DNA of 64,000 bases from Candidatus Kaiserbacteria bacterium (lineage in GTDB: Bacteria > Patescibacteriota > Minisyncoccia > Phycocordibacterales > UBA918). Position numbers and translations under genes: made by a program. A model generated the notes under the pieces. That model was given only the letters and a program-made list of their open reading frames with translations, ran no database searches and had not been told where the DNA came from. Positions 1 through 64,000 of this stretch are shown here, piece after piece. The DNA is taken from positions 176,539 through 240,538 of the forward strand of contig JAHQWD010000003.1 in the NCBI GenBank assembly GCA_019634005.1, written 5' to 3'. Numbering within the stretch: position 1 is the stretch's first letter; each line of letters opens with the position of its first letter.

Positions 1-246
<246 letters not shown>

Positions 247-248
247 CC

Positions 249-491
249 ATGAAGACACTCCATCTCACCATTTCTAAAGTAGACGGACCAGTCTTTGAAG
301 GCGAGGTGCTTTCGGTGACGGTGCCAGGTACTGAAGGGGAGATGACGCTCCTTCCAGAGCACTCTGCGCTTGTGTCTCTTCTAAAGAAAGGGAACATCGT
401 CGTGCGTCCGATGGAAGGAGATGAGAAAGGGTTCGCAGTAGAGCATGGAACTGTGGAGGTGTCGGGGAACCAAGCGACTATTTTGATCTGA
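249..491 (+). CDS. atpC: ATP synthase F1 epsilon subunit, short form (beta-sandwich only, no C-terminal helical hairpin)
   Basis: 80 aa, starting 2 nt after atpD. The pattern L.L.I...G.VF.GEV..V..PG.EGEM.LL..H is typical of the epsilon N-domain. Confidence 0.8.
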   Translation: MKTLHLTISKVDGPVFEGEVLSVTVPGTEGEMTLLPEHSALVSLLKKGNIVVRPMEGDEKGFAVEHGTVEVSGNQATILI

Positions 492-891
492 ATACAGTAC
501 TTATTTGAGCGGTCTTAAAAGACTTGACAAATATTAGGGAATGCTATATACTTGAAGGGATTGGTTGGGACAAATCTGCCAATCAGTGAGCACGCTCTTG
601 AAGCGGCATTTGAAAAAATTTGTAGAACACATTGTTGGACGGGGGAATTTTTCCAGATTTATCCCTCCAACAGCATTGTGGCCGTATGAATACGGTTCAG
701 AACCTTAGTAAGATGAAGTCTGGATAGGAATATGGAATCTTGTGGAAAACTTGGTCTCAAGTTCACAAAATAATTTCGTCTTCTGAAACATGGGTGAGAC
801 CATGGATTGAACAACAGTGTTCGAAAACACACAGCCATCGCTTTGCATGCATTGCGGTGGCTTTACTTTTATGTGTGATACACTACTGCAT

Positions 892-1347
892 ATGGTAGCA
901 GAAGGACTTCCAGCACCGACATTTAGTCTTAAAGATCAGGATGGAAACACCCATTCTCTTTCGGACTACAAAGGAAAGAAGGTGCTTTTATATTTTTATC
1001 CTAAAGACGATACGCCAGGGTGTACCACTGAGGCGTGCAACTTCCGTGATAGTTATAAAGATTTTCAATCCAAAGGACTGGCTATTCTCGGTGTGAGTGC
1101 AGACTCTGTAGAGAAGCACAAGAAGTTTGCAGAGAAATATAACCTCCCGTTTCCGCTACTTTCTGACGAAGACCACAAGGTATGCGAAGCATACGGTGTA
1201 TGGGGAGAGAAGAATTTTATGGGACGGAAATATATGGGTATCTCACGCTCTAGTTTCCTTATTGATGAAGAGGGAAATATTGGAAAGGTGTATGAAAAGG
1301 TGAAGCCGAAGGAGCATGCGGAGAAGGTGATAGGAGATCTCTCTTAG
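892..1347 (+). CDS. bcp: peroxiredoxin Bcp (AhpC/TSA family thiol peroxidase)
   Basis: The motif YFYPKDDTPGCTTEAC is present. The ORF opens at 817, but the conserved domain begins at Met 892 (MVAEGLPAPTF). A TTGACA-like -35 and TATATA -10 lie near 520-550. Confidence 0.85.
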   Translation: MVAEGLPAPTFSLKDQDGNTHSLSDYKGKKVLLYFYPKDDTPGCTTEACNFRDSYKDFQSKGLAILGVSADSVEKHKKFAEKYNLPFPLLSDEDHKVCEAYGVWGEKNFMGRKYMGISRSSFLIDEEGNIGKVYEKVKPKEHAEKVIGDLS

Positions 1348-2318
1348 TACAACACATTCAAGATATTCTGCACCAATCCCTGTGTCTCATACTTCCCAAC
1401 AGAAAGCCATGTAGGAAGTCCGAGTGAACACAGCCCATCTTCATCTTTCGCAAGTGCCATACCACCAGAGTTTCCTGTATCAATCTTGGCAGATACAAAG
1501 AAGTTATGATAATCCAAAGAGCCCTCAGGCTTTAGAAGTGCGGTATCAAATCCACTAATGATTCCGTTGGACACTGCACGATAGATAGTAGAGATCTCTC
1601 CAACTCTCGGAAGTTCAAGTGTCGTATTCCGCTTTGCATATGACGGGAATCCCATCATCACCACAGGCGTTCCTGCAGGAAGAGTGCTGGGGCATGTACG
1701 AAGGTCTGCAAGGGCATAGTTATACGTCCACGCGGCCAGTGTGGTGTCATTAAGCGGTGCTCCAATAGAAAGCACTGCGGTATCGGTATCCTCATTCACA
1801 TTGTACGTAGACGTGTTTAACTCAAAAACACCGAGAGTATTGTTATTTGCATCGGTGATATGAAGAATACAAAACGCAGCATTTTCAACGACATGATCGT
1901 TAGTTACGACAGCATATGGAATGGAATCAAAGCGCCAAAGTGACCCACTTCCTGATGTAGTTCGTCCTGAAGTGTCGTCACAAAGCACTTGTACAATTCC
2001 CGTAAGGTATGGAGCAAGGTCTGCAGAAGTGATCACAATATCCTTCGGTTGCTGGGATTGTTCATCAAGTACCGCCTGAAGTTCTGAGGCATTCTCCTGT
2101 GTATCAGAGAGTTCTGCCTGAAGCGCAATAGTCTGCGCGTCTACAATACCAAGCGCTTCCAATGTCTCCGCTCTATAGAGTTCCAATTCCTCTTGTAGGG
2201 AGGCAACCTGTGCCTCTTGTCGCTCTGCGATCTCTTTATACGCAAAGATCCCTACGATGATAATCGCAAGGATCAATACAAAGAGAATAGTAATGAGGGT
2301 GTTTGCGTACTTCACCAT
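1344..2318 (-). CDS. membrane-anchored trypsin-like serine protease domain protein (HtrA/DegP-type S1C, no PDZ domain)
   Basis: An N-terminal TM helix and coiled coil are followed by a catalytic triad context: VVTNDHVV (His), DTDTAVLSI (Asp), DTGNSGGMAL (Ser). Confidence 0.55.
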   Translation of the reverse strand: MVKYANTLITILFVLILAIIIVGIFAYKEIAERQEAQVASLQEELELYRAETLEALGIVDAQTIALQAELSDTQENASELQAVLDEQSQQPKDIVITSADLAPYLTGIVQVLCDDTSGRTTSGSGSLWRFDSIPYAVVTNDHVVENAAFCILHITDANNNTLGVFELNTSTYNVNEDTDTAVLSIGAPLNDTTLAAWTYNYALADLRTCPSTLPAGTPVVMMGFPSYAKRNTTLELPRVGEISTIYRAVSNGIISGFDTALLKPEGSLDYHNFFVSAKIDTGNSGGMALAKDEDGLCSLGLPTWLSVGKYETQGLVQNILNVLY

Positions 2319-2334
2319 TAGGGGAAGTATAGCA

Positions 2335-5300
2335 TTAATCTAAGTTACCAGGCTTATTGAGGTAGATGATTGGAATCAATACCAATGTAATGATCACCGA
2401 GAAGGCGAGACCGAAGATGATTGCCCACGCAAGGGGAGACCAGAGGTCTGATACGTATGTCAGTGGAATCATACCGATCACCGTAGTAAGTGTGGTGAGA
2501 AGAATCGGACGAAGACGCGCAACAGCGGCTTCTACGACGTTTGTACGCAGGAGACGTTCTGGATGCTTTCTACGGTTTACGTTCATTTGATCAATCAGAA
2601 GAATGGAGTTATTGACCACAATACCCGAGAGCGCAATGAATCCCATGATAGAAGGGAAGGAGAGTGCCTTTCCAGTGATTGCGAGTCCCACCATAATTCC
2701 AATCAGAGAGAACGGAAGGATAGAAAGGACATAGAAGGTGTGTCGGAAAGAGTTGAACTGCAACACCAATACCGCAAGCATAAGGAGTACACCAACAATG
2801 AGTGCGAGGAACATATCACGGAATGCCTCAGCAGACTCTTCATTTTCTCCGCCAATATCAAGAGTGACGGAATCAGGGATATCTACATTGTCATAGACAC
2901 CATCAAGAAACGCAGAGGTTACCTCAACAAGGTTTCCAGTTGCCGTAAGGTCACTTGAGAGTTCAATAACACGCTCAGTATCATCATGGTTGATGACAGA
3001 ACTCGATTCTCGTACAGATACATCTGCCACCGATCCCACAAGTACTGAAGAGCCATCAGGGAGTGTCAGTGAAAGGTTCTCAAGTGCTTCAATGGTGGTA
3101 ATCGAAGTCTCTCGTGCGGTTGTGTAGTCTCGATTAAGCGCAAGCTTTACTACGATGTCAATGTCGTCAGTTGGTGTCGTGATACTTGTCGCCTCAGTAC
3201 CGTAGAGTGCAGTACGTAGTGTCGTGGCAATCGTATAGGGATTTAATCCAAGTGCCACTGCACGTGCTTTATTCAGGGTAAGCACAAACTCTGTACTGTT
3301 ATTCTGTGTTCCTGTACTTACGTTCGTCGTTCCTGGAATAGTCTTGAGATACTCTGCCGCGGCAAGGGTCGTCTCTGTCAGTTCCTCAAGATCGTCTCCC
3401 TTAAATTTCACCACAATCGGAGAGCCTGTAGGAGGGCCACCGTCAGGTTGCCCTGTACTTGTTTTGGCCTCACCAATATCGGAGAGCATGATACGGAGTT
3501 CCTCTACGATCTCAACACTTGTATGTTCCCGATCTGGGGTGAGGGTAATGAAGAAGTTTGCATACTTCTGTCCGTTTGTTCCACCACTGTTGCTTGCAAA
3601 CGCAGACGATGCACCTACTGTTGTCACGAAGGATTTAATTTCTGGGTGTGTGTAGAGAATTTCCTCCGCACGACGTGCAGAAATATCGGTTACTTCAAGT
3701 GCAGTAGCTTGTGGAAGTTCTAGTTCAGCATAGATCCAGTCAATATCCTCCTGATCAAAGAAGATAGACTTTACAACTCCCGTAATAGGAAGGGCAAGTG
3801 CCAACACAAATCCAATAACCAAGAATGTAACGAACCGAATTTTTTGCTTACGATTCTGTAGGAGTCTATCAATGCGAGTACGGTACCAGTCCTCAAGTTT
3901 ATGAGAGTAATATGCCTGCTTTTGCTCCAACTCTGTCTGGTTGCGACGCTTTAAGAAAAGAGAAGCAAAAAGAGGAATCAACCCCAGTGCCACGAGAAGG
4001 GAAGCAAAGAGCACAAAGTTAATGGTGAATGGAATAGCAGAGATAAACTGTCCAGAGACACCGCCGACAAGGAAAAGTCCCGAGAACATCGCAACGGTGG
4101 TGAGCGTTCCCGCAGTAAGTGGTGTATAGAACTCACGCACTGTTCTCAATGCTGCCTCCTTTTTATCAATGTTTGGATCCTGCTTCATTCGATGGTTAAT
4201 ACCTTCCACGACCACGATCGCAGAGTCCACCAAGATACCGACCGCCAAGATAAGGGCAAAAAGGCTCACAAAGTTGATTGTGTTTCCTGACGCATAGAGC
4301 CCAACGAAACCGATAGTAAAGGAGAGGGGAATTGCAAGACCCGCAAGTACTCCCTCGCGCCACCCAATAGCAAGGATGAGGAGGATAACCACAAGTAAGA
4401 CGGTCTGCATCCCAGACCGAGTCAGGTTCCAAAGGTCTTTTTTAATATCATTCCCAGAATCAAGAATCGTAGAGACAGTGAGTCCATCAAGAATCTCTCC
4501 AGGCTGTGAGAGTTCCGTAAGACGCTCATTCACTGATTCTGTGATTCGTGTAATATCTCCACCCCGAGACTTATACACGGACACAGAGATTGCTTTTTGT
4601 GATGGCTCCCCATTCTCACTGTAGCGAGAGAAGGTGCTTGCTTCTGCATATCCATCTTCGACGTATGCAATATCACGCACATAGACTGGTTGTCCACCAC
4701 GTGAAGCAACAGGAAGTGTTGCAATCTCTGTGGTGTCAGTGATGTCTCCTTCGAAAGCAACATTATAAATGATGCCGTTTGTGGTTACGCTTCCGACAGG
4801 TACGTTTGCATTTGCTGCAGAGATCCCGTTGACCACTTCTCCAAGAGTGAGATCAAATCGATCAAGTGCAGGCTGGTCGATAATCAAAGTCACTTCTCGA
4901 TTTCGTACACCAGCAAAGGTCACTCGGGAGACTGACGGTGTTCGTTCAAGTTGTGTCTCCAATTTATCACTGAGCGTAGAGAACTCTCCATCAGTAAGAT
5001 CGCCCGCAACCGCAATGGTCATAATCGGCTGGTCAACAAAGTTCACCTCAGAAACACGAGGGTCTTCGGCTTCAGAAGGGAGGTCAGGCAGAACAATATC
5101 AACCTTATCCTTTAGATCCTGAATCGAATCATCGATGTCTGCATCAGCCTCAAACTCTACAACGATACTCGAGACACCTTCTCGTGAACTTGAAGTAATT
5201 TTTGAGACATTCTCAAGATCCCCAGAGAGTCCCTGCTCAATTTTGTTCGTAATTAGCGACTCAATGTCTGCAGCCGCTGCACCAGGAAGGACAGTCGTTA

Positions 5301-5442
5301 CGACACCAACAGGTACCTGCACTTCTGGGGCAGATTCCTTGGAGATAGATGAGATAGAGAAAATCCCCGCTGCCGCAAGCGAGATGAGAAGCAGGAAACT
5401 GAACCTATTTTGTGTAATGAAGAATTTCCAGAAAGAATACAT
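2335..5442 (-). CDS. RND-superfamily efflux transporter permease (AcrB/AcrD/AcrF-like)
   Basis: 1035 aa with a 12-TM architecture, two large extracytoplasmic loops, and conserved RND TM4/TM10 regions. Confidence 0.9.
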   Translation of the reverse strand: MYSFWKFFITQNRFSFLLLISLAAAGIFSISSISKESAPEVQVPVGVVTTVLPGAAAADIESLITNKIEQGLSGDLENVSKITSSSREGVSSIVVEFEADADIDDSIQDLKDKVDIVLPDLPSEAEDPRVSEVNFVDQPIMTIAVAGDLTDGEFSTLSDKLETQLERTPSVSRVTFAGVRNREVTLIIDQPALDRFDLTLGEVVNGISAANANVPVGSVTTNGIIYNVAFEGDITDTTEIATLPVASRGGQPVYVRDIAYVEDGYAEASTFSRYSENGEPSQKAISVSVYKSRGGDITRITESVNERLTELSQPGEILDGLTVSTILDSGNDIKKDLWNLTRSGMQTVLLVVILLILAIGWREGVLAGLAIPLSFTIGFVGLYASGNTINFVSLFALILAVGILVDSAIVVVEGINHRMKQDPNIDKKEAALRTVREFYTPLTAGTLTTVAMFSGLFLVGGVSGQFISAIPFTINFVLFASLLVALGLIPLFASLFLKRRNQTELEQKQAYYSHKLEDWYRTRIDRLLQNRKQKIRFVTFLVIGFVLALALPITGVVKSIFFDQEDIDWIYAELELPQATALEVTDISARRAEEILYTHPEIKSFVTTVGASSAFASNSGGTNGQKYANFFITLTPDREHTSVEIVEELRIMLSDIGEAKTSTGQPDGGPPTGSPIVVKFKGDDLEELTETTLAAAEYLKTIPGTTNVSTGTQNNSTEFVLTLNKARAVALGLNPYTIATTLRTALYGTEATSITTPTDDIDIVVKLALNRDYTTARETSITTIEALENLSLTLPDGSSVLVGSVADVSVRESSSVINHDDTERVIELSSDLTATGNLVEVTSAFLDGVYDNVDIPDSVTLDIGGENEESAEAFRDMFLALIVGVLLMLAVLVLQFNSFRHTFYVLSILPFSLIGIMVGLAITGKALSFPSIMGFIALSGIVVNNSILLIDQMNVNRRKHPERLLRTNVVEAAVARLRPILLTTLTTVIGMIPLTYVSDLWSPLAWAIIFGLAFSVIITLVLIPIIYLNKPGNLD

Positions 5443-5448
5443 AGATAA

Positions 5449-6939
5449 CTACTCAGTTATACGGACACGCTGTCCGTCTGCTAACCCACGTGCATCAAGT
5501 ACGATGTTCCAATCTGGATTGATACCAGAGACAATCTCTACAGTATCGCTCTGTATATCACCAAGTTCTACTTCGTGTGCAACGAGCCTTTCATCTTCAA
5601 TGGTGAAGACATATGCCGTTGTCGTGGTGAGTTTAATTGCAGGAAGGGGTACACGAAGGACATCAAGTGGTTCACTCTCAGATATCTCAATCTCTGGATT
5701 GATAGAAAGTGACACAGAATCTCCGTTGGTCAGTTCTTCGCTCTCGATCTGAATCTGCACCTCGACTTTTCCTGTTGCTGGGTCAATGGCTGGGGCAACA
5801 CGGGAAACCGAACCTTCAAGATCCTTGTTAATAACAACGGGAGTGCCTACCGCAACACGGTCGCGCTCGTTTGCATTGATGTACGCGGTAATCTTCAGCG
5901 CATTGTTGTTTGCTATGTCTGCAATGGAATCAAAGGTATTCACAAAGTCACCCGCCTGCACTGCGACTCTATTCACCGTCCCCGCGATAGGTGTAGTGAT
6001 AACCGTCTTGTTGTATGCAGCCTGTGCTGCCTTAAGTCTTCCCAATGCCTGCTTCACGGCCGCATCGTTTGATGAAGTACCACTTTCTGATACCGCAATA
6101 TCATTGAGTGCAGTATCAATGTCCTGAATTGCTCCAGCAAGAGCATTACGCGCAGAGAGGAAAGCTGCCTCAGTTGTATCCTTTGTAGTCTGCGTGAAAG
6201 AACTGGTGACATCTTGACGAGAGACGATATATGCAATCTCTTCTACAAAGTTTGCGATACGTACTGTGTCGGTGCGCAATCCTTGCAGCTCTTGACCCAC
6301 GTTTGCTGCGGTAACGGTATTCTGTACTCCTGCAAGTGTGTCGAGAATATTCTCGATTGCGACACGCTCCTGTCCTAATTCTGGTGCACGGCCTAATCCG
6401 TCAAGGCGAAAGCCAGGGTACTGGGTGGTTGGACGGCTGAACTGGTCATCTACCGTATTACGCACGATAGAGTCGAGCGTAATATATACATCTTTGTACG
6501 TACTCACGGCATCAATAGTTGTTCCTGTGTTTGAGGCAAGCGCAGCCTCATAAGACCCCTCTGCTTGGAGAAGGGCGGCGTACTCGTCTGCATTTTCGAT
6601 CTGCGCGATTGTTTGCCCCGCACGCACCGTATCACCAATTGCTACTGACACTGAAGTGATTCGTCCTGAGGTCTCTGCCTCAAGTCGCGCCTCATCCACA
6701 GACTCTACAGTACCAATGAGTGCAATATTTCCTTCACGAGCAAGTTCGTTGACCGCTTTCAGTGAGACTTGCGGGAACTCGTTCTTTAGTTCGTTTATTT
6801 CCTCTACAGGTTCTCCGCCTGAAAAAGCGACAAAGAGAAGAATGATAACAACGATGGCGATGATAAGAGATCGCTTTTTGTGTGTACCTACAGTGTTCTT
6901 TATTCGAGTAATCATAATATTATGTGTTAATACCGTCAC
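5449..6939 (-). CDS. efflux-pump periplasmic adaptor (HlyD/membrane-fusion protein family)
   Basis: An N-terminal TM anchor is followed by a lipoyl-like motif (VESVDEARL...SGRITSV.VAIGDTVRAGQTIAQIE) and a long alpha-helical hairpin. It sits directly upstream of the RND pump. The ORF begins with GTG; the first ATG is at 6915. Confidence 0.8.
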   Translation of the reverse strand: MTVLTHNIMITRIKNTVGTHKKRSLIIAIVVIILLFVAFSGGEPVEEINELKNEFPQVSLKAVNELAREGNIALIGTVESVDEARLEAETSGRITSVSVAIGDTVRAGQTIAQIENADEYAALLQAEGSYEAALASNTGTTIDAVSTYKDVYITLDSIVRNTVDDQFSRPTTQYPGFRLDGLGRAPELGQERVAIENILDTLAGVQNTVTAANVGQELQGLRTDTVRIANFVEEIAYIVSRQDVTSSFTQTTKDTTEAAFLSARNALAGAIQDIDTALNDIAVSESGTSSNDAAVKQALGRLKAAQAAYNKTVITTPIAGTVNRVAVQAGDFVNTFDSIADIANNNALKITAYINANERDRVAVGTPVVINKDLEGSVSRVAPAIDPATGKVEVQIQIESEELTNGDSVSLSINPEIEISESEPLDVLRVPLPAIKLTTTTAYVFTIEDERLVAHEVELGDIQSDTVEIVSGINPDWNIVLDARGLADGQRVRITE

Positions 6940-7351
6940 TTATTTTCTTATGTAATGTTGCGAGCGTCTTCAACTCACTGTCGGACAATGGCGCAAAGGT
7001 TTTTGCCATATTCGTAGCCATTATACGTTCCATCTCTCCAAATTGTTCCTGACAATGTGGAGAGAGATGAAGATGGAAGAGGCGTTTATCTTGTTCATCA
7101 ACAACACGCTTCACCAGCCCTGCTTGTTCCAAGTTTTTAATCATTTGACTCACAGCACTCACCGTCACATCCAGCCGGTCCGCTAGTTCCTTTGTGCTAA
7201 TACCATCCTCGTCAAATATGGTATGTATCACCACCCACTCGGCAGGGGAAGAGATCGGAAGATCTTTTGGCAGTTGAGACAGACAACTAGAGACCTGCTT
7301 CTTTGTCTTTCGGATACTTTCAATAATAGACTTTATATATTCATCGCGCAT
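6920..7351 (-). CDS. MarR-family transcriptional regulator
   Basis: 143 aa with a winged helix (TKELADRLDVTVSAVSQMIKNLEQAGLVKR). It is the first gene of the marR, adaptor, RND pump operon. Confidence 0.75.
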   Translation of the reverse strand: MRDEYIKSIIESIRKTKKQVSSCLSQLPKDLPISSPAEWVVIHTIFDEDGISTKELADRLDVTVSAVSQMIKNLEQAGLVKRVVDEQDKRLFHLHLSPHCQEQFGEMERIMATNMAKTFAPLSDSELKTLATLHKKISDGINT

Positions 7352-7442
7352 ATGGTTAAGTAGATTATATAAGTAACTTAACTAATTGGGGGGCTTTGTC
7401 AATGTGTGTTGTGTACAGCGTCTGTGGTATCATAGCGCACAT

Positions 7443-7730
7443 ATGTTTGGAAAGATAAAAAGTTTTGCAACACGTAAGTTGCTTGAAAAGCAGATGAAAG
7501 ATGCTCCAAAAGAGCAACAAGAGATGGTAATGAAGATGTTCGAGCAGGATCCAGAACTGCTTGAGACCATCTCTAAAGAGATTGAAGCAGAGACCAAGAA
7601 AGGGCTCTCCCAGATGCAGGCTTCGATGAAAGTGATGCCAAAATATCAGGCACGTCTACAGAAACTTATGGGAGGACAGATGGGGCGTACTCCACAGGGG
7701 TTTAACCCGAATGGGACAATACGGAAATAG
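7443..7730 (+). CDS. hypothetical small helical protein
   Basis: 95 aa from the internal Met. K/E/Q-rich and not recognised as any family. Confidence 0.3.
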   Translation: MFGKIKSFATRKLLEKQMKDAPKEQQEMVMKMFEQDPELLETISKEIEAETKKGLSQMQASMKVMPKYQARLQKLMGGQMGRTPQGFNPNGTIRK

Positions 7731-7940
7731 TGTGGTACGGTAAAGTCTGTTGTCAACAAAAGGAGAGAAAGATGGAATCCATCTTCGCAATCGCTGGCTA
7801 GTCATCCGAAGCATATGAAGACGTCAGGGCAGCGGCCCGGCCAGAGAGATCTCTGAGCGATATTGTTCCTTCAGGGATTTCCACCCTTCCTTTCAACCCG
7901 GCCTCGCCTTGTGCGAGGCCTCTGTTATACTAGAGAACAT

Positions 7941-8522
7941 ATGGAAACAAAAAAGATACTTGTATTGCTTGGAAATGAAGATAAGGAGACATACACTGGT
8001 TCACTTGCAGATCTGTATGAACAGTCTGCGCGTGAGGCGGGACATGAGGTAAAACGTTTTAATATCGGAGACATGCAGTTTGATCCAATCCTGCATAAAG
8101 GATACAAAGTGATCCAAGAATTGGAACCAGACCTTCTTGCACTCCAAGAAGCATGGAAATGGGCTGACCACACACTCATTGTGTATCCAAACTGGTGGAA
8201 TACTATGCCTGCAATCCTTAAGGGACTCTTTGACCGTTTCTGGCTCCCAGGATTTGCATTTAACTTTGAAAAACCAAGCGGGAAACTTATTCAACACCTT
8301 AAAGGAAAGACCGCACGCGTGATCATTGTTGCGGGAACACATAGTCCATTCCAGACATGGTGGAAGTATGGAGACTATACCAATGAGATTAAGGAGGGAA
8401 TCTTAGAGTTTGCAGGGATCAAGACAAAGGTAACTGCGTTTGGACCACATCACTTTATGGATGAGAAGGCACATGCGAAGTGGGAAGATAAGGTGCGAAA
8501 GTTTGGAACAAAGGGAATCTAG
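7941..8522 (+). CDS. flavodoxin-fold NAD(P)H-dependent oxidoreductase (NAD(P)H dehydrogenase (quinone)-like)
   Basis: METKKILVLLGNEDKETYTGSLADLYEQSAREAGHEV...FDPIL resembles the Flavodoxin_2 / MdaB-KefF family. The domain starts at Met 7941 within the ORF that opens at 7863. Confidence 0.75.
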   Translation: METKKILVLLGNEDKETYTGSLADLYEQSAREAGHEVKRFNIGDMQFDPILHKGYKVIQELEPDLLALQEAWKWADHTLIVYPNWWNTMPAILKGLFDRFWLPGFAFNFEKPSGKLIQHLKGKTARVIIVAGTHSPFQTWWKYGDYTNEIKEGILEFAGIKTKVTAFGPHHFMDEKAHAKWEDKVRKFGTKGI

Positions 8523-8550
8523 TTGACTCCTCGCTTGAAAAGAGTATAAA
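8523..8550 (+). promoter_or_regulatory. sigma70-type promoter TTGACT-N16-TATAAA
   Basis: Read directly from the sequence, immediately after the stop of the preceding gene. Confidence 0.4.
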
Positions 8551-8557
8551 GAAGACA

Positions 8558-9094
8558 AAGTTCCTTGTGATAGAAGAAAGGATGGACGGATGGAACTTCA
8601 CTCACTGGACGATACAGACACACGAGGATTACTCCTTAGCAAGAGAGTGAGTCTCACAAGCGATCTCACATGTTTCGTTGAGGACTACAAGGGGAAGTTT
8701 GAAGGTCGTAGCCACCTCATACGGTTGGTGCCTGTCCCTCAGGATTCCGTGCAAGAGTTCAAACAAGGTTTCCCCCAAGACACACACAATCGTGATAATT
8801 TTTTGCCTCTGCACCGTCTTGTCTGCAATGTTGCCTTTATCGCACAGATTCATTTCAGTCGCGAACGGCACCCGCTTCTGAATGATAAAGATTCCGCCTT
8901 CGTCTTTCCTTTCAGGAATGGCGAGCAATCTTTCAAAGCTATTAAGGTGCGGACATACTATGTTTCTGGTGGCAGGAAGAAGTGTCGCGTAGAATCAAGT
9001 CCGTTTCCTTACGGACTTAACGGCGGAGAGCGGATGGTGGAGATTGTACGTTGAGGATAGAAGCAAGATCCCGCGCAGTGGCGCGGGATCTTTT
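8558..9094 (+). ncRNA. candidate structured RNA of unknown class (alternative reading: orphan 154-aa ORF 8590-9054)
   Basis: A promoter lies upstream and a strong intrinsic terminator downstream. Both strands carry long overlapping ORFs, and the 154-aa product resembles no family. An internal hairpin is aagtccgtttccttacggactt. It could not be matched to RNase P, tmRNA or SRP consensus. Confidence 0.3.
9067..9094 (+). terminator. intrinsic terminator (gatcccgcgc-agtg-gcgcgggatc + TTTT)
   Basis: A perfect 10-bp GC-rich stem followed by a U-run. Confidence 0.7.
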
Positions 9095-9116
9095 CGTGTG
9101 CTACGCTACTTCGCAT

Positions 9117-10217
9117 ATGTCACTCAGTGTAGGAATCGTAGGGCTCCCGAACGTTGGAAAATCAACGCTTTTTAACGCACTCACCAAAAACACCGTTCCA
9201 ATGGAGAACTATCCCTTCTGTACCATTGATCCAACAGTAGGTGTGGTGCCTGTACCTGATAAAAAACTAGAGACACTCAACAAACTCTCTGGAAGTGAAA
9301 AAATGGTGCCTGCCATCGTAGAGTTCGTGGATATTGCAGGACTGGTGCGCGGTGCATCTGCGGGAGAGGGGCTTGGGAATAAGTTTCTCGCAAATATTCG
9401 AGAGGTGGACATGATTGCGGAAGTGGTGCGTATCTTTGAAGATGAAGGAGTGCATCATGTCTCTGGCGCAGTGGATCCGATGAGCGATATCGAGGTTATT
9501 AACCTAGAACTTATCATGGCGGATCAGGAGACGGTTGCAAAACGTATCTCAAATCTAGAGCGTGACGTAAAGCGAGGAGACAAAGAAGCGGTTGTAGAGA
9601 GTGAGGTGCTCACAAAAGTTCTTGCCACCCTTGAATCTGGAAAACTTGCAGGCGCAACCGAACTTACCAAAGAAGAACTGCTTCTCGCAAAAGGACTCCA
9701 TCTCCTCACGATGAAGAGGATTCTCTATGTGTTTAACCGCAAGAACGGAGCATTTAACCTTGACGAGCAGAATGACGAGCGGTGGCAAGAGCTTATGAGC
9801 TTCATAGAAGATAATAATGCAGAGTATGTCGTAGTGGATGCGGGGATAGAGCACGAGCTGAAGGACCTTGCCGAAGAGGAAAAGACGGACTTCCGACGAG
9901 AATACGGAACATTGGACTCTGGAATCGATTCACTCATCACTGCGTGCTACAGACTTCTTGGCTTAATGTCCTTCTATACAACAGGAGAGAAAGAAACACG
10001 TGCATGGACAGTGAAACAAGGTTCAACCGCTCCAGAAGCAGGTGCTGCGATCCATACGGACTTCAAAGATAAGTTTATCCGTGCCCAAGTCGTGTCATTT
10101 GAAGATTTTGTAGGAGTGGAGAGTATGGCGAAAGCACGGGAGACGGGGAAGTTACGCACGGAAGGAAAAGAGTATGTGGTGAAAGACAATGATATAATTG
10201 AGTTCATGCACAGCTAA
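9117..10217 (+). CDS. ychF: ribosome-binding ATPase YchF (Obg-family GTPase)
   Basis: The G1 motif GIVGLPNVGKST is present, with a C-terminal TGS domain. The start is at Met 9117 within the ORF from 9051. Confidence 0.9.
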   Translation: MSLSVGIVGLPNVGKSTLFNALTKNTVPMENYPFCTIDPTVGVVPVPDKKLETLNKLSGSEKMVPAIVEFVDIAGLVRGASAGEGLGNKFLANIREVDMIAEVVRIFEDEGVHHVSGAVDPMSDIEVINLELIMADQETVAKRISNLERDVKRGDKEAVVESEVLTKVLATLESGKLAGATELTKEELLLAKGLHLLTMKRILYVFNRKNGAFNLDEQNDERWQELMSFIEDNNAEYVVVDAGIEHELKDLAEEEKTDFRREYGTLDSGIDSLITACYRLLGLMSFYTTGEKETRAWTVKQGSTAPEAGAAIHTDFKDKFIRAQVVSFEDFVGVESMAKARETGKLRTEGKEYVVKDNDIIEFMHS

Positions 10218-10226
10218 TCTTTTTCT

Positions 10227-10598
10227 ATGAAAACATCACATTTTGTCATTCTTATAATTCTCATTATCATCGCGCTCTTTGGCTGGAAACAGTGGAGTGA
10301 ATCACAGCCAGGGCCGCTCGATGAGTTTGCACAGTGTCTTGCTGATGAAGAGGCAACATTCTATGGCGCATTCTGGTGTCCACATTGTGCAGATCAGAAA
10401 GAAATGTTTGGAAACTCTACGAAGTATCTTTCATACGTAGAGTGTTCTACACCAGATGGACAGTCTCAGACCGCAGAGTGTACCGACGCAGGTATCACCG
10501 GATATCCAACATGGGAGTTTGCTGACGGCTCACGAGAGAATGGCGTTGTACCACTTACTGTATTAGCAGAAAAGACAGGATGTGAACTTCCCGAATAG
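10227..10598 (+). CDS. membrane-anchored thioredoxin-fold thiol:disulfide oxidoreductase (DsbA/BdbD-like)
   Basis: An N-terminal signal anchor and a WCPHC active site. Confidence 0.65.
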   Translation: MKTSHFVILIILIIIALFGWKQWSESQPGPLDEFAQCLADEEATFYGAFWCPHCADQKEMFGNSTKYLSYVECSTPDGQSQTAECTDAGITGYPTWEFADGSRENGVVPLTVLAEKTGCELPE

Positions 10599-10601
10599 TC
10601 T

Positions 10602-11132
10602 ATGTCTGAAACTGTAGAGACACTCAATTTCATTATGGGTACTGGTGGCGTAGTGATGCTCGTTGCTGGGCTATTGCTTCTTGTCGACCGTATCTTTTTG
10701 AAGAGTCCTGAGGTACGAAATATGGTAGAGCGATGGGGGCTCTTACTCGCTGCGGCACTTACGGTGGGGGCGACAATCATGGCTCTGGTCTATTCCGAAA
10801 TATTTGGATTTGTACCCTGCGGTCTCTGTTGGTTGATGCGTATCTTTGTCTTCTCGCAGGCGTTCATTATGACCACCGCGTTTCTTAAAAAGGATTATGG
10901 TATTGCAGTCTATGGGATGGTGCTCTCTGTTCCAGGGATTCTTATTGGACTCTACCAACACTATCTCCAGATGGGTGGAGGCGAGTTTGTTCCTTGCCCT
11001 GCAGCGGCGGGGGACTGCGCAAAACGCATTCTTTTTGAATACGACTTCATGACTTTCCCACTCATGGGAGCGTCCATGTTGTTCCTTCTTACCATGGTAT
11101 ACACTTATCTTATTCGTATTAAACAACTATAG
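10602..11132 (+). CDS. disulfide bond formation protein B family (DsbB/BdbC-like)
   Basis: 4 TM helices, a PCGLC motif in loop 1 and a second Cys pair (FVPCPAAAGDC) in loop 2. It is adjacent to the Trx-like gene. Confidence 0.6.
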   Translation: MSETVETLNFIMGTGGVVMLVAGLLLLVDRIFLKSPEVRNMVERWGLLLAAALTVGATIMALVYSEIFGFVPCGLCWLMRIFVFSQAFIMTTAFLKKDYGIAVYGMVLSVPGILIGLYQHYLQMGGGEFVPCPAAAGDCAKRILFEYDFMTFPLMGASMLFLLTMVYTYLIRIKQL

Positions 11133-11133
11133 T

Positions 11134-12006
11134 ATGACAAATACAGCACGAAACTTCTCATTACAACTTGGCTCGCTGATCGCACTCTATGTTTCGCTTT
11201 CTGCGATCCTTGCGGTGCTCTTTGGAGTGATTAATCTTGCATTTCCAGATGCTGCGGAAGGATACTGGGCGTATAACTCTGCGCAGAGTGGAATCCGCTT
11301 TGGTATTGCGGCGGTAATTGTCTTTTTTCCTGCATATCTTATCCTCACGAGAATTTCTAATAAGATTCGAAGAGAGGAGTCTGGATCGTATACAACGGTC
11401 ACTAAGTGGCTTGTATACCTGTCACTTATCGTTGGAGGAGGCATTCTTCTTGGAGACCTGGTTGCGGTCATTATGACGTATCTCAATGGAGAGATTACCG
11501 AGCGGTTTATCCTCAAAGCACTCGCACTCTTTGTAGTTATCAGTGCGGCATTCAAGTACTATCTTCGTGATGTCGTGGGGTACTGGGATACGCACGAGAA
11601 GCAGTCCATCATGTTTGGTGGTGTAAGTGTTGTTCTCGTTATCGCTGTTCTTGTTCTCGGTTTCTATCATGCTGATACACCAAGCACCGTACGTGAGATG
11701 CGTATTGATACGGAGCAGGTAAATGACCTTGAACAAATCTCGTGGCGTGTAGAGGAATATTATAGTGTGAACAAAATGTTGCCCGAGACACTCTCTGATG
11801 TGTATGGAACACTTTCTGTGCCAGAGGCTGTAGAGGATCGTCCTGCGTATCAGTATAGAGTTCCCAATGAAACAACCTTCGAACTCTGCGCAACATTCGC
11901 ACATGAGTCTCGAGAGAATCGTGCGTCATATGCACCAATAGAAAAGATCCCGCAGAGTTGGGATCATGGGGAAGGAGAGACATGCTTCACCAGAGTGGTG
12001 GAGTAG
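11134..12006 (+). CDS. integral membrane protein of unknown function
   Basis: 290 aa with about 5 TM helices and a C-terminal soluble region. Followed by a terminator. Confidence 0.55.
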   Translation: MTNTARNFSLQLGSLIALYVSLSAILAVLFGVINLAFPDAAEGYWAYNSAQSGIRFGIAAVIVFFPAYLILTRISNKIRREESGSYTTVTKWLVYLSLIVGGGILLGDLVAVIMTYLNGEITERFILKALALFVVISAAFKYYLRDVVGYWDTHEKQSIMFGGVSVVLVIAVLVLGFYHADTPSTVREMRIDTEQVNDLEQISWRVEEYYSVNKMLPETLSDVYGTLSVPEAVEDRPAYQYRVPNETTFELCATFAHESRENRASYAPIEKIPQSWDHGEGETCFTRVVE

Positions 12007-12013
12007 ATAGACT

Positions 12014-12045
12014 GAAAGCCCGGCGAAACACTGCACGGGCTTTTT
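12014..12045 (+). terminator. intrinsic terminator (gaaagcccg...cgggcttttt)
   Basis: A hairpin plus T-run after the membrane-protein gene. Confidence 0.55.
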
Positions 12046-12046
12046 G

Positions 12047-12307
12047 TTATTCGGCTGCCTGAGCAGCAACTTCAGTGAGCGCCCCCTTCAGGAAGGGGGC
12101 AACATGTACGACAGAGACCTTGATGTAACAGAAAATAATTACCGCGTCCGTAATTATGGCCGTCAACACAATCCCCAGCGAAGGGGTGGGCTCTGCGACA
12201 AAGATTGCCACAAACGGAATCTGAAGTAAGCCCAGGAAAACATAGAAGCCAACAACCATGGCAATTCTCTGTTTTAAAGGTAGTTTTTTAAACCCTTTTT
12301 TATCCAT
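12047..12307 (-). CDS. small two-TM membrane protein (86 aa)
   Basis: The ATG is preceded by AAAGGAGGTG. The hydrophobic stretches are VVGFYVFLGLLQIPFVAIF and LGIVLTAIITDAVIIF. The longer 183-aa ORF version was rejected. Confidence 0.5.
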   Translation of the reverse strand: MDKKGFKKLPLKQRIAMVVGFYVFLGLLQIPFVAIFVAEPTPSLGIVLTAIITDAVIIFCYIKVSVVHVAPFLKGALTEVAAQAAE

Positions 12308-12409
12308 CCACACCTCCTTTTTGTTCAGTTCACAATGGAAGATATATGTATATTGCGTTTGTGTCAAATACACGGTATGGTGCAGACAGCATAGCAACAG
12401 GAGAGAAAG

Positions 12410-12640
12410 ATGAAGATATTCTTCTTTGAATCTGTAAATGACGGCGTCCACCTTCCGTATAAGATGATGAGCGTCGTTCTTGCAGCTGAGGATGACAATG
12501 ATGCACAGGTGGTTCTTAAATCGCACTTGCGAGACACCACTGGAAGTGAAGGGCTGGCTCAATTCTTCAGCCTTGTGGAGACATCTGTCACAGATCAAGC
12601 GCTGGAGAGCGGTGAACTGATCACCCGTGTGCAGCGGTAA
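12410..12640 (+). CDS. hypothetical small acidic protein (76 aa)
   Basis: An AGGAGAG SD precedes the ATG and a hairpin follows at 12663-12687. Not recognised as any family. Confidence 0.3.
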   Translation: MKIFFFESVNDGVHLPYKMMSVVLAAEDDNDAQVVLKSHLRDTTGSEGLAQFFSLVETSVTDQALESGELITRVQR

Positions 12641-12747
12641 TCAACATCTAACTGGACACATGAAGCCCGCACCCGAGTGCGGGCTTTCGATTATATACAG
12701 TCTAATTTTCTAGACATATTCCCCAAACACGGCATAATACGGTAACT

Positions 12748-15564
12748 ATGCACAAGAAATTCAATCACGAGGAGATAGAAAAAAAATGGCAAGAGAAATG
12801 GCAGAAGGACGGACTGTATGATGTCGGAGATCGTGATGAATCCAAAGAGAAGGAGTATGTACTGGTGGAGTGGCCATACCCCTCAGGGAATCTCCATATA
12901 GGACACTGGTATGCGTTTGCAGTTCCAGATATTTACGTGCGTGCGCAACGCATGAAAGAAAAACAGGTTGTCTTCCCGATGGGGTTTGATGCATTTGGAC
13001 TTCCAGCGGAGAATGCGGCAATCAAACACAACCTCGATCCGAAAGAGTGGACAGAATCTAATATCGAACACATGAAGAAGCAGTTGCAAAGCATGGGAAA
13101 CGCGTTCTCATGGGATAAGACTGCAAGTTCTACCGATCCAGAATATTACAAATGGACACAGTGGATGTTTACTAAGTTCTTTGAAGAGGATGTTGCGTAC
13201 AAAGGAAAGGGGACCGTGAATTGGTGTCCATCGTGTAACACCGTACTTGCGAATGAGCAGGTGGTAGACGATGCGTGTGAACGATGTGGCACAAAGGTTG
13301 AAAAGAAAGAGATGGACGAATGGAAAATGCGTATCACCAAATATGCAGATCGTCTTGTTGATGACCTCGACACGCTCGACTGGCCACTTCACATTAAAGA
13401 GTTGCAGAAGAACTGGATTGGACGGTCAAAAGGGGCAAAGATTGCCTTCACACTTTCTAGTGGAGATACCGTGGAGGTCTTCACTACACGTCCTGATACG
13501 CTCTATGGAGCAACATACTTAGTACTTGCCCCAGAACATCCGCTTCTTGAGACTCTTTCAATAGAAAACAAAGATCAAGTGCTTGCATACCAAAAGGAGG
13601 CTGCTTCCAAAGATGAACGGACGCGCACCGCAGAAGGAAAAGAGAAGACTGGTGTACGTCTCGAAGGAGTCACTGCAACAAATCCAGCAAATGGAAAAGA
13701 AATTCCTGTATACATTGCAGACTACGTGTTGGGTGGATACGGAACTGGTTCCATTATGGCAGTACCTGGACATGACGCTCGGGACTACGCATTTGCCCAG
13801 AAATACGATCTCCCAATTGAATATGTTGTTGAGCCAGTGTTCACAAAACAAGATGGAGACGATGCGTTCCGAGAGGATGCAGAAATCGCAGAGCGGCAAG
13901 CAATATCTGCCGTTGTATACAACCCAAAGACAGAGAAATATCTTGGACTTAAATGGAAGAAGGTAGATTGGGACACACTTATCACTGGAGGTATTGAAGA
14001 AGGGCAGACTGCTGAAGAGGCAGCACGACAAGAAGTGCTAGAAGAAACAGGATACAAGAACCTCAAGCTTGTAAAACAACTTCCAAGTTATCAAGGAAGA
14101 TTCTGGCATGTACCGAAGGAGGTGAATCGAGTAGCACATTTTCAGTGCTTCCTTTTTGAGCTTGAAAACGAAGAGCAGGAGACTGTTGTTGAAGATGAAC
14201 AGAAAAAGCATGAATACGTCTGGCTTTCAAAAGAAGAGATGATGAACTTTAGACTCCCTGAAGGACATCGCTTCCTTATGGACGGAATCCTTACTGAAGA
14301 TCTCTTCTATGGTGGAAACGGAGATCTGGTGAACTCTTCAGAGTTCACCGGCATGTCTTCTGAAGAAGCGAAAGAAAAGATCACCGAGAAGGTGGGTGGA
14401 GAGATGACAAATACGTATCGTCTCAGAGACTGGTCTATCGGACGCCAACGATACTGGGGTGTGCCGATTCCAATCGTCTATGATCCAGATGGAAAAGCAC
14501 ACGCAATTCCAAAAGAATATCTTCCGTGGACGCTTCCAGAGGATGTAGATTTCAAACCAACAGGAGAACCACCGTTTGCAAAGAGTGAAGAACTGAAGCA
14601 ACGCACCGAAGAGATCTTCGGTGTTGGATGGACACCAGAGGTAGAGACGATGGATACCTTTGTAGATTCTTCATGGTATTTCCTTCGATATATAGATAAC
14701 AAGAATGATGAAGAGCTTGCTTCAAAAGAGACTCAGAAGAATTGGATGCCTGTTGATCTCTACTTCGGAGGATCAGAGCACACAACACTCCACCTCCTCT
14801 ACTCTCGTTTTGTGCAGAAAGCACTCTTTGACCTTGGGGTCACGACCGTAGAGGAACCTTACAAAATGCGTATCAACCGTGGACTTGTCTTGGGGCCAGA
14901 TGGTAACAAGATGAGTAAGTCCAAAGGGAATGTGATTGATCCAGATGGAGAGGTGTCACGTGTGGGGTCCGATGCAGTGAAAATGTACCTTGCTTTTATG
15001 GGGCCGTATGGAGAGACGGCAAACTACCCGTGGGATCTTGGAGGTATTGCAGGAACACGACGTTTTCTAGAACGTGTATATGGACTCTCGGAACATGTGC
15101 AAGAAACAGAGTCTGGAGAAATGACGCGTACTCTCCATAAGACTATTGCAAAAGTATCTGAAGATATCGAGGCGTTTAAGTTCAATACGGCAATCAGTGC
15201 ACTGATGATGTATGTGAACGCTGCGGAAAAAGAGGGGATTACGGAGGAGTCATATAAGGTGTTTCTCCGCCTCCTTGCACCATTTGCACCGCATCTTACT
15301 GAAGAACTGTGGAAAGAAGAGTATTCTATCCATCAGGAATCTTTTCCTATGGCAGACACGTCACTTACTACAGAAGAGGAGGTTACCATTGGTGTCCAGA
15401 TTAATGGAAAGGTGCGCGGGGAAATAACGATCGCACCTGACGCGGACGAGGCGGCAGCGATTGCTCTCGTGCGAGAGAATGAAAAGCTCAAGGAGTATAT
15501 TGAGAAGGGGGTTAAGAAGGTTATTTACGTACCTGGACGTATCCTCAGTATTATTCTTGAATAG
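12748..15564 (+). CDS. leuS: leucine--tRNA ligase with an embedded NUDIX-hydrolase domain
   Basis: The HIGH motif (HIGHWY), the TRPDT editing motif, KMSKS and a zinc knuckle are all present. About 150 extra residues between KYDLPI and LVNSSEFTG carry a Nudix box, GGIEEGQTAEEAARQEVLEETGY. Confidence 0.95.
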   Translation: MHKKFNHEEIEKKWQEKWQKDGLYDVGDRDESKEKEYVLVEWPYPSGNLHIGHWYAFAVPDIYVRAQRMKEKQVVFPMGFDAFGLPAENAAIKHNLDPKEWTESNIEHMKKQLQSMGNAFSWDKTASSTDPEYYKWTQWMFTKFFEEDVAYKGKGTVNWCPSCNTVLANEQVVDDACERCGTKVEKKEMDEWKMRITKYADRLVDDLDTLDWPLHIKELQKNWIGRSKGAKIAFTLSSGDTVEVFTTRPDTLYGATYLVLAPEHPLLETLSIENKDQVLAYQKEAASKDERTRTAEGKEKTGVRLEGVTATNPANGKEIPVYIADYVLGGYGTGSIMAVPGHDARDYAFAQKYDLPIEYVVEPVFTKQDGDDAFREDAEIAERQAISAVVYNPKTEKYLGLKWKKVDWDTLITGGIEEGQTAEEAARQEVLEETGYKNLKLVKQLPSYQGRFWHVPKEVNRVAHFQCFLFELENEEQETVVEDEQKKHEYVWLSKEEMMNFRLPEGHRFLMDGILTEDLFYGGNGDLVNSSEFTGMSSEEAKEKITEKVGGEMTNTYRLRDWSIGRQRYWGVPIPIVYDPDGKAHAIPKEYLPWTLPEDVDFKPTGEPPFAKSEELKQRTEEIFGVGWTPEVETMDTFVDSSWYFLRYIDNKNDEELASKETQKNWMPVDLYFGGSEHTTLHLLYSRFVQKALFDLGVTTVEEPYKMRINRGLVLGPDGNKMSKSKGNVIDPDGEVSRVGSDAVKMYLAFMGPYGETANYPWDLGGIAGTRRFLERVYGLSEHVQETESGEMTRTLHKTIAKVSEDIEAFKFNTAISALMMYVNAAEKEGITEESYKVFLRLLAPFAPHLTEELWKEEYSIHQESFPMADTSLTTEEEVTIGVQINGKVRGEITIAPDADEAAAIALVRENEKLKEYIEKGVKKVIYVPGRILSIILE

Positions 15565-15657
15565 GGTTGACGTTGTGTCAATAACGTGATAAAAAGTACT
15601 TATATTGTGTAATAAGAGATTAGAAACCGCACAAAATAAGGATAAATTAGAAAAAAT

Positions 15658-16683
15658 ATGATTACATTTAAGCCGAAACAGGCAACCAAGAAGTTGCTCT
15701 CTGTACTTCCCGACCGCGCACGTGATGTGCTCGAAAAGCGATACGGACTTGGAAAAAGTACAGCGAAGCAGACACTTGAATCGATTGGGCAGACATACGG
15801 TATTACCCGTGAGCGTGTTCGACAGATCGAAAATTACGCGATCCAGTCTATTCAAAAGTCTGATGTCTACGATGAGTTCGAACCAGTGTTCGATGAACTC
15901 AAAGAGATTCTTAACTCACTCGGTGCGGTAGTGAGTGAAGATGTACTTCTTGAAGAAGTATCAGATGATAAAGCGGTACGTAATCATATCTATTTCCTCC
16001 TTGTTCTTGGAAATGCATTCTATCGTGCAAAAGAGAATAAAGATTTCTGCCACCGATGGCATGTAGAGAAGAAAGTTGCCGATCAGGTAGAAAGTGCACT
16101 CCAGACAGTATTTGATTCCCTCGAGGAAGACGAACTCGTTACTGAAGAGGACATTCTTGTGCGTCTTCAAGATGAGTTGAAGGATCTTGAGGACTCATAT
16201 CGCGACGAATCAAACCTTAAGCGGTGGCTTGCCATCTCTAAGAACCTTGATCGTAATCCACTCGGAGAGTGGGGGAATGCAGCATCACCAAATGTTCGCG
16301 CAAAAGGTATCCGAGATTATGCATACCTTGCGGTAAAGCGTCATGGATCTCCAATGCACTTCAAGGAAGTTGCCGACGCTATCAAAGAACTCTTCGGTCG
16401 TACTGCGCATGTTGCAACGACCCACAACGAACTTATTAAAGACGAACGTTTCGTGCTCGTTGGTCGTGGGCTCTATGCACTCACTGAGTGGGGCTACTCT
16501 GCAGGAGTGGTAAAGGATGTACTTCGTGACATTCTTGAGAAGGAAGGTCCACTTTCACGTGAGGAAATCATTGATCGCGTGCGAAAGGAACGATATGTGA
16601 AGGATAATACTATTGTGGTAAACCTCCAGGACATTTCGCTCTTCAAGCGACTACCTGACGGCACTTACATGGCAATCGACTAA
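15658..16683 (+). CDS. DNA-binding protein with an N-terminal sigma-70 region-4-like HTH and a C-terminal HARE-HTH (RNAP delta-subunit-like) domain
   Basis: N-terminus: LPDRARDVLEKRYGL...TLESIGQTYGITRERVRQIE. C-terminus: HFKEVADAIKELFGR...FVLVGRGLYALTEWGY. Confidence 0.55.
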   Translation: MITFKPKQATKKLLSVLPDRARDVLEKRYGLGKSTAKQTLESIGQTYGITRERVRQIENYAIQSIQKSDVYDEFEPVFDELKEILNSLGAVVSEDVLLEEVSDDKAVRNHIYFLLVLGNAFYRAKENKDFCHRWHVEKKVADQVESALQTVFDSLEEDELVTEEDILVRLQDELKDLEDSYRDESNLKRWLAISKNLDRNPLGEWGNAASPNVRAKGIRDYAYLAVKRHGSPMHFKEVADAIKELFGRTAHVATTHNELIKDERFVLVGRGLYALTEWGYSAGVVKDVLRDILEKEGPLSREEIIDRVRKERYVKDNTIVVNLQDISLFKRLPDGTYMAID

Positions 16684-16718
16684 AGAAAAAACGACTCCCC
16701 AGTGAGTCGTTTTTTCTT

Positions 16719-18074
16719 ATGAAGCTACGGTATAATATTCGTATCATGCGTGAACTGATTACGAAGCCAGTTGAACAGGTGGAGAAATTTGGTGTAAATG
16801 GTGGAGTTATTTTAGCCATCCTTGGCATAGTCATGGTTGGTATTGTGGTGCATGCCTTTGATATTAATACCAATGCCGCGTTGAGGTTTGCAGTAGCAGC
16901 AGCACCGATATGGCTTCCGATCATTACTTTCTTGCTCTTCTTTGAGTTTTGGATGTATTTCGTTCGCAAAGAGTTTGATCTCAACCAAGGGAGAGTTGTT
17001 TTTGAAGTAACACTACCAAAGGATGTATATAAATCTCCTGAAGCCATGGAGCTTGTTTTAGTGCAATTGCACCAGACTGCGGCACCAGACAACCATGTAC
17101 AGACATATTGGGACGGAAAGCATCCTCCCACAACTTCCTTAGAACTTGTCTCCCATGGGGGAGAGGTGAAGTTTTATATTAGCGTTCCAAAGAAAAAATT
17201 TAAGAATATTATGGAGGCACAGCTCTACGCACAGTATCCAGGTATTGAGGTGAAAGAGTTAGAAGTGGATTACACAGCGGAGATTCCTTGGGATCCAGAC
17301 AAATATGCGTATTTTTCACTTCACTTTAATCTTAAGAAAGCAGACGCGTATCCACTTCGAACATATGTAGAATACGGACTCCATACTATGCCGAAGGAGG
17401 AAGAGAAAGTGGATCCGATCACTTCTATGGTGGACGCACTTGCAAATCTTGGGCCAAATGAATGGTACTGGGTGCAGATACTTATTGATGCAAACCGAGA
17501 GGTGACCTTTAAAGAAGGTGCACTGCGAAAACAGGCGGACTGGAAAGAGGCAGCCCGAGAAGAGATTGCAAAGATTGTTGATGCTGCACGAAAACGTTCT
17601 GGTGTCGAAGAAGGAGGGAATGTGATGCAACAACTTACTGATGTAGAGCGGGATACCATCAAGGCCATCGAGCGGAGTCTCGGAAAAAATGCTTTCAATG
17701 TTGCTATTCGTGGTATGTATATTGCAACACAGGAAGCATTCCTTCCTGGAGAACGCATCGGGCAACTTATCACGGGGTGGCGTGGGTATGATGATCTGAA
17801 TCGAAATGCAATTGGGGTACGGTGGCGCACTGACTTCGACTGGAACTGGTGGCAAGATCCTTCAGGGAAGCGGAGAATGGCACATAAAAAGCGAGAACTT
17901 GCAGAGTATAAGAAACGGATCTATTTATCTCAGAACAGCACCGACGGACGGAAGGTTATGACCACTGAAGAGCTAGCGACAATCTTCCACTTCCCAGGTC
18001 GAGTGCTCCTTACTCCAACTGTTGGACGTATTGAGTCGACTCGAAGCGAGGCACCAACGAACCTTCCTGTATGA
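16719..18074 (+). CDS. conserved hypothetical protein with an N-terminal double-TM anchor
   Basis: 451 aa with two TM helices followed by a large soluble domain. No family recognised. Confidence 0.5.
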   Translation: MKLRYNIRIMRELITKPVEQVEKFGVNGGVILAILGIVMVGIVVHAFDINTNAALRFAVAAAPIWLPIITFLLFFEFWMYFVRKEFDLNQGRVVFEVTLPKDVYKSPEAMELVLVQLHQTAAPDNHVQTYWDGKHPPTTSLELVSHGGEVKFYISVPKKKFKNIMEAQLYAQYPGIEVKELEVDYTAEIPWDPDKYAYFSLHFNLKKADAYPLRTYVEYGLHTMPKEEEKVDPITSMVDALANLGPNEWYWVQILIDANREVTFKEGALRKQADWKEAAREEIAKIVDAARKRSGVEEGGNVMQQLTDVERDTIKAIERSLGKNAFNVAIRGMYIATQEAFLPGERIGQLITGWRGYDDLNRNAIGVRWRTDFDWNWWQDPSGKRRMAHKKRELAEYKKRIYLSQNSTDGRKVMTTEELATIFHFPGRVLLTPTVGRIESTRSEAPTNLPV

Positions 18075-19075
18075 ATCTAAGACAGTTGTTTCCACGCATA
18101 AAGAAAGATCTCTTGATTCCTCCCGTACACAGAGACCAGACCTCTAAAGTCCCCCTGCTTGTATTTGGAGGTGTCCTTCTTTTGATCGTACTTTTTGTAG
18201 TATTGCTCTCAACACCGCGAGCGTTTCCTGTAGAAACTCGGATAGAAATTGAAGAAGGGAGTAGTGTTCGAGCAATTACGACGATGCTTGACGAGACAGA
18301 TGTTGTTCGTTCGCGACTCATGCTTCAAATGGTACTTGCTCTTCGACATCCATTTGACTCCATCAAAGCAGGCGTCTATACCTTTGATCAACGGAAGAGT
18401 GTTTTTGAAATTGCTGAAATTATAACCGAAGGTACAGACGGGACACCGTTGGTGCGCGTGACAGTACCTGAAGGACTTCGGGGGAGGGATCTTATTGAAA
18501 TCTTTACAGAGGCGGGGCTGACAAATGAGATGTCACTAAGTGTTGAAGATATCGATATGTATATCGGATATCTCTATCCAGACACATATCTCGTGCCAGA
18601 GACATATACATTCTCTGAAATGGTGGCGCTCATGCAGGAAACATACGAAGAAAAGGTAGCGCCGCTTCGTGATGCTTTCAAGACGCTCTCTGAGTCTGAG
18701 GTAATTACACTTGCTTCTATCGTGGAGCGTGAGGCAAAGGACGAAGCGTCTAAACGCATTGTGGCGGGCATCCTGCTTTCTCGGTTGGAGATTGGCATGG
18801 CGCTTCAGGTCGATGCATCGTTTTCATACCTCCTTGATAAAGAGAGTGCAGAGCTTACGCTTGAAGATCTCAAGATAGATTCTCCGTACAATACATATCT
18901 CTATCCAGGACTTCCACCAACCCCGATTGCAAATCCTGGCCTCGAATCTATTAAGGCAGTGCTTGATCCAGAGATAACGGAGTACGTGTACTATCTAACA
19001 GCACCAGACGGTACTTTCTATTACGCAGAGACATTTGAGGAGCATAAGCAAAACAAAGAGCGCTATCTACGGTAG
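18071..19075 (+). CDS. mltG: endolytic murein transglycosylase MltG (YceG family)
   Basis: An N-terminal TM helix and the motif DSPYNTYLYPGLPPTPIANPG. Confidence 0.85.
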   Translation: MNLRQLFPRIKKDLLIPPVHRDQTSKVPLLVFGGVLLLIVLFVVLLSTPRAFPVETRIEIEEGSSVRAITTMLDETDVVRSRLMLQMVLALRHPFDSIKAGVYTFDQRKSVFEIAEIITEGTDGTPLVRVTVPEGLRGRDLIEIFTEAGLTNEMSLSVEDIDMYIGYLYPDTYLVPETYTFSEMVALMQETYEEKVAPLRDAFKTLSESEVITLASIVEREAKDEASKRIVAGILLSRLEIGMALQVDASFSYLLDKESAELTLEDLKIDSPYNTYLYPGLPPTPIANPGLESIKAVLDPEITEYVYYLTAPDGTFYYAETFEEHKQNKERYLR

Positions 19076-19092
19076 TGTGCTACAGTACCCGC

Positions 19093-20124
19093 ATGAAGAA
19101 ACGTATATTTGTCGGGCTCTCTGGAGGAGTGGATTCTTCAGTTGCTGCATATAGATTGCGTGAACAGGGACACGAAGTTATCGGGGTCTTTATTAAGACA
19201 TGGCAACCAGATTTTATTCAATGCACATGGGAGACAGAACGTCTTGATGCAATGCGTGTTGCGGCACATCTCAACATCCCGTTTCTTACCTTTGATGCGG
19301 TTGATGCCTATAAGACAGGAGTTGCAGAGTACATGATTTCAGAATATGCACATGGGCGTACACCGAATCCTGATGTGATGTGTAACCAGCATGTAAAGTT
19401 TGGCGCATTTCTAGAATTTGCGCGGTCGCATGGTGCTGACGCAGTCGCGACAGGACACTATGCACAGATATCACACGACAAAGATGGATACCACCTACTT
19501 CGTGGAAAAGATAGAGAGAAGGATCAAAGCTATTTTCTTTGGACGCTTACACAAGATCAGTTGAGACATATTGTGTTTCCTGTAGGAGATCTGCCAAAGA
19601 AGGAGGTACGACGTATTGCAAAAAAAATTGGTCTTCCCACCGCAGTGAAGAAAGATAGTCAGGGGATTTGTTTTTTGGGGCAGATAGATATGAGAGATTT
19701 TCTCGGACATTATGTAGACCTTACAGAGGGAGCCGTGCTTGATACAAAAGGCATCGAAATAGGTATGCATGCGGGAGCGCTACTCTATACCTATGGACAA
19801 CGACACGGATTCACTATCACCGAGCAGACAACTTCTACGAAACCACACTATGTTATTGCGAAGGATCTAGATGAAAATACGATTACGGTCTCAGAAGAGC
19901 CACCTATAATACAAGATGCAGAGATTGTGCTTGAGCACGTACACGAGATACAGCCGTGCGCAGGAGTACTCTCTGCACAGTTGCGATATCGTGGAAGAAC
20001 ATACAAAGCCTCGCTTGAAGAACGTGTGCTTGCAGTGAAAGAAGAGGTGCCGAAGCCTGCGAGCGGACAATCTTGTGTACTATATAGGGAAGATGAGTGC
20101 CTAGGGGGTGGTATCATAGTCTAA
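19093..20124 (+). CDS. mnmA: tRNA-specific 2-thiouridylase MnmA
   Basis: PP-loop motif VGLSGGVDSSVAA. The ORF opens with GTG at 19075; the first Met is at 19093. Confidence 0.9.
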   Translation: MKKRIFVGLSGGVDSSVAAYRLREQGHEVIGVFIKTWQPDFIQCTWETERLDAMRVAAHLNIPFLTFDAVDAYKTGVAEYMISEYAHGRTPNPDVMCNQHVKFGAFLEFARSHGADAVATGHYAQISHDKDGYHLLRGKDREKDQSYFLWTLTQDQLRHIVFPVGDLPKKEVRRIAKKIGLPTAVKKDSQGICFLGQIDMRDFLGHYVDLTEGAVLDTKGIEIGMHAGALLYTYGQRHGFTITEQTTSTKPHYVIAKDLDENTITVSEEPPIIQDAEIVLEHVHEIQPCAGVLSAQLRYRGRTYKASLEERVLAVKEEVPKPASGQSCVLYREDECLGGGIIV

Positions 20125-20125
20125 T

Positions 20126-20959
20126 ATGTTGATCACAAAACGAGACGGAACAAAAGAACCATTTGATCCAAAGAAGCTGGAACGATCGCTTCGTCGGGCA
20201 GGTGCCACGAAGGCTCAGATTGATCGCGTTACCAAGCAAGTAACGGAACGTATAACAGAAGGAATGACCACGGGTGCTATATATCGACATGCGTTTAAGG
20301 CGCTTCATAAAGAGACAGTACCTCCCGCAGCAAAATATTCTCTTTCTCGTGCTGTTGCAGATCTTGGGCCTACAGGATTCCCGTTTGAAGACTTTCTTGC
20401 ACGAATGTTCCAACGTGAAGGGTACGATACAAAGACACGCATCATTATGAAAGGTAAGTGCGCATCACATGAGATTGATGTCGCAGGATATTCCAAGGAC
20501 AAGAGCTTTATCGCTGAAGCAAAGTTTCATTCCCGCGGAAAGACACGGTCTGATATCCAGACAACATTGTACTCCTATGCACGATACCTGGATCTCAAGG
20601 CGCTTCCTGTGTGCTCAAAGGACACCTGTGGCGTTACAGACCTTATGCTTATTACCAATACTCGTTTTACAAAAGCTGCGGTAGATTATGCGAAGTGTGC
20701 AGGATTGGAACTTTTGAGTTGGCGTTATCCTAAGAAAAATACGCTTCAAGACCGTATTGCACGTGCAGGAGTGTTTCCTATCACCGTACTCTCGACACTG
20801 ACAAGGAAAGAGAAAGCGGTACTTCTTGAACAGGGGGTCGTTATTTGTAGCGATATTATTAAAAAACCGCACATTTTGGACCAGTATGGGCTCGCGCGGG
20901 GGAAACGGGAGGCAGTAATAGCGGAAGCTCGTCAACTTTGCCACGGTATGGAGGGGTGA
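20126..20959 (+). CDS. ATP-cone domain fused to an Mrr-like restriction endonuclease (PD-(D/E)XK) domain
   Basis: An NrdR-like ATP-cone in the N-terminal ~90 aa (ITKRDGTKEPFDPKKLERSLRRAG). This is followed by a core of the form EIDVAGY...IAEAKFH...DLMLITNTRFTKAAVDYAK. Confidence 0.6.
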   Translation: MLITKRDGTKEPFDPKKLERSLRRAGATKAQIDRVTKQVTERITEGMTTGAIYRHAFKALHKETVPPAAKYSLSRAVADLGPTGFPFEDFLARMFQREGYDTKTRIIMKGKCASHEIDVAGYSKDKSFIAEAKFHSRGKTRSDIQTTLYSYARYLDLKALPVCSKDTCGVTDLMLITNTRFTKAAVDYAKCAGLELLSWRYPKKNTLQDRIARAGVFPITVLSTLTRKEKAVLLEQGVVICSDIIKKPHILDQYGLARGKREAVIAEARQLCHGMEG

Positions 20960-20963
20960 TACA

Positions 20964-21485
20964 ATGCCGTTCATTAGAGGTATTGTAATTACTATGGATA
21001 ATACAACAGTAAAACAGGAACAGAACAAGACTATCGTGGCATTTGTCCTCGGTCTTATTATCGGCGGTCTTCTCGTTTGGATCTTCACACCAAGCACTGA
21101 CGTGGAAGTAGTTGAAGAGAAGATGGAAGCAGAAGCCATGGAAGAGCAAACGGAGAGCATGGTCATGGTTGCAGAAGAAGGATCTCTTAGCGTTTCCGAT
21201 CAGGCTGCTGGAGAGATTGTTACATTTACTACAGATGCGTACCCAGCAACTGGTGGCTGGATTGCAGTACGAGAGTACGTTGATAACCTTCCAGGAAATA
21301 TCCTCGGTGTTGCACGATACAACACAGAGCAGGGTCTCTTCCCGACAGAAGTGGAACTTCTCCGTGGTACTGAAGCAGGGAATACTTACCGAATCTCATT
21401 CTTCACTGATAATGGTGACGAAGAGTTTGATACTGGCGTTGATGTAGAGGTGCTTGCGGGAGCAGCAATCTTTATGGCTCAGTAG
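20964..21485 (+). CDS. hypothetical exported protein with an N-terminal signal anchor
   Basis: The probable start is Met 20994 (MDNTTVK). There is one TM helix followed by an acidic linker. Confidence 0.45.
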   Translation: MPFIRGIVITMDNTTVKQEQNKTIVAFVLGLIIGGLLVWIFTPSTDVEVVEEKMEAEAMEEQTESMVMVAEEGSLSVSDQAAGEIVTFTTDAYPATGGWIAVREYVDNLPGNILGVARYNTEQGLFPTEVELLRGTEAGNTYRISFFTDNGDEEFDTGVDVEVLAGAAIFMAQ

Positions 21486-21506
21486 GAGAATATCTTCCTA
21501 TATAAG

Positions 21507-21533
21507 AAAAGCCTCCCAATAGGGAGGTTTTTT
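21507..21533 (+). terminator. intrinsic terminator (aaaagcctccc-aata-gggaggtttttt)
   Basis: A hairpin plus T-run. Confidence 0.65.
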
Positions 21534-21573
21534 AGTGCAGCCATGGCCTCGACAATGCCGAGGCCAGCAAATG

Positions 21574-22053
21574 TTATTGTGTAATTGCCGTCAATTTCTC
21601 GTATGCAGTGCGGTAGAGAGGAGAATCTGTTTTTGCTTGATTAGCAGTCTCGTAACCATACTCCTTCATAATTTCCGCAAGCAACGCCTCGAGTTCCGCT
21701 TTTGTCTTGGCGTTTGCACACCAAAATCTGTGTAGCCTATGTTTTCTTGCACGAATCTTCAGGCCGCAGAGGCGGGCTACCCGAATTCGAAATGTTCTAT
21801 ACCGAGCGTCATAGCGCTCGGGAGAATCAAGAGCTATTTCAGAGATACGTCGTACGTCCTCTTTCAAGAACGTACACAGTTTCCTAAAGCTGTACTCATC
21901 GGTGAGATATACGTGTCGTGGTGACATGTACAGACGGTTATGCAGTCGAAGCGCTTGTTCCCAGTCTCGTGCGCGCGAGATAAAGAAACATTGCTTTAAG
22001 AGCCAACACTTTCGAAGCAGTCGAAGCCTAATACGGCGGTATATCTGAGGCAT
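21574..22053 (-). CDS. hypothetical arginine-rich basic protein
   Basis: 159 aa, convergent with the upstream + gene. No family recognised. It could be the remnant of a mobile-element gene. Confidence 0.35.
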   Translation of the reverse strand: MPQIYRRIRLRLLRKCWLLKQCFFISRARDWEQALRLHNRLYMSPRHVYLTDEYSFRKLCTFLKEDVRRISEIALDSPERYDARYRTFRIRVARLCGLKIRARKHRLHRFWCANAKTKAELEALLAEIMKEYGYETANQAKTDSPLYRTAYEKLTAITQ

Positions 22054-22132
22054 GTAAAACTCCCTTAATTTTTATGTTCAACCCACTTCGAATCTACAAT
22101 ATAATATCTATTTCGTCAATTAAAGAAACCTC

Positions 22133-22939
22133 ATGATACAATGCAGGGTAATGGCACAGTACATAAAGCGATATAATCCAAACAGATCTCCAGACTGGAA
22201 CTACGGTGGTTCTAAGTGGCGACTCTCTCGTTCAAAGATAGATCTTTTCATAGAGTGCCCCCGCTGTTTTTATCTTGATAACAAGCTTGGTACTAAACGA
22301 CCAGGTATGCCATCGTTCAACCTTAATATCGCTGTTGACCTCCTCTTTAAAAATGAGTTTGATCATTTTCGTACAAAAAAAGAGCAACATCCTATCATGA
22401 AGAAGTATGGTATTGATGCGTTGCCATATCAACATAAGGATTTAGATATCTGGCGAGACAACTTTAAGGGTGTCGAACATACCCACAAAGAGACGGGACT
22501 TGTTGTCTCTGGAGCGGTAGATGATGTATGGGAGGATAGTGAGGGGAATCTCATTGTCGTAGATTATAAAGCCACATCCAAAGAAGGGACCATTGAGACA
22601 CTCTCGGATTCCTCGTGGGAAGATCAGTATAAGAGGCAAATGGGTGTGTATCAGTGGCTCTTGGAGCAAAACGGCTTTTCGGTCTCAAAGACTGGTTATT
22701 TTGTATATGCCAATGCATCAAGTGATCGTGAGGCATTTAATGATACTCTAGAGTTTGAGACCACCCTGGTACCATGTGAAGGTACGACCGAATGGGTAGA
22801 CGAAACACTTGTTGCCATCAAAGGGACGCTTGAAAGCGATCAGTTGCCCCCAAGCGGAGCGCATTGCGAGTACTGTCCGTACCGTGAAGCAGCAGGGAAG
22901 AAGTTACAGGCTATTTATAAGAAAAACCATGGGAAATAA
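22133..22939 (+). CDS. PD-(D/E)XK nuclease with a Cas4-like four-cysteine cluster (RecB-family nuclease fold)
   Basis: An N-terminal CPRC and a C-terminal CEYCPY, with a core VVDYKAT...QMGVYQWLL (D-EXK plus QxxxY). Confidence 0.6.
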   Translation: MIQCRVMAQYIKRYNPNRSPDWNYGGSKWRLSRSKIDLFIECPRCFYLDNKLGTKRPGMPSFNLNIAVDLLFKNEFDHFRTKKEQHPIMKKYGIDALPYQHKDLDIWRDNFKGVEHTHKETGLVVSGAVDDVWEDSEGNLIVVDYKATSKEGTIETLSDSSWEDQYKRQMGVYQWLLEQNGFSVSKTGYFVYANASSDREAFNDTLEFETTLVPCEGTTEWVDETLVAIKGTLESDQLPPSGAHCEYCPYREAAGKKLQAIYKKNHGK

Positions 22940-23192
22940 TTTTACAGAAGAAGTGAAAGCGGTTGTACGTACCATTCCAAAGGGTTCTGTTATGACTTAC
23001 GCTGAGGTTGCCACAAAGGTGGGGAGTCCGAAGGCTTACAGAGCTGTTGCAAATATCATGGCGGCAAATTATGACAAAACCGTTCCGTGTCATCGAGTTA
23101 TTCGCACGGATGGAGGGCTTGGAGGGTATAATCGGGGTGGTGTTGAAGCAAAACGTGCACTACTTATCAGAGAAGGAGTATTGATGAAATAA
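22929..23192 (+). CDS. ogt: methylated-DNA--protein-cysteine methyltransferase, active-site/DNA-binding domain
   Basis: Active-site PCHRVI and the motif YAEVATKVGSPKAYRAV. The start is Met 22929, overlapping the nuclease gene by 11 nt. Confidence 0.8.
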   Translation: MGNNFTEEVKAVVRTIPKGSVMTYAEVATKVGSPKAYRAVANIMAANYDKTVPCHRVIRTDGGLGGYNRGGVEAKRALLIREGVLMK

Positions 23193-23194
23193 GT

Positions 23195-23608
23195 ATGGAA
23201 CCATTAACTAGCGGAGATCAATTTGGACGGGAGTACAAGATGGGTGTTGAGAAGATTGAAGCAGAACAGGACAAACTTAAACAACTTCAATTGCGTGCCA
23301 GTGAGATACCGCAGTATATTAAAGAATTAGAGACTCGGATTGCTCAAGACGATCAGCAAGAGCAGGAACTTAAAGAACGTGAGAGTCAGATTCGCAAAGA
23401 GATTGAGGGAATACGAACAGAGCTCTCTCGGCTGGCAAGAGATGAGGAAAAAGCAAAGGCGGAGCTTCGTCAAAAAACATCCGAGAAAAGAAAGGTGGAT
23501 ACCGATCTGCGGGAAAAGGAGAATCTTATTCAACGTATGAATACTGATCTCCGTCAGAGACAACGTCGTCTTGAAGATGCGGCTCGCAAGATGGGTAAAC
23601 GTGCATAA
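23195..23608 (+). CDS. coiled-coil protein of unknown function
   Basis: 137 aa with a heptad-rich E/K/R/Q composition. Confidence 0.4.
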   Translation: MEPLTSGDQFGREYKMGVEKIEAEQDKLKQLQLRASEIPQYIKELETRIAQDDQQEQELKERESQIRKEIEGIRTELSRLARDEEKAKAELRQKTSEKRKVDTDLREKENLIQRMNTDLRQRQRRLEDAARKMGKRA

Positions 23609-23616
23609 GGGTTACT

Positions 23617-24282
23617 ATGGAGGTAGACATTAATCCATCGTGGAAAAAGGAACTCAAAGAGGAGTTTGATAAACCGTATTTCAAAGAGCTTACTGACTTT
23701 GTGCGTGGAGAATATCTATCACAGACAGTGTATCCACGACCGAATAATATATTCAGAGCATTTGCACTCTGTCCATTTGATGAGGTGAAGGTCGTCATTC
23801 TTGGGCAAGACCCATACCACGGGGAAGGACAAGCAAATGGACTTTCGTTTGCCGTGGGGAAGGATGTGCGACTACCTCCTTCTCTACAAAACATCTGTAA
23901 GGAGATAGCGGATGATATTGGTGAAATAATACATACAGACGGAGATCTTTCCCGATGGGCGAAACAGGGAGTGCTCCTCCTGAATGCGACACTCTCTGTG
24001 CGTGCGGGGCAGGCTGGATCACACCAAGGAAAGGGGTGGGAAGATTTTACTGATGCAGTGATCCAGAGACTTTCCGAAAAGCGAGAGGGACTGGTATTTA
24101 TGTTATGGGGGAATTACGCGAAAGCAAAGGGTGCACACATTGACCGAAAGAAGCATCTTGTACTTGAGGCCGCACACCCATCACCATTTTCAGCACATAG
24201 TGGATTTTTTGGGTGTAAGCACTTTAGCAAGGCAAATATGTATTTGGAGGAGCGTGGACAGAAACCTATCGATTGGCTGTGA
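23617..24282 (+). CDS. ung: uracil-DNA glycosylase (family 1)
   Basis: Motifs GQDPYHG and AHPSPFS. Confidence 0.9.
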   Translation: MEVDINPSWKKELKEEFDKPYFKELTDFVRGEYLSQTVYPRPNNIFRAFALCPFDEVKVVILGQDPYHGEGQANGLSFAVGKDVRLPPSLQNICKEIADDIGEIIHTDGDLSRWAKQGVLLLNATLSVRAGQAGSHQGKGWEDFTDAVIQRLSEKREGLVFMLWGNYAKAKGAHIDRKKHLVLEAAHPSPFSAHSGFFGCKHFSKANMYLEERGQKPIDWL

Positions 24283-24298
24283 TACTATGTGATGAAGT

Positions 24299-24877
24299 AT
24301 GTTGTATTCATATCGTATAGAACAAGCAATACGTGCCGCGGCATTACTCCACCGTACACAGGTACGGAAAGGGCCTGTGCCACTTCCATATGTGACACAC
24401 CTCTTTGCAGTCGCGTTTATTCTCTCAGACTACACTGATGATGAGGATGTGATCATTGCAGGACTCCTGCACGACACGCTTGAAGATACCGAGTACAGTG
24501 AAGAAGAGCTCCGTGAAGACTTTGGACGACGGGTCTTTGAGATAGTTCGTGCGGTCTCAGAACAAACCGAAGGAGAAAAGGGTCCGTGGAAAGAGCGTAA
24601 GAAAGCGTATGCAAAACAGCTTACCGAAGCGCCGCAAGAAGCGCTTATGGTCTCTTGTGCAGACAAGATTCACAACATGCGCTCCACCATTGAAGGATAT
24701 TATGGTAATCATGAAGGATTCCTTAGAGAGCTTGCAAAGCCATCTGTTGAGGATCAGGTATGGTTCCATCAGACAGTGAGCAATATTTTGAATCGACGGT
24801 TGAAGAATGATATAGTGCACGAATTCAACCACGTATTTACCGAATATAAGAAATTTGCACTCAATGAAGACCGCTAA
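24299..24877 (+). CDS. HD-domain (p)ppGpp-hydrolase-like protein (RelA/SpoT-type HD, small alarmone hydrolase-like)
   Basis: The signature HLFAVAFIL...AGLLHDTLEDT matches the RelA/SpoT hydrolase. Confidence 0.6.
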   Translation: MLYSYRIEQAIRAAALLHRTQVRKGPVPLPYVTHLFAVAFILSDYTDDEDVIIAGLLHDTLEDTEYSEEELREDFGRRVFEIVRAVSEQTEGEKGPWKERKKAYAKQLTEAPQEALMVSCADKIHNMRSTIEGYYGNHEGFLRELAKPSVEDQVWFHQTVSNILNRRLKNDIVHEFNHVFTEYKKFALNEDR

Positions 24878-26678
24878 GACACTTCTCCAGACACTTAATA
24901 CAGATTTTCGGCGTATGCACACACGCTACGAGAAGCTTTTCTGGCAGTCATACATGGGTGATCACAGTATTGATCCTCAGTTTGAGAAAGCGCAGATTGC
25001 TCGAGAGAAGTTTCGCACTGATACAAAGCGTGCACATGCTGTACAAGAGGCATTAAAGACAGCAAACGGCACGGAGAAAAAGAAACTGATGCAATGGGCA
25101 CATTTCTTTGAAACATTTCAAACACCAGAACATCTCAAGCCACTTTTTGCAGAGATTACAGAGCTTGAGACAAAAATACTTAAGAAACAGACAAGCAGGA
25201 AAGAAGGATACATTCATCCAAAGACAAAGAAGTTTGTTCGTGCGTCTCGTGCACAGATGCAGGACATCATGACCACACATGATGATGAGCGGATTCGTAA
25301 AGCATGTTTCGTTGCACTTGAAGGACTCGCACAGGTGTGTGTTGAAGAGTTCATAGAACTCGTTGGACTACGGAATAAGTATGCACAAGAGCTTGGATAC
25401 GAAGATTTCTATGCATACAAGGCATATGTCGAGGAGCGAATGAGCAAGGCGGAGATTTTCAAGATATTTGACACCATCTATGAGAAGACAAAGTATGCTT
25501 TCAAGGATCTTCGGAAAATGGAGAAAAAAATGCCAGGACTCCGAAAGCCATGGAATAGGGGGTACCTTCTCGCAGGAGACTTCACGAAAGAGTCTGATCA
25601 GTACTTTCCATTTGAGGAGGCACTCACGCGCTGGGGGACATCGTTTGCTCGATTGGGCATCTCATATCAAGGTGGCACACTGCAACTAGATCTTCTCGAT
25701 CGAAAAGGGAAGTACGAGAATGGATTCTGTCACTGGCCAGATGTTGTGTACTTTGAAAAAAATAAGCGTATTCCTGGATCAGCGAACTTTACGTGTAACG
25801 TAACCTACGGACAGGTTGGTTCTGCTGAGGATGGATACAACACACTCTTTCATGAAGGAGGACATGCGGCGCACCTTCTTAATACCGAAGAGACGGAAGC
25901 CTGTGTCAACAATGAGTACCCACCAGCATCTACTGCATGGGCAGAGACACAGTCTATGTTCCTTGACTCTATGCTGAGTAGCGTCGAGTGGGCTTCTCGG
26001 TATGCAAAGAATGCTGAGAGAGAAACATATCCATTCTCTCTCTATGAACGAGAGGTGCGTAAACTCCATGCACTGAATCCACTTTCAATGAATGGCATAT
26101 CATCTGTTATGGAGTTTGAACGACGCATCTATGAGGAGAAAAAACTCTCAAAGACAAAAGTTTTGAAGATCGCAAAGGAAGTATTTACAAAGTATACCGA
26201 TACTGCGGTACCAAGCCTTCGACTCCTCAGTATCCCGCATATTTATTCTTGGGAAAGTTCCTGTTCGTATCACGGGTACGGACTTGCACTACTTTCTGTC
26301 GCACAGTGGAGAGAGTATTTTTATAAAAAGTATGGGTACATTGTCGACAACCCACGTGTTGGAAAAGAAATGAAAGCTATGTGGAAGTACGGGTCTGCAC
26401 TACCACTTCAGGAGTGTGTGCGGCGTGCAACAGGGAAAAAGCTAACACCTGCGGCGTATATCAAGAACATTACGCTCCCGCTTGAGAAAATTCTTAACCG
26501 AGCAAAGAAGCGTATCAAAACACTTGAAACTGTCCCTGACAGAAAGAAGGTGGTAAAGCTCAATGCCACCATCAAAATGGTTCATGGAAAGAAGGTGGTT
26601 GCGACTAATAAGAAGAGTTTTGAGGATATGGCAGAGACCTATGCACAATGGCTTGAAACACAGCGGGTGAAAAGTTAG
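24864..26678 (+). CDS. pepF: oligoendopeptidase F (M3 family)
   Basis: FHEGGHAAH zinc motif. 600+ aa. Confidence 0.85.
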   Translation: MKTAKTLLQTLNTDFRRMHTRYEKLFWQSYMGDHSIDPQFEKAQIAREKFRTDTKRAHAVQEALKTANGTEKKKLMQWAHFFETFQTPEHLKPLFAEITELETKILKKQTSRKEGYIHPKTKKFVRASRAQMQDIMTTHDDERIRKACFVALEGLAQVCVEEFIELVGLRNKYAQELGYEDFYAYKAYVEERMSKAEIFKIFDTIYEKTKYAFKDLRKMEKKMPGLRKPWNRGYLLAGDFTKESDQYFPFEEALTRWGTSFARLGISYQGGTLQLDLLDRKGKYENGFCHWPDVVYFEKNKRIPGSANFTCNVTYGQVGSAEDGYNTLFHEGGHAAHLLNTEETEACVNNEYPPASTAWAETQSMFLDSMLSSVEWASRYAKNAERETYPFSLYEREVRKLHALNPLSMNGISSVMEFERRIYEEKKLSKTKVLKIAKEVFTKYTDTAVPSLRLLSIPHIYSWESSCSYHGYGLALLSVAQWREYFYKKYGYIVDNPRVGKEMKAMWKYGSALPLQECVRRATGKKLTPAAYIKNITLPLEKILNRAKKRIKTLETVPDRKKVVKLNATIKMVHGKKVVATNKKSFEDMAETYAQWLETQRVKS

Positions 26679-26690
26679 TAAAATGACCGT

Positions 26691-26966
26691 ATGAATTTGT
26701 TACTCATTGGACTTACAATCGGTGTTCTTGGAAAGATCATGCTCGGTATTGCGGTACTCCGTGTACATCTCGGTATTCTTCATGAGCATCATATTGATAA
26801 CGTGGTACTTCGCTCCATCAAGAGAGAACAGACTGTTACGCTTATCGGACTCCTCCTCATTGTTGTTGGCTATCTCTTTGAAATGTTCTTCTATACAGGA
26901 ACACTTTCATTCCTCTGTGAGATTGCTGAGTGCTTTATTGAAATAGCCGCCCCCGCTGTGCAATAA
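26691..26966 (+). CDS. hypothetical small membrane protein
   Basis: Two hydrophobic helices and no clear SD. An overlapping ORF (26707-26946) in another frame is equally weak. Confidence 0.25.
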   Translation: MNLLLIGLTIGVLGKIMLGIAVLRVHLGILHEHHIDNVVLRSIKREQTVTLIGLLLIVVGYLFEMFFYTGTLSFLCEIAECFIEIAAPAVQ

Positions 26967-26974
26967 GCATATCT

Positions 26975-28861
26975 TTGTTATACTCTGAATCTATGTCTGG
27001 GAATGAAATACGAGAACGGTTTTTAAAGTATATGGAGGAGCGGAATCATGCGGTTATTCCGTCTGCTGCCCTTGTTCCAGAGAATGACCCCACCACACTC
27101 TTTACAGGAAGTGGTATGCAGCCACTCGTTCCATATTTAATGGGAGAATCTCACCCAAAGGGAACACGACTCGCAGATTCTCAGAAATGTTTCCGTGCTG
27201 AGGATATAGAAGAGGTGGGAGATAATAGACACACTACCTTCTTTGAGATGCTCGGAAACTGGTCTCTCGGAGACTACTTTAAAGAAGAGCAGATATCATG
27301 GTTTTATAGTTTTCTTGTAGATGAGATCGGTCTGAATCCAGAGAATCTCTACGTAACCGTCTTTGCAGGAGATGAAGAGAACAATGTGCCCCAAGATGAT
27401 GAAGCTGTTGCTATCTGGCAGAAACTCTTTCAAGAGAAAGGGGTTAGTGACGGCGTTGCACGTATGGGATCTGAAGAAGATGGAGCGAAGCGTGGTATGC
27501 GGGAAGGAGAACGTATCTTCTATTACGACGCATCAAAGAACTGGTGGAGTAGGGCAGGAAAGCCAGAGAATATGCCTGCTGGAGAGCCAGGAGGACCAGA
27601 CTCTGAAGTCTTTTATGATTTCGGTACAGAACATGATCCTGCATTTGGAGAACACTGTCATCCAAACTGTGATTGCGGACGCTTCCTTGAGATTGGAAAC
27701 AACGTCTTCATGGAATACGTGAAGCAAGAAGACGGAACATTCGGAAAGCTTCCTGCGCAGAACGTGGACTTTGGTGGTGGCTTAGAACGTATTACCGCAG
27801 CAGCACTCGGGGAGTCTGATGTCTTTAAGGTGGATCTTCTTTCAAATGTTATTGAACAGATCGCAACACTCTCTGGGAAATCTTATGAAGATAATCTTGT
27901 TCCATTCCGTGTCATCTGTGATCATATACGTGGTGCTGTCTTCATGATTGGGGATGGTGTCATGCCATCAAATACAGAGCAGGGGTACTTTGTGCGACGT
28001 CTCCTTCGTCGAAGTGTGCGGTATGCGGATACACTTGGTATTGGAGAAGGAAAGCTCGCAGATCTTGCAGAAAGCGTTGTCGAGACATATCAGGGTCACT
28101 ATACAAATCTTGGAGAGCAGAAAGACCAGATTATTGAAACTATCCGCACTGAGGAAGCGCAATTCCGAAAGACTCTAGAGAAAGGTCTCAAACACTTTGA
28201 GAAATTAGCTCACGGAGATATTACGGGATACGAAGCATACATTCTCTTCACTACCTATGGATTCCCTGTGGAGCTTACCGAAGAGCTTGCGGTACAGCGA
28301 GGTCACGTGGTGGATATGGAAGGGTTTAAGGAGGAAATGAAGAAGCATCAGGAGGCATCGCGCGCAGGTGCTGCGGAAAAGTTTGCGGGTGGACTTGCGG
28401 ATCATTCAGAAAAGGTGGTGCAATATCATACCGCAACCCACCTTTTGCTCGCAGGACTTCGTAAAGAGCTAGGGGATGATGTGCACCAGGCGGGATCTAA
28501 TATTACTGGGGAACGACTCCGATTTGACTTCACCCACCCAGAAAAAGTGTCTGCAGAGGTGTTAGAAAAAGTAGAGGAGTACGTAAATACTGCTATTAAA
28601 GCAGGGGCTAGTGTCTCAACCCAGACCATGACAAAGACTGATGCAGAGAGTGATCCAACAGTGGAAGGAAGTTTCTGGGATAAGTATCCAGACGAGGTGA
28701 AAGTGTATACCGTAAAAGATGAAGCGGGGAATGTATACTCCCGAGAACTGTGCGGTGGGCCACATGTAGAAAACACGGGAATCATTGATGGAACATTTAA
28801 GATTGTAAAAGAATCTTCTTCATCTGCGGGAGTACGACGTATTAAAGCGATACTTGAATAA
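26975..28861 (+). CDS. alaS: alanine--tRNA ligase, short form lacking the C-terminal C-Ala domain
   Basis: The N-terminal catalytic core (LVPENDPTTLFTGSGMQ) and the editing-domain motif HTATHLL...are both present. The length is 628 aa, against about 870 typical. Confidence 0.9.
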   Translation: MLYSESMSGNEIRERFLKYMEERNHAVIPSAALVPENDPTTLFTGSGMQPLVPYLMGESHPKGTRLADSQKCFRAEDIEEVGDNRHTTFFEMLGNWSLGDYFKEEQISWFYSFLVDEIGLNPENLYVTVFAGDEENNVPQDDEAVAIWQKLFQEKGVSDGVARMGSEEDGAKRGMREGERIFYYDASKNWWSRAGKPENMPAGEPGGPDSEVFYDFGTEHDPAFGEHCHPNCDCGRFLEIGNNVFMEYVKQEDGTFGKLPAQNVDFGGGLERITAAALGESDVFKVDLLSNVIEQIATLSGKSYEDNLVPFRVICDHIRGAVFMIGDGVMPSNTEQGYFVRRLLRRSVRYADTLGIGEGKLADLAESVVETYQGHYTNLGEQKDQIIETIRTEEAQFRKTLEKGLKHFEKLAHGDITGYEAYILFTTYGFPVELTEELAVQRGHVVDMEGFKEEMKKHQEASRAGAAEKFAGGLADHSEKVVQYHTATHLLLAGLRKELGDDVHQAGSNITGERLRFDFTHPEKVSAEVLEKVEEYVNTAIKAGASVSTQTMTKTDAESDPTVEGSFWDKYPDEVKVYTVKDEAGNVYSRELCGGPHVENTGIIDGTFKIVKESSSSAGVRRIKAILE

Positions 28862-28901
28862 GTAATCTCTCAAGAGAAAATCTAGGTGTATAATCTAATA
28901 C

Positions 28902-30077
28902 ATGTTTAATGACGTCCGCTACGGTCTCATCATAGATATCGGTTCAGCACAGATCGATGTAGCGCTGATTGAGTCTACTGAAGGGACAGAAAATCCTCGA
29001 TGTCTCTATACGGATTCTTTCCAGATGAATTTGTCGTATGCAATGACCGTTGAAGATCGGATTCGGAAGGTACGAAGAACACTTCGTGAAGCATACCGTG
29101 CGCTTGATACAGATGGTCTCCGTGCACTGAGGAGACATGGAGAGATAGAATCCTCACTTGCACGTACATTGATTGTCTTTCGTCCACCCTGGTCTCGGAC
29201 TGCAACACGGAAGGTCTTCTATAGGGATGTGACACCATTTACCGTGAATACAAAGTTCTTAGAATCCCTTTTTGAAACCTTGGAGAAAAAGCTGGAGAAA
29301 GAATATAAAGAAGATGACATTGCACATGCTTTTGACTTTGACATCATCGAGCATGCGGTTGTAGAGACGAAGGTGGACGGGAAACTTACTGAAGATCCAC
29401 TCGGTATGGAGGGGCAAGAGATCATGCTCCGTCATTACACAGGCCTTGCGCCAGAACAAGTCTCAAAAGACATTACTTCAATTCAGGAGCGAACATTTCC
29501 AGAGGTACCCGTGACACTCCACTCGTGTCAGTACATATCGTACAGAGTATTAGCAGAGGCATATCCAGATCTCAGTTCATTCTGCATCATCACCATCGCT
29601 GACGAAGCGACTGAGGTAGCCGTCATTATCAATGGGACATTGCGTTACGCAACAGTGCTCGGTACAGGAAGTAGCACGATTATGGGACAACCGTGGGAGG
29701 ATGCTCGTATAGGGGGTAGGCATACAACACGACATATACGGAGCCTTATTGAAGGAACTGCTTCAGAAGAAGACCGTGCAAAGTGTCAAAAAGCATTGTG
29801 GGAATATGGGCGAACACTCCGTGAGGCACTTATTGAGATTGAAAAACACCTTCGTATTCCCCGTACAACCATGGTTTTGGTACCTGAGGAGGTTCGTGGC
29901 GCCTTTGTCGGTCTCTGTGAAGAGACACTTTTAGAGGTTATAGGCGAATCTTCAACTGTGTTTGTGCCAGAAGATATCACTATGGATCATGTAGACGGTG
30001 CAGAAATACCGCTTCCGCTTCGTATTGCGGGACATTTTTTCCACAAATTAGATAAACTGGGAGAGAGGACACAATAG
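28902..30077 (+). CDS. hypothetical protein, possibly a degenerate ASKHA (actin-like ATPase) fold
   Basis: GLIIDIGSAQIDVALIE resembles the phosphate-1 motif. The second motif (ITIADEATEVAVI) is degenerate. Confidence 0.4.
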   Translation: MFNDVRYGLIIDIGSAQIDVALIESTEGTENPRCLYTDSFQMNLSYAMTVEDRIRKVRRTLREAYRALDTDGLRALRRHGEIESSLARTLIVFRPPWSRTATRKVFYRDVTPFTVNTKFLESLFETLEKKLEKEYKEDDIAHAFDFDIIEHAVVETKVDGKLTEDPLGMEGQEIMLRHYTGLAPEQVSKDITSIQERTFPEVPVTLHSCQYISYRVLAEAYPDLSSFCIITIADEATEVAVIINGTLRYATVLGTGSSTIMGQPWEDARIGGRHTTRHIRSLIEGTASEEDRAKCQKALWEYGRTLREALIEIEKHLRIPRTTMVLVPEEVRGAFVGLCEETLLEVIGESSTVFVPEDITMDHVDGAEIPLPLRIAGHFFHKLDKLGERTQ

Positions 30078-30100
30078 AGATATAACGCTATACTAGATAT

Positions 30101-31405
30101 ATGTCACAGAAATGGAATCTTGGGGATATCAAACCATCTGATAGGAAGCCTCGTCGGCCGCGCTCTATGCGTGAGGGAAGTATGGCGGCACCGCAAAGAG
30201 CGGAGCGTCCAGCACGGCAGCCGAAGCCTCGACCAACCTATGGTCGTATTGGTAGTGGAAAGAATCGAACACCATTGTTTGTTGGAGGAGTTGCGGTATT
30301 GATTATTGTTGTTGCTGTCCTCATTGCAGGAGCACTTGGTGGTGCGACCGTGCAAATTACACCAAAGACACAGGATGTCACTATTGATACTGCAGTGACC
30401 GCTTCACCAGATACAGCAGGTGGTCTTTCATATGAGCTTCTCACACTTGAAGCAGAAGGAGAGCGGCAAGTGTCTGTCTCTGGTTCTGAGGAAGTGTCTG
30501 AGCAGGCGACAGGAACCATTACTATCTACAATGAATATAGTACGAGTGTACAGCGACTGATTAAGAACACTCGTTTTGAATCTCCAGAAGGACTCATCTA
30601 TCGTATCCAAGAATCTGTCGTTGTACCTGGTATAACAAAAGACAGTGAGGGGAATACTATTGCTGGGAGCATTGAAGCAGAGGTCTTTGCCGATGCACCA
30701 GGTGAAGCGTACAATATCGGTCCGTCTCGATTCACCATTCCTGGACTTGAAGGATCTGACCAGTATGACCGCATGTACGCAGAGTCTACTAATGCCTTTA
30801 CTGGGGGATTTGAAGGAGAACAGTATTTGATTGACGGAGGAGACCTTACAACAGCACAGACAGCACTTCATGGAGAGCTTGAAGAAGCACTTCGTGTTCG
30901 TCTTGAAGAAGAACGACCACTTGGATTCACCCTCTTTGACGATGCGGTAACTTTTGCGTACGACACACTTCCTTCAGCAGATGCAGGAGAAGGGAAGGCA
31001 ACCATCCGTGAACGTGTACGTCTTGTAGTACCACTCTTCAAAGATGAGAGCTTTGCACAATTTGTTGCACAGAATACTATTGCTGATTACAAAGATGAGC
31101 CAGTATTGTTGCAAAATATAGATTCTCTTTCCTTCACGTATGGAGAAGACACTGCACAGGTTGCTGATATCAGTACGGCAGCGAGTATTTCGTTCACACT
31201 CGCGGGTAAAGCAACACTCATTTGGCAGTTTGATGAAGCAGCACTTCGTGAAGATTTAACAGGGGTCTCTCGTGCACTCCTGCTTTCAGTACTTTCAGAA
31301 TATCCAGCAATCTTGCGGGCAGAAGCAAAGATTCATCCATTCTGGAGGAAGTCCTTTCCTGACAATTCAGACGACATTACGTTTGAGACCACTATTCCTG
31401 AATAA
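30101..31405 (+). CDS. hypothetical membrane-anchored protein (basic N-terminus, single TM, large extracytoplasmic domain)
   Basis: 434 aa, with TM helix LFVGGVAVLIIVVAVLIAGAL. Confidence 0.45.
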   Translation: MSQKWNLGDIKPSDRKPRRPRSMREGSMAAPQRAERPARQPKPRPTYGRIGSGKNRTPLFVGGVAVLIIVVAVLIAGALGGATVQITPKTQDVTIDTAVTASPDTAGGLSYELLTLEAEGERQVSVSGSEEVSEQATGTITIYNEYSTSVQRLIKNTRFESPEGLIYRIQESVVVPGITKDSEGNTIAGSIEAEVFADAPGEAYNIGPSRFTIPGLEGSDQYDRMYAESTNAFTGGFEGEQYLIDGGDLTTAQTALHGELEEALRVRLEEERPLGFTLFDDAVTFAYDTLPSADAGEGKATIRERVRLVVPLFKDESFAQFVAQNTIADYKDEPVLLQNIDSLSFTYGEDTAQVADISTAASISFTLAGKATLIWQFDEAALREDLTGVSRALLLSVLSEYPAILRAEAKIHPFWRKSFPDNSDDITFETTIPE

Positions 31406-31449
31406 TTTATGTTGACGGTATTTCATTATTCTGCTAAACTCACCCTCGT

Positions 31450-31677
31450 TTGATGCAAGATCAAGCGAACAAAAATGAAGAACTAGTCTACGGCACTGTC
31501 GAAGAGGCACTTCCTAATGCCCTTTTTCGCGTTAAGCTGGATGACGAAGAAGAACTCTCTCTTGCATACCTTGCAGGAAAGATGCGTCGGTTTCGTATCC
31601 GCGTGCTTGTAGGAGATAGGGTAGCAATTGTTCCAGATCCATACGGAGGCAAGGGACGCATTACCAAACGACTTTAG
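31450..31677 (+). CDS. infA: translation initiation factor IF-1
   Basis: S1-like motif [16 protein letters not shown]. Confidence 0.9.
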
Positions 31678-31680
31678 ATT

Positions 31681-31797
31681 ATGAAAGTACGATCATCTGT
31701 TAAAAAAATGAGTCCTGACGACCAGATCGTTCGCCGACGCGGACGAGTCTATGTTATTAACAAGCGGAAGCCCCGCCATAAGCAGCGACAAGGTTAA
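31681..31797 (+). CDS. rpmJ: 50S ribosomal protein L36, Cys-less (zinc-independent) type
   Basis: 38 aa, [38 protein letters not shown]. It is below the ORF-track size cut-off and lies between infA and rpsM. Confidence 0.8.
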
Positions 31798-31800
31798 GAT

Positions 31801-32178
31801 ATGCGAATTTCAGGTATAAACATTCCAGACGAAAAGCAACTTGGGTATGGACTCACGGCTGTTTACGGTATCGGTCGCTCACGTGCGCTTGATCTACTTG
31901 CAGAACTCAATATCGACCCGACCGCAAAGCCAGATAGTCTTTCTACAGAAGATGAGAACAAAGTTCGCGAAAAGATCGAGTCATTCACTATCGAAGGAGA
32001 ACTCAAGCGAGAGACCAGTGCAAACGTAAAGCGTCTGAAGGATATTCAGTCATATCGTGGCGGTCGTCACGCACGTCGTCTACCCGCACGTGGACAGCGT
32101 ACAAAGACCAATGCTCGTACACTGAAGGGTGCTAAGAAAACTATGGGAAGTGGTCGTCGTAAGCTTGAAAAGACTTAA
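31801..32178 (+). CDS. rpsM: 30S ribosomal protein S13
   Basis: MRISGINIPDEKQLGYGLTAVYGIG. Confidence 0.95.
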   Translation: MRISGINIPDEKQLGYGLTAVYGIGRSRALDLLAELNIDPTAKPDSLSTEDENKVREKIESFTIEGELKRETSANVKRLKDIQSYRGGRHARRLPARGQRTKTNARTLKGAKKTMGSGRRKLEKT

Positions 32179-32208
32179 AATTTGAGCAATTTATATTTCG
32201 AATGACAT

Positions 32209-32640
32209 ATGGGTAAGAAACGAATTATTAAAAAAGGAGGAGGATCAGACGTAAGCGGAACATCACGTGCGCTTAATCGTGTGCCTAAGAAAAAAGTGGC
32301 GACTGGTATTCTCAACATCCTCGCAACCTTCAACAACACACTCCTGACACTTTCTGATGCGAAAGGAAATTCTCTTATCGCAGCATCCTCTGGAGCACTT
32401 GGTTTCCGTGGATCTCGAAAGAGTACACCCTTTGCAGCTGCAAAGGTAGGAGAGATCATCGGAGAGAAAGCGGTGCAGATGGGTATGAAAGAGGCTGCGG
32501 TTGTGGTGAAGGGAGTAGGCGCTGGTCGAGAGTCTGCACTTCGTGGTTTTTCGAGCCACGGAATCAACATCACTTCTATTACTGATAAGACGCCTGTGCC
32601 ACATAACGGGCCGCGTCCACCTAAGGCACGTCGTGTGTAA
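32209..32640 (+). CDS. rpsK: 30S ribosomal protein S11
   Basis: Conserved S11 core with an N-terminal basic extension. Confidence 0.95.
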   Translation: MGKKRIIKKGGGSDVSGTSRALNRVPKKKVATGILNILATFNNTLLTLSDAKGNSLIAASSGALGFRGSRKSTPFAAAKVGEIIGEKAVQMGMKEAAVVVKGVGAGRESALRGFSSHGINITSITDKTPVPHNGPRPPKARRV

Positions 32641-32651
32641 TCAATTGTATT

Positions 32652-33263
32652 ATGAAACTAGGTCCAAAATTTAAAATTGCAAAGCGTCTTGGAGCACCAA
32701 TCTTCGAGAAGACACAGACACAGAAGTTTGCACTTTCTGAGGCTCGTGGAGGACGCATGAAGAAGCGTCGTCCAGGGCAGAAGAGTGACTACAGCAAGCA
32801 GTTGACTGAGAAGCAGAAGATGCGTTTCAGTTACGGCGTTGCAGAGCGTCAGTTCCGCACGTACGTAAATGACGCTATCTCTAAAAAGGGACACCAGCCG
32901 ATTGCATACCTCTTCGCACGTCTAGAGTCTCGTCTTGATAACGTTGTGTACCGTCTTGGTCTTGCAAAAACTCGCCAGATGGCGCGTCAGATGGTGGTAC
33001 ATGGTCACGTAACCGTAAACGGACGCAAACTCTCTGTACCATCACATCAGGTGCGTATTGGGGACACCATTACCGTGCGTGATGGTTCAAAGGAGAAGGG
33101 ACTCTTTACAACACTTGCGGATGATCACACACCAGCAGGTGTACCAAACTGGCTCTCATTTGATGTAAAGAAGATGAGCGGCGAGAAGAAGGCCGAACCA
33201 GTATTTGAGGCTTCTGAGGCACTGTTTGATCCTCAGCTCGTACTTGAGTACTACAGTCGATAG
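32652..33263 (+). CDS. rpsD: 30S ribosomal protein S4
   Basis: S4 domain with LESRLDNVVYRLG. Confidence 0.95.
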   Translation: MKLGPKFKIAKRLGAPIFEKTQTQKFALSEARGGRMKKRRPGQKSDYSKQLTEKQKMRFSYGVAERQFRTYVNDAISKKGHQPIAYLFARLESRLDNVVYRLGLAKTRQMARQMVVHGHVTVNGRKLSVPSHQVRIGDTITVRDGSKEKGLFTTLADDHTPAGVPNWLSFDVKKMSGEKKAEPVFEASEALFDPQLVLEYYSR

Positions 33264-33296
33264 TCGAAATTATATTGCTCTAACCAAAAAATCACT

Positions 33297-34262
33297 ATGT
33301 TGGAAACAAATGTCACACTACCATCAAAGCCACGCGTTGTAACTGAAGAAGGATTTCAGGGGACTTTTGAGATTGACGGACTATACCCAGGGTACGGACA
33401 CACACTAGGTAACTCTCTTCGTCGTATTATCCTTTCATCTCTTCCAGGGGCAGCGATTACACAGGTGAAAATTACTGGTGCAGAGCATGAGTTCTCTACA
33501 CTTGAAGGTATTAAAGAGGATGTGATCACACTCCTCCTTAACCTTAAGCGTGTACGTATTGCCTCACACAGCGAAGAGCCTCTTACCATGACACTGAAAG
33601 CAAAGGGTGCTGGTGTGGTGACTGCAAAGGATATCGACGCTCCATCACAGATTGAAATTTTGAATCCAGAGCAGCCAATTGCTGAGATTACAACAAAGAC
33701 TGGGACACTTGAGATTGAGATGACCGTAGAGCACGGGCTTGGGTACGTGCCACGTGAGGTACACCAGAAGGATAAGGTAGATATTGGTACTATCGCACTT
33801 GATGCAGTGTTTACACCAATCCGTCGTGCAAACTACGAGGTGGAGAACATGCGTGTGGGAGACCGTACAGACTACAACCGTCTTCGTGTGACGGTAGAGA
33901 CTGACGGAACACTTTCTCCACGTGAGGCGCTTGAGAACGCGATTGAGATCATGATTCACCAGCTGAAGGCTGTAATCGGCTTCCAGGAGGAGGTAGCAGA
34001 GGCTCCAAAGATAGAAGAACCAGCAACTGATGCTGACTCTGAGGATGAAGAGGTGGACTCTGATACCTTGAAGACACGTATTGAGACACTTGATATCTCT
34101 GCACGTACCCTTAAGGCACTTGAGGATGCGAGCATCCGAACCATCGGGGGACTTGTGCGAAAGAAAAAAGATGATATTCTTGCGCTCGACGGTATTGGAG
34201 ACAAAGGACTCGAGGAAATTGAGGAGGTACTCTCTTCACTCGGAGCAAGTCTTAAGGAGTAA
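33297..34262 (+). CDS. rpoA: DNA-directed RNA polymerase alpha subunit
   Basis: Alpha-NTD (GYGHTLGNSLRRILLSS) and CTD. Confidence 0.95.
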   Translation: MLETNVTLPSKPRVVTEEGFQGTFEIDGLYPGYGHTLGNSLRRIILSSLPGAAITQVKITGAEHEFSTLEGIKEDVITLLLNLKRVRIASHSEEPLTMTLKAKGAGVVTAKDIDAPSQIEILNPEQPIAEITTKTGTLEIEMTVEHGLGYVPREVHQKDKVDIGTIALDAVFTPIRRANYEVENMRVGDRTDYNRLRVTVETDGTLSPREALENAIEIMIHQLKAVIGFQEEVAEAPKIEEPATDADSEDEEVDSDTLKTRIETLDISARTLKALEDASIRTIGGLVRKKKDDILALDGIGDKGLEEIEEVLSSLGASLKE

Positions 34263-34273
34263 CGTTTAGAAGT

Positions 34274-34630
34274 ATGCGACACCACAATAACAACAGAACA
34301 CTTGGACGGACACGCCGCGGAAAGACAGCCCTTATGCGTGGTCTTGCTTTGAAGCTTATCGAGAACGGTAAGATTAAGACCACTGAGGCTAAGGCACGAG
34401 AACTTCGTCCCTACATTGAGAAGATGGTAACCACTGCAAAGGAGGATACGGTTGCAACACGTCGTCTCATTGCTTCACGTCTTGGAGAGCCAAAGAGCGA
34501 TGTGCTTGGAAAGCTCTTTACTGAGGTTGCACCACAGTACAAGGAGCGTGATGGTGGTTATACACGAATTATTAAGATGGGTCGCACGACTGCTGGACGT
34601 GACGAGGCGGTAATCGAGTTTGTTGCGTAA
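34274..34630 (+). CDS. rplQ: 50S ribosomal protein L17
   Basis: Conserved L17 sequence. Confidence 0.95.
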   Translation: MRHHNNNRTLGRTRRGKTALMRGLALKLIENGKIKTTEAKARELRPYIEKMVTTAKEDTVATRRLIASRLGEPKSDVLGKLFTEVAPQYKERDGGYTRIIKMGRTTAGRDEAVIEFVA

Positions 34631-34631
34631 T

Positions 34632-34994
34632 ATGGAAACGACTATGGAGAAAAAGGAATATACAATTGATGCAACAGGAAAGCGTCTTGGACGTATGGCA
34701 ACTGAAGTGGCTACTATTCTTCTTGGAAAGAATGAGCCAGACTTCGCAAAGAATGTTGTTACTCCTGTATCTGTAACTATTCTAAACGCAAGTAAGCTTG
34801 ATATCTCTGAGAAGCGTAGAGAGGAAGAATTCCAGACATACTCTGGATACCCAAGTGGACGTAAGGTGGAGACACTTGGACATCTTGCGGAGCGTCGTGG
34901 GTACGCTGAGGTAGTACGTCGGGTAATCTCTGGCATGCTTCCAAAGAATAAACTGCATAAACTTCGTATGCAAAACCTAACCGTAACCGAGTAA
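34632..34994 (+). CDS. rplM: 50S ribosomal protein L13
   Basis: L13 motifs. The first ATG is at 34632; the ORF-track TTG at 34620 overlaps the end of rplQ. Confidence 0.9.
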   Translation: METTMEKKEYTIDATGKRLGRMATEVATILLGKNEPDFAKNVVTPVSVTILNASKLDISEKRREEEFQTYSGYPSGRKVETLGHLAERRGYAEVVRRVISGMLPKNKLHKLRMQNLTVTE

Positions 34995-35002
34995 TTATTT
35001 AT

Positions 35003-35404
35003 ATGGCAGAAAAACGATACATTGAGGCTGTAGGACGACGAAAGACCGCATCTGCGCGTGTCCGCATCACTCCTGCGAACGAAACGAGCATCGTGGTGAA
35101 CGAAAAGCCACTTGCAGAGTATTTCTCACTTGAGGCACATACTACTGACGTAGAGAGCGTGCTTAAGATAGAGGATGCAGGTATTGATAACTACACCATC
35201 ACTGCGAAAGTACACGGCGGGGGACTTTCATCACAGGCAGAGGCAATCAGGCTCGGTATTGCACGTGCACTTGTGAAAGAAAAGGAAGACCGACGTGTGC
35301 CGCTTAAGAAGGAAGGATTCCTTAAGCGAGACCCACGTTCTGTAGAGCGTAAGAAGTTTGGACTTCTCAAGGCTCGTAAGAAGCCAGCGTGGTCTAAGCG
35401 ATAG
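35003..35404 (+). CDS. rpsI: 30S ribosomal protein S9
   Basis: C-terminal ...KKPAWSKR. Confidence 0.95.
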   Translation: MAEKRYIEAVGRRKTASARVRITPANETSIVVNEKPLAEYFSLEAHTTDVESVLKIEDAGIDNYTITAKVHGGGLSSQAEAIRLGIARALVKEKEDRRVPLKKEGFLKRDPRSVERKKFGLLKARKKPAWSKR

Positions 35405-35410
35405 ACGAGA

Positions 35411-35432
35411 GGCTCCCGAGAGGGAGTTTTTT
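35411..35432 (+). terminator. intrinsic terminator ending the ribosomal-protein operon (ggctccc-gaga-gggag + TTTTTT)
   Basis: A hairpin plus T-run directly after rpsI. Confidence 0.7.
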
Positions 35433-35527
35433 GTTTATATATCTAAAGATGTGTTATGATTCACTTTATCAAGTTGCGCTGATACTAACCTTACGCAGGA
35501 CGTTTTTAACAATAAACTACCTACCGA

Positions 35528-36229
35528 ATGTCAGCACGACAAACTTCTAATTGGATATCACTCTCAGACATGATGACTGGTCTCATGCTAGTCTTTTTGC
35601 TAATTGCAATTATTACCATTTCTCAAGTATCAGAGAGAGAGTCTAAGAGAACTGAGTTAATTACAGAGTTTGAAAACACCAGATTAGAAATATATGAGGA
35701 ATTGGAGAAATCTTTTGGTGATAAACGTAGCGAATGGGGTATTGAAATATCGGAGGATCTGACCATTAAGTTTGAAAACCCGGATGTACTTTTTGGATAC
35801 CTGAGTTCGAATATCACGCCCTCATTCCGTGAAATTCTTAATGAATTCATTCCAAGTTATCTAGACATAGTTAATAGTGATAAGTATTCAGAAAAAATTA
35901 AAGAAGTGCGTATTGAAGGACATACTGCCGACTGGAGCGATTATTTGTTTACAATAAAACTCTCTCAAGAAAGATCTAACGCAGTGCTTGCGTACATATT
36001 CTCAAGTGATTACTTCTCGAGTTTGCCTTCAGAGAACAAGGAAAAGATTAAGTTTTGGTTTACTTCCAATGGGCTGGGAAATGGACGAACTCTAGATAGT
36101 GAGGGCGAGTTCACCTTTGAATCTAAGGGAGACGTAGACGTGAAGTCTAGAAGGGTTGAATTCCGTATCGTTACGAATAGTCAAGAACTTGTTGAGCAAA
36201 TTATAGATAATTTAAAAAATAACAATTAG
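35528..36229 (+). CDS. MotB/ZorB-like stator subunit (N-terminal TM with conserved Asp, C-terminal OmpA-like peptidoglycan-binding domain)
   Basis: The TM region is LSDMMTGLMLVFLLIAI, matching the MotB plug/TM motif. The OmpA-like segment reads VRIEGHTADWSD...LSQERSNAV...RRVEFRIV. Local GC is about 35%. Confidence 0.7.
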   Translation: MSARQTSNWISLSDMMTGLMLVFLLIAIITISQVSERESKRTELITEFENTRLEIYEELEKSFGDKRSEWGIEISEDLTIKFENPDVLFGYLSSNITPSFREILNEFIPSYLDIVNSDKYSEKIKEVRIEGHTADWSDYLFTIKLSQERSNAVLAYIFSSDYFSSLPSENKEKIKFWFTSNGLGNGRTLDSEGEFTFESKGDVDVKSRRVEFRIVTNSQELVEQIIDNLKNNN

Positions 36230-36232
36230 CAT

Positions 36233-37210
36233 ATGGATCTCTTTACTTTTATCTTTATACCCGCGTGGATACTATTTACTCTGTACATGCCTTATAAGTA
36301 TCGTTTTAGAGGCGTCCAAGAGGGGCAAATGCTTGCAACTGGTCTTGGTATCTTAGGAACATTTTTTGGGATTTTAGTTGCTCTATATAACTTTGATACA
36401 GCTCATATAGCAGAATCTGTGCCGTTACTGCTTGATGGTCTAAAATTTGCCTTTGCCACCTCCGTGGTTGGGATGGGTTATTCACTGTACATAGGCCTTT
36501 TCCCAGAAAAATTTGAACCTGACCAATCTTCAATTGATCCAAAGGACAAGAAAGAGTCTGAACTACTTGCTGAAATGCTTGAAGAGATGAAGGCACTAAA
36601 TGGGAACATTTCCGGAGAAAATGATACGACACTCATAACTCAAGTTCAAAAGTTAAGAACAAGTGTTACTGACAAGCAGGACGAACTCAAAAAATCTTTT
36701 GATGACTTTGCAAAAGAGATGGCAGAGAACAACATGAAGGCTCTGGTTGAAGCAGTTGAAAAAGTCATGGAGGATTTCAATGCAAAAATTAATGACCAGT
36801 TGGGGGAGAACTTCAAGAGACTTAGTGAGGCAGTTGAAAATCTTGTTGTCTGGCAAGATCAGTATCGCGAACAGCTTACAGTTTCTGTTGAAATGCTGAC
36901 AAAAACAAGCGAGTCTGTAGATAAATCTTCAGAATCTATCGCGACGTTTACTGACCGCGCTAAAGAATTTGATGCTAGTGCAGAGAAATTGAAGGAGTCC
37001 CTGGAAACAATCGGAGCCTCAATGACTGGACTCAAGAATCTTGCAGACACCTTAGAAGATAGCGGGAAGAAAATTCGAAATGAAATGAGTGAGATTACTA
37101 AGCAAAATATCACTGAACTAGGAGAAAACTTAAAAGGTATCTCAGAAAAACTAGTCGAAGACTATAGCTACCTGCAGAAGATGATGCAGACTGTTCTTGA
37201 TAAAAAATAA
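36233..37210 (+). CDS. MotA/ExbB/TolQ-like proton-channel protein with a ~200-aa C-terminal coiled-coil tail (ZorA-like)
   Basis: 3 TM helices (LATGLGILGTFFGILVALYNF; FAFATSVVGMGYSLYIGLF). Residues about 100-325 are a heptad-rich helix. The start is 3 nt after the MotB-like stop. Confidence 0.65.
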   Translation: MDLFTFIFIPAWILFTLYMPYKYRFRGVQEGQMLATGLGILGTFFGILVALYNFDTAHIAESVPLLLDGLKFAFATSVVGMGYSLYIGLFPEKFEPDQSSIDPKDKKESELLAEMLEEMKALNGNISGENDTTLITQVQKLRTSVTDKQDELKKSFDDFAKEMAENNMKALVEAVEKVMEDFNAKINDQLGENFKRLSEAVENLVVWQDQYREQLTVSVEMLTKTSESVDKSSESIATFTDRAKEFDASAEKLKESLETIGASMTGLKNLADTLEDSGKKIRNEMSEITKQNITELGENLKGISEKLVEDYSYLQKMMQTVLDKK

Positions 37211-37212
37211 GC

Positions 37213-37983
37213 ATGGAAAAACGGCTTATTGATACAAATGGATGGGGACTTGTTCTAGATACAATTGGTGCGGAGAAAGCTGAGTTCAGTTTTCTGAACA
37301 AAGAAAATCGTGTAAGACATGAGAAATTTAGTGCAAATGGTATTGAGTGGTCTGAGGTACGCAAGTTACGTGAGACATTTAAATCAGAACACCCGTTTAT
37401 TGATGCAGAAGGAAGACCATTTGTATTGTTTATTTACGATCAAGCAGCTGCAAATTGGAGAGATAGCGATAGAGAATACAAATATCATTTTTGTTGGTGT
37501 AGCACTCTAGAGACCATGCAGGACTTCGGTCGAAGGGGGAGGTATAAACCAAAATATGATGTAGATAACAACACCTTTACAGTGAATAGAGGTAATTCTG
37601 ATGAGCTCAGAGAAATGAACGTTTGTAAAAACTGTCTCAGAAAAATGGATTTCAAAGGATATGGGCATACTACTTATCAAAAGAAAACTTTAATTTATAG
37701 TGAGTTTGATATTGCGTATTTCTTTTCTCTTAAATTGCCACAAGATTTACTAAAACCTACACATCCATTTCATACAGGTAAATACACCTCTGACTGGAAA
37801 CAGGTTAGAGAGAAAATCATCATGGAACGTGGTGGTAAATGTGAGACGTGTGGAACTGTCAATCATTTGCAAGTGCACCATATAAACGGTATCAAAGACG
37901 ATAATTCTTCTTCAAACCTCAAGGTACTTTGCTACACTCACCATTCTGAACAACCTATGCATGGACATATGCGCCAACTTTGA
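37213..37983 (+). CDS. HNH-endonuclease-domain protein (ZorE-like effector candidate)
   Basis: The C-terminal motif is CETCGTVNHLQVHHINGIKDDNSSSNLKVLCYTHH (C-x2-C...HH...N...H). The N-terminal ~190 aa are unassigned. The start is 2 nt after the MotA-like stop. Confidence 0.7.
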   Translation: MEKRLIDTNGWGLVLDTIGAEKAEFSFLNKENRVRHEKFSANGIEWSEVRKLRETFKSEHPFIDAEGRPFVLFIYDQAAANWRDSDREYKYHFCWCSTLETMQDFGRRGRYKPKYDVDNNTFTVNRGNSDELREMNVCKNCLRKMDFKGYGHTTYQKKTLIYSEFDIAYFFSLKLPQDLLKPTHPFHTGKYTSDWKQVREKIIMERGGKCETCGTVNHLQVHHINGIKDDNSSSNLKVLCYTHHSEQPMHGHMRQL

Positions 37984-38007
37984 CACCACCCTTTTTTCAC
38001 GATACAA
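37979..38007 (+). promoter_or_regulatory. grpE-dnaK promoter TTGACA-N17-TACAAT, overlapping the HNH gene stop codon
   Basis: Consensus hexamers read directly from the sequence. The same TTGACACCA...TACAATG arrangement recurs upstream of dnaJ. Confidence 0.5.
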
Positions 38008-38037
38008 TGCCAGCACTAAATACTTTTGGAAGTAGCT

Positions 38038-38592
38038 ATGTCAGATGAAAAACATACAGAAGAGGAGGTTTTTGAAGATGCTCCGTCTGAAGATATGGAG
38101 ATAGAGGATATAGAGGAGGCAGAGGGAGATAAGCTTAAAACGCTTCGCGATAAGCTTCGAACATGCGAGGAAGAGAAACGCGGACACCTTGAAGAACTCC
38201 AGCGCACCAAGGCAGACTTTTTAAATAGCAAGCGTCGCCTTGAGGAGCAGTTAGAGAGAGACAAGGAGCGTATCACTGAGAAGCATATCGAAACACTTCT
38301 TCCACTCGCTGACAGCTTCGATATGGCCATGGCAGACCCCTCGTGGGAGAGTTGTGACGAGAAGTGGCGGAAAGGAATAGAAGGGGTATTTGCACAGTTA
38401 CAAGGAATACTAAAAGGACACGGAGTAGAGAAGGTGGGAGCGTCTGGAGAGACATTTGATCCAGAAAAGCATGAGGCAGTCTCCAACGCTCCTGGAGAAG
38501 AGGGAAAGGTGGTAGATGTTTTACAAGCAGGATATACGGCAGGAGGTCGTATCATCCGTCCCGCAAAAGTTATCGTCGGGGTTAAGAGTTAA
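38038..38592 (+). CDS. grpE: nucleotide exchange factor GrpE
   Basis: The coiled-coil N-terminus and the C-terminal GYTAGGRIIRPAKV motif. The ATG is at 38038; the ORF-track TTG is at 38026. Confidence 0.85.
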   Translation: MSDEKHTEEEVFEDAPSEDMEIEDIEEAEGDKLKTLRDKLRTCEEEKRGHLEELQRTKADFLNSKRRLEEQLERDKERITEKHIETLLPLADSFDMAMADPSWESCDEKWRKGIEGVFAQLQGILKGHGVEKVGASGETFDPEKHEAVSNAPGEEGKVVDVLQAGYTAGGRIIRPAKVIVGVKS

Positions 38593-38602
38593 GTAACGAA
38601 AT

Positions 38603-40492
38603 ATGTCAAAAATACTTGGAATTGATCTTGGAACTACAAACTCAGCATTTGCTGTGATTGAAGGAGGAGAGCCAACTATCATCGAGAACGCAGAAGGAAA
38701 TCGTACGACTCCATCTGTTGTTGCTATTTCAAAGACGAAAGAGCGTCTCGTTGGACAGATTGCAAAGCGCCAGGCGGTAACAAACCCAGAGAATACCATT
38801 TACGGTATTAAGCGCTTCATGGGACACAACTTTGATGAAGAGGCTGTCCAGAAGGACAAGGAGGTTGTCCCATACGAGATTAAAAAGGGAGAAGATGGAG
38901 GTGTTATCGTACACATGGGAGAGCAGGACTATCGCCCAGAGGAGGTGTCTGCAATGATTCTCTCTAAGATTAAGGCGGATGCTGAGGCAAAGATTGGTGA
39001 GAAGATCACTGAGGCAGTTATCACCGTGCCTGCGTACTTTAATGACGCACAGCGTAAGGCGACACAGGATGCAGGGAAGATTGCAGGACTTGAGGTGAAG
39101 CGAATCATCAACGAGCCTACTGCAGCTGCACTTGCGTACGGATTTAATAAAAAGAAGGATGAGCAGATCGTCGTATTCGACTTCGGAGGAGGAACCTTTG
39201 ACGTCACCGTACTTGAGGTAGGGGATGACGTTATTGAAGTAAAGGCAACTGACGGAGACGCACACATGGGAGGACGCGATATCGACCAGCAGATTGTGCG
39301 CTTCCTCATCGAAGAGTTTAAGAAGTCTGAGGGAATTGATCTTGCACAGGATAAACTTGCGCTTCAGCGTCTTGATGAGGCTGCAGAGAAGGCAAAACTA
39401 GAGCTCTCTTCATCAGGCGAGACAGAGATTAACATCCCATTCATCACTTCAGGAGCAGAAGGGCCAAAGCACATGCTCCTTACCATGACCCGTGCAAAGC
39501 TTGAGGAGCTTGCGCAAGAATATATTGACCGCTCTATCGAGATCACCAAGCGTGCGCTTGAGGCATCTCCATTCTCTAAAGAGGATATTGATGAGATTAT
39601 CCTTGTGGGAGGACAGACACGTATGCCAATGGTGCAGAAAGCGGTACAAGATCTCTTTGGTAAAGAACCAAACCGAACTATTAACCCTGATGAGGTGGTA
39701 GCACTTGGTGCCGCGCTTCAGGCAGGTATCTTCCAAGGAGATGTGCAGGACATTACGCTTGTAGATGTGATTCCACTTTCACTCGGTATTGAGACCATGG
39801 GATCTGTTGCGACCAAACTTATCGAGAAGAACACCCATATCCCAACCAAGAAGGAGCAGGTGTTTTCTACCGCAGCAGATAACCAGACATCGGTAGAGGT
39901 ACATATCGTACAAGGAGAGCGCCCAATGGCGGCAGACAACAAGTCTCTCGGACGGTTCGTACTTGAGGGTATTCCACCAGCACCACGTGGTGTACCGCAA
40001 ATTGAGGTATCACTTGATGTGGACTCTAACGGTATCCTAAACGTAACTGCAAAGGATAAGAGTACTGGGAAGGAGCAGTCTATCCGTATTGAGGCAAACT
40101 CTGGTCTTACCGAAGAAGATATTGAGAAGATGAAGAAGGATGCAGAAGAGCATGCAGGAGAGGATGCGAAGAAGAAGGAGATTATTGAAGTACGCAACCT
40201 TGCAGACCAGATGATCTACACTGCAGAGAAGTCTCTCAAGGACTTTGGAGATAAAGTGGACGCGGCAGTGAAGACTGGTATTGAGGAGAAGGTAACTGCA
40301 CTGAAGGAAGTAAAGGATAAAGAAGACATGGAGGCTATCAAATCTGCAACTGAAGCACTCTCTACAGAGATGCAGAAGATAGGGGAGGCGATGCAGAAAG
40401 AACAGGCTGAGGCACAGCCAGAGGCGCCACAAGAAGATGGTGTGCGGGACGCAGAAGTTGAAGAAGAAAAGAAAGACGAGGATAAAGAGTAG
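38603..40492 (+). CDS. dnaK: molecular chaperone DnaK (Hsp70)
   Basis: [10 protein letters not shown] and DLGGGTFD motifs. Confidence 0.97.
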
Positions 40493-40495
40493 TGA

Positions 40496-40519
40496 AAAAG
40501 CCCCGATGTGGGGCTTTTT
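40496..40519 (+). terminator. intrinsic terminator (aaaagccccg-atgt-ggggctttttt)
   Basis: A hairpin plus T-run after dnaK. Confidence 0.7.
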
Positions 40520-40591
40520 TGTATTGGTTGACACAGTATTTTTTTGATGGTAATGTGCTTGAGACAGGGCAAACTGAACGAGGAGGTAAAA

Positions 40592-41083
40592 ATGTTTGAG
40601 CGCTCTAATAAACCTGTTCTTCTGCAACTTCTTGGACTTCAAGTCTTCAATATCCTGCTTTTGACGGGGGTCTATTTCATGTTTGTGGTGCCGACCATTG
40701 ACAGAATCAACGCTGGCAACTGTGAAGTCGACATCCAGAAATCTGCAGTCATCACATCGAAGGTTGAGAAGACCATCTTCCGCGGCTTCAGCATGGAATT
40801 TGCTGACGCAGACAGTGCCAGTGCCGGATGGTCTAGCCGGGTCAAACTTCCGAGCGGGATGAAAACTCTCGAGGGCTATGACTTTAGCGGCGATGTCTCA
40901 ATCGACGTTATCCGCATCTGTGACCATCAAACCGAGATCTGCACCGCGTACGTCAGCGCATATACCGCTGACGGCCGGACGTGGAAGGGAAAACTTCTCG
41001 ACGATGTCTGGTCAATCGAAATGGTTGAAGGAGCCGCCCGGCTGATGGAAGAAGGTCTCCGGGTCGGCCGACACGGTGCCTAG
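40592..41083 (+). CDS. hypothetical exported or membrane-anchored protein, GC-rich relative to its neighbours
   Basis: AGGAGGT SD followed by ATG, and an N-terminal TM/signal sequence. About 55% GC by eye against about 46% in the flanks. It is inserted between dnaK and dnaJ. Confidence 0.45.
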
Positions 41084-41136
41084 ACCGCGTAAATCGCCAT
41101 CCACAAGGAGCGCCCCATTGGGACGCTCCTTTCCTT

Positions 41137-41165
41137 TTGACACCAACAAAATTCCGCTATACAAT
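41137..41165 (+). promoter_or_regulatory. dnaJ promoter TTGACA-N17-TACAAT (same TTGACACCA / TACAATG motif as the grpE promoter)
   Basis: Read from the sequence. It is preceded by the hairpin ggagcg-ccccattggga-cgctcc followed by a T-rich run. Confidence 0.5.
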
Positions 41166-41174
41166 GCTCGGCAC

Positions 41175-42230
41175 ATGAAAGACTACTACACAATCTTGGA
41201 GGTAGATAAGAAGGCGTCTAAGGACGAAATCAAGAAGGCGTTTCGTAAACTTGCGGCAAAGTACCATCCAGATAAAAAGACAGGGGACGAAGCAAAGTTT
41301 AAGGAGGTTAGTGAGGCGTATGCCGTACTCTCAGATGACAAGAAGCGTGCAGAATATGATGCGTATGGACGTTCATATGCAGGAGGTGGTGCTGGACAGG
41401 GAGGATTTAACTGGGGCGGATTCCAGGGACAAGGAGTAGAGTTTGATATCAATGACATCTTTGGAGATATCTTCGGTGGTGGAGGATTTGGAGGACAACG
41501 TCAGGCACGTGGAAATGATATTTCAATAGATATACAGCTTTCATTTAAGGAAGCAGTATTTGGTGTAAAGCGTTCTGTAACCCTAACCAAAGACAATGTC
41601 TGTGACGAGTGTACTGGATCTGGAGCAAAAGAGGGAACAGAGATGGTTACCTGCGAGACCTGTAACGGAAACGGAAAGATTAGGGAAACGCGGCAATCCA
41701 TCATGGGACCTGTGGCAACTATCCGTACGTGTTCAGAATGTCATGGAAAAGGCAAAGCCCCGAAGGAAAAGTGCTCAAAGTGTGCGGGACGTGGAGTCAT
41801 TCGCGGGGCAGAGCAGATAGATATTGCCATTCCTGCAGGTATCCAGAATGGAGAGATGATTCGTATGACTGGACGAGGGGAGGCACTCCAGGGTGGTACA
41901 CCAGGAGATTTATACATCAAGGTGCATGTAGAACAACATCCATCAATTGTGCGTGAAGGCATGAACCTTATCGCTCCTCTGAATATTAAGCTCACCGATG
42001 CACTCCTTGGCGCAACGTATACGGTAGAGACATTGGACGGTGATGTTTCTATCAAGATCCCTGCAAGTATTAAGCATGGAGAGAAACTACGTATTAAAGG
42101 GAAGGGAGTTCCAGACGAGCGGGGAAGTAACCGAGGAGATTTCTTGGTAAGAATTTCTATCGACATACCGAAAAAGTTATCCAGAGGTGCGAAGAAATTG
42201 GTTGAACAATTACGTGAAGAGGGCATATAA
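41175..42230 (+). CDS. dnaJ: chaperone DnaJ
   Basis: J-domain with the HPD motif, a G/F-rich region, and four CxxCxGxG zinc-finger repeats. Confidence 0.95.
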
Positions 42231-42237
42231 TGTCTAA

Positions 42238-42708
42238 ATGGATACCGCAACAATAATTGCAACTGCACAACAGTTGTTGTTCTGGATTGTTATCTTTGGT
42301 GTGTGCTTTGGCTATGGAGTTGTACGAGGCTCTCGTGCGCTCGTAGGGCTCATCATGTCCCTCTATATAGCCTTTCTTGTTTTTACACTCTTTCCATACC
42401 AAAGTTACATAGAAAGCGCACAGTCTGCCATTACACTCTTTGTTGTACTGCTCGTTATCTCTATCTATATACTCGGGAAGGTAATTGAACGTGATGAAGA
42501 TGAGTCTGCGTTTGAAAACTTTGGCAAGAAGGTGATCTTTGGACTCTTAGCCTCTGCACTTATCGTTGCGTATAGTTACCACGTAGTGCCCGTAACCGAG
42601 TTTATTACCCCTGGCTCTTTCATACATACACTCTTTGAACCTGCAGAGAATTTCTTCTGGTGGATGGTAGCGCCGTTGGTGGGATTGGCATTCTTTGGAA
42701 GGGAGTAG
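42238..42708 (+). CDS. CvpA-like small membrane protein
   Basis: A 4-TM small protein. The family assignment is tentative. Confidence 0.4.
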   Translation: MDTATIIATAQQLLFWIVIFGVCFGYGVVRGSRALVGLIMSLYIAFLVFTLFPYQSYIESAQSAITLFVVLLVISIYILGKVIERDEDESAFENFGKKVIFGLLASALIVAYSYHVVPVTEFITPGSFIHTLFEPAENFFWWMVAPLVGLAFFGRE

Positions 42709-42732
42709 AAAGTTTGATACTATTAGACCACT

Positions 42733-43671
42733 ATGAAAAAGAGACTGCTTACGGGACTGCAGCCATCAGGCGCACTTCACCTTGGAAATTATTTTGGCGC
42801 ACTGAAGCCATTTGTTGATATGTATGAGGATTATGAGAGCCATCTTATGGTCGTAGACTATCACTCACTCACTACCGTACGAGATGGAGACCTGCTTCGG
42901 CAAAATATCATCGACATCGTGAAGGACTATCTTGCGGCAGGAGTAGACCCAGAGAAGGTTGTACTCTTCAAGCAGTCTGATGTACCACAACATACAGAAC
43001 TTGCATGGATATTTGAATGTCTTGTCACCGTACCATTCCTCCAACAAGCACACGCGTACAAAGATAAAGTAGCAAAAGGACTTGAAGCAAATGCTGGACT
43101 CTTTAACTACCCGATGCTTATGGCAGCAGATATTCTTCTCTATGATACAGAGATAGTGCCTGTGGGAGAGGATCAAAGACAGCACATAGAGTATGCACGT
43201 GAAGCCACAGGGAAGTTCAATAATGCATTCGGAGAGACATTTGTGCCGCCACAGGAGAAAATCTATGAAGCAGTTGGTGTTGTCCCTGGTGTCGATGGAC
43301 AGAAGATGAGCAAAAGTTATAAAAATACCATTCCACTCTTTGGAAGTGAGGAAGAGATACAGAAGGCAGTGATGAGCATTGTGACAGACTCTTCAGGTGG
43401 ACGTCCAGAGCATGTCTATGCTATTCATAAACTCTTCCGAAGTGAAGAAGAACTTGATCAGCTCTACGCAGAGAAAGAGGGGAAGTACAAAGACCTTAAA
43501 GAAGCCCTCATTGCAGACATCGAAGCTGTTATCGCACCAATGCGAGAGAAGCGCGCATCTATCACAGATGATGATGTGCGTGCTGTACTAGAGACTGGGG
43601 CACAGAAGGCTCGAGAACGTGCAGAAGCAAAGATGGAGGATGTACGGAAAAAGATTGGGGTAAGCCTTTAG
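42733..43671 (+). CDS. trpS: tryptophan--tRNA ligase
   Basis: TGLQPSGALHLGNYFGA (HIGH-like) and KMSKS. Confidence 0.95.
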   Translation: MKKRLLTGLQPSGALHLGNYFGALKPFVDMYEDYESHLMVVDYHSLTTVRDGDLLRQNIIDIVKDYLAAGVDPEKVVLFKQSDVPQHTELAWIFECLVTVPFLQQAHAYKDKVAKGLEANAGLFNYPMLMAADILLYDTEIVPVGEDQRQHIEYAREATGKFNNAFGETFVPPQEKIYEAVGVVPGVDGQKMSKSYKNTIPLFGSEEEIQKAVMSIVTDSSGGRPEHVYAIHKLFRSEEELDQLYAEKEGKYKDLKEALIADIEAVIAPMREKRASITDDDVRAVLETGAQKARERAEAKMEDVRKKIGVSL

Positions 43672-43692
43672 ATTTGTGGATATTCTATTTGT

Positions 43693-43724
43693 ATAACTAT
43701 ACTGAGTCAGTATAGTTATTTTTG
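43693..43724 (+). terminator. near-perfect 27-nt palindrome ATAACTATACTGAGTCAGTATAGTTAT + TTTTT (trpS terminator; could also be an operator)
   Basis: Read from the sequence. The arms are 13 nt. Confidence 0.6.
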
Positions 43725-43757
43725 TTGCGCTCTTTACTGGTCTTTTACATCATTAAT

Positions 43758-44144
43758 ATGAAAAAGGATTTCGATGGCTGGAATCAAGACAAAAAACAAA
43801 TCCAAGAAAGGGAGGATATCCTGTTTTATAAACAAAGAGAAGTGAGATGGTGTCGTCTTGGCGTAAACGTTGGTTTTGAGCAGGATGGAACGGGCACCGC
43901 TTACGCACGCCCAGTTCTCATATTAAAAGGTTTTAGCAAGCATGCTTGTCTGGTTGTTCCTTTGACCACATCAACAAAAGAAAATCCCTACCATGTATCT
44001 GCAGGAAAGATTGAAAGGAAAGAAGCCTTTGCAATAATCTCTCAAATAAAATGTATTGATACAAGAAGACTCGACCAGAGACTTGGGTGGGTAGAGAAAC
44101 CAAATTTTAAGAAAATACAAAAAGCAATTAAAGACATGCTCTAA
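43758..44144 (+). CDS. PemK/MazF-family toxin-like protein (orphan; no adjacent antitoxin found)
   Basis: The sequence ARPVLILKGFS...CLVVPLTTSTK is characteristic of the MazF/PemK SH3-like barrel. GC is about 39%. Confidence 0.55.
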   Translation: MKKDFDGWNQDKKQIQEREDILFYKQREVRWCRLGVNVGFEQDGTGTAYARPVLILKGFSKHACLVVPLTTSTKENPYHVSAGKIERKEAFAIISQIKCIDTRRLDQRLGWVEKPNFKKIQKAIKDML

Positions 44145-44232
44145 TTGCTTTTGTTCTCCCTCAAAGGAGGGCAAGCCCGAAGGCATTTGTACACATATAG
44201 TACCAAGTTGGTTACTGCTGTCAAGAATGTTG

Positions 44233-44261
44233 TTGACCTTCCACCCAATACACGATATTCT
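44233..44261 (+). promoter_or_regulatory. candidate promoter TTGACC-N17-TATTCT for the aspS leader
   Basis: Read from the sequence. Confidence 0.35.
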
Positions 44262-44356
44262 CTACACACAAGCCAATGACGTAGCAGACACTGCCGAGGT
44301 GGGGGAAGAACAGACGCACGTCTTACTAGAACCCTCAAGGAGAATGAAGTAACAAG

Positions 44357-44424
44357 TAGGGTGGCACCGCGACGTATATCGCCCCTACAAATACACTTTT
44401 CGGAGTGTATTTGTAGGGGCGGTT
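44357..44424 (+). promoter_or_regulatory. T-box-like riboswitch expression platform (T-box motif tAGGGTGGCACCGCG plus terminator/antiterminator alternative)
   Basis: The T-box consensus AGGGUGGNACCGCG is present. The terminator is CCCCTACAAATACAC-ttttcgga-GTGTATTTGTAGGGG. GUAGGG occurs both 5' and 3' of CCCUAC, so the two pairings are mutually exclusive. The UGGC bulge would pair with a G73-CCA tRNA. Confidence 0.45.
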
Positions 44425-44449
44425 TGCGTTATTATTTAAACAAAGACAT

Positions 44450-45796
44450 ATGGAACGAACATTAATTGAATCACTTAGGGAACATAAAGGGAGAGAGATA
44501 TCTATCGGCGCAGTCGTGGATGTTATGCGTGACCAAGGGAAGATGGCGTTCTTTGATTTCCGTGACCGTACAGGAAAGGTGCAAGGTGTTGTCTTTGGAA
44601 AGCCAGAGGTGCTCGAGGTTGCAAAAACACTTTCTCCAGAGTCTGTTGTCTCGGTAATGGGAATAGTGAACGAGCGGCCAGAGAAAATGGTAAACGCAGA
44701 TGTACAGAATGGTGATATTGAGATTGAGATCACTGGTATAGAGATCCTTTCAAAGGCAGACACACTTCCATTTGATTCTGACGCTGAATTGAAACTTGAT
44801 ACGCTCTTAGATTACCGTCCACTTACGCTTCGACGAGAACGAGAACGTGCCATCTTTAAAGTACAACACACGATTCTTAAAGCATACCGAGATTTTCTTA
44901 CCTCAGAAGGGTTTACAGAGTTCCAGGCACCGAAATTGGTAGGGGGAGATGCTGAAGGTGGAGCAGAAGTATTCAAGGTGGACTATTTCTATGATAAGGA
45001 TGCATTCCTCGCAACCTCACCACAGCTCTATAAACAAATTATGGTTGGCGTCTTTGAACGTGTTTTTTCTGTCGGTGCGACCTTCCGGGCAGAGAAGAGC
45101 GCGACTACCCGTCATCTCAGTGAAATCTCCATGCTCGACTTAGAGATGGGATTCATTAAAGACCATACGGATGTCATTGGTATGGTGACCAAGCTCATGC
45201 GATATATCAGTGAGACTGTTGCAAAGGAGTGTGCGGAGGAATTGAAAATTGCAGAAGTAGATGCACCACTTGCACCAGAAGAGTTCCCAGTATTTACACT
45301 CCGCGAAGCACAGGAACTTATTAAAAAAGAGACGGGGGAGGATAAAACAAACGAACCAGACCTTGAGCCTGAGGATGAACGTTTCCTCTGCGAGTATGCA
45401 AAAGAGAATCTCAATTCAGACTTTGTCTTTGTGACACACTTCCCAACATCAAAGCGTCCGTTCTATACGCATGTAGACCCTGAGAATCCAGAGTACACCC
45501 GTAGCTTTGACCTCCTCTTCCGTGGACTGGAAATGTGTTCTGGAGGACAGCGTGTCCATGACTACAACACGCTCATAGAGCGTATTAAAGAGAAGGGGCT
45601 CGACCCAGAGAAGTTTGATTTCTATCTCCAAGCATTCAAGTACGGTATTCCACCACATGGAGGAATCGGTATGGGACTTGAACGTCTCACCGCAAAGATG
45701 CTCAATGTTGCAAACGTAAAAGAAGCAACCCTCTTCCCGCGTGATATGCATCGTATCGATACACGGCTCTCAAAAGAGGATGATACAATGGACTAG
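44450..45796 (+). CDS. aspS: aspartate--tRNA ligase, archaeal/compact type (possibly non-discriminating AspRS; AsnRS not excluded)
   Basis: Class II motifs are present, including SPQLYKQ and the motif-3 sequence GGIGMGLERL. Confidence 0.85.
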   Translation: MERTLIESLREHKGREISIGAVVDVMRDQGKMAFFDFRDRTGKVQGVVFGKPEVLEVAKTLSPESVVSVMGIVNERPEKMVNADVQNGDIEIEITGIEILSKADTLPFDSDAELKLDTLLDYRPLTLRRERERAIFKVQHTILKAYRDFLTSEGFTEFQAPKLVGGDAEGGAEVFKVDYFYDKDAFLATSPQLYKQIMVGVFERVFSVGATFRAEKSATTRHLSEISMLDLEMGFIKDHTDVIGMVTKLMRYISETVAKECAEELKIAEVDAPLAPEEFPVFTLREAQELIKKETGEDKTNEPDLEPEDERFLCEYAKENLNSDFVFVTHFPTSKRPFYTHVDPENPEYTRSFDLLFRGLEMCSGGQRVHDYNTLIERIKEKGLDPEKFDFYLQAFKYGIPPHGGIGMGLERLTAKMLNVANVKEATLFPRDMHRIDTRLSKEDDTMD

Positions 45797-46548
45797 TGAC
45801 TGAGGAGACATTCCAACAAACAATCCCTTCTTTCTCTGTGAAAACAGAGGTTTTTGAGGGTCCACTTGAGCTTCTCATTGAACTTATCGAGAAGCGGAAG
45901 CTTTTGATCAATGACATATCTCTTGCCTCTGTAACTGATGAATACATGGCACAAGTTGCGCTCTTGGAACAGCAGAATATCCAAGAGATCTCCCAATTCA
46001 TTGCACTTGCCTCAACGCTGCTTTTGATTAAGTCTCGGTCACTACTTCCTGTCCTTGAACTAACCAAGGAAGAGGAGGAGAGTATTGATAACCTTGAGGA
46101 GCGTCTGAAGCGATACCAAGTGTATCGAAAAGCAGGTATGGCTGTCGCTGAAGCGTTTGGTCTTAACATCATGCACGAGCGCTCGTATAGTAAAAGTACG
46201 GAACCCCTTTTCATTACAGACTCTTATACAGAAAAAACTTCCCTTGCAGAAGCAATCTGGAGCGTCATTCAGGAACTCCCGAAGAAGGTAGAGCCGCCTA
46301 AGGTACGGGTACGTAAAGTTATCTCGCTTGATGAGATGATGGACAACCTTAAAGAACGTGTAGAGAGACAGATGCGTCTTTCGTTCAAAGAGTTTACCAA
46401 GAGTAATGAGAAGCCCGATGTGATTGTTGGATTTCTTGCCGTATTAGAGATGGTAAAACAAGGAAGTGTGCTGGTAGAGCAAGCAGAAAGATTTAAGGAT
46501 ATTGAGATAAAAGGGGAAAAGAAGAGTGAGGTGCCGAGGTATATATAG
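45796..46548 (+). CDS. scpA: segregation and condensation protein A
   Basis: EVFEGPLELLIELIEKRKL. The GTG start overlaps the aspS stop. Confidence 0.85.
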   Translation: MTEETFQQTIPSFSVKTEVFEGPLELLIELIEKRKLLINDISLASVTDEYMAQVALLEQQNIQEISQFIALASTLLLIKSRSLLPVLELTKEEEESIDNLEERLKRYQVYRKAGMAVAEAFGLNIMHERSYSKSTEPLFITDSYTEKTSLAEAIWSVIQELPKKVEPPKVRVRKVISLDEMMDNLKERVERQMRLSFKEFTKSNEKPDVIVGFLAVLEMVKQGSVLVEQAERFKDIEIKGEKKSEVPRYI

Positions 46549-46550
46549 AA

Positions 46551-46587
46551 AGGACCGAAGACGCATTTTGCGTCTTCGGTCCTTTTT
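46551..46587. terminator. bidirectional intrinsic terminator (ggaccgaagacgca-ttt-tgcgtcttcggtcc, A-run 5' and T-run 3')
   Basis: It lies between convergent genes, scpA (+) and a small membrane-protein gene (-). Confidence 0.65.
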
Positions 46588-46773
46588 CTAGTCTAGGTCC
46601 TCTCGCTTTAGACCGTAGATAAGAGCCCACCCAACAGAGAAGGTGAGTGCCATTTCCACGGCAAACACAAACCCTTCGTGTGTAACCTCCTGCTGCAACA
46701 GTGCAAGAAGCAACAGAAAGAAGGCTGTCACTCCCATGGCGACAATAATTACCTCTGAAAAGATCTTCATCAT
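46588..46773 (-). CDS. small membrane protein (61 aa)
   Basis: An AGGAGG SD lies 5 nt upstream of the ATG. There are two hydrophobic helices. Confidence 0.5.
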   Translation of the reverse strand: MMKIFSEVIIVAMGVTAFFLLLLALLQQEVTHEGFVFAVEMALTFSVGWALIYGLKREDLD

Positions 46774-46872
46774 TCTTCCTCCTTTGTATACTTTATACTG
46801 TCAAACATAGATTCAGTCAACTTCTGAAGAAATCCACACAAACCTAGACTAAATGCCTGCTATACTACCCCT

Positions 46873-47439
46873 ATGTCACTCGACGTACAGATTGAAGGGG
46901 TACTTTTCTATAAAGCTGCACCAGTAAAAATAAGTGCTCTTTCACGTATGTTTTCTGTATCCGAAGGAGAGGTGCAGGAAGCCCTTCAGAAGCTCCAAAA
47001 TCGCCTCACAGAAGGCGGAATACGCCTTGTAAGCACAGATACCGAAGTAGAGCTCAGAACTGCAGGAGAGCTCTCTGAGCTCATTGAAAACCTTCGTAAA
47101 GATGAGATGAAGAAGGAGATAGGGAAGGCAGGAGCAGAGACGCTCGCCATCATCCTCTACCGCGGTACTGTGAGTCGTTCAGAGATAGATTCTATCCGTG
47201 GTGTTAACTCCAGCTTTATCTTGCGTAACCTTCTAACGCGTGGTTTAATCCAGAGAGAAGGAAGTGCAGGGAGATCCTATGCATACAGTGTGACACCAGA
47301 CCTTCTTGCACACTTGGGTATCACAAAGCGTGAAGAGCTTCCGCAATTTACCGAGATCATGGATGCGCTTGATACCTTTGAGACACAACAAGAAGAATCT
47401 TCAGAGACACGAAGTCTCTTTAACGCAGAAACATCATGA
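46873..47439 (+). CDS. scpB: segregation and condensation protein B
   Basis: ScpB winged-helix repeats (EAVLFYKAAPV...). Confidence 0.85.
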   Translation: MSLDVQIEGVLFYKAAPVKISALSRMFSVSEGEVQEALQKLQNRLTEGGIRLVSTDTEVELRTAGELSELIENLRKDEMKKEIGKAGAETLAIILYRGTVSRSEIDSIRGVNSSFILRNLLTRGLIQREGSAGRSYAYSVTPDLLAHLGITKREELPQFTEIMDALDTFETQQEESSETRSLFNAETS

Positions 47440-48443
47440 GTGACGAACAACTACTCTTACAAGAGCCTATTGAAGAAGCAGAAGCACCACGACATTTTCC
47501 CGTGAGTGAGCAACTTGGTATTCTTGCTGGTATTCTATTCCTTCTTCTTGGAACTCCACAGATTGCAGCATTTGCGAATCTTTTCATAGACGAGGAAGAG
47601 TCGCAAGAGGAAGAGGTCGCAAATGTCGAGCAGTCTGCTGCTGCACTCGCATCTATCTTCGGTGATGTACGCCTCGGGGCACAATCTGCGTTTGTGTGGG
47701 ATGTAAAAGAACAGAAGGCGTTATATATAAAAAATGCGGATGAACGACTGCCGCTCGCATCTATCACGAAACTCATGACCGCATTGGTTGCACACGAAAT
47801 TATGGGTACTGATGCACCCATAACAGTGACACTTGAAGCTATTAGCCAGGAAGGAGATAGTGGTTTTCGTGACGGAGAACAGTTCTCCATGCAAGAGCTT
47901 CTCGATCTAACTTTGGTAACCTCTTCAAACGATGGAGCATACTCTCTCGCTGCTGCAGCAGGAGCGAGTGTGTTTACTGATCAAGACAGCACTGTAGACG
48001 CATTCGTGGACGCGATGAATGTCCGCGCGCGGGAGATTGGATTAACGCGCACGACGTTCAAAAATCCGACAGGGCTTGATCTCTCTGAGACAGAGAGCGG
48101 GTCATACGGCTCTGCACGTGACGTGTCATATCTCATGGAATACCTTGTACAAAACTATCCAGAGATTCTTGAACGTACAACGTTGAGTAACCACACCGTT
48201 GCTGATAGTGAAGGGAACATCTATCAAGCAACAAATACAAACAGTACGACACGTGATATCCCCGGTATGGTGGCTTCGAAGACTGGATACACCACACTTG
48301 CAGGAGGAAACCTCACGATAGCGTACGACGCGGGATTGAATCATCCCATCGTGATCACGGTATTAGGATCAAGTGTCGACGGACGGTTCGAAGACGTCGA
48401 GAAACTTGTAGAAGCAACACAGACCTTACTGAGTAACCAATAG
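47436..48443 (+). CDS. D-alanyl-D-alanine carboxypeptidase (S11 family, PBP5/6-like)
   Basis: The three diagnostic motifs are present: SITK (SxxK), SSND (SxN) and KTGYT. Confidence 0.85.
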   Translation: MSDEQLLLQEPIEEAEAPRHFPVSEQLGILAGILFLLLGTPQIAAFANLFIDEEESQEEEVANVEQSAAALASIFGDVRLGAQSAFVWDVKEQKALYIKNADERLPLASITKLMTALVAHEIMGTDAPITVTLEAISQEGDSGFRDGEQFSMQELLDLTLVTSSNDGAYSLAAAAGASVFTDQDSTVDAFVDAMNVRAREIGLTRTTFKNPTGLDLSETESGSYGSARDVSYLMEYLVQNYPEILERTTLSNHTVADSEGNIYQATNTNSTTRDIPGMVASKTGYTTLAGGNLTIAYDAGLNHPIVITVLGSSVDGRFEDVEKLVEATQTLLSNQ

Positions 48444-48447
48444 CATT

Positions 48448-49512
48448 ATGGAAGCATCGATTATTAAAGTATTCATCCCAACTATCCTTGCCTTCGTTAT
48501 TGGTATTGTGATTACTCCAATCATCACACACTTCCTTTACAAACATAAAGTATGGAAGAAACAAGGAGGGAAGACGACCCTTGACGGGAAAGAGGCAACA
48601 GAGTTCGGAAAGCTGCATCCAGAAGACCTTGAGACAAAGACACCTCGCATGGGTGGTCTTGTCATTGTCGGGAGCGTTGGTATAACACTCTGTCTCTTAT
48701 TCATCGCACAGTTTGTTTTCCCAAACACCATTTTCACTGAACTCGATTTCTTTAGTCGCTCGCAGACATGGATTCCACTTGCCACGTTTTTCCTCGGAGC
48801 ACTCGTTGGATTCCTGAACGATCTCTATGACATCTCACAAGGAGGAGAGAAGGGAATCTCTCTCAAGATGCGTATCCTGTTTGTCTCCGTCCTCTCGGGA
48901 CTTATCGGTTGGTGGTTCTATGACAAACTTGATGTTGTCTCTATCAGCATTCCGTTTGATGGCACACTGTATCTTGGAATATTGATCATTCCATTCTTTA
49001 TGATCATGACCAACGCACTTTATGCAAGTGGTGTCATCGATGGTATTGATGGGCTCTCAGGAGGCGTCTTTGTTTCGATATTCTCTGCATATGCAGGTGT
49101 TGCATTCCTCCAGCAACAATTTGATATCGCTGCGCTTTCTGCAACCATAGGTGGTGCTGTACTCGCATTCTTGTGGTTCAACATCCCACCTGCACGTTTC
49201 TGGATGACGGAAGTGGGTACGATGGCACTGACGCTGACGCTTTCGGTCATTGTCTTTATGACTGATACACTCGGTGATGGAAATGGTATCGTCCTCCTCT
49301 TTATCATCGGACTGCCACTCGTAGTGACCGTACTTTCTAATGTCGTACAGGTGCTTTCTAAGAAAGTGCGTGGAAAAAAACTACTCCGTATCGCACCACT
49401 ACATCATCATTTTGAAGCCATTGGATGGCCGTCGTATAAGGTGACCATGCGGTACTGGGTTATTAGTGTCATGTGTGCCATCTTCGGCCTCATCCTAGCA
49501 GCGATTGCATAG
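48448..49512 (+). CDS. mraY: phospho-N-acetylmuramoyl-pentapeptide transferase
   Basis: A 10-TM protein with the MraY signature loops. Confidence 0.95.
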   Translation: MEASIIKVFIPTILAFVIGIVITPIITHFLYKHKVWKKQGGKTTLDGKEATEFGKLHPEDLETKTPRMGGLVIVGSVGITLCLLFIAQFVFPNTIFTELDFFSRSQTWIPLATFFLGALVGFLNDLYDISQGGEKGISLKMRILFVSVLSGLIGWWFYDKLDVVSISIPFDGTLYLGILIIPFFMIMTNALYASGVIDGIDGLSGGVFVSIFSAYAGVAFLQQQFDIAALSATIGGAVLAFLWFNIPPARFWMTEVGTMALTLTLSVIVFMTDTLGDGNGIVLLFIIGLPLVVTVLSNVVQVLSKKVRGKKLLRIAPLHHHFEAIGWPSYKVTMRYWVISVMCAIFGLILAAIA

Positions 49513-49514
49513 TT

Positions 49515-50621
49515 ATGGCGCGGAAACTTACCAGTGATCGGATACTCTTCGGTATCGTCCTCGTCCTCGTTCTTGTTGGTTTCCTTATCTTTTCTTCTGC
49601 ATCCCTCGGGCTCCTGGCACGAGAAGGTGCTCGCTTTTCTTCAGTCGCGTTTAATCAGTTTGCGTTTGGTATTGTCGGCGGCTTTGCCGCGATGTATGTG
49701 ACAAGTTCTGTCCATTACCGTACATGGCGGAAATACGCCTTTTATATCTTTCTTGCGACACTGGGATTAACTGCACTCGTGTTTGTTCCAGGCCTCGGAT
49801 TTGAGCATGGTGGTGCAGTTCGCTGGCTTTCGATTGGAGGATTCTCTTTTCAACCTGCAGAGCTTCTGAAGATTGGATTTATTGTATACATGGCCACATG
49901 GCTCTCTGGTATGTATCGCCATACCCATACGGTACTGAAGGGAACATTGCCTTTTTTAGGTATCCTTGCACTCGTGGGCATCGTGATGCTCTTGCAGCCT
50001 GATACCGATACCTTCGCTATCATGGCGGCATCTGCAGTCGCCATGTTTATCGCTGCAGGAGGGAAGCTACGTGATGTTGGTATCATGTTTGTCTCCGCGG
50101 TAGTACTTCTTGCTATCTTGGCCTTTAGCCGTCCGTACATTATGGATCGCCTCACAACCTTTATCGACCCTTCAGCAGATCCTCTTGGTTCTAGCTACCA
50201 GGTACAACAGTCCCTCATTGCTATTGGGTCTGGCGGTTTCTCTGGAAGAGGATTTGGACAAAGTATACAAAAATTTGAATACCTCCCAGAGCCGATAGGG
50301 GACTCTATTTTTGCGGTGGCCAGTGAGGAGTTTGGATTCATTGGAAGCACGCTCTTAGTCCTTCTCTTTGTCGCATTTGCGTTCCGCGGTTTTCGGGTAG
50401 CAACACATGCGCCAGATCTCTTTGGCATGTTGCTTGCCGTAGGGTTTGTCACCTTGATTACACTGCAAGCCTTTTTAAATATTGCCGCGATGCTTTCTTT
50501 GGCACCACTCTCTGGACTCCCGCTTCCATTTATTTCCCATGGAGGTACAGCGCTTCTTGCAACACTTGCCGCAATCGGTGTGGTGTTGAATGTGAGTAAG
50601 TATCAGAAGAAGCGGGTGTGA
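49515..50621 (+). CDS. ftsW: SEDS-family peptidoglycan glycosyltransferase FtsW/RodA
   Basis: Met 49515 directly follows the mraY stop. The C-terminal motif GGTSL/GGTAL is present. Confidence 0.9.
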   Translation: MARKLTSDRILFGIVLVLVLVGFLIFSSASLGLLAREGARFSSVAFNQFAFGIVGGFAAMYVTSSVHYRTWRKYAFYIFLATLGLTALVFVPGLGFEHGGAVRWLSIGGFSFQPAELLKIGFIVYMATWLSGMYRHTHTVLKGTLPFLGILALVGIVMLLQPDTDTFAIMAASAVAMFIAAGGKLRDVGIMFVSAVVLLAILAFSRPYIMDRLTTFIDPSADPLGSSYQVQQSLIAIGSGGFSGRGFGQSIQKFEYLPEPIGDSIFAVASEEFGFIGSTLLVLLFVAFAFRGFRVATHAPDLFGMLLAVGFVTLITLQAFLNIAAMLSLAPLSGLPLPFISHGGTALLATLAAIGVVLNVSKYQKKRV

Positions 50622-50633
50622 TAAAATACACAC

Positions 50634-51749
50634 ATGAGAATCGTACTCACAGGAGGGGGATCAGGGGGGCATTTTTACCCCCTTATTGCTATTGCTGAAT
50701 CTATTCGAGAAAACACCCTCTCTGCACAGGCAGAGCTCTATTACATGGGGCCAAACCCTTATAACAAAGAGTCTCTCGATGCCCTCAACATAAAGTTTGT
50801 CAGCTGTCCGTCAGGGAAGATGCGGAGGTACTTCTCCTTCATGAACTTCGTTGATATCTTCAAAGTACTCTTTGGATTTTTTATCGCACTCTTCAAACTC
50901 TTTTGGATCTACCCAGACGCCATTATGAGCAAAGGCGGATACACGACTGTGCCCGTAGTCCTTGCCGCATGGTTTCTTCGCATCCCTGTCGTTGTTCATG
51001 AGTCTGACGTACACCCTGGTATTTCTAACAAGATCGGGGGAAGGATTGCACAGTATGTAGCCATCTCTTGGGCAGACACTGCTGAAGATTTCAAAAAAGA
51101 GAAGGTCGCACAAACAGGGATTCCATTCCGAAAAACACTACAGACTGATGTGGTGGATCCAAAAACACAACTTGGTATTGATCCGAACCGTCCTATGATT
51201 CTTGTGCTCGGAGGCTCCTCAGGAGCAGAGCGCGTGAACACACTTGTCTTGGAGTCTCTTGATGAGCTCCTTCCAAACTACACCGTTATTCACCAGACAG
51301 GAAAGGGCCTCTATGAAGGAGTAGTACAGACCGCAGAAGCACTCTTAAAGGATTCTCCTTATAAGGAATATTACATTCCAGCAGCATTCCTTGATGCTAA
51401 GAAAATGAATCTCGCATATTCTGCCGCCTCTCTTATCGTCTCCCGTGCTGGAAGCGGTACCATCTTTGAGATTGCAGCACATGGAAAGCCATCGATTATC
51501 ATCCCCATACCAGAGAAGATCGCACATGATCAGCGCACCAATGCATACACATACGCACGACAGACTGATGCAGTTGTCATGGAAGAACAAAATCTTGCGG
51601 ACGGCTTGCTTGCGGCAGAGATAGCCCGTATCATGGGTGAAGCAGCATTGTACGAGAGCATGTCTTTAAAGGCGAAAACATTTGCACCGACAGACGCGGC
51701 AGAGAAGATATCAGATATATTACGAAAGATTGCAACAGACCATGAATAG
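50634..51749 (+). CDS. murG: UDP-N-acetylglucosamine--N-acetylmuramyl-(pentapeptide) pyrophosphoryl-undecaprenol GlcNAc transferase
   Basis: GGSGGHFYP N-terminal motif. Confidence 0.9.
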   Translation: MRIVLTGGGSGGHFYPLIAIAESIRENTLSAQAELYYMGPNPYNKESLDALNIKFVSCPSGKMRRYFSFMNFVDIFKVLFGFFIALFKLFWIYPDAIMSKGGYTTVPVVLAAWFLRIPVVVHESDVHPGISNKIGGRIAQYVAISWADTAEDFKKEKVAQTGIPFRKTLQTDVVDPKTQLGIDPNRPMILVLGGSSGAERVNTLVLESLDELLPNYTVIHQTGKGLYEGVVQTAEALLKDSPYKEYYIPAAFLDAKKMNLAYSAASLIVSRAGSGTIFEIAAHGKPSIIIPIPEKIAHDQRTNAYTYARQTDAVVMEEQNLADGLLAAEIARIMGEAALYESMSLKAKTFAPTDAAEKISDILRKIATDHE

Positions 51750-53217
51750 TATGTTTTCAAAAGAAAGAAAGGTGGTGACCAGATTTGCACCGTCACCAAC
51801 TGGATTTATGCATGTCGGCGGTGTACGCACCGCACTATACTCATATCTTTTTGCTCGCAAACACGGCGGGGAATTCATTCTTCGTATAGAGGATACCGAT
51901 AAGGCACGGCAAGTTGAAGGCTCTATTGAACATATTCAAGAGACTCTGAAGTGGCTTGGACTAGATTGGGATTATGGACCAGACAAACCAGGAGATTTTG
52001 GTTCGTGTATCCAATCTGAACGACTCGAGACATACCTCACATTCGCACGAAAACTAGTTGCAAAAGGACTTGCATATCCAGACCCTTACACGCCCGAAGA
52101 ATTACAAGCGTTTCGTGAAGAAGCGAAGCGAGAAAACCGTCCGTTTCTTTTTAGAGACCACCGACCAGAGGAGATGGGGGAGTGGGATGAGAAATCTACT
52201 CTCCGTTTCAAGGTGCCAGACATCAGACGATACGAATGGCATGACGAAGTACGTGGAGACCTAGACGCAGGAGAGGAAGCGCTTGATGACTTCGTCCTTA
52301 TGAAGGCTGATGGCTACCCCACGTACAATTTTGCGCACATTGTAGATGATTTCCACATGGGTGTGACCCATATCATGCGTGCAGATGAGTTCATCTCTTC
52401 AACACCACGTTTTCTCTCACTCTACGAGGCATTAGATATAGAGCCGCCAAAGTTTGTAACACTTCCACCAATCCTCGGAACGGATCGGAAGAAAAAACTT
52501 GGAAAACGCGATGGCGCTAAGGATGTTATGGAGTATCAGGAAGAAGGATATCTCCCTGAAGCGTTTCTTAACTTCCTTGCTCTTATTGGATGGAACCCAG
52601 GTACTGATCAAGAGATATTTACCAAAGAGGAACTTATCGAAGCCTTTGATCTCGATGGAATCCAGACAGGAGGTGGTGCATTCAACGAAGAGAAGCTGCA
52701 GTGGACAAACAGGGAGCACCTCCTCAGACTCTCTGATAAAGATTTTAGAGATTTTGTAGACAAATGGCTTCCTGAAGATGTACGCGCTCTCCCTCAATTC
52801 TCTGAGGAAAGGCTCATGCGACTCCTTCCTGTCATTCGAGAACGTGTTCACACTGGAAGAGATATAGAGACTGCAGCACAAGAAGGGGAGTATGACTTCG
52901 CATTTACACAGCCTACTGTAGAAAGAGAGATGCTGAAATGGAAGAATGACGATGATGTAAAAGATGCTCTTCCTAGACTGCAGAAGGTAGCGGAGATGCT
53001 TGCTTCATTACCTGAAGAAAGCTTTGGAGAGGCCGCTAAAGAAGTTATCTGGCCGTATGCAGAAAAAGTAGGGAAGGGAGAGGTGCTTTGGCCTCTTCGC
53101 GTCGCCCTCTCTGGACGTGAACGATCTCCCGACCCTTTTGCTATCATTGATATCATCGGGACTGCAGAAGCGTATGCACGTGTACAGCGTGCGGTGAATG
53201 TGCTTCTCAATGCTTAA
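51742..53217 (+). CDS. gltX: glutamate--tRNA ligase
   Basis: FAPSPTGFMHVGGVRTAL and KLGKR (the KMSKS equivalent). The start at Met 51742 overlaps the murG end by 8 nt. Confidence 0.95.
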   Translation: MNSMFSKERKVVTRFAPSPTGFMHVGGVRTALYSYLFARKHGGEFILRIEDTDKARQVEGSIEHIQETLKWLGLDWDYGPDKPGDFGSCIQSERLETYLTFARKLVAKGLAYPDPYTPEELQAFREEAKRENRPFLFRDHRPEEMGEWDEKSTLRFKVPDIRRYEWHDEVRGDLDAGEEALDDFVLMKADGYPTYNFAHIVDDFHMGVTHIMRADEFISSTPRFLSLYEALDIEPPKFVTLPPILGTDRKKKLGKRDGAKDVMEYQEEGYLPEAFLNFLALIGWNPGTDQEIFTKEELIEAFDLDGIQTGGGAFNEEKLQWTNREHLLRLSDKDFRDFVDKWLPEDVRALPQFSEERLMRLLPVIRERVHTGRDIETAAQEGEYDFAFTQPTVEREMLKWKNDDDVKDALPRLQKVAEMLASLPEESFGEAAKEVIWPYAEKVGKGEVLWPLRVALSGRERSPDPFAIIDIIGTAEAYARVQRAVNVLLNA

Positions 53218-53219
53218 AT

Positions 53220-53813
53220 ATGGATTCTCTACTACAATTCGTAGAATTATTACAGAAATATAGAAGTGTAGAACGTGCCATCCTTGTAAAAGGTACCGAC
53301 AGAGTAGAAAATGATACGGAACACTCCTACTCTCTTGCTATGTTGGCATGGTATATTTCCTCAACATATAAGCTTGATCTCGATCTTGAAAAGCTCTTTT
53401 TATACGCACTTGCCCATGATCTTGTTGAAGTTTACGCTGGAGATATTCAATTTCAACACATTACAGATGAGGTAGCTAGGCAGAAGCATGACGCTGAACA
53501 AAAAGCGGCAGAGCGTTTGAAAAAAGAATTCCCTGAGTTCCCTGAACTTCATACTGTTATAGAACAGTATGAGAAGAGGGAAGACCAGGAGAGTAAGTTC
53601 ATCTATGCTCTTGATAAGGTGGAACCTGCACTCAACATCTATATCGACAGGGGACGTTCCTGGAGAAAAGAAGGAATCACGCTTGATGTCTTCAAGAGAC
53701 TTAAGCTCCCGAAGGTTGCAGAAGATCCAACTATCGAGAGTCTTCTAAAAGAACTAATCGTCCGCTTAGAAAATGAACATGACAACCTCTTTCTATCCTC
53801 GAAGGAAAGTTAG
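53220..53813 (+). CDS. HD-domain phosphohydrolase (YfbR-like)
   Basis: H...HSYSLAM...ALAHDLVEVYAGD. Confidence 0.6.
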   Translation: MDSLLQFVELLQKYRSVERAILVKGTDRVENDTEHSYSLAMLAWYISSTYKLDLDLEKLFLYALAHDLVEVYAGDIQFQHITDEVARQKHDAEQKAAERLKKEFPEFPELHTVIEQYEKREDQESKFIYALDKVEPALNIYIDRGRSWRKEGITLDVFKRLKLPKVAEDPTIESLLKELIVRLENEHDNLFLSSKES

Positions 53814-53826
53814 TCCGTGATACAAT

Positions 53827-55164
53827 TTGAGAACAATGCTGAAAATGAAACCACAATACACGGCTTTTTGTGCAGGATTATTCCTAGCACTTGCCGTGTT
53901 TTTGGTACCAAAAACTATTACTCCCGTATACGCACAGTCCATAGGACAGCTCCGTGATCAAATTGAAGAGAAGAATGATCAACTTGCACAGATTGAAGCA
54001 GAGATTGCAAAGTACCAGGAAGCACTTCAGCAAACTGGAGCAGAAAAGGACACACTTCAGCGCACCATTGATCGTCTCAATCTTGAGAAGCGAAAGGTGG
54101 AGGCCGATATCTCCTACACACAGAATAAAATCAGTGCAACAGATCTCACCATTAATAAACTTGCGATTGAAATTGTTGATACCGAAGACTCCATTGATCG
54201 TAACAAAGGGGCTATATCAGAGATCCTGAAACGTATCGATGAGACTGATAGAGACTCCCTTATCATCGCTATGCTTCGTTATGAGCGTCTCACAGAGTTT
54301 TGGGACACTATAGAACAAAGAGAGCAGGTGAGAGACTCTATGGGGGATCAGGTGCATGAACTACTCTCATACAAAGATGTACTTGAAGAAAAACACTCAG
54401 AGAGTACCGAGCAAAAAGCAGAACTTGTCGCACTGAAGAATCAATACAGAGACCAGCAGCAGGTACTCGAGGTGACTAAATCAGAGAAAGACAGCCTCCT
54501 ACAACAAACAGAACGAAAGGAGGAGATCTATCAAAACCTCCTGGCAGAAAAGGAGGCTGCAAAAGCACAGTTCCTTGAAGAGCTTGCAGATTTGGAGTCT
54601 CAGCTGAAATTCATCCTTGATCCAGATTCTATTCCAAGCGCAGGATCTGCTGTACTTCGTTGGCCACTAGACTCTATCTACATCACCCAGTACTTTGGAA
54701 ACACTGCGTTTGCACAGTCTGGAGCATACAATGGAAGCGGACATAATGGGGTAGACTTCGGAACTCCAACGGGTACCAAAGTGCGTGCAGCACTCTCTGG
54801 AACCGTCACTGCATGGGGAAATACAGACTTTGGGGGATGTTCTTCATATGGAAAATGGATACTGCTGAAGCATGCGAATGGACTGTCGACACTCTACGCA
54901 CACCTCTCACTCATCAGTGTAAATAAAGGGGACTCTGTCTCTACAGGAGACATCATTGGATACAGTGGAAACACTGGATACTCTACGGGCCCTCACCTTC
55001 ATTTCACCGTATTCGCTACTAGTGGAGTCCAAGTATTGAAACTTGCAGATTATTACGCACAAAATGGAAGAGGAGCAACAGCGTGTTCTGCGGCAGGTGT
55101 CTCTATCCCTGTCGCGGCGTATAACGCATACCTTAATCCAATAGATTATCTCCCATCACTCTAA
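53827..55164 (+). CDS. M23-family peptidoglycan metalloendopeptidase with an N-terminal coiled coil (EnvC-like)
   Basis: GHNGVDFG and HLHFTV motifs. The N-terminal ~250 aa form a coiled coil. Confidence 0.8.
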   Translation: MRTMLKMKPQYTAFCAGLFLALAVFLVPKTITPVYAQSIGQLRDQIEEKNDQLAQIEAEIAKYQEALQQTGAEKDTLQRTIDRLNLEKRKVEADISYTQNKISATDLTINKLAIEIVDTEDSIDRNKGAISEILKRIDETDRDSLIIAMLRYERLTEFWDTIEQREQVRDSMGDQVHELLSYKDVLEEKHSESTEQKAELVALKNQYRDQQQVLEVTKSEKDSLLQQTERKEEIYQNLLAEKEAAKAQFLEELADLESQLKFILDPDSIPSAGSAVLRWPLDSIYITQYFGNTAFAQSGAYNGSGHNGVDFGTPTGTKVRAALSGTVTAWGNTDFGGCSSYGKWILLKHANGLSTLYAHLSLISVNKGDSVSTGDIIGYSGNTGYSTGPHLHFTVFATSGVQVLKLADYYAQNGRGATACSAAGVSIPVAAYNAYLNPIDYLPSL

Positions 55165-55439
55165 TGAAAGGCTTCTACTATCACTACAAACACACAGACG
55201 AAGACATGGCGAACTATGCCTATGAAGTACTTGGTATCTCTTTGGATACCGAAGAGGGAACAGAGTCCGTCATCTATAGACCGCTCTATGAAGACTCATA
55301 TTTAGATTCCAGAGATTTCTATGCACGGCCCAAAGAGATGTTCTTTGAGAAAGTGGAGGACACACAGCGGTTCACGCAGATAACAGATCCTGCAGTACTT
55401 GAGGAACTCATTAAGATTCGCGATGCAAAGTACTCTTAA
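55164..55439 (+). CDS. DUF1653-family small protein
   Basis: YYHYKH...VIYRPLYEDS...ARPKEMF pattern. Confidence 0.55.
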   Translation: MKGFYYHYKHTDEDMANYAYEVLGISLDTEEGTESVIYRPLYEDSYLDSRDFYARPKEMFFEKVEDTQRFTQITDPAVLEELIKIRDAKYS

Positions 55440-56407
55440 TCCTTTTTAATATCATTACCTCCATGGAATTTTTCATGGATATCTCGCAGACGTTTATTTG
55501 TAACATGCGTATAGATCTGTGTGGTAGCCACATTCTTGTGACCCAAGAGTTCCTGCACTGAACGAAGATCTGCACCGTGATCAAGGAGATCAGTCGCATA
55601 TGTGTGGCGCAATGTATGGGGCGTCACTTTTTTAGAGACACCTGCAAGGCGTGCGACTTTGGAGATCATCAGCTGAATCGATCGGGGAGTGAGGCGCCGA
55701 TCATCTCCCTTAGAGCGATAATTGATAAAGAGCGGTTTAAATACATCATGTCGTGTCTTTATATACTTGCGCAACCATGAGGCGGCACGGGGGGAGATAA
55801 AGATGGTACGGATATGCTTACCTTTACCAACAATAGAGAGCTCATAGGTACGTTTCGTGTCATTATCCTTCAACATCGTGAACTGATCGATATCAAGGGC
55901 GGTAAGTTCGGAAATACGCATTCCTGAGGAAAAGAATAGTTCCATGATAGTACGGTCACGTAATCCATTCTTTTTCTCAACATCGACTACCTTGAGCATT
56001 GCTTCAATATCACGAACATCAAGAAATGAGATCGTCTCTTCATTTTTTTGCTTAGCCAACTTTACCTTGGAGGAGGGGAGCGTCTCCATGTCTCGTTCCG
56101 CTAAATACGAGAGAAGTGCTCGAAGTGCAATAAGGTAGTAGTTCTGAGACTTCTTAGAAAGGTATTCGCCACGATTCGTCTTATACGTACGTGCAATGTA
56201 CAGACGATAGTTCCATATATGTTCCGTAGTAAGCTCATGAGGCTTGAGGTTTGGCTGATTTGTTTCTTTAAGCCAACGAACGAAGAGATTGAGATACTGC
56301 TGATAGTTACGTTGTGTGTTATTTGAAAGACCTTTCTCAATCTCACAATAATCGAGGAAGGGGATGATGTGATCCTTAAGCGGAGTAGTGCTTTTGTGGG
56401 TAGACAT
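55436..56407 (-). CDS. tyrosine site-specific recombinase, XerC/XerD family
   Basis: The C-terminus carries R...HxxR...Y in the form LRHTYATDLL...GHKNVATTQIYTHV. Confidence 0.85.
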   Translation of the reverse strand: MSTHKSTTPLKDHIIPFLDYCEIEKGLSNNTQRNYQQYLNLFVRWLKETNQPNLKPHELTTEHIWNYRLYIARTYKTNRGEYLSKKSQNYYLIALRALLSYLAERDMETLPSSKVKLAKQKNEETISFLDVRDIEAMLKVVDVEKKNGLRDRTIMELFFSSGMRISELTALDIDQFTMLKDNDTKRTYELSIVGKGKHIRTIFISPRAASWLRKYIKTRHDVFKPLFINYRSKGDDRRLTPRSIQLMISKVARLAGVSKKVTPHTLRHTYATDLLDHGADLRSVQELLGHKNVATTQIYTHVTNKRLRDIHEKFHGGNDIKKD

Positions 56408-56454
56408 ATTTATAGTGTATCATTCGCACAATATATGTAAAACGAACAAATGTG

Positions 56455-56724
56455 TATAATTTATATGAGGGCTTTAGGATCTCATCTGATACATGCTACA
56501 GTAGATCTACACATACTCATCGTTGCGTAGGTGGATAGTTCGCTATCGAGTGTGTGTGGAGGAGATTGGTCTACCTCATTTCCGTAGAGTCTCAAGAATG
56601 AACGGCAAGATCAGAATGGCGTCTTCTCGACGCTCCGTAGGTTGTTCTAGTGCTCTTGGAGAAGAATGACCCCGCATGGAGAGAAGGATTGGATTAGACA
56701 CCCACCTTCCCCATGCGGTTTTTT
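56455..56724 (+). ncRNA. candidate small RNA (~260 nt) of unknown class
   Basis: An extended -10 TGTGTATAAT lies at 56451-56460. There is no ORF of 60 aa or more on the + strand. It ends in a hairpin plus TTTTTT. Confidence 0.3.
56672..56724. terminator. intrinsic terminator (ccgcatgg...ccatgcgg + TTTTTT); also lies 3' of the convergent NUDIX gene
   Basis: Read from the sequence. Confidence 0.55.
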
Positions 56725-57181
56725 ATATTTCTTCCAGCTCTTTCTCTAAAACAACATCCTCCTCACCAAAGTGGAAACGTCCTTTAAACTTCTTTCCCTC
56801 AAGGAACATGGGTACCCAATAGATATCATCTGGCCACATATCAGTGAAAGGTATCTCTTTTGTCTTAAACCACTGAGGCTTCATCTCTTCAGTCTCTACA
56901 GGCTCTCCAGAGAATGTTTCTGCCTTGAAGATATGTACCTCCAATATCTCTTCTGGACTATGTGCAAAAGAGAAATCCAGTACCCCGTGTTTCTGAATAT
57001 CTGAGACCCGCACACCACATTCTTCTTTCATTTCTCTCTGTACCGCCTCTTCTATACTTTCTCCCTCCTCCACCTTCCCACCAAAACCATTCCACCTCCC
57101 CGCTCCAAAACCTCGTTTTTTCATGCCGAGGAGGACATGATCATTTTTATGAACGATACAAAGAGTTAGCTGCTTTCTCAT
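56723..57181 (-). CDS. NUDIX hydrolase
   Basis: Nudix box GGKVEEGESIEEAVQREMKEECGV. Confidence 0.8.
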   Translation of the reverse strand: MRKQLTLCIVHKNDHVLLGMKKRGFGAGRWNGFGGKVEEGESIEEAVQREMKEECGVRVSDIQKHGVLDFSFAHSPEEILEVHIFKAETFSGEPVETEEMKPQWFKTKEIPFTDMWPDDIYWVPMFLEGKKFKGRFHFGEEDVVLEKELEEI

Positions 57182-57996
57182 ATGGATGTAAACTTATCAA
57201 GAATATCGCCTGGCATAAAACGGGACATCATCACTGTATATTCTTTCCGCTCCTTTGTCAGATGCATCGTATACTCCCCTTCCCTCCCTAATTGTTTTTT
57301 GATCTCAGGATGATTCTCTAGATATGACTCTAGCTTACAAGGAACAACCTCGTCCTGTGAGATAACATGGAGAGAGTCTCCGTAGGTACGACGGATCATG
57401 TTCTTCAGGAGTGTGTAGTGCGTACAAGCAAGTACAACTGTATCCACTCCCCTATTTCTCTCTATGGTATCTGCAAGGATGGCATATGCTTGCATGGTAT
57501 TTCCTGTCTCAATAAGCGGCACTAGTGCAGGTGTTGGGACTGAAAGAAGCTCCATATGATTCACTCCTCTTTGTGCTAGTTCGAGATTGTACTTCTTGGA
57601 GTCAACGGTACGTTTTGTCCCCACCAGGAGTGCTCTCTGTGCATGTCCTTCGATAAGCTCTTCTACCGTTGGAATAATGACTCCGAGAATCCTTCTATCT
57701 GGATACTCCTCTACAAGGAACGTATCCTGGAGTCTCCGTAATGTCTCTGCGGATGCAGTGTTACACGCAATAATGACCACCGCACAATCGTGCTCAAAAA
57801 GATACCGCATGGCTTCCTCAGTATATTGGTATATTTCTTCCTCACTTTTATCTCCATACGGAAGATTTTTTGTGTCTCCGTAGTAGAGATAATTGTACTC
57901 TGGGAGGTGCGTGATAACACTGCTGAGGATAGTGAGCCCACCAATCCCAGAATCAAAGAATCCTATGTTACTTTTTCCGTACTGCTCGTGTTGCAT
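57178..57996 (-). CDS. murI: glutamate racemase
   Basis: IGFFDSGIGGLTIL and the motif with the second catalytic Cys. Confidence 0.9.
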   Translation of the reverse strand: MQHEQYGKSNIGFFDSGIGGLTILSSVITHLPEYNYLYYGDTKNLPYGDKSEEEIYQYTEEAMRYLFEHDCAVVIIACNTASAETLRRLQDTFLVEEYPDRRILGVIIPTVEELIEGHAQRALLVGTKRTVDSKKYNLELAQRGVNHMELLSVPTPALVPLIETGNTMQAYAILADTIERNRGVDTVVLACTHYTLLKNMIRRTYGDSLHVISQDEVVPCKLESYLENHPEIKKQLGREGEYTMHLTKERKEYTVMMSRFMPGDILDKFTSI

Positions 57997-59188
57997 ACAC
58001 CATATTTAATGCCACAGAAGCAAGAGCCGCAAGAATAAACGTCCATTCAATAGAGACAAAGAGTGAGAGTGAGACTACAATTACCAGCCCGAGTACCCGA
58101 CCAATGTGCACGGACATTTCCCGAAGAAGACTAAATTCATCAACATAGTGTCCTTGATCAGCAGACATATCATAGAGTGTTGTATCTATCGGGGTACGGA
58201 CAAATATCCGCGTAATACTGTGATAGAGACCTACGAAAAATACCTGCGCAATAGAGAGCACAAATATTTTAAATACCCAGCCAACTGCATAGAGCGTGCT
58301 TCCAATACGGAGGGTCTTTGCACCAGAGTTTTTCTTTTTATCTATGTAACTTCCTAACCCCAGTTGGATAATAATGGTGAGTCCAACCACAAGTGTTGAG
58401 ACTACTCCAATGTCAAAAACATTCCCATCAAATATCTCATAGAGAAAGATCGGCCAGACAATGAGATTGAATGTGTTCTCAAGACCGCTCGCAAACATAC
58501 TTGAGGTCATTGGACGATACTTCTTTGCAAATAGATTCTGCACTGTCCTTTTAAAGGTCCATGTGAATTTCTCATCGGTATCAGGTACAAATGCGTATGA
58601 GATTGTTGCGAGAACCAACAAAACTATGGCCACAGCAAAGAGCGCATTGTATCCAGAGTTTTGGATGATGTATCCAGCAAGGATTGGACCCACCACTCCC
58701 ATAAAGGCAATCGTGGCATAGGTAATACCGACACTTCTCCCTCGCTGTCCGTCACTGGTAAAGAGCGTAAAGTCCACATGATACGGCACCCAATGGAATA
58801 CACGGAAGATAACGGTCAATCCTGCAAGGAGTCCGAGCAGAAGCCAGACATCTTCCGCGCTATCCATCCAATATAAAAGACTGTATGTTGCGACACTCGC
58901 GACCCCTCCAATAACAAGCGCCTTTCGGAATCCAATCCCATTCATTATCTGCATACCAGGCACTAGCATGAGCACATACGCAAGGGAGACAACCGCGTAG
59001 TATCCCCCAACGATGTAAAAACTCTCCCCTGTAATAGTGTAGATGTAGATAGGAACAAACACACCAAGAAGTGCTGTTGCCGCCCCGTGGATTAAACGCT
59101 TTGCAATAAACAGTTTCAAAAATCCCTGTTCCTCATCCTTCGTATTCACCAAAAACTGAACAAACAGTCTGCGTATCTTTGCAATCAT
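57968..59188 (-). CDS. MFS transporter
   Basis: 12 predicted TM helices over 406 aa. Confidence 0.8.
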   Translation of the reverse strand: MIAKIRRLFVQFLVNTKDEEQGFLKLFIAKRLIHGAATALLGVFVPIYIYTITGESFYIVGGYYAVVSLAYVLMLVPGMQIMNGIGFRKALVIGGVASVATYSLLYWMDSAEDVWLLLGLLAGLTVIFRVFHWVPYHVDFTLFTSDGQRGRSVGITYATIAFMGVVGPILAGYIIQNSGYNALFAVAIVLLVLATISYAFVPDTDEKFTWTFKRTVQNLFAKKYRPMTSSMFASGLENTFNLIVWPIFLYEIFDGNVFDIGVVSTLVVGLTIIIQLGLGSYIDKKKNSGAKTLRIGSTLYAVGWVFKIFVLSIAQVFFVGLYHSITRIFVRTPIDTTLYDMSADQGHYVDEFSLLREMSVHIGRVLGLVIVVSLSLFVSIEWTFILAALASVALNMVYATRAVRKK

Positions 59189-59265
59189 ATAGCAACATTA
59201 TAACAGGAAGTGACTCCTATTTTCCGTGATATACTGAACGTACATCTATTAGTAACGTAGACAAT

Positions 59266-59667
59266 ATGAACAATTTTGGACAACATCGTTTCTGGAAGAC
59301 ACACGCTCTTCTTATCGCACGTATTTTGATGGGAGGTATGTTCCTTATGGCAGGTATCAGCAAGTTCCAGGGCATTGATGCAACAGCTGCATTCATTGCA
59401 AGCGTAGGTTTCGGCGCTCCAGTATTCTTTGCTTGGTTCGCAGCGATTTTCGAGACCGTACTTGGACTCTTTATCATTATCGGAAAGTGCTTCCGTCGCT
59501 CTGCGGTACTCCTTGCACTTTTTACCCTTGTGATTAGTTTCATCTTCCATAATCCAGGAGATGCCGTACAACAACTCGCTTTCACTAAGAATATGGCGAT
59601 TGTTGCTGGTCTCCTCTTTATGGCAGCACATGGTGCTGGAGACACGTGGCGACTTGGACGAGGATAA
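59266..59667 (+). CDS. DoxX-family membrane protein
   Basis: 4 TM helices, with the pattern LIARILMGGMFLMAGISKF. Confidence 0.7.
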   Translation: MNNFGQHRFWKTHALLIARILMGGMFLMAGISKFQGIDATAAFIASVGFGAPVFFAWFAAIFETVLGLFIIIGKCFRRSAVLLALFTLVISFIFHNPGDAVQQLAFTKNMAIVAGLLFMAAHGAGDTWRLGRG

Positions 59668-59685
59668 TCCTTTGTTCATACAAAA

Positions 59686-59709
59686 AACCACCCCGAAGGG
59701 TGGTTTTTT
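59686..59709 (+). terminator. intrinsic terminator (aaccacccc-gaa-ggggtggtt + TTTTT)
   Basis: Read from the sequence. Confidence 0.7.
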
Positions 59710-59728
59710 GTTGTCTTCGTGTTGAAGG

Positions 59729-60022
59729 TTATCGCATAGCGATTGTTGGACTCCAACAAGGAGATGATGCGCTCCATGGCTGTGTACCCTGCGTCTCATA
59801 CAGATACCGAGCATACGCCATATTGTCATAGATATTTTCTAGATCGAGACCGAGCTTCTCTGCTGTCTCACCGTGATACCGTTTGTTGATTTGCATCACG
59901 CCGGTGTCAGCAGAATCTACCTTTCCTCGAAGAACAGATCCGTCAGCAAGTGTGTGTCTAAAGGTAGACTCACATCGTGCTACCTGGATCATAACCGGAA
60001 TATCGCTGAAGTATCGTCGCAC
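59729..60022 (-). CDS. lytic-transglycosylase / lysozyme-like domain protein (SLT/Rpf-like ARCES motif); the start is ambiguous
   Basis: VARCESTFRH...DTGVMQIN. The only in-frame start is a GTG just before the domain. A signal-peptide-like sequence is encoded in frame upstream (to about 60150) with no start codon. Confidence 0.45.
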   Translation of the reverse strand: MRRYFSDIPVMIQVARCESTFRHTLADGSVLRGKVDSADTGVMQINKRYHGETAEKLGLDLENIYDNMAYARYLYETQGTQPWSASSPCWSPTIAMR

Positions 60023-60315
60023 TACATCCTCAGTGTTCTTTGAACGAAGAATGGTGTGCTCTGCTACCTCAATCTGACCATATGCCTGATCGGCAACCGG
60101 AATTGCATTTGCAGCTCCTGTGACTGTAATAACTGCTGCAATGACGCTGGATAAAATAAGCCAAGTGTCTTATCTAACAAAAAGACGGCCGAAGCCGCTT
60201 CGCGAGCTATTTTAACATGGATATTTTGAAAGTCAAGTTATGTAACAGATAAATAGTCGTGTCAATAGTATAAAAACCCTTATTCTAAGCCATATTTAGA
60301 ATTAGGACTTCGTAT

Positions 60316-61158
60316 TTAAGCCTTTTTTTGGCGTAAAAAGACCATAGATCCATATAATCCGCCCTTATCTTCAAGCTCTGCGAGTACCATTTCAGGCATG
60401 TGCTGCCCTTCCCCAAGTGCTTCTGCGGTATGTCTCTGTATATCTGGAAGCAAAATACGTGGATCTCCTACGATCATAGAGCCTCCCAGTACAATACGCT
60501 GTGGTGACCAGTATAGAATAGTGTTCTTAAGCCCAAATCCAAGATATTGTGCAAGTTCATCCCAAACAGGGTCATCCTGTGGAATGTCATAGGGTTTCTT
60601 CCCTGTTCGTTTTTCCAACGCAGTACCTGATACAAGATTCTCAAGAGTATGCGGAACATCTTTACCAAGGATACTCCTATCCATGTCCAGTATCTGATGC
60701 CCAGGTTCAAAACCATCCTCGCTCGGTGCAATTTTCCCGTCGATGATACGAACTCCACCAACGCCACTGGAAACCGTATGGTACACCACAATCCCCTCTT
60801 CCATACCCGCACCGTAATATGTTTCCCCCAATCCGACGAGCGCAGTATCATTTTCAAGATACACTGGTGTATTTAATTCTTCGGAGAGATGCTTCTGTAG
60901 TGGCTTCCCCACCCAATCAGTGAGAATAGAATCATTATGAATCTGCGTACGCTCGTGATCTAGCACACCACGTACACCGCCTGCACAAGCACTCAGCTGC
61001 CGACCATCGGCAAGATCTTCTATTGTTTCAATCAATTGTGCGACCCCTTCTTCAAAATCTTGTGGTGTGTCATACACAATAGGCATCTCAAAAGACTGTA
61101 AGTCCTCACTTACTGCGACTCGTGTCTTTGTTCCACCAATGTCAAAGAGTGCGTACAT
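60316..61158 (-). CDS. ROK-family glucokinase
   Basis: LFDIGGTKTRVAV and ENDTALVGLGE. Confidence 0.8.
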   Translation of the reverse strand: MYALFDIGGTKTRVAVSEDLQSFEMPIVYDTPQDFEEGVAQLIETIEDLADGRQLSACAGGVRGVLDHERTQIHNDSILTDWVGKPLQKHLSEELNTPVYLENDTALVGLGETYYGAGMEEGIVVYHTVSSGVGGVRIIDGKIAPSEDGFEPGHQILDMDRSILGKDVPHTLENLVSGTALEKRTGKKPYDIPQDDPVWDELAQYLGFGLKNTILYWSPQRIVLGGSMIVGDPRILLPDIQRHTAEALGEGQHMPEMVLAELEDKGGLYGSMVFLRQKKA

Positions 61159-61162
61159 ACGT

Positions 61163-62089
61163 TTATTCTACAATAACCTTAATCTTGGTATTAAATAGCC
61201 GAGATGCCTCTTTTACATACACCTCAATATTATCTTTGAAATATGGTGGAAGCTGGTTCTGGATCCGTCCAATGATTGCATAGCCCATTGCCATCAAATC
61301 GACAATCCCCGCATGCTCACGAAGTGGTATGTGGAGGCGTGTTTCCTTGGTACCGAATACCTTATTCCGTTCACCAAAGGAAATGAAGCACTCTGTTGGG
61401 GATGGCACTACCGTCTTTGCATGCTTCATCTGTTCTGTTGTAAAAACTCTAGCAGAAATACGTGGACCGAAGAGTTCATCAAACTTTGCCAACAGTAATC
61501 CTCGAAGCGAATCAAACTGTGGAGGGATGATCAAACAGAATGCATCAAATGAACCAAAGTTCTCTGGAAGTGCAGGAAGTACTGTCTCAACATGCTGTTT
61601 AATTGCTCCTGCATCCTCTTTCGTCTTTGAAAGCAACATACCCATATACGTGGACACATTGTACGTATAGGGCTCTCTCAGTCGAGGAAATACGAGGACG
61701 TGTTCTGTATCAAGCAACTTCTCTGCAGGAGTGCTCTTTGCAGTTGTAAGGAGAAAGACTTCACTTCCTCTTTCCTTTGCATACTTCACCATCTCTGGCG
61801 CATGCTTACTCCCTGAAGCAGAGATGACGACAACCGCCTCGATATCAGGATGTGCCTCATATGTCTCCTCATATGTACTTTCGTCAGCAAATACGGCGTT
61901 CCTATCCTCGTACAGCAGTCGACCTGTCACAGCGGCTCCCTCACTCCCCAGCACGAGTACCTTTTTATCTTGCGCTGGAAGTTCTTGACGCGATGGCTTG
62001 TCTTCAAAATATTCCAAGGCACCGAGCACTACTGTATCTAGGTCTGGTAGAGAATCTTCACGAAATGTTACAAGAACATCTTGGTACAT
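61163..62089 (-). CDS. SIS-domain protein, putatively a bifunctional phosphoglucose/phosphomannose isomerase
   Basis: VVVISASGSKHAPEMVKYAKERGSEVFLLT is an SIS-fold motif. The size is about 300 aa, and the gene is adjacent to glucokinase. Confidence 0.45.
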   Translation of the reverse strand: MYQDVLVTFREDSLPDLDTVVLGALEYFEDKPSRQELPAQDKKVLVLGSEGAAVTGRLLYEDRNAVFADESTYEETYEAHPDIEAVVVISASGSKHAPEMVKYAKERGSEVFLLTTAKSTPAEKLLDTEHVLVFPRLREPYTYNVSTYMGMLLSKTKEDAGAIKQHVETVLPALPENFGSFDAFCLIIPPQFDSLRGLLLAKFDELFGPRISARVFTTEQMKHAKTVVPSPTECFISFGERNKVFGTKETRLHIPLREHAGIVDLMAMGYAIIGRIQNQLPPYFKDNIEVYVKEASRLFNTKIKVIVE

Positions 62090-62092
62090 ACG

Positions 62093-62854
62093 CTATTTTT
62101 TCTTTGCCTCGTATCCGTTCTTTTTGAGATCGTCTCGGAGTGTTCCAATAACATAGTCATAGGCTTCATCCACAGAGTCGACAATATGGAAGAGATCGAG
62201 ATCCTCTGGAGAGATGGTCTTATACTTATCTCGAAGGTGATTCTTCATGAAATCAACAAGTGGTGTCCAGAACTCTTTTCCGTAGAGTATGATCGGTACC
62301 TTACTAATCTTCTTTGTTTGCACGAGTGTGAGGATCTCAAAGAGTTCATCAAGTGTCCCAAAACCACCAGGGAAATAAATGTAAACCTCAGATGCATATG
62401 CAAGAATCACCTTGCGAGAGAAGAAGAAATGGAACTCCTTAGATTCTGTGACATACGGATTAAGTGCCTGCTCAAACGGAAGTTCAATATTAAACCCAAC
62501 AGACTGCCCACCCACTTTGAAGGCGCCGATGTTCCCTGCTTCCATAATGCCACCTCCGCCACCAGTAATAATCGCAACACATTCCTTTGCAAGGCGCTCG
62601 GCAAGCTCTTCTGCTGCTTGGTAAATGGGAGAATCTGGCTTTAATCGTGCACTCCCCCAAAACGTAACCGCTGTTCCATATTTTCGAAGCGTCTCAAATC
62701 CATCCACGAATTCTGACATGATGCGAAATACACGCCACGACTGCATCGCTTCAACTTTGGTGCCATCACCAAGGAGATCCGTCATTACGCGGCAGTGTTC
62801 ATTCGATACGTAGATGTCTCCAACATCTTTCTTTGCAAGATCTTTTTTAGGCAT
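62093..62854 (-). CDS. LOG-family protein (TIGR00730 Rossmann-fold nucleotide-binding / cytokinin-riboside 5'-monophosphate phosphoribohydrolase-like)
   Basis: GGGGGIMEAGNIGA and PGGFGTLDELFE. Confidence 0.85.
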   Translation of the reverse strand: MPKKDLAKKDVGDIYVSNEHCRVMTDLLGDGTKVEAMQSWRVFRIMSEFVDGFETLRKYGTAVTFWGSARLKPDSPIYQAAEELAERLAKECVAIITGGGGGIMEAGNIGAFKVGGQSVGFNIELPFEQALNPYVTESKEFHFFFSRKVILAYASEVYIYFPGGFGTLDELFEILTLVQTKKISKVPIILYGKEFWTPLVDFMKNHLRDKYKTISPEDLDLFHIVDSVDEAYDYVIGTLRDDLKKNGYEAKKK

Positions 62855-62874
62855 ACGCGTATTTTACCACGCTC

Positions 62875-63468
62875 TTAGAGCCACGGAATATCAAACTCCT
62901 CAAACTCTGGGAGTAACTTTTTATCATAGAGCAATCGGGAGATAACCTCCGCATGAGAGAGTGCCCCTGTAAGTGCATTGTGTGGCTGTGGCTCGTCTGG
63001 GATGCCACAGTACTGAAGAATCGCATCGAGATTGAGTGCAGAACGTCGATGTTGTGCATCAATTGGTGGGGCATTCCCTCTTTTCACGATATGCATCCAA
63101 CATAGAGAGTGGGTATCAATTGTTCGGTATGCCAAGTCCCACGGAAGTCCTTCGCGTCCCAGCGCAGCTCTTACAAAGTCTCTATCAAATGAGACATTCT
63201 GTCCCGCAAGGGTACGGTCAGAAAAATGCTGTGACCATTCTAGAAATGCTCGCACCAACTCCCCTTCTGTCTGCTTACTTGAATCAGTAATCTCTTCCTT
63301 AGTAAACCCATTTACTTCTAAAGCACCATCCATAATGTGTGCTCCATCCCAGATGCGACACTCCCCGTAGAATCTATTCTCTGGATTCTTTAAATCCAGT
63401 GCTCCAATCGAAACAATGGAGTGTTTGTCATATTCTGTTCCTGATGCCTCAACGTCTAATACCAACAT
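62875..63468 (-). CDS. DEDD-family 3'-5' exonuclease domain protein
   Basis: MLVLDVEASGTE (Exo I) and the H-containing Exo III region. The ORF extends to 63660. The start is set at Met 63468 to avoid the + gene. Confidence 0.6.
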   Translation of the reverse strand: MLVLDVEASGTEYDKHSIVSIGALDLKNPENRFYGECRIWDGAHIMDGALEVNGFTKEEITDSSKQTEGELVRAFLEWSQHFSDRTLAGQNVSFDRDFVRAALGREGLPWDLAYRTIDTHSLCWMHIVKRGNAPPIDAQHRRSALNLDAILQYCGIPDEPQPHNALTGALSHAEVISRLLYDKKLLPEFEEFDIPWL

Positions 63469-63536
63469 ACCTGTAGAGTGTACCATATGATAAATCTGTG
63501 GTATGGTTGCGCCAGACCACAGATGGGAGTACCGAT

Positions 63537-63809
63537 ATGACTGACAAAATACTTGACGATGAACTTGATGCTCTAACAGAGATCCTCGCAAAAGACATCG
63601 TTCATGCCCTCCAAAATGCATGTGAACATCCGCACCTTTATATGCGTCTGCATGACGCACTCATTGCAAAAGGGGTCAGACAACGAAGCGCCGACCCGAG
63701 CAAACAAGCGGCAGACCCTGAAAATGTCGCAGATATGTTTGACCTGATCGCGGGGAGATTCGGAGTAATGCACTTCGATACCGAGGACAAGAGGAAGGGT
63801 AGTAATTAA
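63537..63809 (+). CDS. hypothetical small protein (90 aa)
   Basis: A GGGAG SD lies 7 nt before the ATG. Followed by a terminator. Confidence 0.4.
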   Translation: MTDKILDDELDALTEILAKDIVHALQNACEHPHLYMRLHDALIAKGVRQRSADPSKQAADPENVADMFDLIAGRFGVMHFDTEDKRKGSN

Positions 63810-63994
63810 CCGTCCGTCCTCAAGCCCTGCCCCACCTCAAAACGCCCTGTATCCCAGGGCGTTTTCGTTTTCTCCACAGACATCCTCCCAAGGCCAAAAG
63901 AAGCCAAAGAAACCAATATAATAAGGGCTAACATGAAGATGTTGTCACTGTCCAAAAAACGCTTGAGTTTTTGACCTATTTCTTGTATACTCAT
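63806..63994 (-). CDS. hypothetical small membrane protein (start close to the window edge)
   Basis: One TM helix (IFMLALIILVSLASFGL). Confidence 0.3.
   Translation of the reverse strand: MSIQEIGQKLKRFLDSDNIFMLALIILVSLASFGLGRMSVEKTKTPWDTGRFEVGQGLRTDG
63839..63871. terminator. bidirectional terminator (aacgccctg-tatc-cagggcgtt, A-run and T-run flanks)
   Basis: Read from the sequence, between convergent small genes. Confidence 0.6.
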
Positions 63995-64000
63995 GCCCAC

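Follow-up and report, generated by a model that had tools for sequence, protein, structure and literature searches.

Few enzymes are as conserved or as well studied as the aminoacyl-tRNA synthetases, whose accessory domains are usually stable, lineage-defining and linked to tRNA or amino-acid chemistry. Some such modules occur both embedded and stand-alone, as with the INS domain of ProRS and YbaK/ProXp, or the editing domain of AlaRS and AlaX. The leucyl-tRNA synthetase (LeuRS) examined in this study resembles ProRS with INS, AlaRS with its editing domain and IleRS with a GNAT domain (NF040702) in that a synthetase bears an extra catalytic module. Whereas those modules are deacylases or acetyltransferases, tied to the synthetase reaction and stably inherited, the module in LeuRS is a predicted nucleotide pyrophosphohydrolase, has no established link to the synthetase, and is swapped between near-identical genes. 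Replacement of variable domains within a conserved frame by recombination in the flanks is known from the target-recognition domains of type I restriction-modification HsdS subunits and from the C-terminal domains of polymorphic toxins. As in those systems, near-identical leuS frames hold unrelated in-frame cassettes; unlike them, the host is an essential housekeeping enzyme rather than a conflict protein, and the cassettes are internal.

The window, by which we mean the whole 64,000-nucleotide stretch of DNA that was analysed, contains leuS with the following landmarks:

12748..15564, + strand: leuS, complete bacterial-type LeuRS open reading frame with insert, 938 aa plus stop (ORF list, TIGR00396)
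12895..12906, + strand: HIGH, class I synthetic-site signature, aa 50-53 (motif position)
13408..13830, + strand: CP1 editing domain, N-terminal part, aa 221-361 (PF13603; T. thermophilus alignment to residue 363)
13483-13500, + strand: T-rich motif TTRPDT, aa 246-251 (motif position)
13771-13785, + strand: HDARD with the conserved editing Asp, aa 342-346 (motif position)
14326..15561, + strand: remainder of LeuRS after the cassette (alignment to T. thermophilus 377-876, Pfam, motifs)
aa 527-535, + strand, within that remainder: LVNSSEFTG, the returning editing-domain strand
14908-14922, + strand: KMSKS, aa 721-725, in the second half of the catalytic domain (motif position)

Apart from the insert, this LeuRS is complete and functional. 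It scores 880.2 bits against the equivalog model TIGR00396 (leuS_bact), for which the cut-off is 548.4 bits, and the canonical motifs listed in the first-pass annotation could all be located (HIGH, CxxC...CxxC at aa 160-180 by motif position, TTRPDT and KMSKS), as could HDARD. The protein aligns end to end with canonical bacterial LeuRS (T. thermophilus 1H3N/2BYT, E 1e-201; E. coli 4AQ7/3ZGZ), sharing HIGH, KMSKS, the zinc knuckle, the T-rich motif, the editing Asp, and the anticodon-binding and C-terminal domains. It differs from them by a 165-aa cassette in place of the loop at T. thermophilus residues 363-377 and by the absence of the leucine-specific domain, T. thermophilus residues ~579-638 having no counterpart in the alignment. 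The N-terminal part of CP1 finishes in the strand ...KYDLPIEYVV; the part that follows the cassette comprises the LVNSSEFTG strand, the second catalytic half, the anticodon-binding domain and the C-terminal domain. An AlphaFold2 (AF2) model of the full-length protein has a pLDDT of 92.9 and a pTM of 0.85, and the pLDDT of the junction blocks does not fall below 90. In NCBI, the identical protein (P0121, 100% identity) is labelled 'class I tRNA ligase family protein [Candidatus Kaiserbacteria bacterium]'. The other three aminoacyl-tRNA synthetases within the window are compact.

The insertion point lies in a loop on the surface of the CP1 editing domain, close to its C-terminal end:

13831..14325, + strand: Nudix cassette 'type 10', aa 362-526 (boundaries from comparison with the empty-site LeuRS P0203 and P0177)
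13894..14271, + strand: Pfam NUDIX (PF00293) match, aa 383-508, scoring 50.3 bits when the full protein is searched and 55.7 bits for the segment alone
13987..14055, + strand: Nudix box GGIEEGQTAEEAARQEVLEETGY, aa 414-436 (motif position; alignment with PDB 3smd)

The cassette starts 16 residues beyond the editing Asp in sequence and takes the place of an editing-domain loop of about 12-13 residues. In the alignment with T. thermophilus LeuRS, residues 362-521 lie opposite 363-377, and in insert-free orthologues the same position holds 16-17 residues, or 46 in one case. Within the cassette, an N-terminal strand, EPVF, extends the LeuRS strand; after it come the Nudix fold, a helix on the C-terminal side and a short linker. 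In the whole protein, the PF00293 match interrupts the editing-domain match PF13603 (207 bits; aa 221-377, profile positions 1-159 of 185). In line with the first-pass annotation, which had read an in-frame Nudix domain between KYDLPI and LVNSSEFTG, both PF00293 scores lie well above the curated gathering cut-off of 21.1 bits, and the T. thermophilus alignment, the AF2 model and the Foldseek search agree. The interval that it had given, 13830-14340, is off by one base in frame: the in-frame stretch is 13831-14340, of which 13831-14325 is the cassette proper. An intein, for which we looked for an N-terminal Cys, Ser or Ala, a C-terminal His-Asn followed by Cys, Ser or Thr, and a Hint fold, was rejected; the cassette begins E362-P-V-F, terminates G-N-G-D526 before L527, and has the fold of a Nudix domain.

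Modelled with AF2 (pLDDT 92.7), the cassette forms the alpha/beta/alpha Nudix sandwich; in the PDB, Foldseek matched it to 501 Nudix chains at E<=1e-3 with probability 1.0, and to many Nudix structures with TM scores of 0.54-0.72. The domain is predicted to dock rigidly on LeuRS. The core of the Nudix box is present (G414 and E429-V-L-E432-E433-T-G435-Y436), while two specified positions of the full consensus GX5EX7REUXEEXGU depart from it, Q420 taking the place of Glu and Q428 that of Arg, which is found one residue earlier, at 427. The box had been described beforehand as near-canonical, which holds for the catalytic E429, E432 and E433 and for the glycines, and not for Q420 and Q428. Among 115 embedded homologues, G414 and E429 are conserved in all, and E432 and E433 in 114 each; R383, K457, N460, E484 and W492 are near-invariant in every cassette type. 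The canonical Glu and Arg of the box occur in 79 of the 115 embedded copies, which belong to other types. The combination of Q420 and R427 is invariant in 120 free-standing relatives and is thus a family trait rather than a sign of decay. With these residues intact, the cassette is probably a catalytically competent Nudix pyrophosphohydrolase.

A decayed insertion, or one with unconserved glutamates, had been named as the outcome that would undo the reading of the insert as a Nudix enzyme, and our data point the other way. The Nudix domain is under strong purifying, not diversifying, selection: between the window LeuRS and P0122, dN is 0.022 for the Nudix core, 3-fold below the LeuRS body (0.074), and 0.103 for the editing domain, in a comparison in which synonymous sites are saturated. 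Cassette dN values are 0.022-0.078, lower than for the LeuRS body. Among cassettes of one type the rate of change is about as low as that of LeuRS, and lower still in the window lineage.

In this clade of Patescibacteria, a Nudix insert is the normal state of LeuRS. The same site holds one in 116 of the 120 closest LeuRS, all with precomputed PF00293 matches, and embedded copies occur at about 58 of 80 GTDB species loci; in an exhaustive search of 1.84 billion proteins, 107 of the 150 nearest cluster representatives were LeuRS-linked. The alternative that the insert is common and already annotated in related LeuRS thus proved right as to frequency, while the annotation is automatic only, and the databases and literature that we searched yielded neither an NCBIfam model nor a curated name for a Nudix insert in LeuRS, nor any paper on it. 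At NCBI the insert-bearing LeuRS go by 'class I tRNA ligase family protein', and 'leuS' is the name given to some free Nudix genes. Two orthologues, P0177 (present in two assemblies) and P0203, have an empty site within the same leuS synteny and no Nudix gene within 10 kb, which shows that the cassette is dispensable for LeuRS. The synteny itself is that of a conserved housekeeping locus, not of a defence island.

The new result of this analysis concerns the mobility of the insert, which has the character of an exchangeable cassette. At least seven Nudix types occur at less than 40% identity to one another, as do tandem doubles, triples and empty sites, and unrelated cassettes sit in leuS genes that are 98-99% identical, with sharp DNA breakpoints. 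P0144 and P0230, for example, are about 99% identical outside the insert, with flanks 96.8-98.5% identical in DNA, yet their cassette regions (1001 bp and 515 bp) have no similarity, and the nearest relatives of the first P0144 cassette lie in LeuRS that are just 74-77% identical. Distances of body and cassette are uncorrelated (rho = -0.11), and the configuration differs in 20 of 42 pairs whose bodies are at least 85% identical. In tandems, the constant junction is kept and the first cassette in front of it is swapped; no silent or orphan cassettes were seen beside leuS in the loci examined. The breakpoints suggest homologous recombination as the mechanism of exchange.

Nudix domains are not the only guests. 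At other editing-domain sites, LeuRS of relatives carry Ham1/ITPase-like domains (Ham1, PF01725, 58.8 bits; a divergent dITP/XTP pyrophosphatase matching 6wwd at E 2e-4), HAD (HAD_2) and alpha/beta-hydrolase (Ser_hydrolase) domains, with up to four foreign domains in one editing domain, spread over at least four sites; a Nudix domain also occurs at LeuRS sites ~210 and ~240, in a different geometry. The type-10 Nudix exists as a stand-alone gene as well (~157-165 aa, 55-73% identity to the window cassette). These free-standing Patescibacteria proteins (P0001; P0010, 'NUDIX hydrolase [Candidatus Staskawiczbacteria]') resemble the cassette over its whole length, including the EPxF strand and Q420/R427, and differ in being separate genes in variable contexts and in lacking its C-terminal linker of about 10 residues. 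In the tree, embedded and free copies are intermingled, monophyly of either being recovered in 0 of 60 bootstraps, and among 80 species no assembly had a free-standing and an embedded type-10-like copy together.

As to substrate, the cassette reached no NCBIfam equivalog. Its best partial matches there were RppH models (NF001936, 27.8 bits; NF001938, 23.6 bits), far under the cut-offs of 118 and 116, and RppH membership was rejected. Membership in the MutT-type 8-oxo-dGTPases was likewise rejected, with NUDIX_4 at 15.8 bits against a cut-off of 35 and no MutT model among the NCBIfam matches. The genome has a separate MutT-like gene in the window, which makes a plain 8-oxo-dGTP role for the cassette unlikely:

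56723-57181: separate MutT-like Nudix open reading frame

The structural neighbours found with Foldseek comprise NTPases, ApnA hydrolases, RppH, NudC and DHNTPase. The characterised small Nudix enzymes (E. faecalis 2AZW, NudI, Ndx1, CT771/aq_158/NUDT2, RppH, NudC, NudB) share the fold (TM 0.54-0.72) and the EUxEE motif with the cassette, whereas none is embedded in another enzyme. Since all are at most 27% identical to it and no curated threshold was reached, substrate specificity cannot be transferred from them.

The reading that we favour, and to which we give about half of our confidence, is that the cassette is an active nucleotide pyrophosphohydrolase that is carried by LeuRS, works independently of it and belongs to a family of interchangeable hydrolase cassettes. 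The Nudix domain would be an enzyme in its own right that cleaves a nucleotide-type pyrophosphate substrate, predicted to be a non-canonical or surplus NTP, or an NDP-X/NpnN compound, in a 'house-cleaning' role, a generic and admittedly vague label. LeuRS would serve as its stably expressed carrier and scaffold, and would need no Nudix domain for aminoacylation or editing. Cassettes would be gained, lost, tandem-duplicated and replaced via recombination in short conserved flanking LeuRS-coding strands (...LPIxQVV before the cassette, xGxLxNSxEFxG after it), giving a clade whose LeuRS carry mostly Nudix cassettes, 1-3 per protein, with Ham1/ITPase-like, HAD and alpha/beta serine-hydrolase domains at neighbouring sites. 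Nudix, Ham1/ITPase and HAD nucleotidases are reportedly the classic house-cleaning nucleotide hydrolases. Both this substrate class and the independence from the LeuRS reaction are put forward here as probable only. The idea that the domains are pure passengers leaves unexplained the choice of LeuRS as carrier, the other three synthetases in the window being compact, as well as the near-exclusive insertion of hydrolases and the fast turnover. The predicted rigid docking, together with nearness in sequence to the editing Asp, leaves room for functional coupling.

Several forms of such coupling, and the loss of function, have to be weighed against independent action. Aminoacyl-tRNA synthetases are known producers of ApnA, and the first-pass annotation had proposed that the Nudix domain clears Ap4A or adenylate-derived by-products at source, a model taken here to cover ApnA in general (Ap4A, Ap3A and so on) made by LeuRS and other synthetases. 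We consider this unlikely. A putative Ap4A hydrolase, 5cfi, is near in sequence (E 5e-4), and the structural neighbours include the T. thermophilus Ap6A hydrolase Ndx1 (26-27% identity, the highest in the list), CT771, aq_158 and Rv2985, but the ApnA hydrolases in the PDB (E 5e-4 to 1e-2, 17-27% identity) match no better than other subfamilies, NudI, RppH, NudC and DHNTPase being equally near in structure, and no NCBIfam ApnA model was among the cassette's matches. An aromatic residue does follow the Nudix box at +16/+17 (F452/W453; F or Y across the family), where a Tyr some 16-18 residues downstream is presumably a marker of ApnA hydrolases, and the conserved basic residues R383, K457 and R461 would fit a polyphosphate chain. 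Against this, aminoacyl-adenylates have no pyrophosphate bond and hence are not Nudix-type substrates, LeuRS orthologues in the same synteny do without the insert, the same Nudix type is also a free-standing gene, the cassette is freely exchanged, and the Ham1/ITPase-like, HAD and alpha/beta-hydrolase domains at equivalent sites do not act on ApnA. Action on an RNA end delivered by LeuRS through the acceptor-stem grip of its editing domain, be it RppH-like removal of 5'-pyrophosphate, NAD or Np4N decapping, or removal of pyrophosphate from the tRNALeu 3' end, would fit a domain predicted to be rigidly docked within the tRNA 3'-end-binding domain, 16 residues past the editing Asp. RppH is the best partial NCBIfam match of the cassette and likewise of its free-standing relatives, and the structural neighbours of the cassette include RppH, NudC and an mRNA-decapping Nudix effector. 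The scores far under the RppH cut-offs, the occurrence of the same domain stand-alone and, in other geometry, at LeuRS sites ~210 and ~240, and the orthologues without insert make this decidedly improbable.

The rapid exchange could also reflect conflict, with fast-evolving countermeasures tethered to their target enzyme that detoxify nucleotide-mimicking LeuRS inhibitors, or undo toxin-made changes of tRNALeu ends or nucleotide signals, in an arms race with hosts, competitors or phages. The locus bears a population-genetic signature typical of conflict loci: unrelated cassettes sit in 98-99% identical genes, cassettes are often gained, lost or replaced between little-diverged genes, and they are stacked in tandem and drawn from several hydrolase families. 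Active-site residues are kept from type to type, whereas the domain otherwise falls below 40% identity. The curated IleRS model NF040702, with GNAT as an accessory catalytic domain, is a precedent. This reading is nonetheless quite improbable: the locus lies in housekeeping synteny, selection within a type is purifying rather than diversifying, and a candidate toxin or inhibitor is lacking. PADLOC-DB gave no significant match for the window protein or the cassette, the weak Nudix-box matches to the candidate PDC-S07 (19-31 bits) falling on four relatives only and not on the window protein, and no viral homologue closer than 38% identity was found. At the other extreme, the insert could have lost its hydrolase function and now serve to sense nucleotides or to bind other proteins, or be no more than neutral baggage. 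The non-canonical Q420 and Q428 of the window box and the working, insert-free LeuRS of some relatives point that way, yet the near-invariant E429, E432, E433 and box glycines in 115 copies, the invariant Q420/R427 of the 120 free-standing relatives and the low core dN leave this reading with very little credibility.

Going beyond the preferred reading, that of an independently acting hydrolase carried by LeuRS, the LeuRS editing domain in Patescibacteria might be an in-frame 'integration platform' that accumulates small hydrolase domains (Nudix, ITPase-like, HAD, alpha/beta hydrolase), stacking them and exchanging one for another, with turnover driven by selection and chance in a minor part. 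The drivers would perhaps be neutralisation of nucleotide-like inhibitors or toxins directed against LeuRS or tRNALeu, or nucleotide salvage tuned to the host, and the free-standing Nudix family would have been born from the cassettes or shuttle with them. We offer this as speculation with a rather small chance of being right.

What is unusual here is a conserved foreign domain, a predicted nucleotide pyrophosphohydrolase, within the proofreading domain of an essential synthetase, and an insert that is wholly different between genes otherwise 98-99% identical and may be doubled, tripled or joined by ITPase-like, HAD and esterase-type domains. The finding bears on annotation, both of LeuRS filed under the generic 'class I tRNA ligase family protein' and of free Nudix genes filed as 'leuS'. 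The system is directly testable, with natural cassette-free orthologues as controls, and is a natural experiment in tolerance to domain insertion that may be of use to protein engineers. If the domains act independently, they would be a remarkable example of how ultra-small genomes economise on genes and move domains about; if they are coupled to LeuRS or tRNALeu, the synthetase would be the seat of a hitherto unrecognised form of quality control in translation, or of defence.

The window encodes a leucyl-tRNA synthetase (LeuRS) whose editing domain is interrupted by a Nudix domain. The gene is a single long ORF, and its product scores 880.2 bits against TIGR00396, the curated bacterial LeuRS equivalog (cut-off 548.4). 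The canonical motifs and the inserted Nudix domain described in the first-pass annotation are all in place:

Features of leuS and its product (aa, residues of the product)
12748-15564, + strand: leuS, 938 aa
aa 50-53: HIGH motif
aa 160-180: CxxC...CxxC knuckle
aa 246-251: TTRPDT editing motif
aa 342-346: HDARD, including the editing Asp
aa 362-526 (nt 13831-14325, + strand): Nudix cassette, edges set against insert-free orthologues
aa 383-508: Pfam NUDIX match, 55.7 bits for the excised segment (cut-off 21.1)
aa 414-436: Nudix box
aa 721-725: KMSKS motif

The Pfam NUDIX match splits the LeuRS editing-domain match in two. Alignment to the T. thermophilus (Tth) enzyme stops at Tth residue 363 and restarts at 377, with about 158 residues of the window protein occupying the place of 13 in Tth LeuRS. 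The earlier placement of the insert at 13830-14340 had the right location but was one base out of frame, the in-frame interval being 13831-14340. The GC content of the insert (0.43-0.45) is no different from that of the remainder of leuS. The protein is also without the leucine-specific domain: Tth residues ~579-638 are unmatched, and window positions 14893-14925 (aa 716-726) read ...LVLGPDGNKMSKSKGN.

Residue conservation, non-synonymous divergence and structural models together indicate that the Nudix domain is intact, folded and strongly selected. Its box keeps G414, E429, E432, E433 and G435, and deviates in having Q420 instead of the first Glu and Q428 instead of Arg, with Arg at 427. The glutamates of the box, which the first-pass annotation had considered telling for the integrity of the insert, are indeed conserved among homologues: in 115 embedded copies G414 and E429 are found 115 times, and E432 and E433 114 times each. 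R383, K457, N460, E484 and W492 are also near-invariant throughout all cassette types. The combination of Q420 and R427 is invariant in 120 free-standing relatives and is thus a family trait, not decay. Selection was compared in the window's own lineage, between the window protein and its relatives P0122 and P0123; with synonymous sites saturated, non-synonymous divergence was 0.022 and 0.078, respectively, in the Nudix core, 0.074 and 0.115 in the LeuRS body (the protein outside the insert), and 0.103 and 0.154 in the editing domain, which shows stronger purifying selection on the Nudix domain than on its host synthetase. A decayed or pseudo insert is ruled out by the invariant catalytic residues and by a dN below that of LeuRS. 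AlphaFold2 modelled the cassette alone as a Nudix fold with high confidence (pLDDT 92.7), and in the full-length model (pLDDT 92.9, pTM 0.85) neither junction shows a low-confidence linker, the LeuRS strand YVV continuing directly into the first cassette strand, EPVF. The domain is accordingly modelled as rigidly docked.

The first-pass annotation knew of no described LeuRS with this insertion. The fusion is the usual state of LeuRS in its clade, not a peculiarity of the window. All homologues come from metagenome assemblies, and our sets of 120 and 80 sequences were picked by similarity to the window and hence are not unbiased. Within the first set, the 120 best LeuRS homologues (60-89% identity, all with Patescibacteria-type names), 116 carry an insert at exactly the same site, of 148-172 aa or in some cases ~320 aa, and three have just 16-46 residues there. 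An exhaustive HMMER search with the cassette only, against 1.84 billion cluster representatives, returned 498 matches at E<=1e-3; the best 150 of these comprise 107 LeuRS-linked proteins (a single Nudix domain in 96, two in 8, three in 3), 34 short proteins and 9 others. Scanning one genome per GTDB species yielded at least 80 loci, each from a different assembly, ~58 of them LeuRS-embedded and 22 free-standing, with record names spanning Kaiser-, Staskawicz-, Nomura-, Colwell- and Taylorbacteria, Moraniibacteriota, Sungiibacteriota, Paceibacterota and some Saccharibacteria. One contig with a Patescibacteria-type LeuRS-Nudix (L046, CAZMHN010000001.1) is labelled 'uncultured Gammaproteobacteria bacterium' and many others 'Candidatus Saccharibacteria'; such labels probably reflect automatic or mis-binned taxonomy.

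Public annotation records the fusion unevenly. It is recognisable in automatic Pfam annotation, and our search for a curated family found none: NCBIfam lists an exception model covering IleRS with GNAT, with no counterpart for LeuRS-Nudix. The window protein is 100% identical to P0121, a Candidatus Kaiserbacteria 'class I tRNA ligase family protein' encoded on a 379-kb contig, a name also borne by P0134, P0160 and other LeuRS-Nudix proteins despite their passing the LeuRS equivalog. Conversely, the free-standing 157-aa Nudix proteins P0019 and P0026 carry the name 'leuS' in NCBI records, evidently by annotation transfer from the fusion.

Comparison of these genes shows that the insert behaves as an exchangeable cassette, a point absent from the first-pass annotation. 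Relative to the window, the 120 homologues have LeuRS bodies 62-89% identical and Nudix domains 19-96% identical; at <40% identity, seven or more types can be told apart among the embedded domains (the window copy being type 10), body and cassette distances are uncorrelated (Spearman -0.11), and cassette configuration differs in 20 of 42 LeuRS pairs with bodies at least 85% identical. The clearest pair is P0144 and P0230, LeuRS proteins identical at 30/30 positions in nearly all 30-residue windows on either side of the insert. The former has a pair of Nudix domains, types 11+1, the latter a single type-7 domain that is ~30% identical. Their loci are syntenic, with flanking DNA 98.5% and 96.8% identical, and their insert DNAs, 1001 bp versus 515 bp, have no detectable similarity; the breakpoints lie directly after '...KQVI' and ~30 nt past 'NSxEFxG'. 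Each allele occurs, with the same synteny, in two or three independent assemblies. This recurrence, and the presence of the architecture in >100 independent proteins, rules out an assembly or gene-calling artefact. For the first P0144 cassette, the closest relatives (75-77% identity) are carried by LeuRS that match the P0144 body at only 74-77% identity, which indicates that this cassette was imported by itself. Other pairs differ in whether they have a second domain (P0209 vs P0174), in the first of two domains, swapped ahead of a constant junction '...NSTPKRKVFG...' (P0143 vs P0158), or in a filled versus an empty site (P0133 vs P0203). Vertical descent with rapid divergence is rejected as the source of the types, since near-identical bodies hold unrelated cassettes with sharp DNA breakpoints. 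In this sample, a search for cassettes far more similar than their bodies, a sign of lateral transfer, gave no strong case (maximum +0.11).

The simplest mechanism would be recombination in the short, highly conserved LeuRS-coding strands that flank the insert. Target-site duplications and terminal repeats were searched for at the cassette edges and none were found. The cassette has no splice-junction residues, which excludes an intein, and no viral homologue above 38% identity, which speaks against a phage vehicle. At the right cassette junction, window 14328-14349, lies an inverted repeat whose 10-nt arms pair perfectly around a 2-nt loop (GGTGAACTCT TC AGAGTTCACC), spanning the codons for VNSSEFT; the closest relative has a 4-nt stem only, so the palindrome is window-specific, and we rejected it as a recombination signal and regard it as probably coincidental.

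Insertion is confined neither to one site nor to Nudix domains. Among the species-representative loci, certain LeuRS reach 1100-1560 aa. Insertions were mapped on the insert-free P0203:

Insertion sites in LeuRS (P0203 numbering)
~365-385: ~133 cases, same site as the window insert
~210: 6 cases
~240-250: 12 cases
between 300 and 480: rarer positions

The extra segments include additional Nudix domains, with as many as three in one protein, alpha/beta serine hydrolases (PF06821, PF00561; loci L051, L053, L075, L031, L079), a HAD_2 phosphatase (L087, aa 1011-1165) and Ham1/ITPase-like inserts (L062, L057, L066, L086), among them a Ham1 domain (PF01725, 58.8 bits) and a divergent relative of dITP/XTP pyrophosphatase (PDB 6wwd, E 2e-4). 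Sites taken by the non-Nudix hydrolases include ~210 and ~240, both at the N-terminal edge of the editing domain, among others, and a single LeuRS may contain as many as four foreign domains (L075, 1558 aa; L087, 1528 aa). A domain of ~140 aa at site ~240 (L035, aa ~248-387; L037; P0201, aa 240-368) had no Pfam or PDB sequence match. Two proteins of 273 aa, P0244 and P0455, join the C-terminal half of a LeuRS editing domain to a Nudix cassette; P0244, on a 16.8-kb contig, may be a free-standing editing-domain fragment with its cassette, not a truncated gene call.

Type 10 also exists outside LeuRS. Patescibacteria have at least 120 clusters of ~160-aa free-standing relatives, which match the cassette along its full length, N-terminal EPxF strand included, at 55-73% identity; most other LeuRS inserts are less similar to it. 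For the other types, a search for close free-standing relatives found only LeuRS fragments. In bootstrapped, distance-based (NJ) trees, embedded type-10 copies were monophyletic in 0/60 replicates and free-standing ones likewise in 0/60. A first NJ tree had nested the free-standing genes within the embedded ones, a topology without bootstrap support; only the intermingling is robust. Genomic contexts of free-standing copies vary and no neighbourhood is conserved: among 24 loci, the most recurrent neighbour, a HAD gene, is found no more than three times. In three related genomes (L002-L004, L016; 3089-4103 in L002) the free-standing type-10 gene lies 10 nt downstream of a HAD-family hydrolase gene, and HAD is also among the families inserted in LeuRS. 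Among the 80 species (at least 80 loci, incomplete MAGs), free-standing and embedded type-10-like copies were found together in no assembly, which is compatible, within the limits of such genomes, with alternative arrangements.

The surroundings of leuS are those of a housekeeping gene. Gene order at window ~10600-18100 is YchF GTPase, DsbB-like, DUF5671, leuS, Sigma70_r4/HARE-HTH, DUF8128, YceG and MnmA, and it is kept across divergent Patescibacteria (L007, L095-L099) irrespective of cassette content. The empty-site leuS genes (P0203 and P0177) share this order from YchF to MnmA and are true orthologues; no Nudix gene lies within 10 kb of them. Elsewhere in the window we find:

Other synthetase and Nudix genes
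26975-28861, + strand: AlaRS, 628 aa, catalytic and tRNA_SAD domains only, no foreign domain
44450-45796, + strand: class IIb synthetase, 448 aa, compact, no foreign domain
51682-53217, + strand: GluRS, 511 aa, compact, no foreign domain
56723-57181, - strand: MutT/MTH1-like free-standing Nudix gene, 152 aa, GRWNGFGGKVEEGE...WPDDIYWVP

Within the window region, insertions are LeuRS-specific. The last gene overlaps the upstream ORF (57178-57996) by 4 nt at the end of that ORF, and its product scores 62.5 bits with Pfam NUDIX and 47-59 bits with NCBIfam MutT models, under their cut-offs. The genome thus has a conventional sanitising Nudix beside the LeuRS-embedded one, which makes it unlikely that the insert serves against 8-oxo-dGTP.

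Neither sequence nor fold reveals the specificity of the Nudix domain. Among curated models the cassette scores highest with RppH (27.8 bits, cut-off 118), and its structural neighbours, all at <=27% identity, comprise NudI, NudC, Ndx1 (Ap6A), CT771 and aq_158 (Ap4A), RppH, NudB and an uncharacterised Nudix from E. faecalis. On the best-supported reading, the cassette would be an active nucleotide pyrophosphohydrolase acting independently of aminoacylation, with LeuRS as its carrier. This reading is supported by the occurrence of the same domain as a stand-alone gene, by LeuRS working without the insert, by insertion at several sites with differing geometry, and by the company of co-inserted families, Nudix, Ham1/ITPase and HAD being the classic 'house-cleaning' nucleotide hydrolases. 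It leaves unexplained the choice of LeuRS as carrier and the fast turnover.

That turnover would fit a possible conflict-driven role in detoxification or repair; against such a role stand the housekeeping synteny of leuS, purifying selection within types and the absence of any significant PADLOC match, this last also speaking against membership in a defence system. An RNA-end-directed role is possible as well, given that the insert sits in the domain that binds the tRNA 3' end, but it builds on a similarity to RppH that is below threshold. Clearance of Ap4A at its source, the model of the first-pass annotation, is likewise possible, if weakly supported.

Taken singly, LeuRS and the Nudix-fold domain are ordinary members of known families. 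As in ProRS with INS/YbaK and AlaRS with AlaX, a synthetase carries an accessory or editing module that is also found free-standing, and the accessory module of IleRS with GNAT offers a further parallel; in its swapping of cassettes, the leuS architecture resembles HsdS and polymorphic toxin loci. A full-text literature search found no description of the LeuRS-Nudix fusion, although subscription papers were mostly outside its scope and such absence is not proof. What appears undescribed is an essential synthetase with exchangeable and stackable hydrolase domains in its proofreading domain, their content differing between near-identical genes. In this clade a Nudix-bearing LeuRS is ordinary; the cassette phenomenon behind it is not.

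Follow-up and report, generated by a model that had tools for sequence, protein, structure and literature searches.

The window analysed here is a 64-kb stretch of a Candidatus Kaiserbacteria (Patescibacteria/CPR) genome, taken at its full length. Its ORF list contains three genes in the order zorB-zorA-zorE (B-A-E), all on the + strand: zorB (35528..36229, 233 aa), zorA (36233..37210, 325 aa) and zorE (37213..37983, 256 aa). The zorB/zorA spacer consists of CAT (3 nt) and the zorA/zorE spacer of GC (2 nt), and the three genes occupy 2.46 kb from the zorB start to the zorE stop. Exactly these reading frames and spacers had been given in an initial annotation, which proposed that the genes encode the components of a type II Zorya system (ZorA, ZorB and ZorE). 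The matches in PADLOC, in NCBIfam and to the solved structure 8VVI all agree with this composition.

The best PADLOC matches of all three proteins are type II profiles: ZorB2 (PDLC00641, 2.3e-68, over the full profile length), ZorA2 (PDLC00637, 1.7e-73) and ZorE2 (8.1e-43). The Zorya-specific profiles reach 228-246 bits, while the Pfam motor families stay below their gathering thresholds (MotA_ExbB 20.0 vs 22.9 bits, OmpA 24.2 vs 27.2, MotB_plug 15 vs 24). ZorB2, ZorA2 and ZorE (1e-28) are also the best NCBIfam matches. The equivalog cut-offs are missed widely, with 131.3 vs 700 bits for ZorA2, 121.6 vs 400 for ZorB2 and 100.2 vs 600 for ZorE, consistent with the NCBI product names “hypothetical protein” for the ZorA-like and “HNH endonuclease” for the ZorE-like protein. 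The type I profiles ZorA1 and ZorB1 give weaker matches, as does the type I structure (8QYD_F, 8.6e-10). Standard tools would probably flag the locus as Zorya. We consider it very likely that the three genes make up a complete, undamaged Zorya system of type II, active against phages and brought in by horizontal transfer on a 2.5-kb cassette.

The ZorAB motor and the HNH protein

ZorB has a single N-terminal TM helix bearing Asp14 (WISLSD14MM), followed by an OmpA-like C-terminus, as the initial annotation had described. It matches 8VVI_A (6.9e-40), the ZorB of the S. kujiense ZorAB complex (8VVI; Mariano, Deme et al. 2025, PMC11890865); a TM Asp, a short linker and an OmpA-like domain are common to both proteins. 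Asp14 aligns with D21 of the S. kujiense protein and is kept in all 80 aligned ZorBs. The OmpA-like domain contains the residues E130-G-H132-T-A134-D, R187 and R208/R209. Of these, H132, R187 and R208/209 align with H141, R215 and R230 of E. coli ZorB II, which are required in that protein together with S143 (PMC11890865). The equivalent of Ser143 is Ala134 here, and Ala occupies this position in 11/11 distinct members of the group that shares the B-A-E order. The motif thus reads EGHTA in every distinct B-A-E ZorB, as opposed to EGHTS in A-B-E ZorBs, and a 4-8 aa loop deletion follows directly after it; compared with EGHTSS in S. kujiense, the present protein has EGHTAD and lacks about 8 of the following residues. 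The S143A mutation in E. coli ZorB II led to the loss of both peptidoglycan (PG) binding and defence (PMC11890865). With H132, R187 and R208/209 intact, ordinary PG binding by the present ZorB nevertheless appears plausible.

ZorA was modelled with AF2 (pLDDT 76.7). The model contains three N-terminal TM helices (residues 3-22, 28-52 and 59-89), a proximal helix (108-126) and a long helix (136-324) of about 189 residues, or roughly 28 nm; a MotA-like core with three TM helices and a helical tail had been predicted initially, and the modelled tail is indeed all-helical. The conserved tip motif LGxNLxxISEKLVxDY is found at 296-311. In Foldseek the model is closest to 8VVI_C, with type I ZorA structures next, and the sequence matches 8VVI_F (1.5e-42). 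The 3-TM core, the proximal part of the tail and the tip motif also occur in ZorA of S. kujiense; the present protein is shorter because it lacks an internal segment of the distal tail. Among 66 homologues, T43 is invariant and S77 nearly so, and the alignment with 8VVI_F shows both to be conserved. By this alignment, the two residues are candidates for a ring of polar Ser/Thr side chains opposite the Asp of ZorB.

The ZorA length had been taken to indicate a miniaturised protein, with canonical ZorA about twice as long. That figure fits type I, where ZorA has about 700 aa; in S. kujiense, the type II ZorA with a solved structure has 378 aa (PMC11890865). ZorA II of E. coli must be longer than 402 aa, as its mutants extend as far as E402. 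ZorA2 lengths in our sample range from 318 to 817 aa, so that the 325-aa protein lies at the short end of a continuum and is not a half-size miniature. A truncated ZorA can be ruled out: the C-terminal tip motif is present and the length class is common to the whole clade.

The system of E. coli NCTC 9026 (ZorABCD; Hu et al. 2025, PMC11946911) represents the type I architecture. It follows the same ZorAB motor logic, in which the tail transmits the signal and PG binding is proposed to set it off. Its ZorA differs in having 729 aa, with TM1 and TM2 separated by a cytoplasmic domain (PMC11946911), and ZorC and ZorD act as effectors in place of an HNH protein.

ZorE combines an N-terminal DUF8245 region (PF26739, from precomputed annotation) with a C-terminal HNH domain. 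The former carries a Zn site formed by H92, C96, C138 and C141, and the latter contains C210, C213, H222, H223, N225, K228, N235, L236, C240, H244 and H250. The canonical HNH motif noted initially at the end of the protein is present as C210-x2-C213...H222-H223...N235...H244, including the catalytic His and Asn residues. Across 46 homologues, the four Zn-site residues, Y191, C210, C213, H222, H223, N225, N235, L236, C240 and H244 are invariant. In the AF2 model (pLDDT 81.7) the C-terminal part matches HNH nucleases in Foldseek; the fold search returned local HNH and zinc-ribbon matches only, leaving the DUF8245 part unmatched, and a sequence search of the PDB with ZorE gave no match. H92, Y191, H223, K228, N235/L236, H244 and H250 align with E. 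coli H90, Y189, H226, K231, N238/L239, H247 and H253, whose mutation abolished defence (PMC13192584).

The locus shares its three components with the Zorya II system of E. coli ATCC 8739 (PMC11890865, PMC13192584), and the residues required there for defence, in ZorE and at the Asp, His and Arg positions of ZorB, are conserved. In addition to the Ser143 replacement and the shorter ZorA, the present system differs in that ZorE has no C-terminal nuclease-like extension and a Druantia III neighbour is absent.

A low-GC insertion between rpsI and grpE

The three genes are contained in a low-GC cassette of ~2.54 kb (35437..37978, +), delimited by the GC deviation, homology breakpoints and relatives without Zorya. 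The GC content of this segment is 37.8%, compared to 45.6 +/- 1.2% in the other 2.5-kb windows of the 64 kb (z = -6.7), and it is the sole segment below 40% GC. The initial annotation had recognised the strong dip relative to the flanks, although its value of about 35% was too low. It had also placed the genes between the terminator of a ribosomal-protein operon and the grpE promoter, and both elements were recovered.

On the left, the intrinsic terminator of the rpoA-rplQ-rplM-rpsI operon (about 35411..35436, +) forms the edge of the conserved flank. It consists of the hairpin CTCCC-GAGA-GGGAG and a T-run (35413-35436), and its predicted fold of -23.1 kcal/mol has a z of -7.5 against shuffled sequences. 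On the right, the grpE promoter TTGACA-17-TACAAT (37980..38008, +) matches 11/12 consensus positions. This promoter is ancestral; its TTTGACA is unchanged in 4/4 related genomes, Zorya-free ones included. The TGA stop codon of zorE (37981-37983) falls within its -35 hexamer.

The consensus and terminator scan found no terminator of the cassette's own 3' of zorE and no strong promoter 5' of zorB. A candidate extended -10 element, TGtTATGAT (35452..35460, +), can be read from the sequence and may serve the cassette, with a similar TGTTATGGT at the equivalent position in the relative L091. The consensus scan did not call this element because its -35 is weak. An Rfam scan of 34900-38700 returned a single sub-threshold chance match.

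Close relatives of the host retain the rpsI-grpE synteny and lack the Zorya cassette. Their RpsI, GrpE and DnaK are 89-98% identical to those of the host, and the cassette is missing at the same site; L091/L092, L093 and L095 have either other cargo or none between rpsI and grpE. The sequence is common to L091, L093 and L095 until about 35436 and diverges thereafter, which defines the left breakpoint. Since the cassette is absent from these syntenic relatives, it is an insertion between conserved flanks, acquired horizontally as had been suspected from its position and composition. Only short, chance-level matches were found in a search for flanking direct or inverted repeats in 35300-38150, and the cassette contains no integrase or transposase gene. 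We would guess that it entered by homologous replacement via the conserved rps and dnaK flanks. The alternative-cargo ORFs at the same hotspot in the relatives have no Pfam matches. A break in the assembly at the right junction hints that alleles free of the cassette, or with other cargo, may exist alongside it in the population.

A B-A-E lineage in Patescibacteria

The locus differs from other type II loci in its gene order. The B-A-E order was found in 15 loci (11 distinct), which form one clan with bootstrap values of 20/20 for ZorA, 20/20 for ZorB and 10/20 for ZorE. The remaining 77 loci, 71 from genomes or metagenomes and 6 from viral contigs, are all A-B(-E). The inverted order pointed out in the initial annotation is thus real, and is a trait of a clade and not a local rearrangement. 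The arrangement zorA-zorB-zorE on one strand has been described as “typical” of type II and used as a filter, but is not definitional (PMC11946911).

All three ORFs are intact in the 10 other distinct B-A-E loci, where motifs and tight spacing are kept at a ZorA identity of 38-73%. The genes are tightly coupled, without Shine-Dalgarno sequences. ZorA of the clan has 322-382 aa, compared with a median of 437 aa, and its tails are the shortest in the family. An HNH partner with DUF8245 is encoded in 14/15 B-A-E loci and is missing solely from L004, where the 1.8-kb contig breaks off within the locus. The B-A-E group is a distinct monophyletic lineage, marked by its gene order, the short ZorA tail, the remodelled PG pocket and the coupling without Shine-Dalgarno sequences.

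The named hosts are all Patescibacteria (Kaiserbacteria, Paceibacterota and Saccharibacteria), a restriction that refers to named hosts only, as 6/11 distinct members come from unclassified metagenome contigs. The CPR host of the present locus also sets it apart from the system of S. kujiense, which we take to be a campylobacterote and which is a diderm. The six Zorya II loci in IMG/VR have the A-B-E order without exception and show no more than 35% identity, with no member of the B-A-E clade among them. A second zorB-zorA pair in the Poribacteria locus L018 was considered as a source of the B-A order; its ZorB groups with A-B-E proteins and carries EGHTSS, which marks an independent event.

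The genomic position of the Zorya relatives differs from genome to genome. A survey of their neighbourhoods, as suggested with the initial annotation, revealed adjoining defence genes: MmeI-type RM, EcoO109I RM, AAA_13/Abi_C, KAP NTPase, SocA_Panacea and Mrr.

The initial annotation considered the system probably not described. As a family it is well covered, the PADLOC ZorA2, ZorB2 and ZorE2 profiles matching strongly. The undescribed part is the lineage, with its Patescibacteria hosts, its B-A-E order and the Ser-to-Ala replacement in the PG-binding pocket. A literature search for Zorya with Patescibacteria or the candidate phyla radiation found no relevant report.

Proposed activity and envelope sensing

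From characterised type II systems we infer the anti-phage activity, assembly and trigger of the present one. Based on the homology to 8VVI, ZorA and ZorB would form a 5:2 ion-driven membrane motor. Perturbation of the envelope by a phage would lead to the engagement of peptidoglycan by the OmpA-like domain of ZorB, and ion flow along Asp14 would drive ZorA and its cytoplasmic helical tail. The activated ZorAB may then recruit or activate ZorE, a putative HNH nickase, with the DNA being damaged at its entry site.

The envelopes of Patescibacteria are wall-proximal and free of an outer membrane. The trigger proposed for Zorya, in which ZorB meets peptidoglycan only upon the phage disturbing the envelope, is a model from diderms, and Zorya is reported to be under-represented in single-membrane bacteria (PMC11946911). 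Function in the CPR envelope is therefore not guaranteed.

It is possible, as a tentative refinement of the type II assignment, that the system derives from Zorya but senses phages in a way modified to suit an envelope with a single membrane and a close-lying wall. The remodelled pocket of ZorB would then read another wall chemistry or cue, and the inverted gene order and shortened tail would have arisen as adaptations to the ultrasmall cells of CPR bacteria and would not be neutral markers. The EGHTA motif and adjacent deletion in all distinct B-A-E ZorBs, the effect of S143A in E. coli, the shortest ZorA tails of the family and the Patescibacteria affiliation of every named host are consistent with such a change, as is the proposal of Hu et al. 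that activation depends on the distance from inner membrane to PG (PMC11946911). However, everything that distinguishes the clade could have been inherited from one ancestor as neutral synapomorphies. The B-A-E clade was the only monoderm lineage sampled for comparison, and the CPR envelope type is taken from the literature. With H132, R187 and R208/209 unchanged, conventional PG recognition is plausible as well.

The loss of the Ser143 equivalent could also be read as decay, together with the lack of a recognisable strong promoter or terminator in the scan and a zorE stop codon donated by the host -35 hexamer. An inactive remnant, brought in by recombination and not selected for defence, is nonetheless improbable. 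The Ala is fixed across the clade and not sporadic, the ORFs are intact here and in the other distinct loci, and the C-terminus of ZorE ends at the same place as in its relatives.

ZorA and ZorB share with the 5:2 motors MotAB, ExbBD and TolQR a distantly similar TM-core fold and an Asp on the TM helix of the B subunit, and differ from these in the long C-terminal ZorA tail, the nuclease partner and the lack of a torque or TonB/TolA interface. The weak Pfam matches would favour a housekeeping motor of this kind, serving motility, import or upkeep of the envelope, with no functional tie to the neighbouring HNH gene. This reading can be dismissed almost entirely, because those matches are sub-threshold and far short of the Zorya profile scores, the solved structures that match best are those of ZorAB, an HNH protein with DUF8245 recurs in 14/15 B-A-E loci, the host's closest relatives lack the three genes, and, as the initial annotation had noted, no flagellar, Tol-Pal or TonB genes are present in the annotated +/-10 kb.

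As a lineage-level variant of the known type II Zorya, the system reveals no new mechanism. The Patescibacteria lineage offers a natural comparison for the activation model, and the residue replaced throughout it is one that ZorB II of E. coli cannot do without in PG binding. If the reading as a monoderm-adapted form is correct, envelope sensing by Zorya would not need the diderm gap between inner membrane and peptidoglycan, and CPR bacteria would own a Zorya branch, invisible to RefSeq surveys limited to the canonical order. CPR bacteria are usually credited with few defence systems. The published tail-length survey was based on RefSeq genomes and discarded non-canonical gene orders (PMC11946911), so that the B-A-E lineage would have been missed. 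The cassette is among the smallest complete Zorya systems, a convenient size for structural and reconstitution work.

Identity and layout of the Zorya type II genes

The window locus comprises three genes on the forward strand, zorB (35528-36229, 233 aa), zorA (36233-37210, 325 aa) and zorE (37213-37983, 256 aa), as the initial annotation had drawn them, spacers included. The zorB/zorA junction reads TAG-CAT-ATG (3-nt spacer) and the zorA/zorE junction TAA-GC-ATG (2-nt spacer). As no Shine-Dalgarno-like sequence is found 5' of either internal start (zorA, zorE), termination-reinitiation coupling across the three genes is plausible. The automated gene call on the source contig (L001 9338) begins zorB at Met15 (window 35570), yielding a 219-aa product from which the conserved Asp14 is cut off. 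Alignment of homologues supports the ATG at 35528 as the true start.

Profile searches show homology to Zorya type II, the composition that had been proposed. Generic Pfam models stay below threshold for all three proteins (OmpA 24 bits, MotA_ExbB 20 bits, HNH_3 19 bits), and the defence-specific PADLOC profiles assign them unambiguously: ZorB to ZorB2 (PDLC00641, whole profile covered, E = 2.3e-68), ZorA to ZorA2 (PDLC00637, E = 1.7e-73) and ZorE to ZorE2 (PDLC00642, E = 8.1e-43). The top NCBIfam matches are ZorB2 (122 bits), ZorA2 (131 bits) and ZorE (100 bits), far under the respective equivalog cut-offs of 400, 700 and 600 bits, which fits the NCBI product names "hypothetical protein" and "HNH endonuclease". 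Among solved structures, both ZorA (1.5e-42) and ZorB (6.9e-40) match best to PDB 8VVI, the Sulfuricurvum kujiense ZorA5B2 complex of type II.

The AlphaFold2 model of ZorA (mean pLDDT 76.7) predicts TM helices at residues 3-22, 28-52 and 59-89, followed by a helix (108-126) and, beyond an interruption at the conserved NISGxNDTTL motif, a single helix (136-324). In the fold search it matches 8VVI_C best, with type I ZorA structures ranking next. The ZorE model (pLDDT 81.7, pTM 0.70) has local matches to the HNH nucleases McrA, Cas-HNH, GVE2 HNH and the Gme nicking HNH; in the fold search, its N-terminal DUF8245 part has no solved counterpart.

Functional residues and ZorA tail length

The alignments show that the functional residues are conserved with one exception. 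ZorB Asp14 (LSDMM), recognized earlier as the conserved Asp of a MotB-type TM helix, pairs with S. kujiense ZorB D21, and every aligned ZorB retains it. ZorA T43 and S77 are invariant or nearly so among 66 homologues and are candidate polar-ring residues. In ZorE, the columns H92, C96, C138, C141, Y191, C210, C213, H222, H223, N225, N235, L236, C240 and H244 are invariant among 46 homologues, and C210, C213, H222, H223, N235 and H244 bear out the canonical HNH motif of the initial annotation. Conserved ZorE columns align with E. coli ZorE H90, Y189, H226, K231, N238/L239, H247 and H253, mutation of which abolished Zorya II defence (PMC13192584). A truncation of ZorE is ruled out, since its C-terminal end coincides with that of its closest relatives.

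The sole departure is in ZorB. The E. coli ZorB II motif is E139-G-H141-T142-S143-x-D145, and the H141A, S143A, R215A and R230A variants each lack defence and peptidoglycan binding (PMC11890865 and its supplement). While H132, R187 and R208/209 are conserved in the window ZorB, its motif reads E130-G-H132-T133-A134-D135, placing Ala at the Ser143 position.

The characterised systems (PMC11890865, PMC11946911, PMC13192584), from which we infer the assembly, trigger and defence of the window Zorya, suggest that ZorA5B2 would form an ion-driven motor. Upon perturbation of the envelope, ZorB would bind peptidoglycan and the rotating ZorA tail would pass the signal on, so that the nickase ZorE would be recruited to the membrane complex and cause DNA damage.

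The suggestion that canonical ZorA is twice as long does not hold for type II: a length of ~700 aa is typical of type I, while the structurally solved S. kujiense type II ZorA has 378 aa (tail residues 100-378; PMC11890865), making the window protein 53 residues (14%) shorter. ZorA measures 322-382 aa (median 339) in loci ordered zorB-zorA-zorE (B-A-E) and 318-817 aa (median 437) in A-B-E loci. What the short B-A-E ZorAs lack is internal segments of the distal tail; their TM core and proximal tail are retained, as is the LGxNLxxISEKLVxDY motif at the C-terminal tip. Tail length of ZorA2 is a continuum across the family, with the B-A-E clade at the short end. Five loci (L008, L010, L018, L076, L078) encode ZorAs of 715-817 aa with very long type II tails that look internally repetitive in the alignment, so that tail length spans about 2.5-fold.

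A B-A-E clade in Patescibacteria

A ZorA-alignment scan of GTDB (one genome per species) yielded 80 loci, to which six metagenomic relatives (38-70% ZorA identity) and the window's own protein were added; ZorA, ZorB and ZorE ORFs were classified by phmmer. The inverted order noted initially is real and occurs in 15 loci (L002-L006, L082-L090 and the window's own contig), among which 11 sequences are distinct. The A-B(-E) order holds in the remaining 71 loci that have both genes and in 6/6 IMG/VR loci. Neighbour-joining trees show the 11 distinct members as one clan (bootstrap 20/20 for ZorA and ZorB, 10/20 for ZorE). The EGHTA[D/E/N] motif is present in all 11, with a 4-8 aa deletion immediately after it, while A-B-E ZorBs carry EGHTS[S/T].

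All named hosts are Patescibacteria (two Kaiserbacteria, one Paceibacterota, two Saccharibacteria); the remaining members are on unclassified contigs, two of which are 762 and 847 kb long. Each genome carries the cassette at a different site beside defence-type genes, in keeping with the anti-phage proposal. Among these neighbours are MmeI-type and EcoO109I RM systems, AAA_13 with Abi_C, KAP NTPase, SocA_Panacea, Mrr, a resolvase and a Y1 transposase. Two clade members, L006 (Saccharibacteria; 7122-8213) and L090 (unclassified; 9055-10152), encode ZorEs of 363-365 aa with a ~100-aa C-terminal extension that the window ZorE lacks.

Hu et al. (PMC11946911) report Zorya as under-represented in single-membrane bacteria; their survey of tail lengths covered RefSeq and left out non-canonical gene orders. 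In the searchable literature, no publication describing Zorya from CPR bacteria was found. The expectation of an undescribed variant stands for the lineage, as a patescibacterial B-A-E group with a fixed Ser-to-Ala pocket change appears undescribed, but not for the system, which is known Zorya type II. The lineage is useful in two ways, as a natural setting for testing the envelope-sensing model and as a very compact Zorya. It does not represent a new mechanism.

Other arrangements were also observed. A Candidatus Poribacteria locus (L018 5971-12948, OY762492.1) encodes zorA2 (817 aa), zorB2, a second zorB2 without a TM helix and zorE, followed by a further B-A-ordered pair (zorB2-zorA2), which extends beyond the end of the fetched locus. 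The ZorB of this pair groups with A-B-E members and carries EGHTSS, so the B-A adjacency arose independently and is unrelated to the CPR clade. In eight loci, mostly from Proteobacteria (L041, L050, L064, L066, L072, L074, L075, L081), no ZorE homologue is found in the fetched downstream sequence; these ZorA2-ZorB2 pairs may use another effector.

Insertion between rpsI and grpE

The ZorA and ZorE sequences are deposited under a Candidatus Kaiserbacteria bacterium, where they lie on a contig of 379 kb. This host belongs to the Parcubacteria group of Patescibacteria (NCBI taxonomy). The cassette (35437-37978) follows rpsD, rpoA, rplQ, rplM and rpsI and lies between the hairpin and T-run terminator of rpsI (35413-35436; -23.1 kcal/mol, z = -7.5) and the promoter of grpE-dnaK-dnaJ (TTGACA-17-TACAAT, 37980-38008). 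No other stretch of the window falls below 40% GC. The AT-rich contrast described initially is evident (z = -6.7 against other 2.5-kb windows, 45.6 +/- 1.2%), but the cassette has 37.8% GC rather than about 35%.

A metagenome scan with GrpE recovered four relatives, two of them (L091, L092) with 89% RpsI, 91% GrpE and 98% DnaK identity to the host, and the others with 78-93% (L093) and 51-79% (L095). All keep the order rpoA-rplQ-rplM-rpsI-[gap]-grpE-dnaK, and none carries Zorya. DNA alignment shows homology through the rpsI terminator to ~35436 and again from TTTGACACCACCC at 37979. These breakpoints, abutting both elements, together with the Zorya-free relatives confirm the proposed horizontally acquired cassette. 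No flanking repeats or mobility genes were found in it. The grpE -35 hexamer TTGACA is invariant in 4/4 genomes and thus ancestral, and it is the source of the TGA (37981-37983) that terminates zorE.

The gap contains one 174-aa ORF in L091/L092 (L091 5378-5902) and two ORFs in L093 (4755-5201, 148 aa with a TM segment; 5273-5872, 199 aa and a signal-like N-terminus). In L095 it is ORF-free and about 470 bp long (5502-5970). The encoded proteins have no Pfam match. Among related Kaiserbacteria genomes, the gap resembles a small hotspot of variable content.

In the Logan assembly of SRR12681089, one contig (L001) ends 6 nt past the zorE stop and another (L140) starts 74 nt upstream of the grpE ATG. 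The assembly graph breaks exactly at the right junction (window ~37964-37989), so alleles with and without the cassette may coexist in the sample. About 6 kb downstream, a gene for a 128-aa PemK-type toxin (window ~43758-44144; L140 5795-6181) lies between tRNA-synthetase genes.
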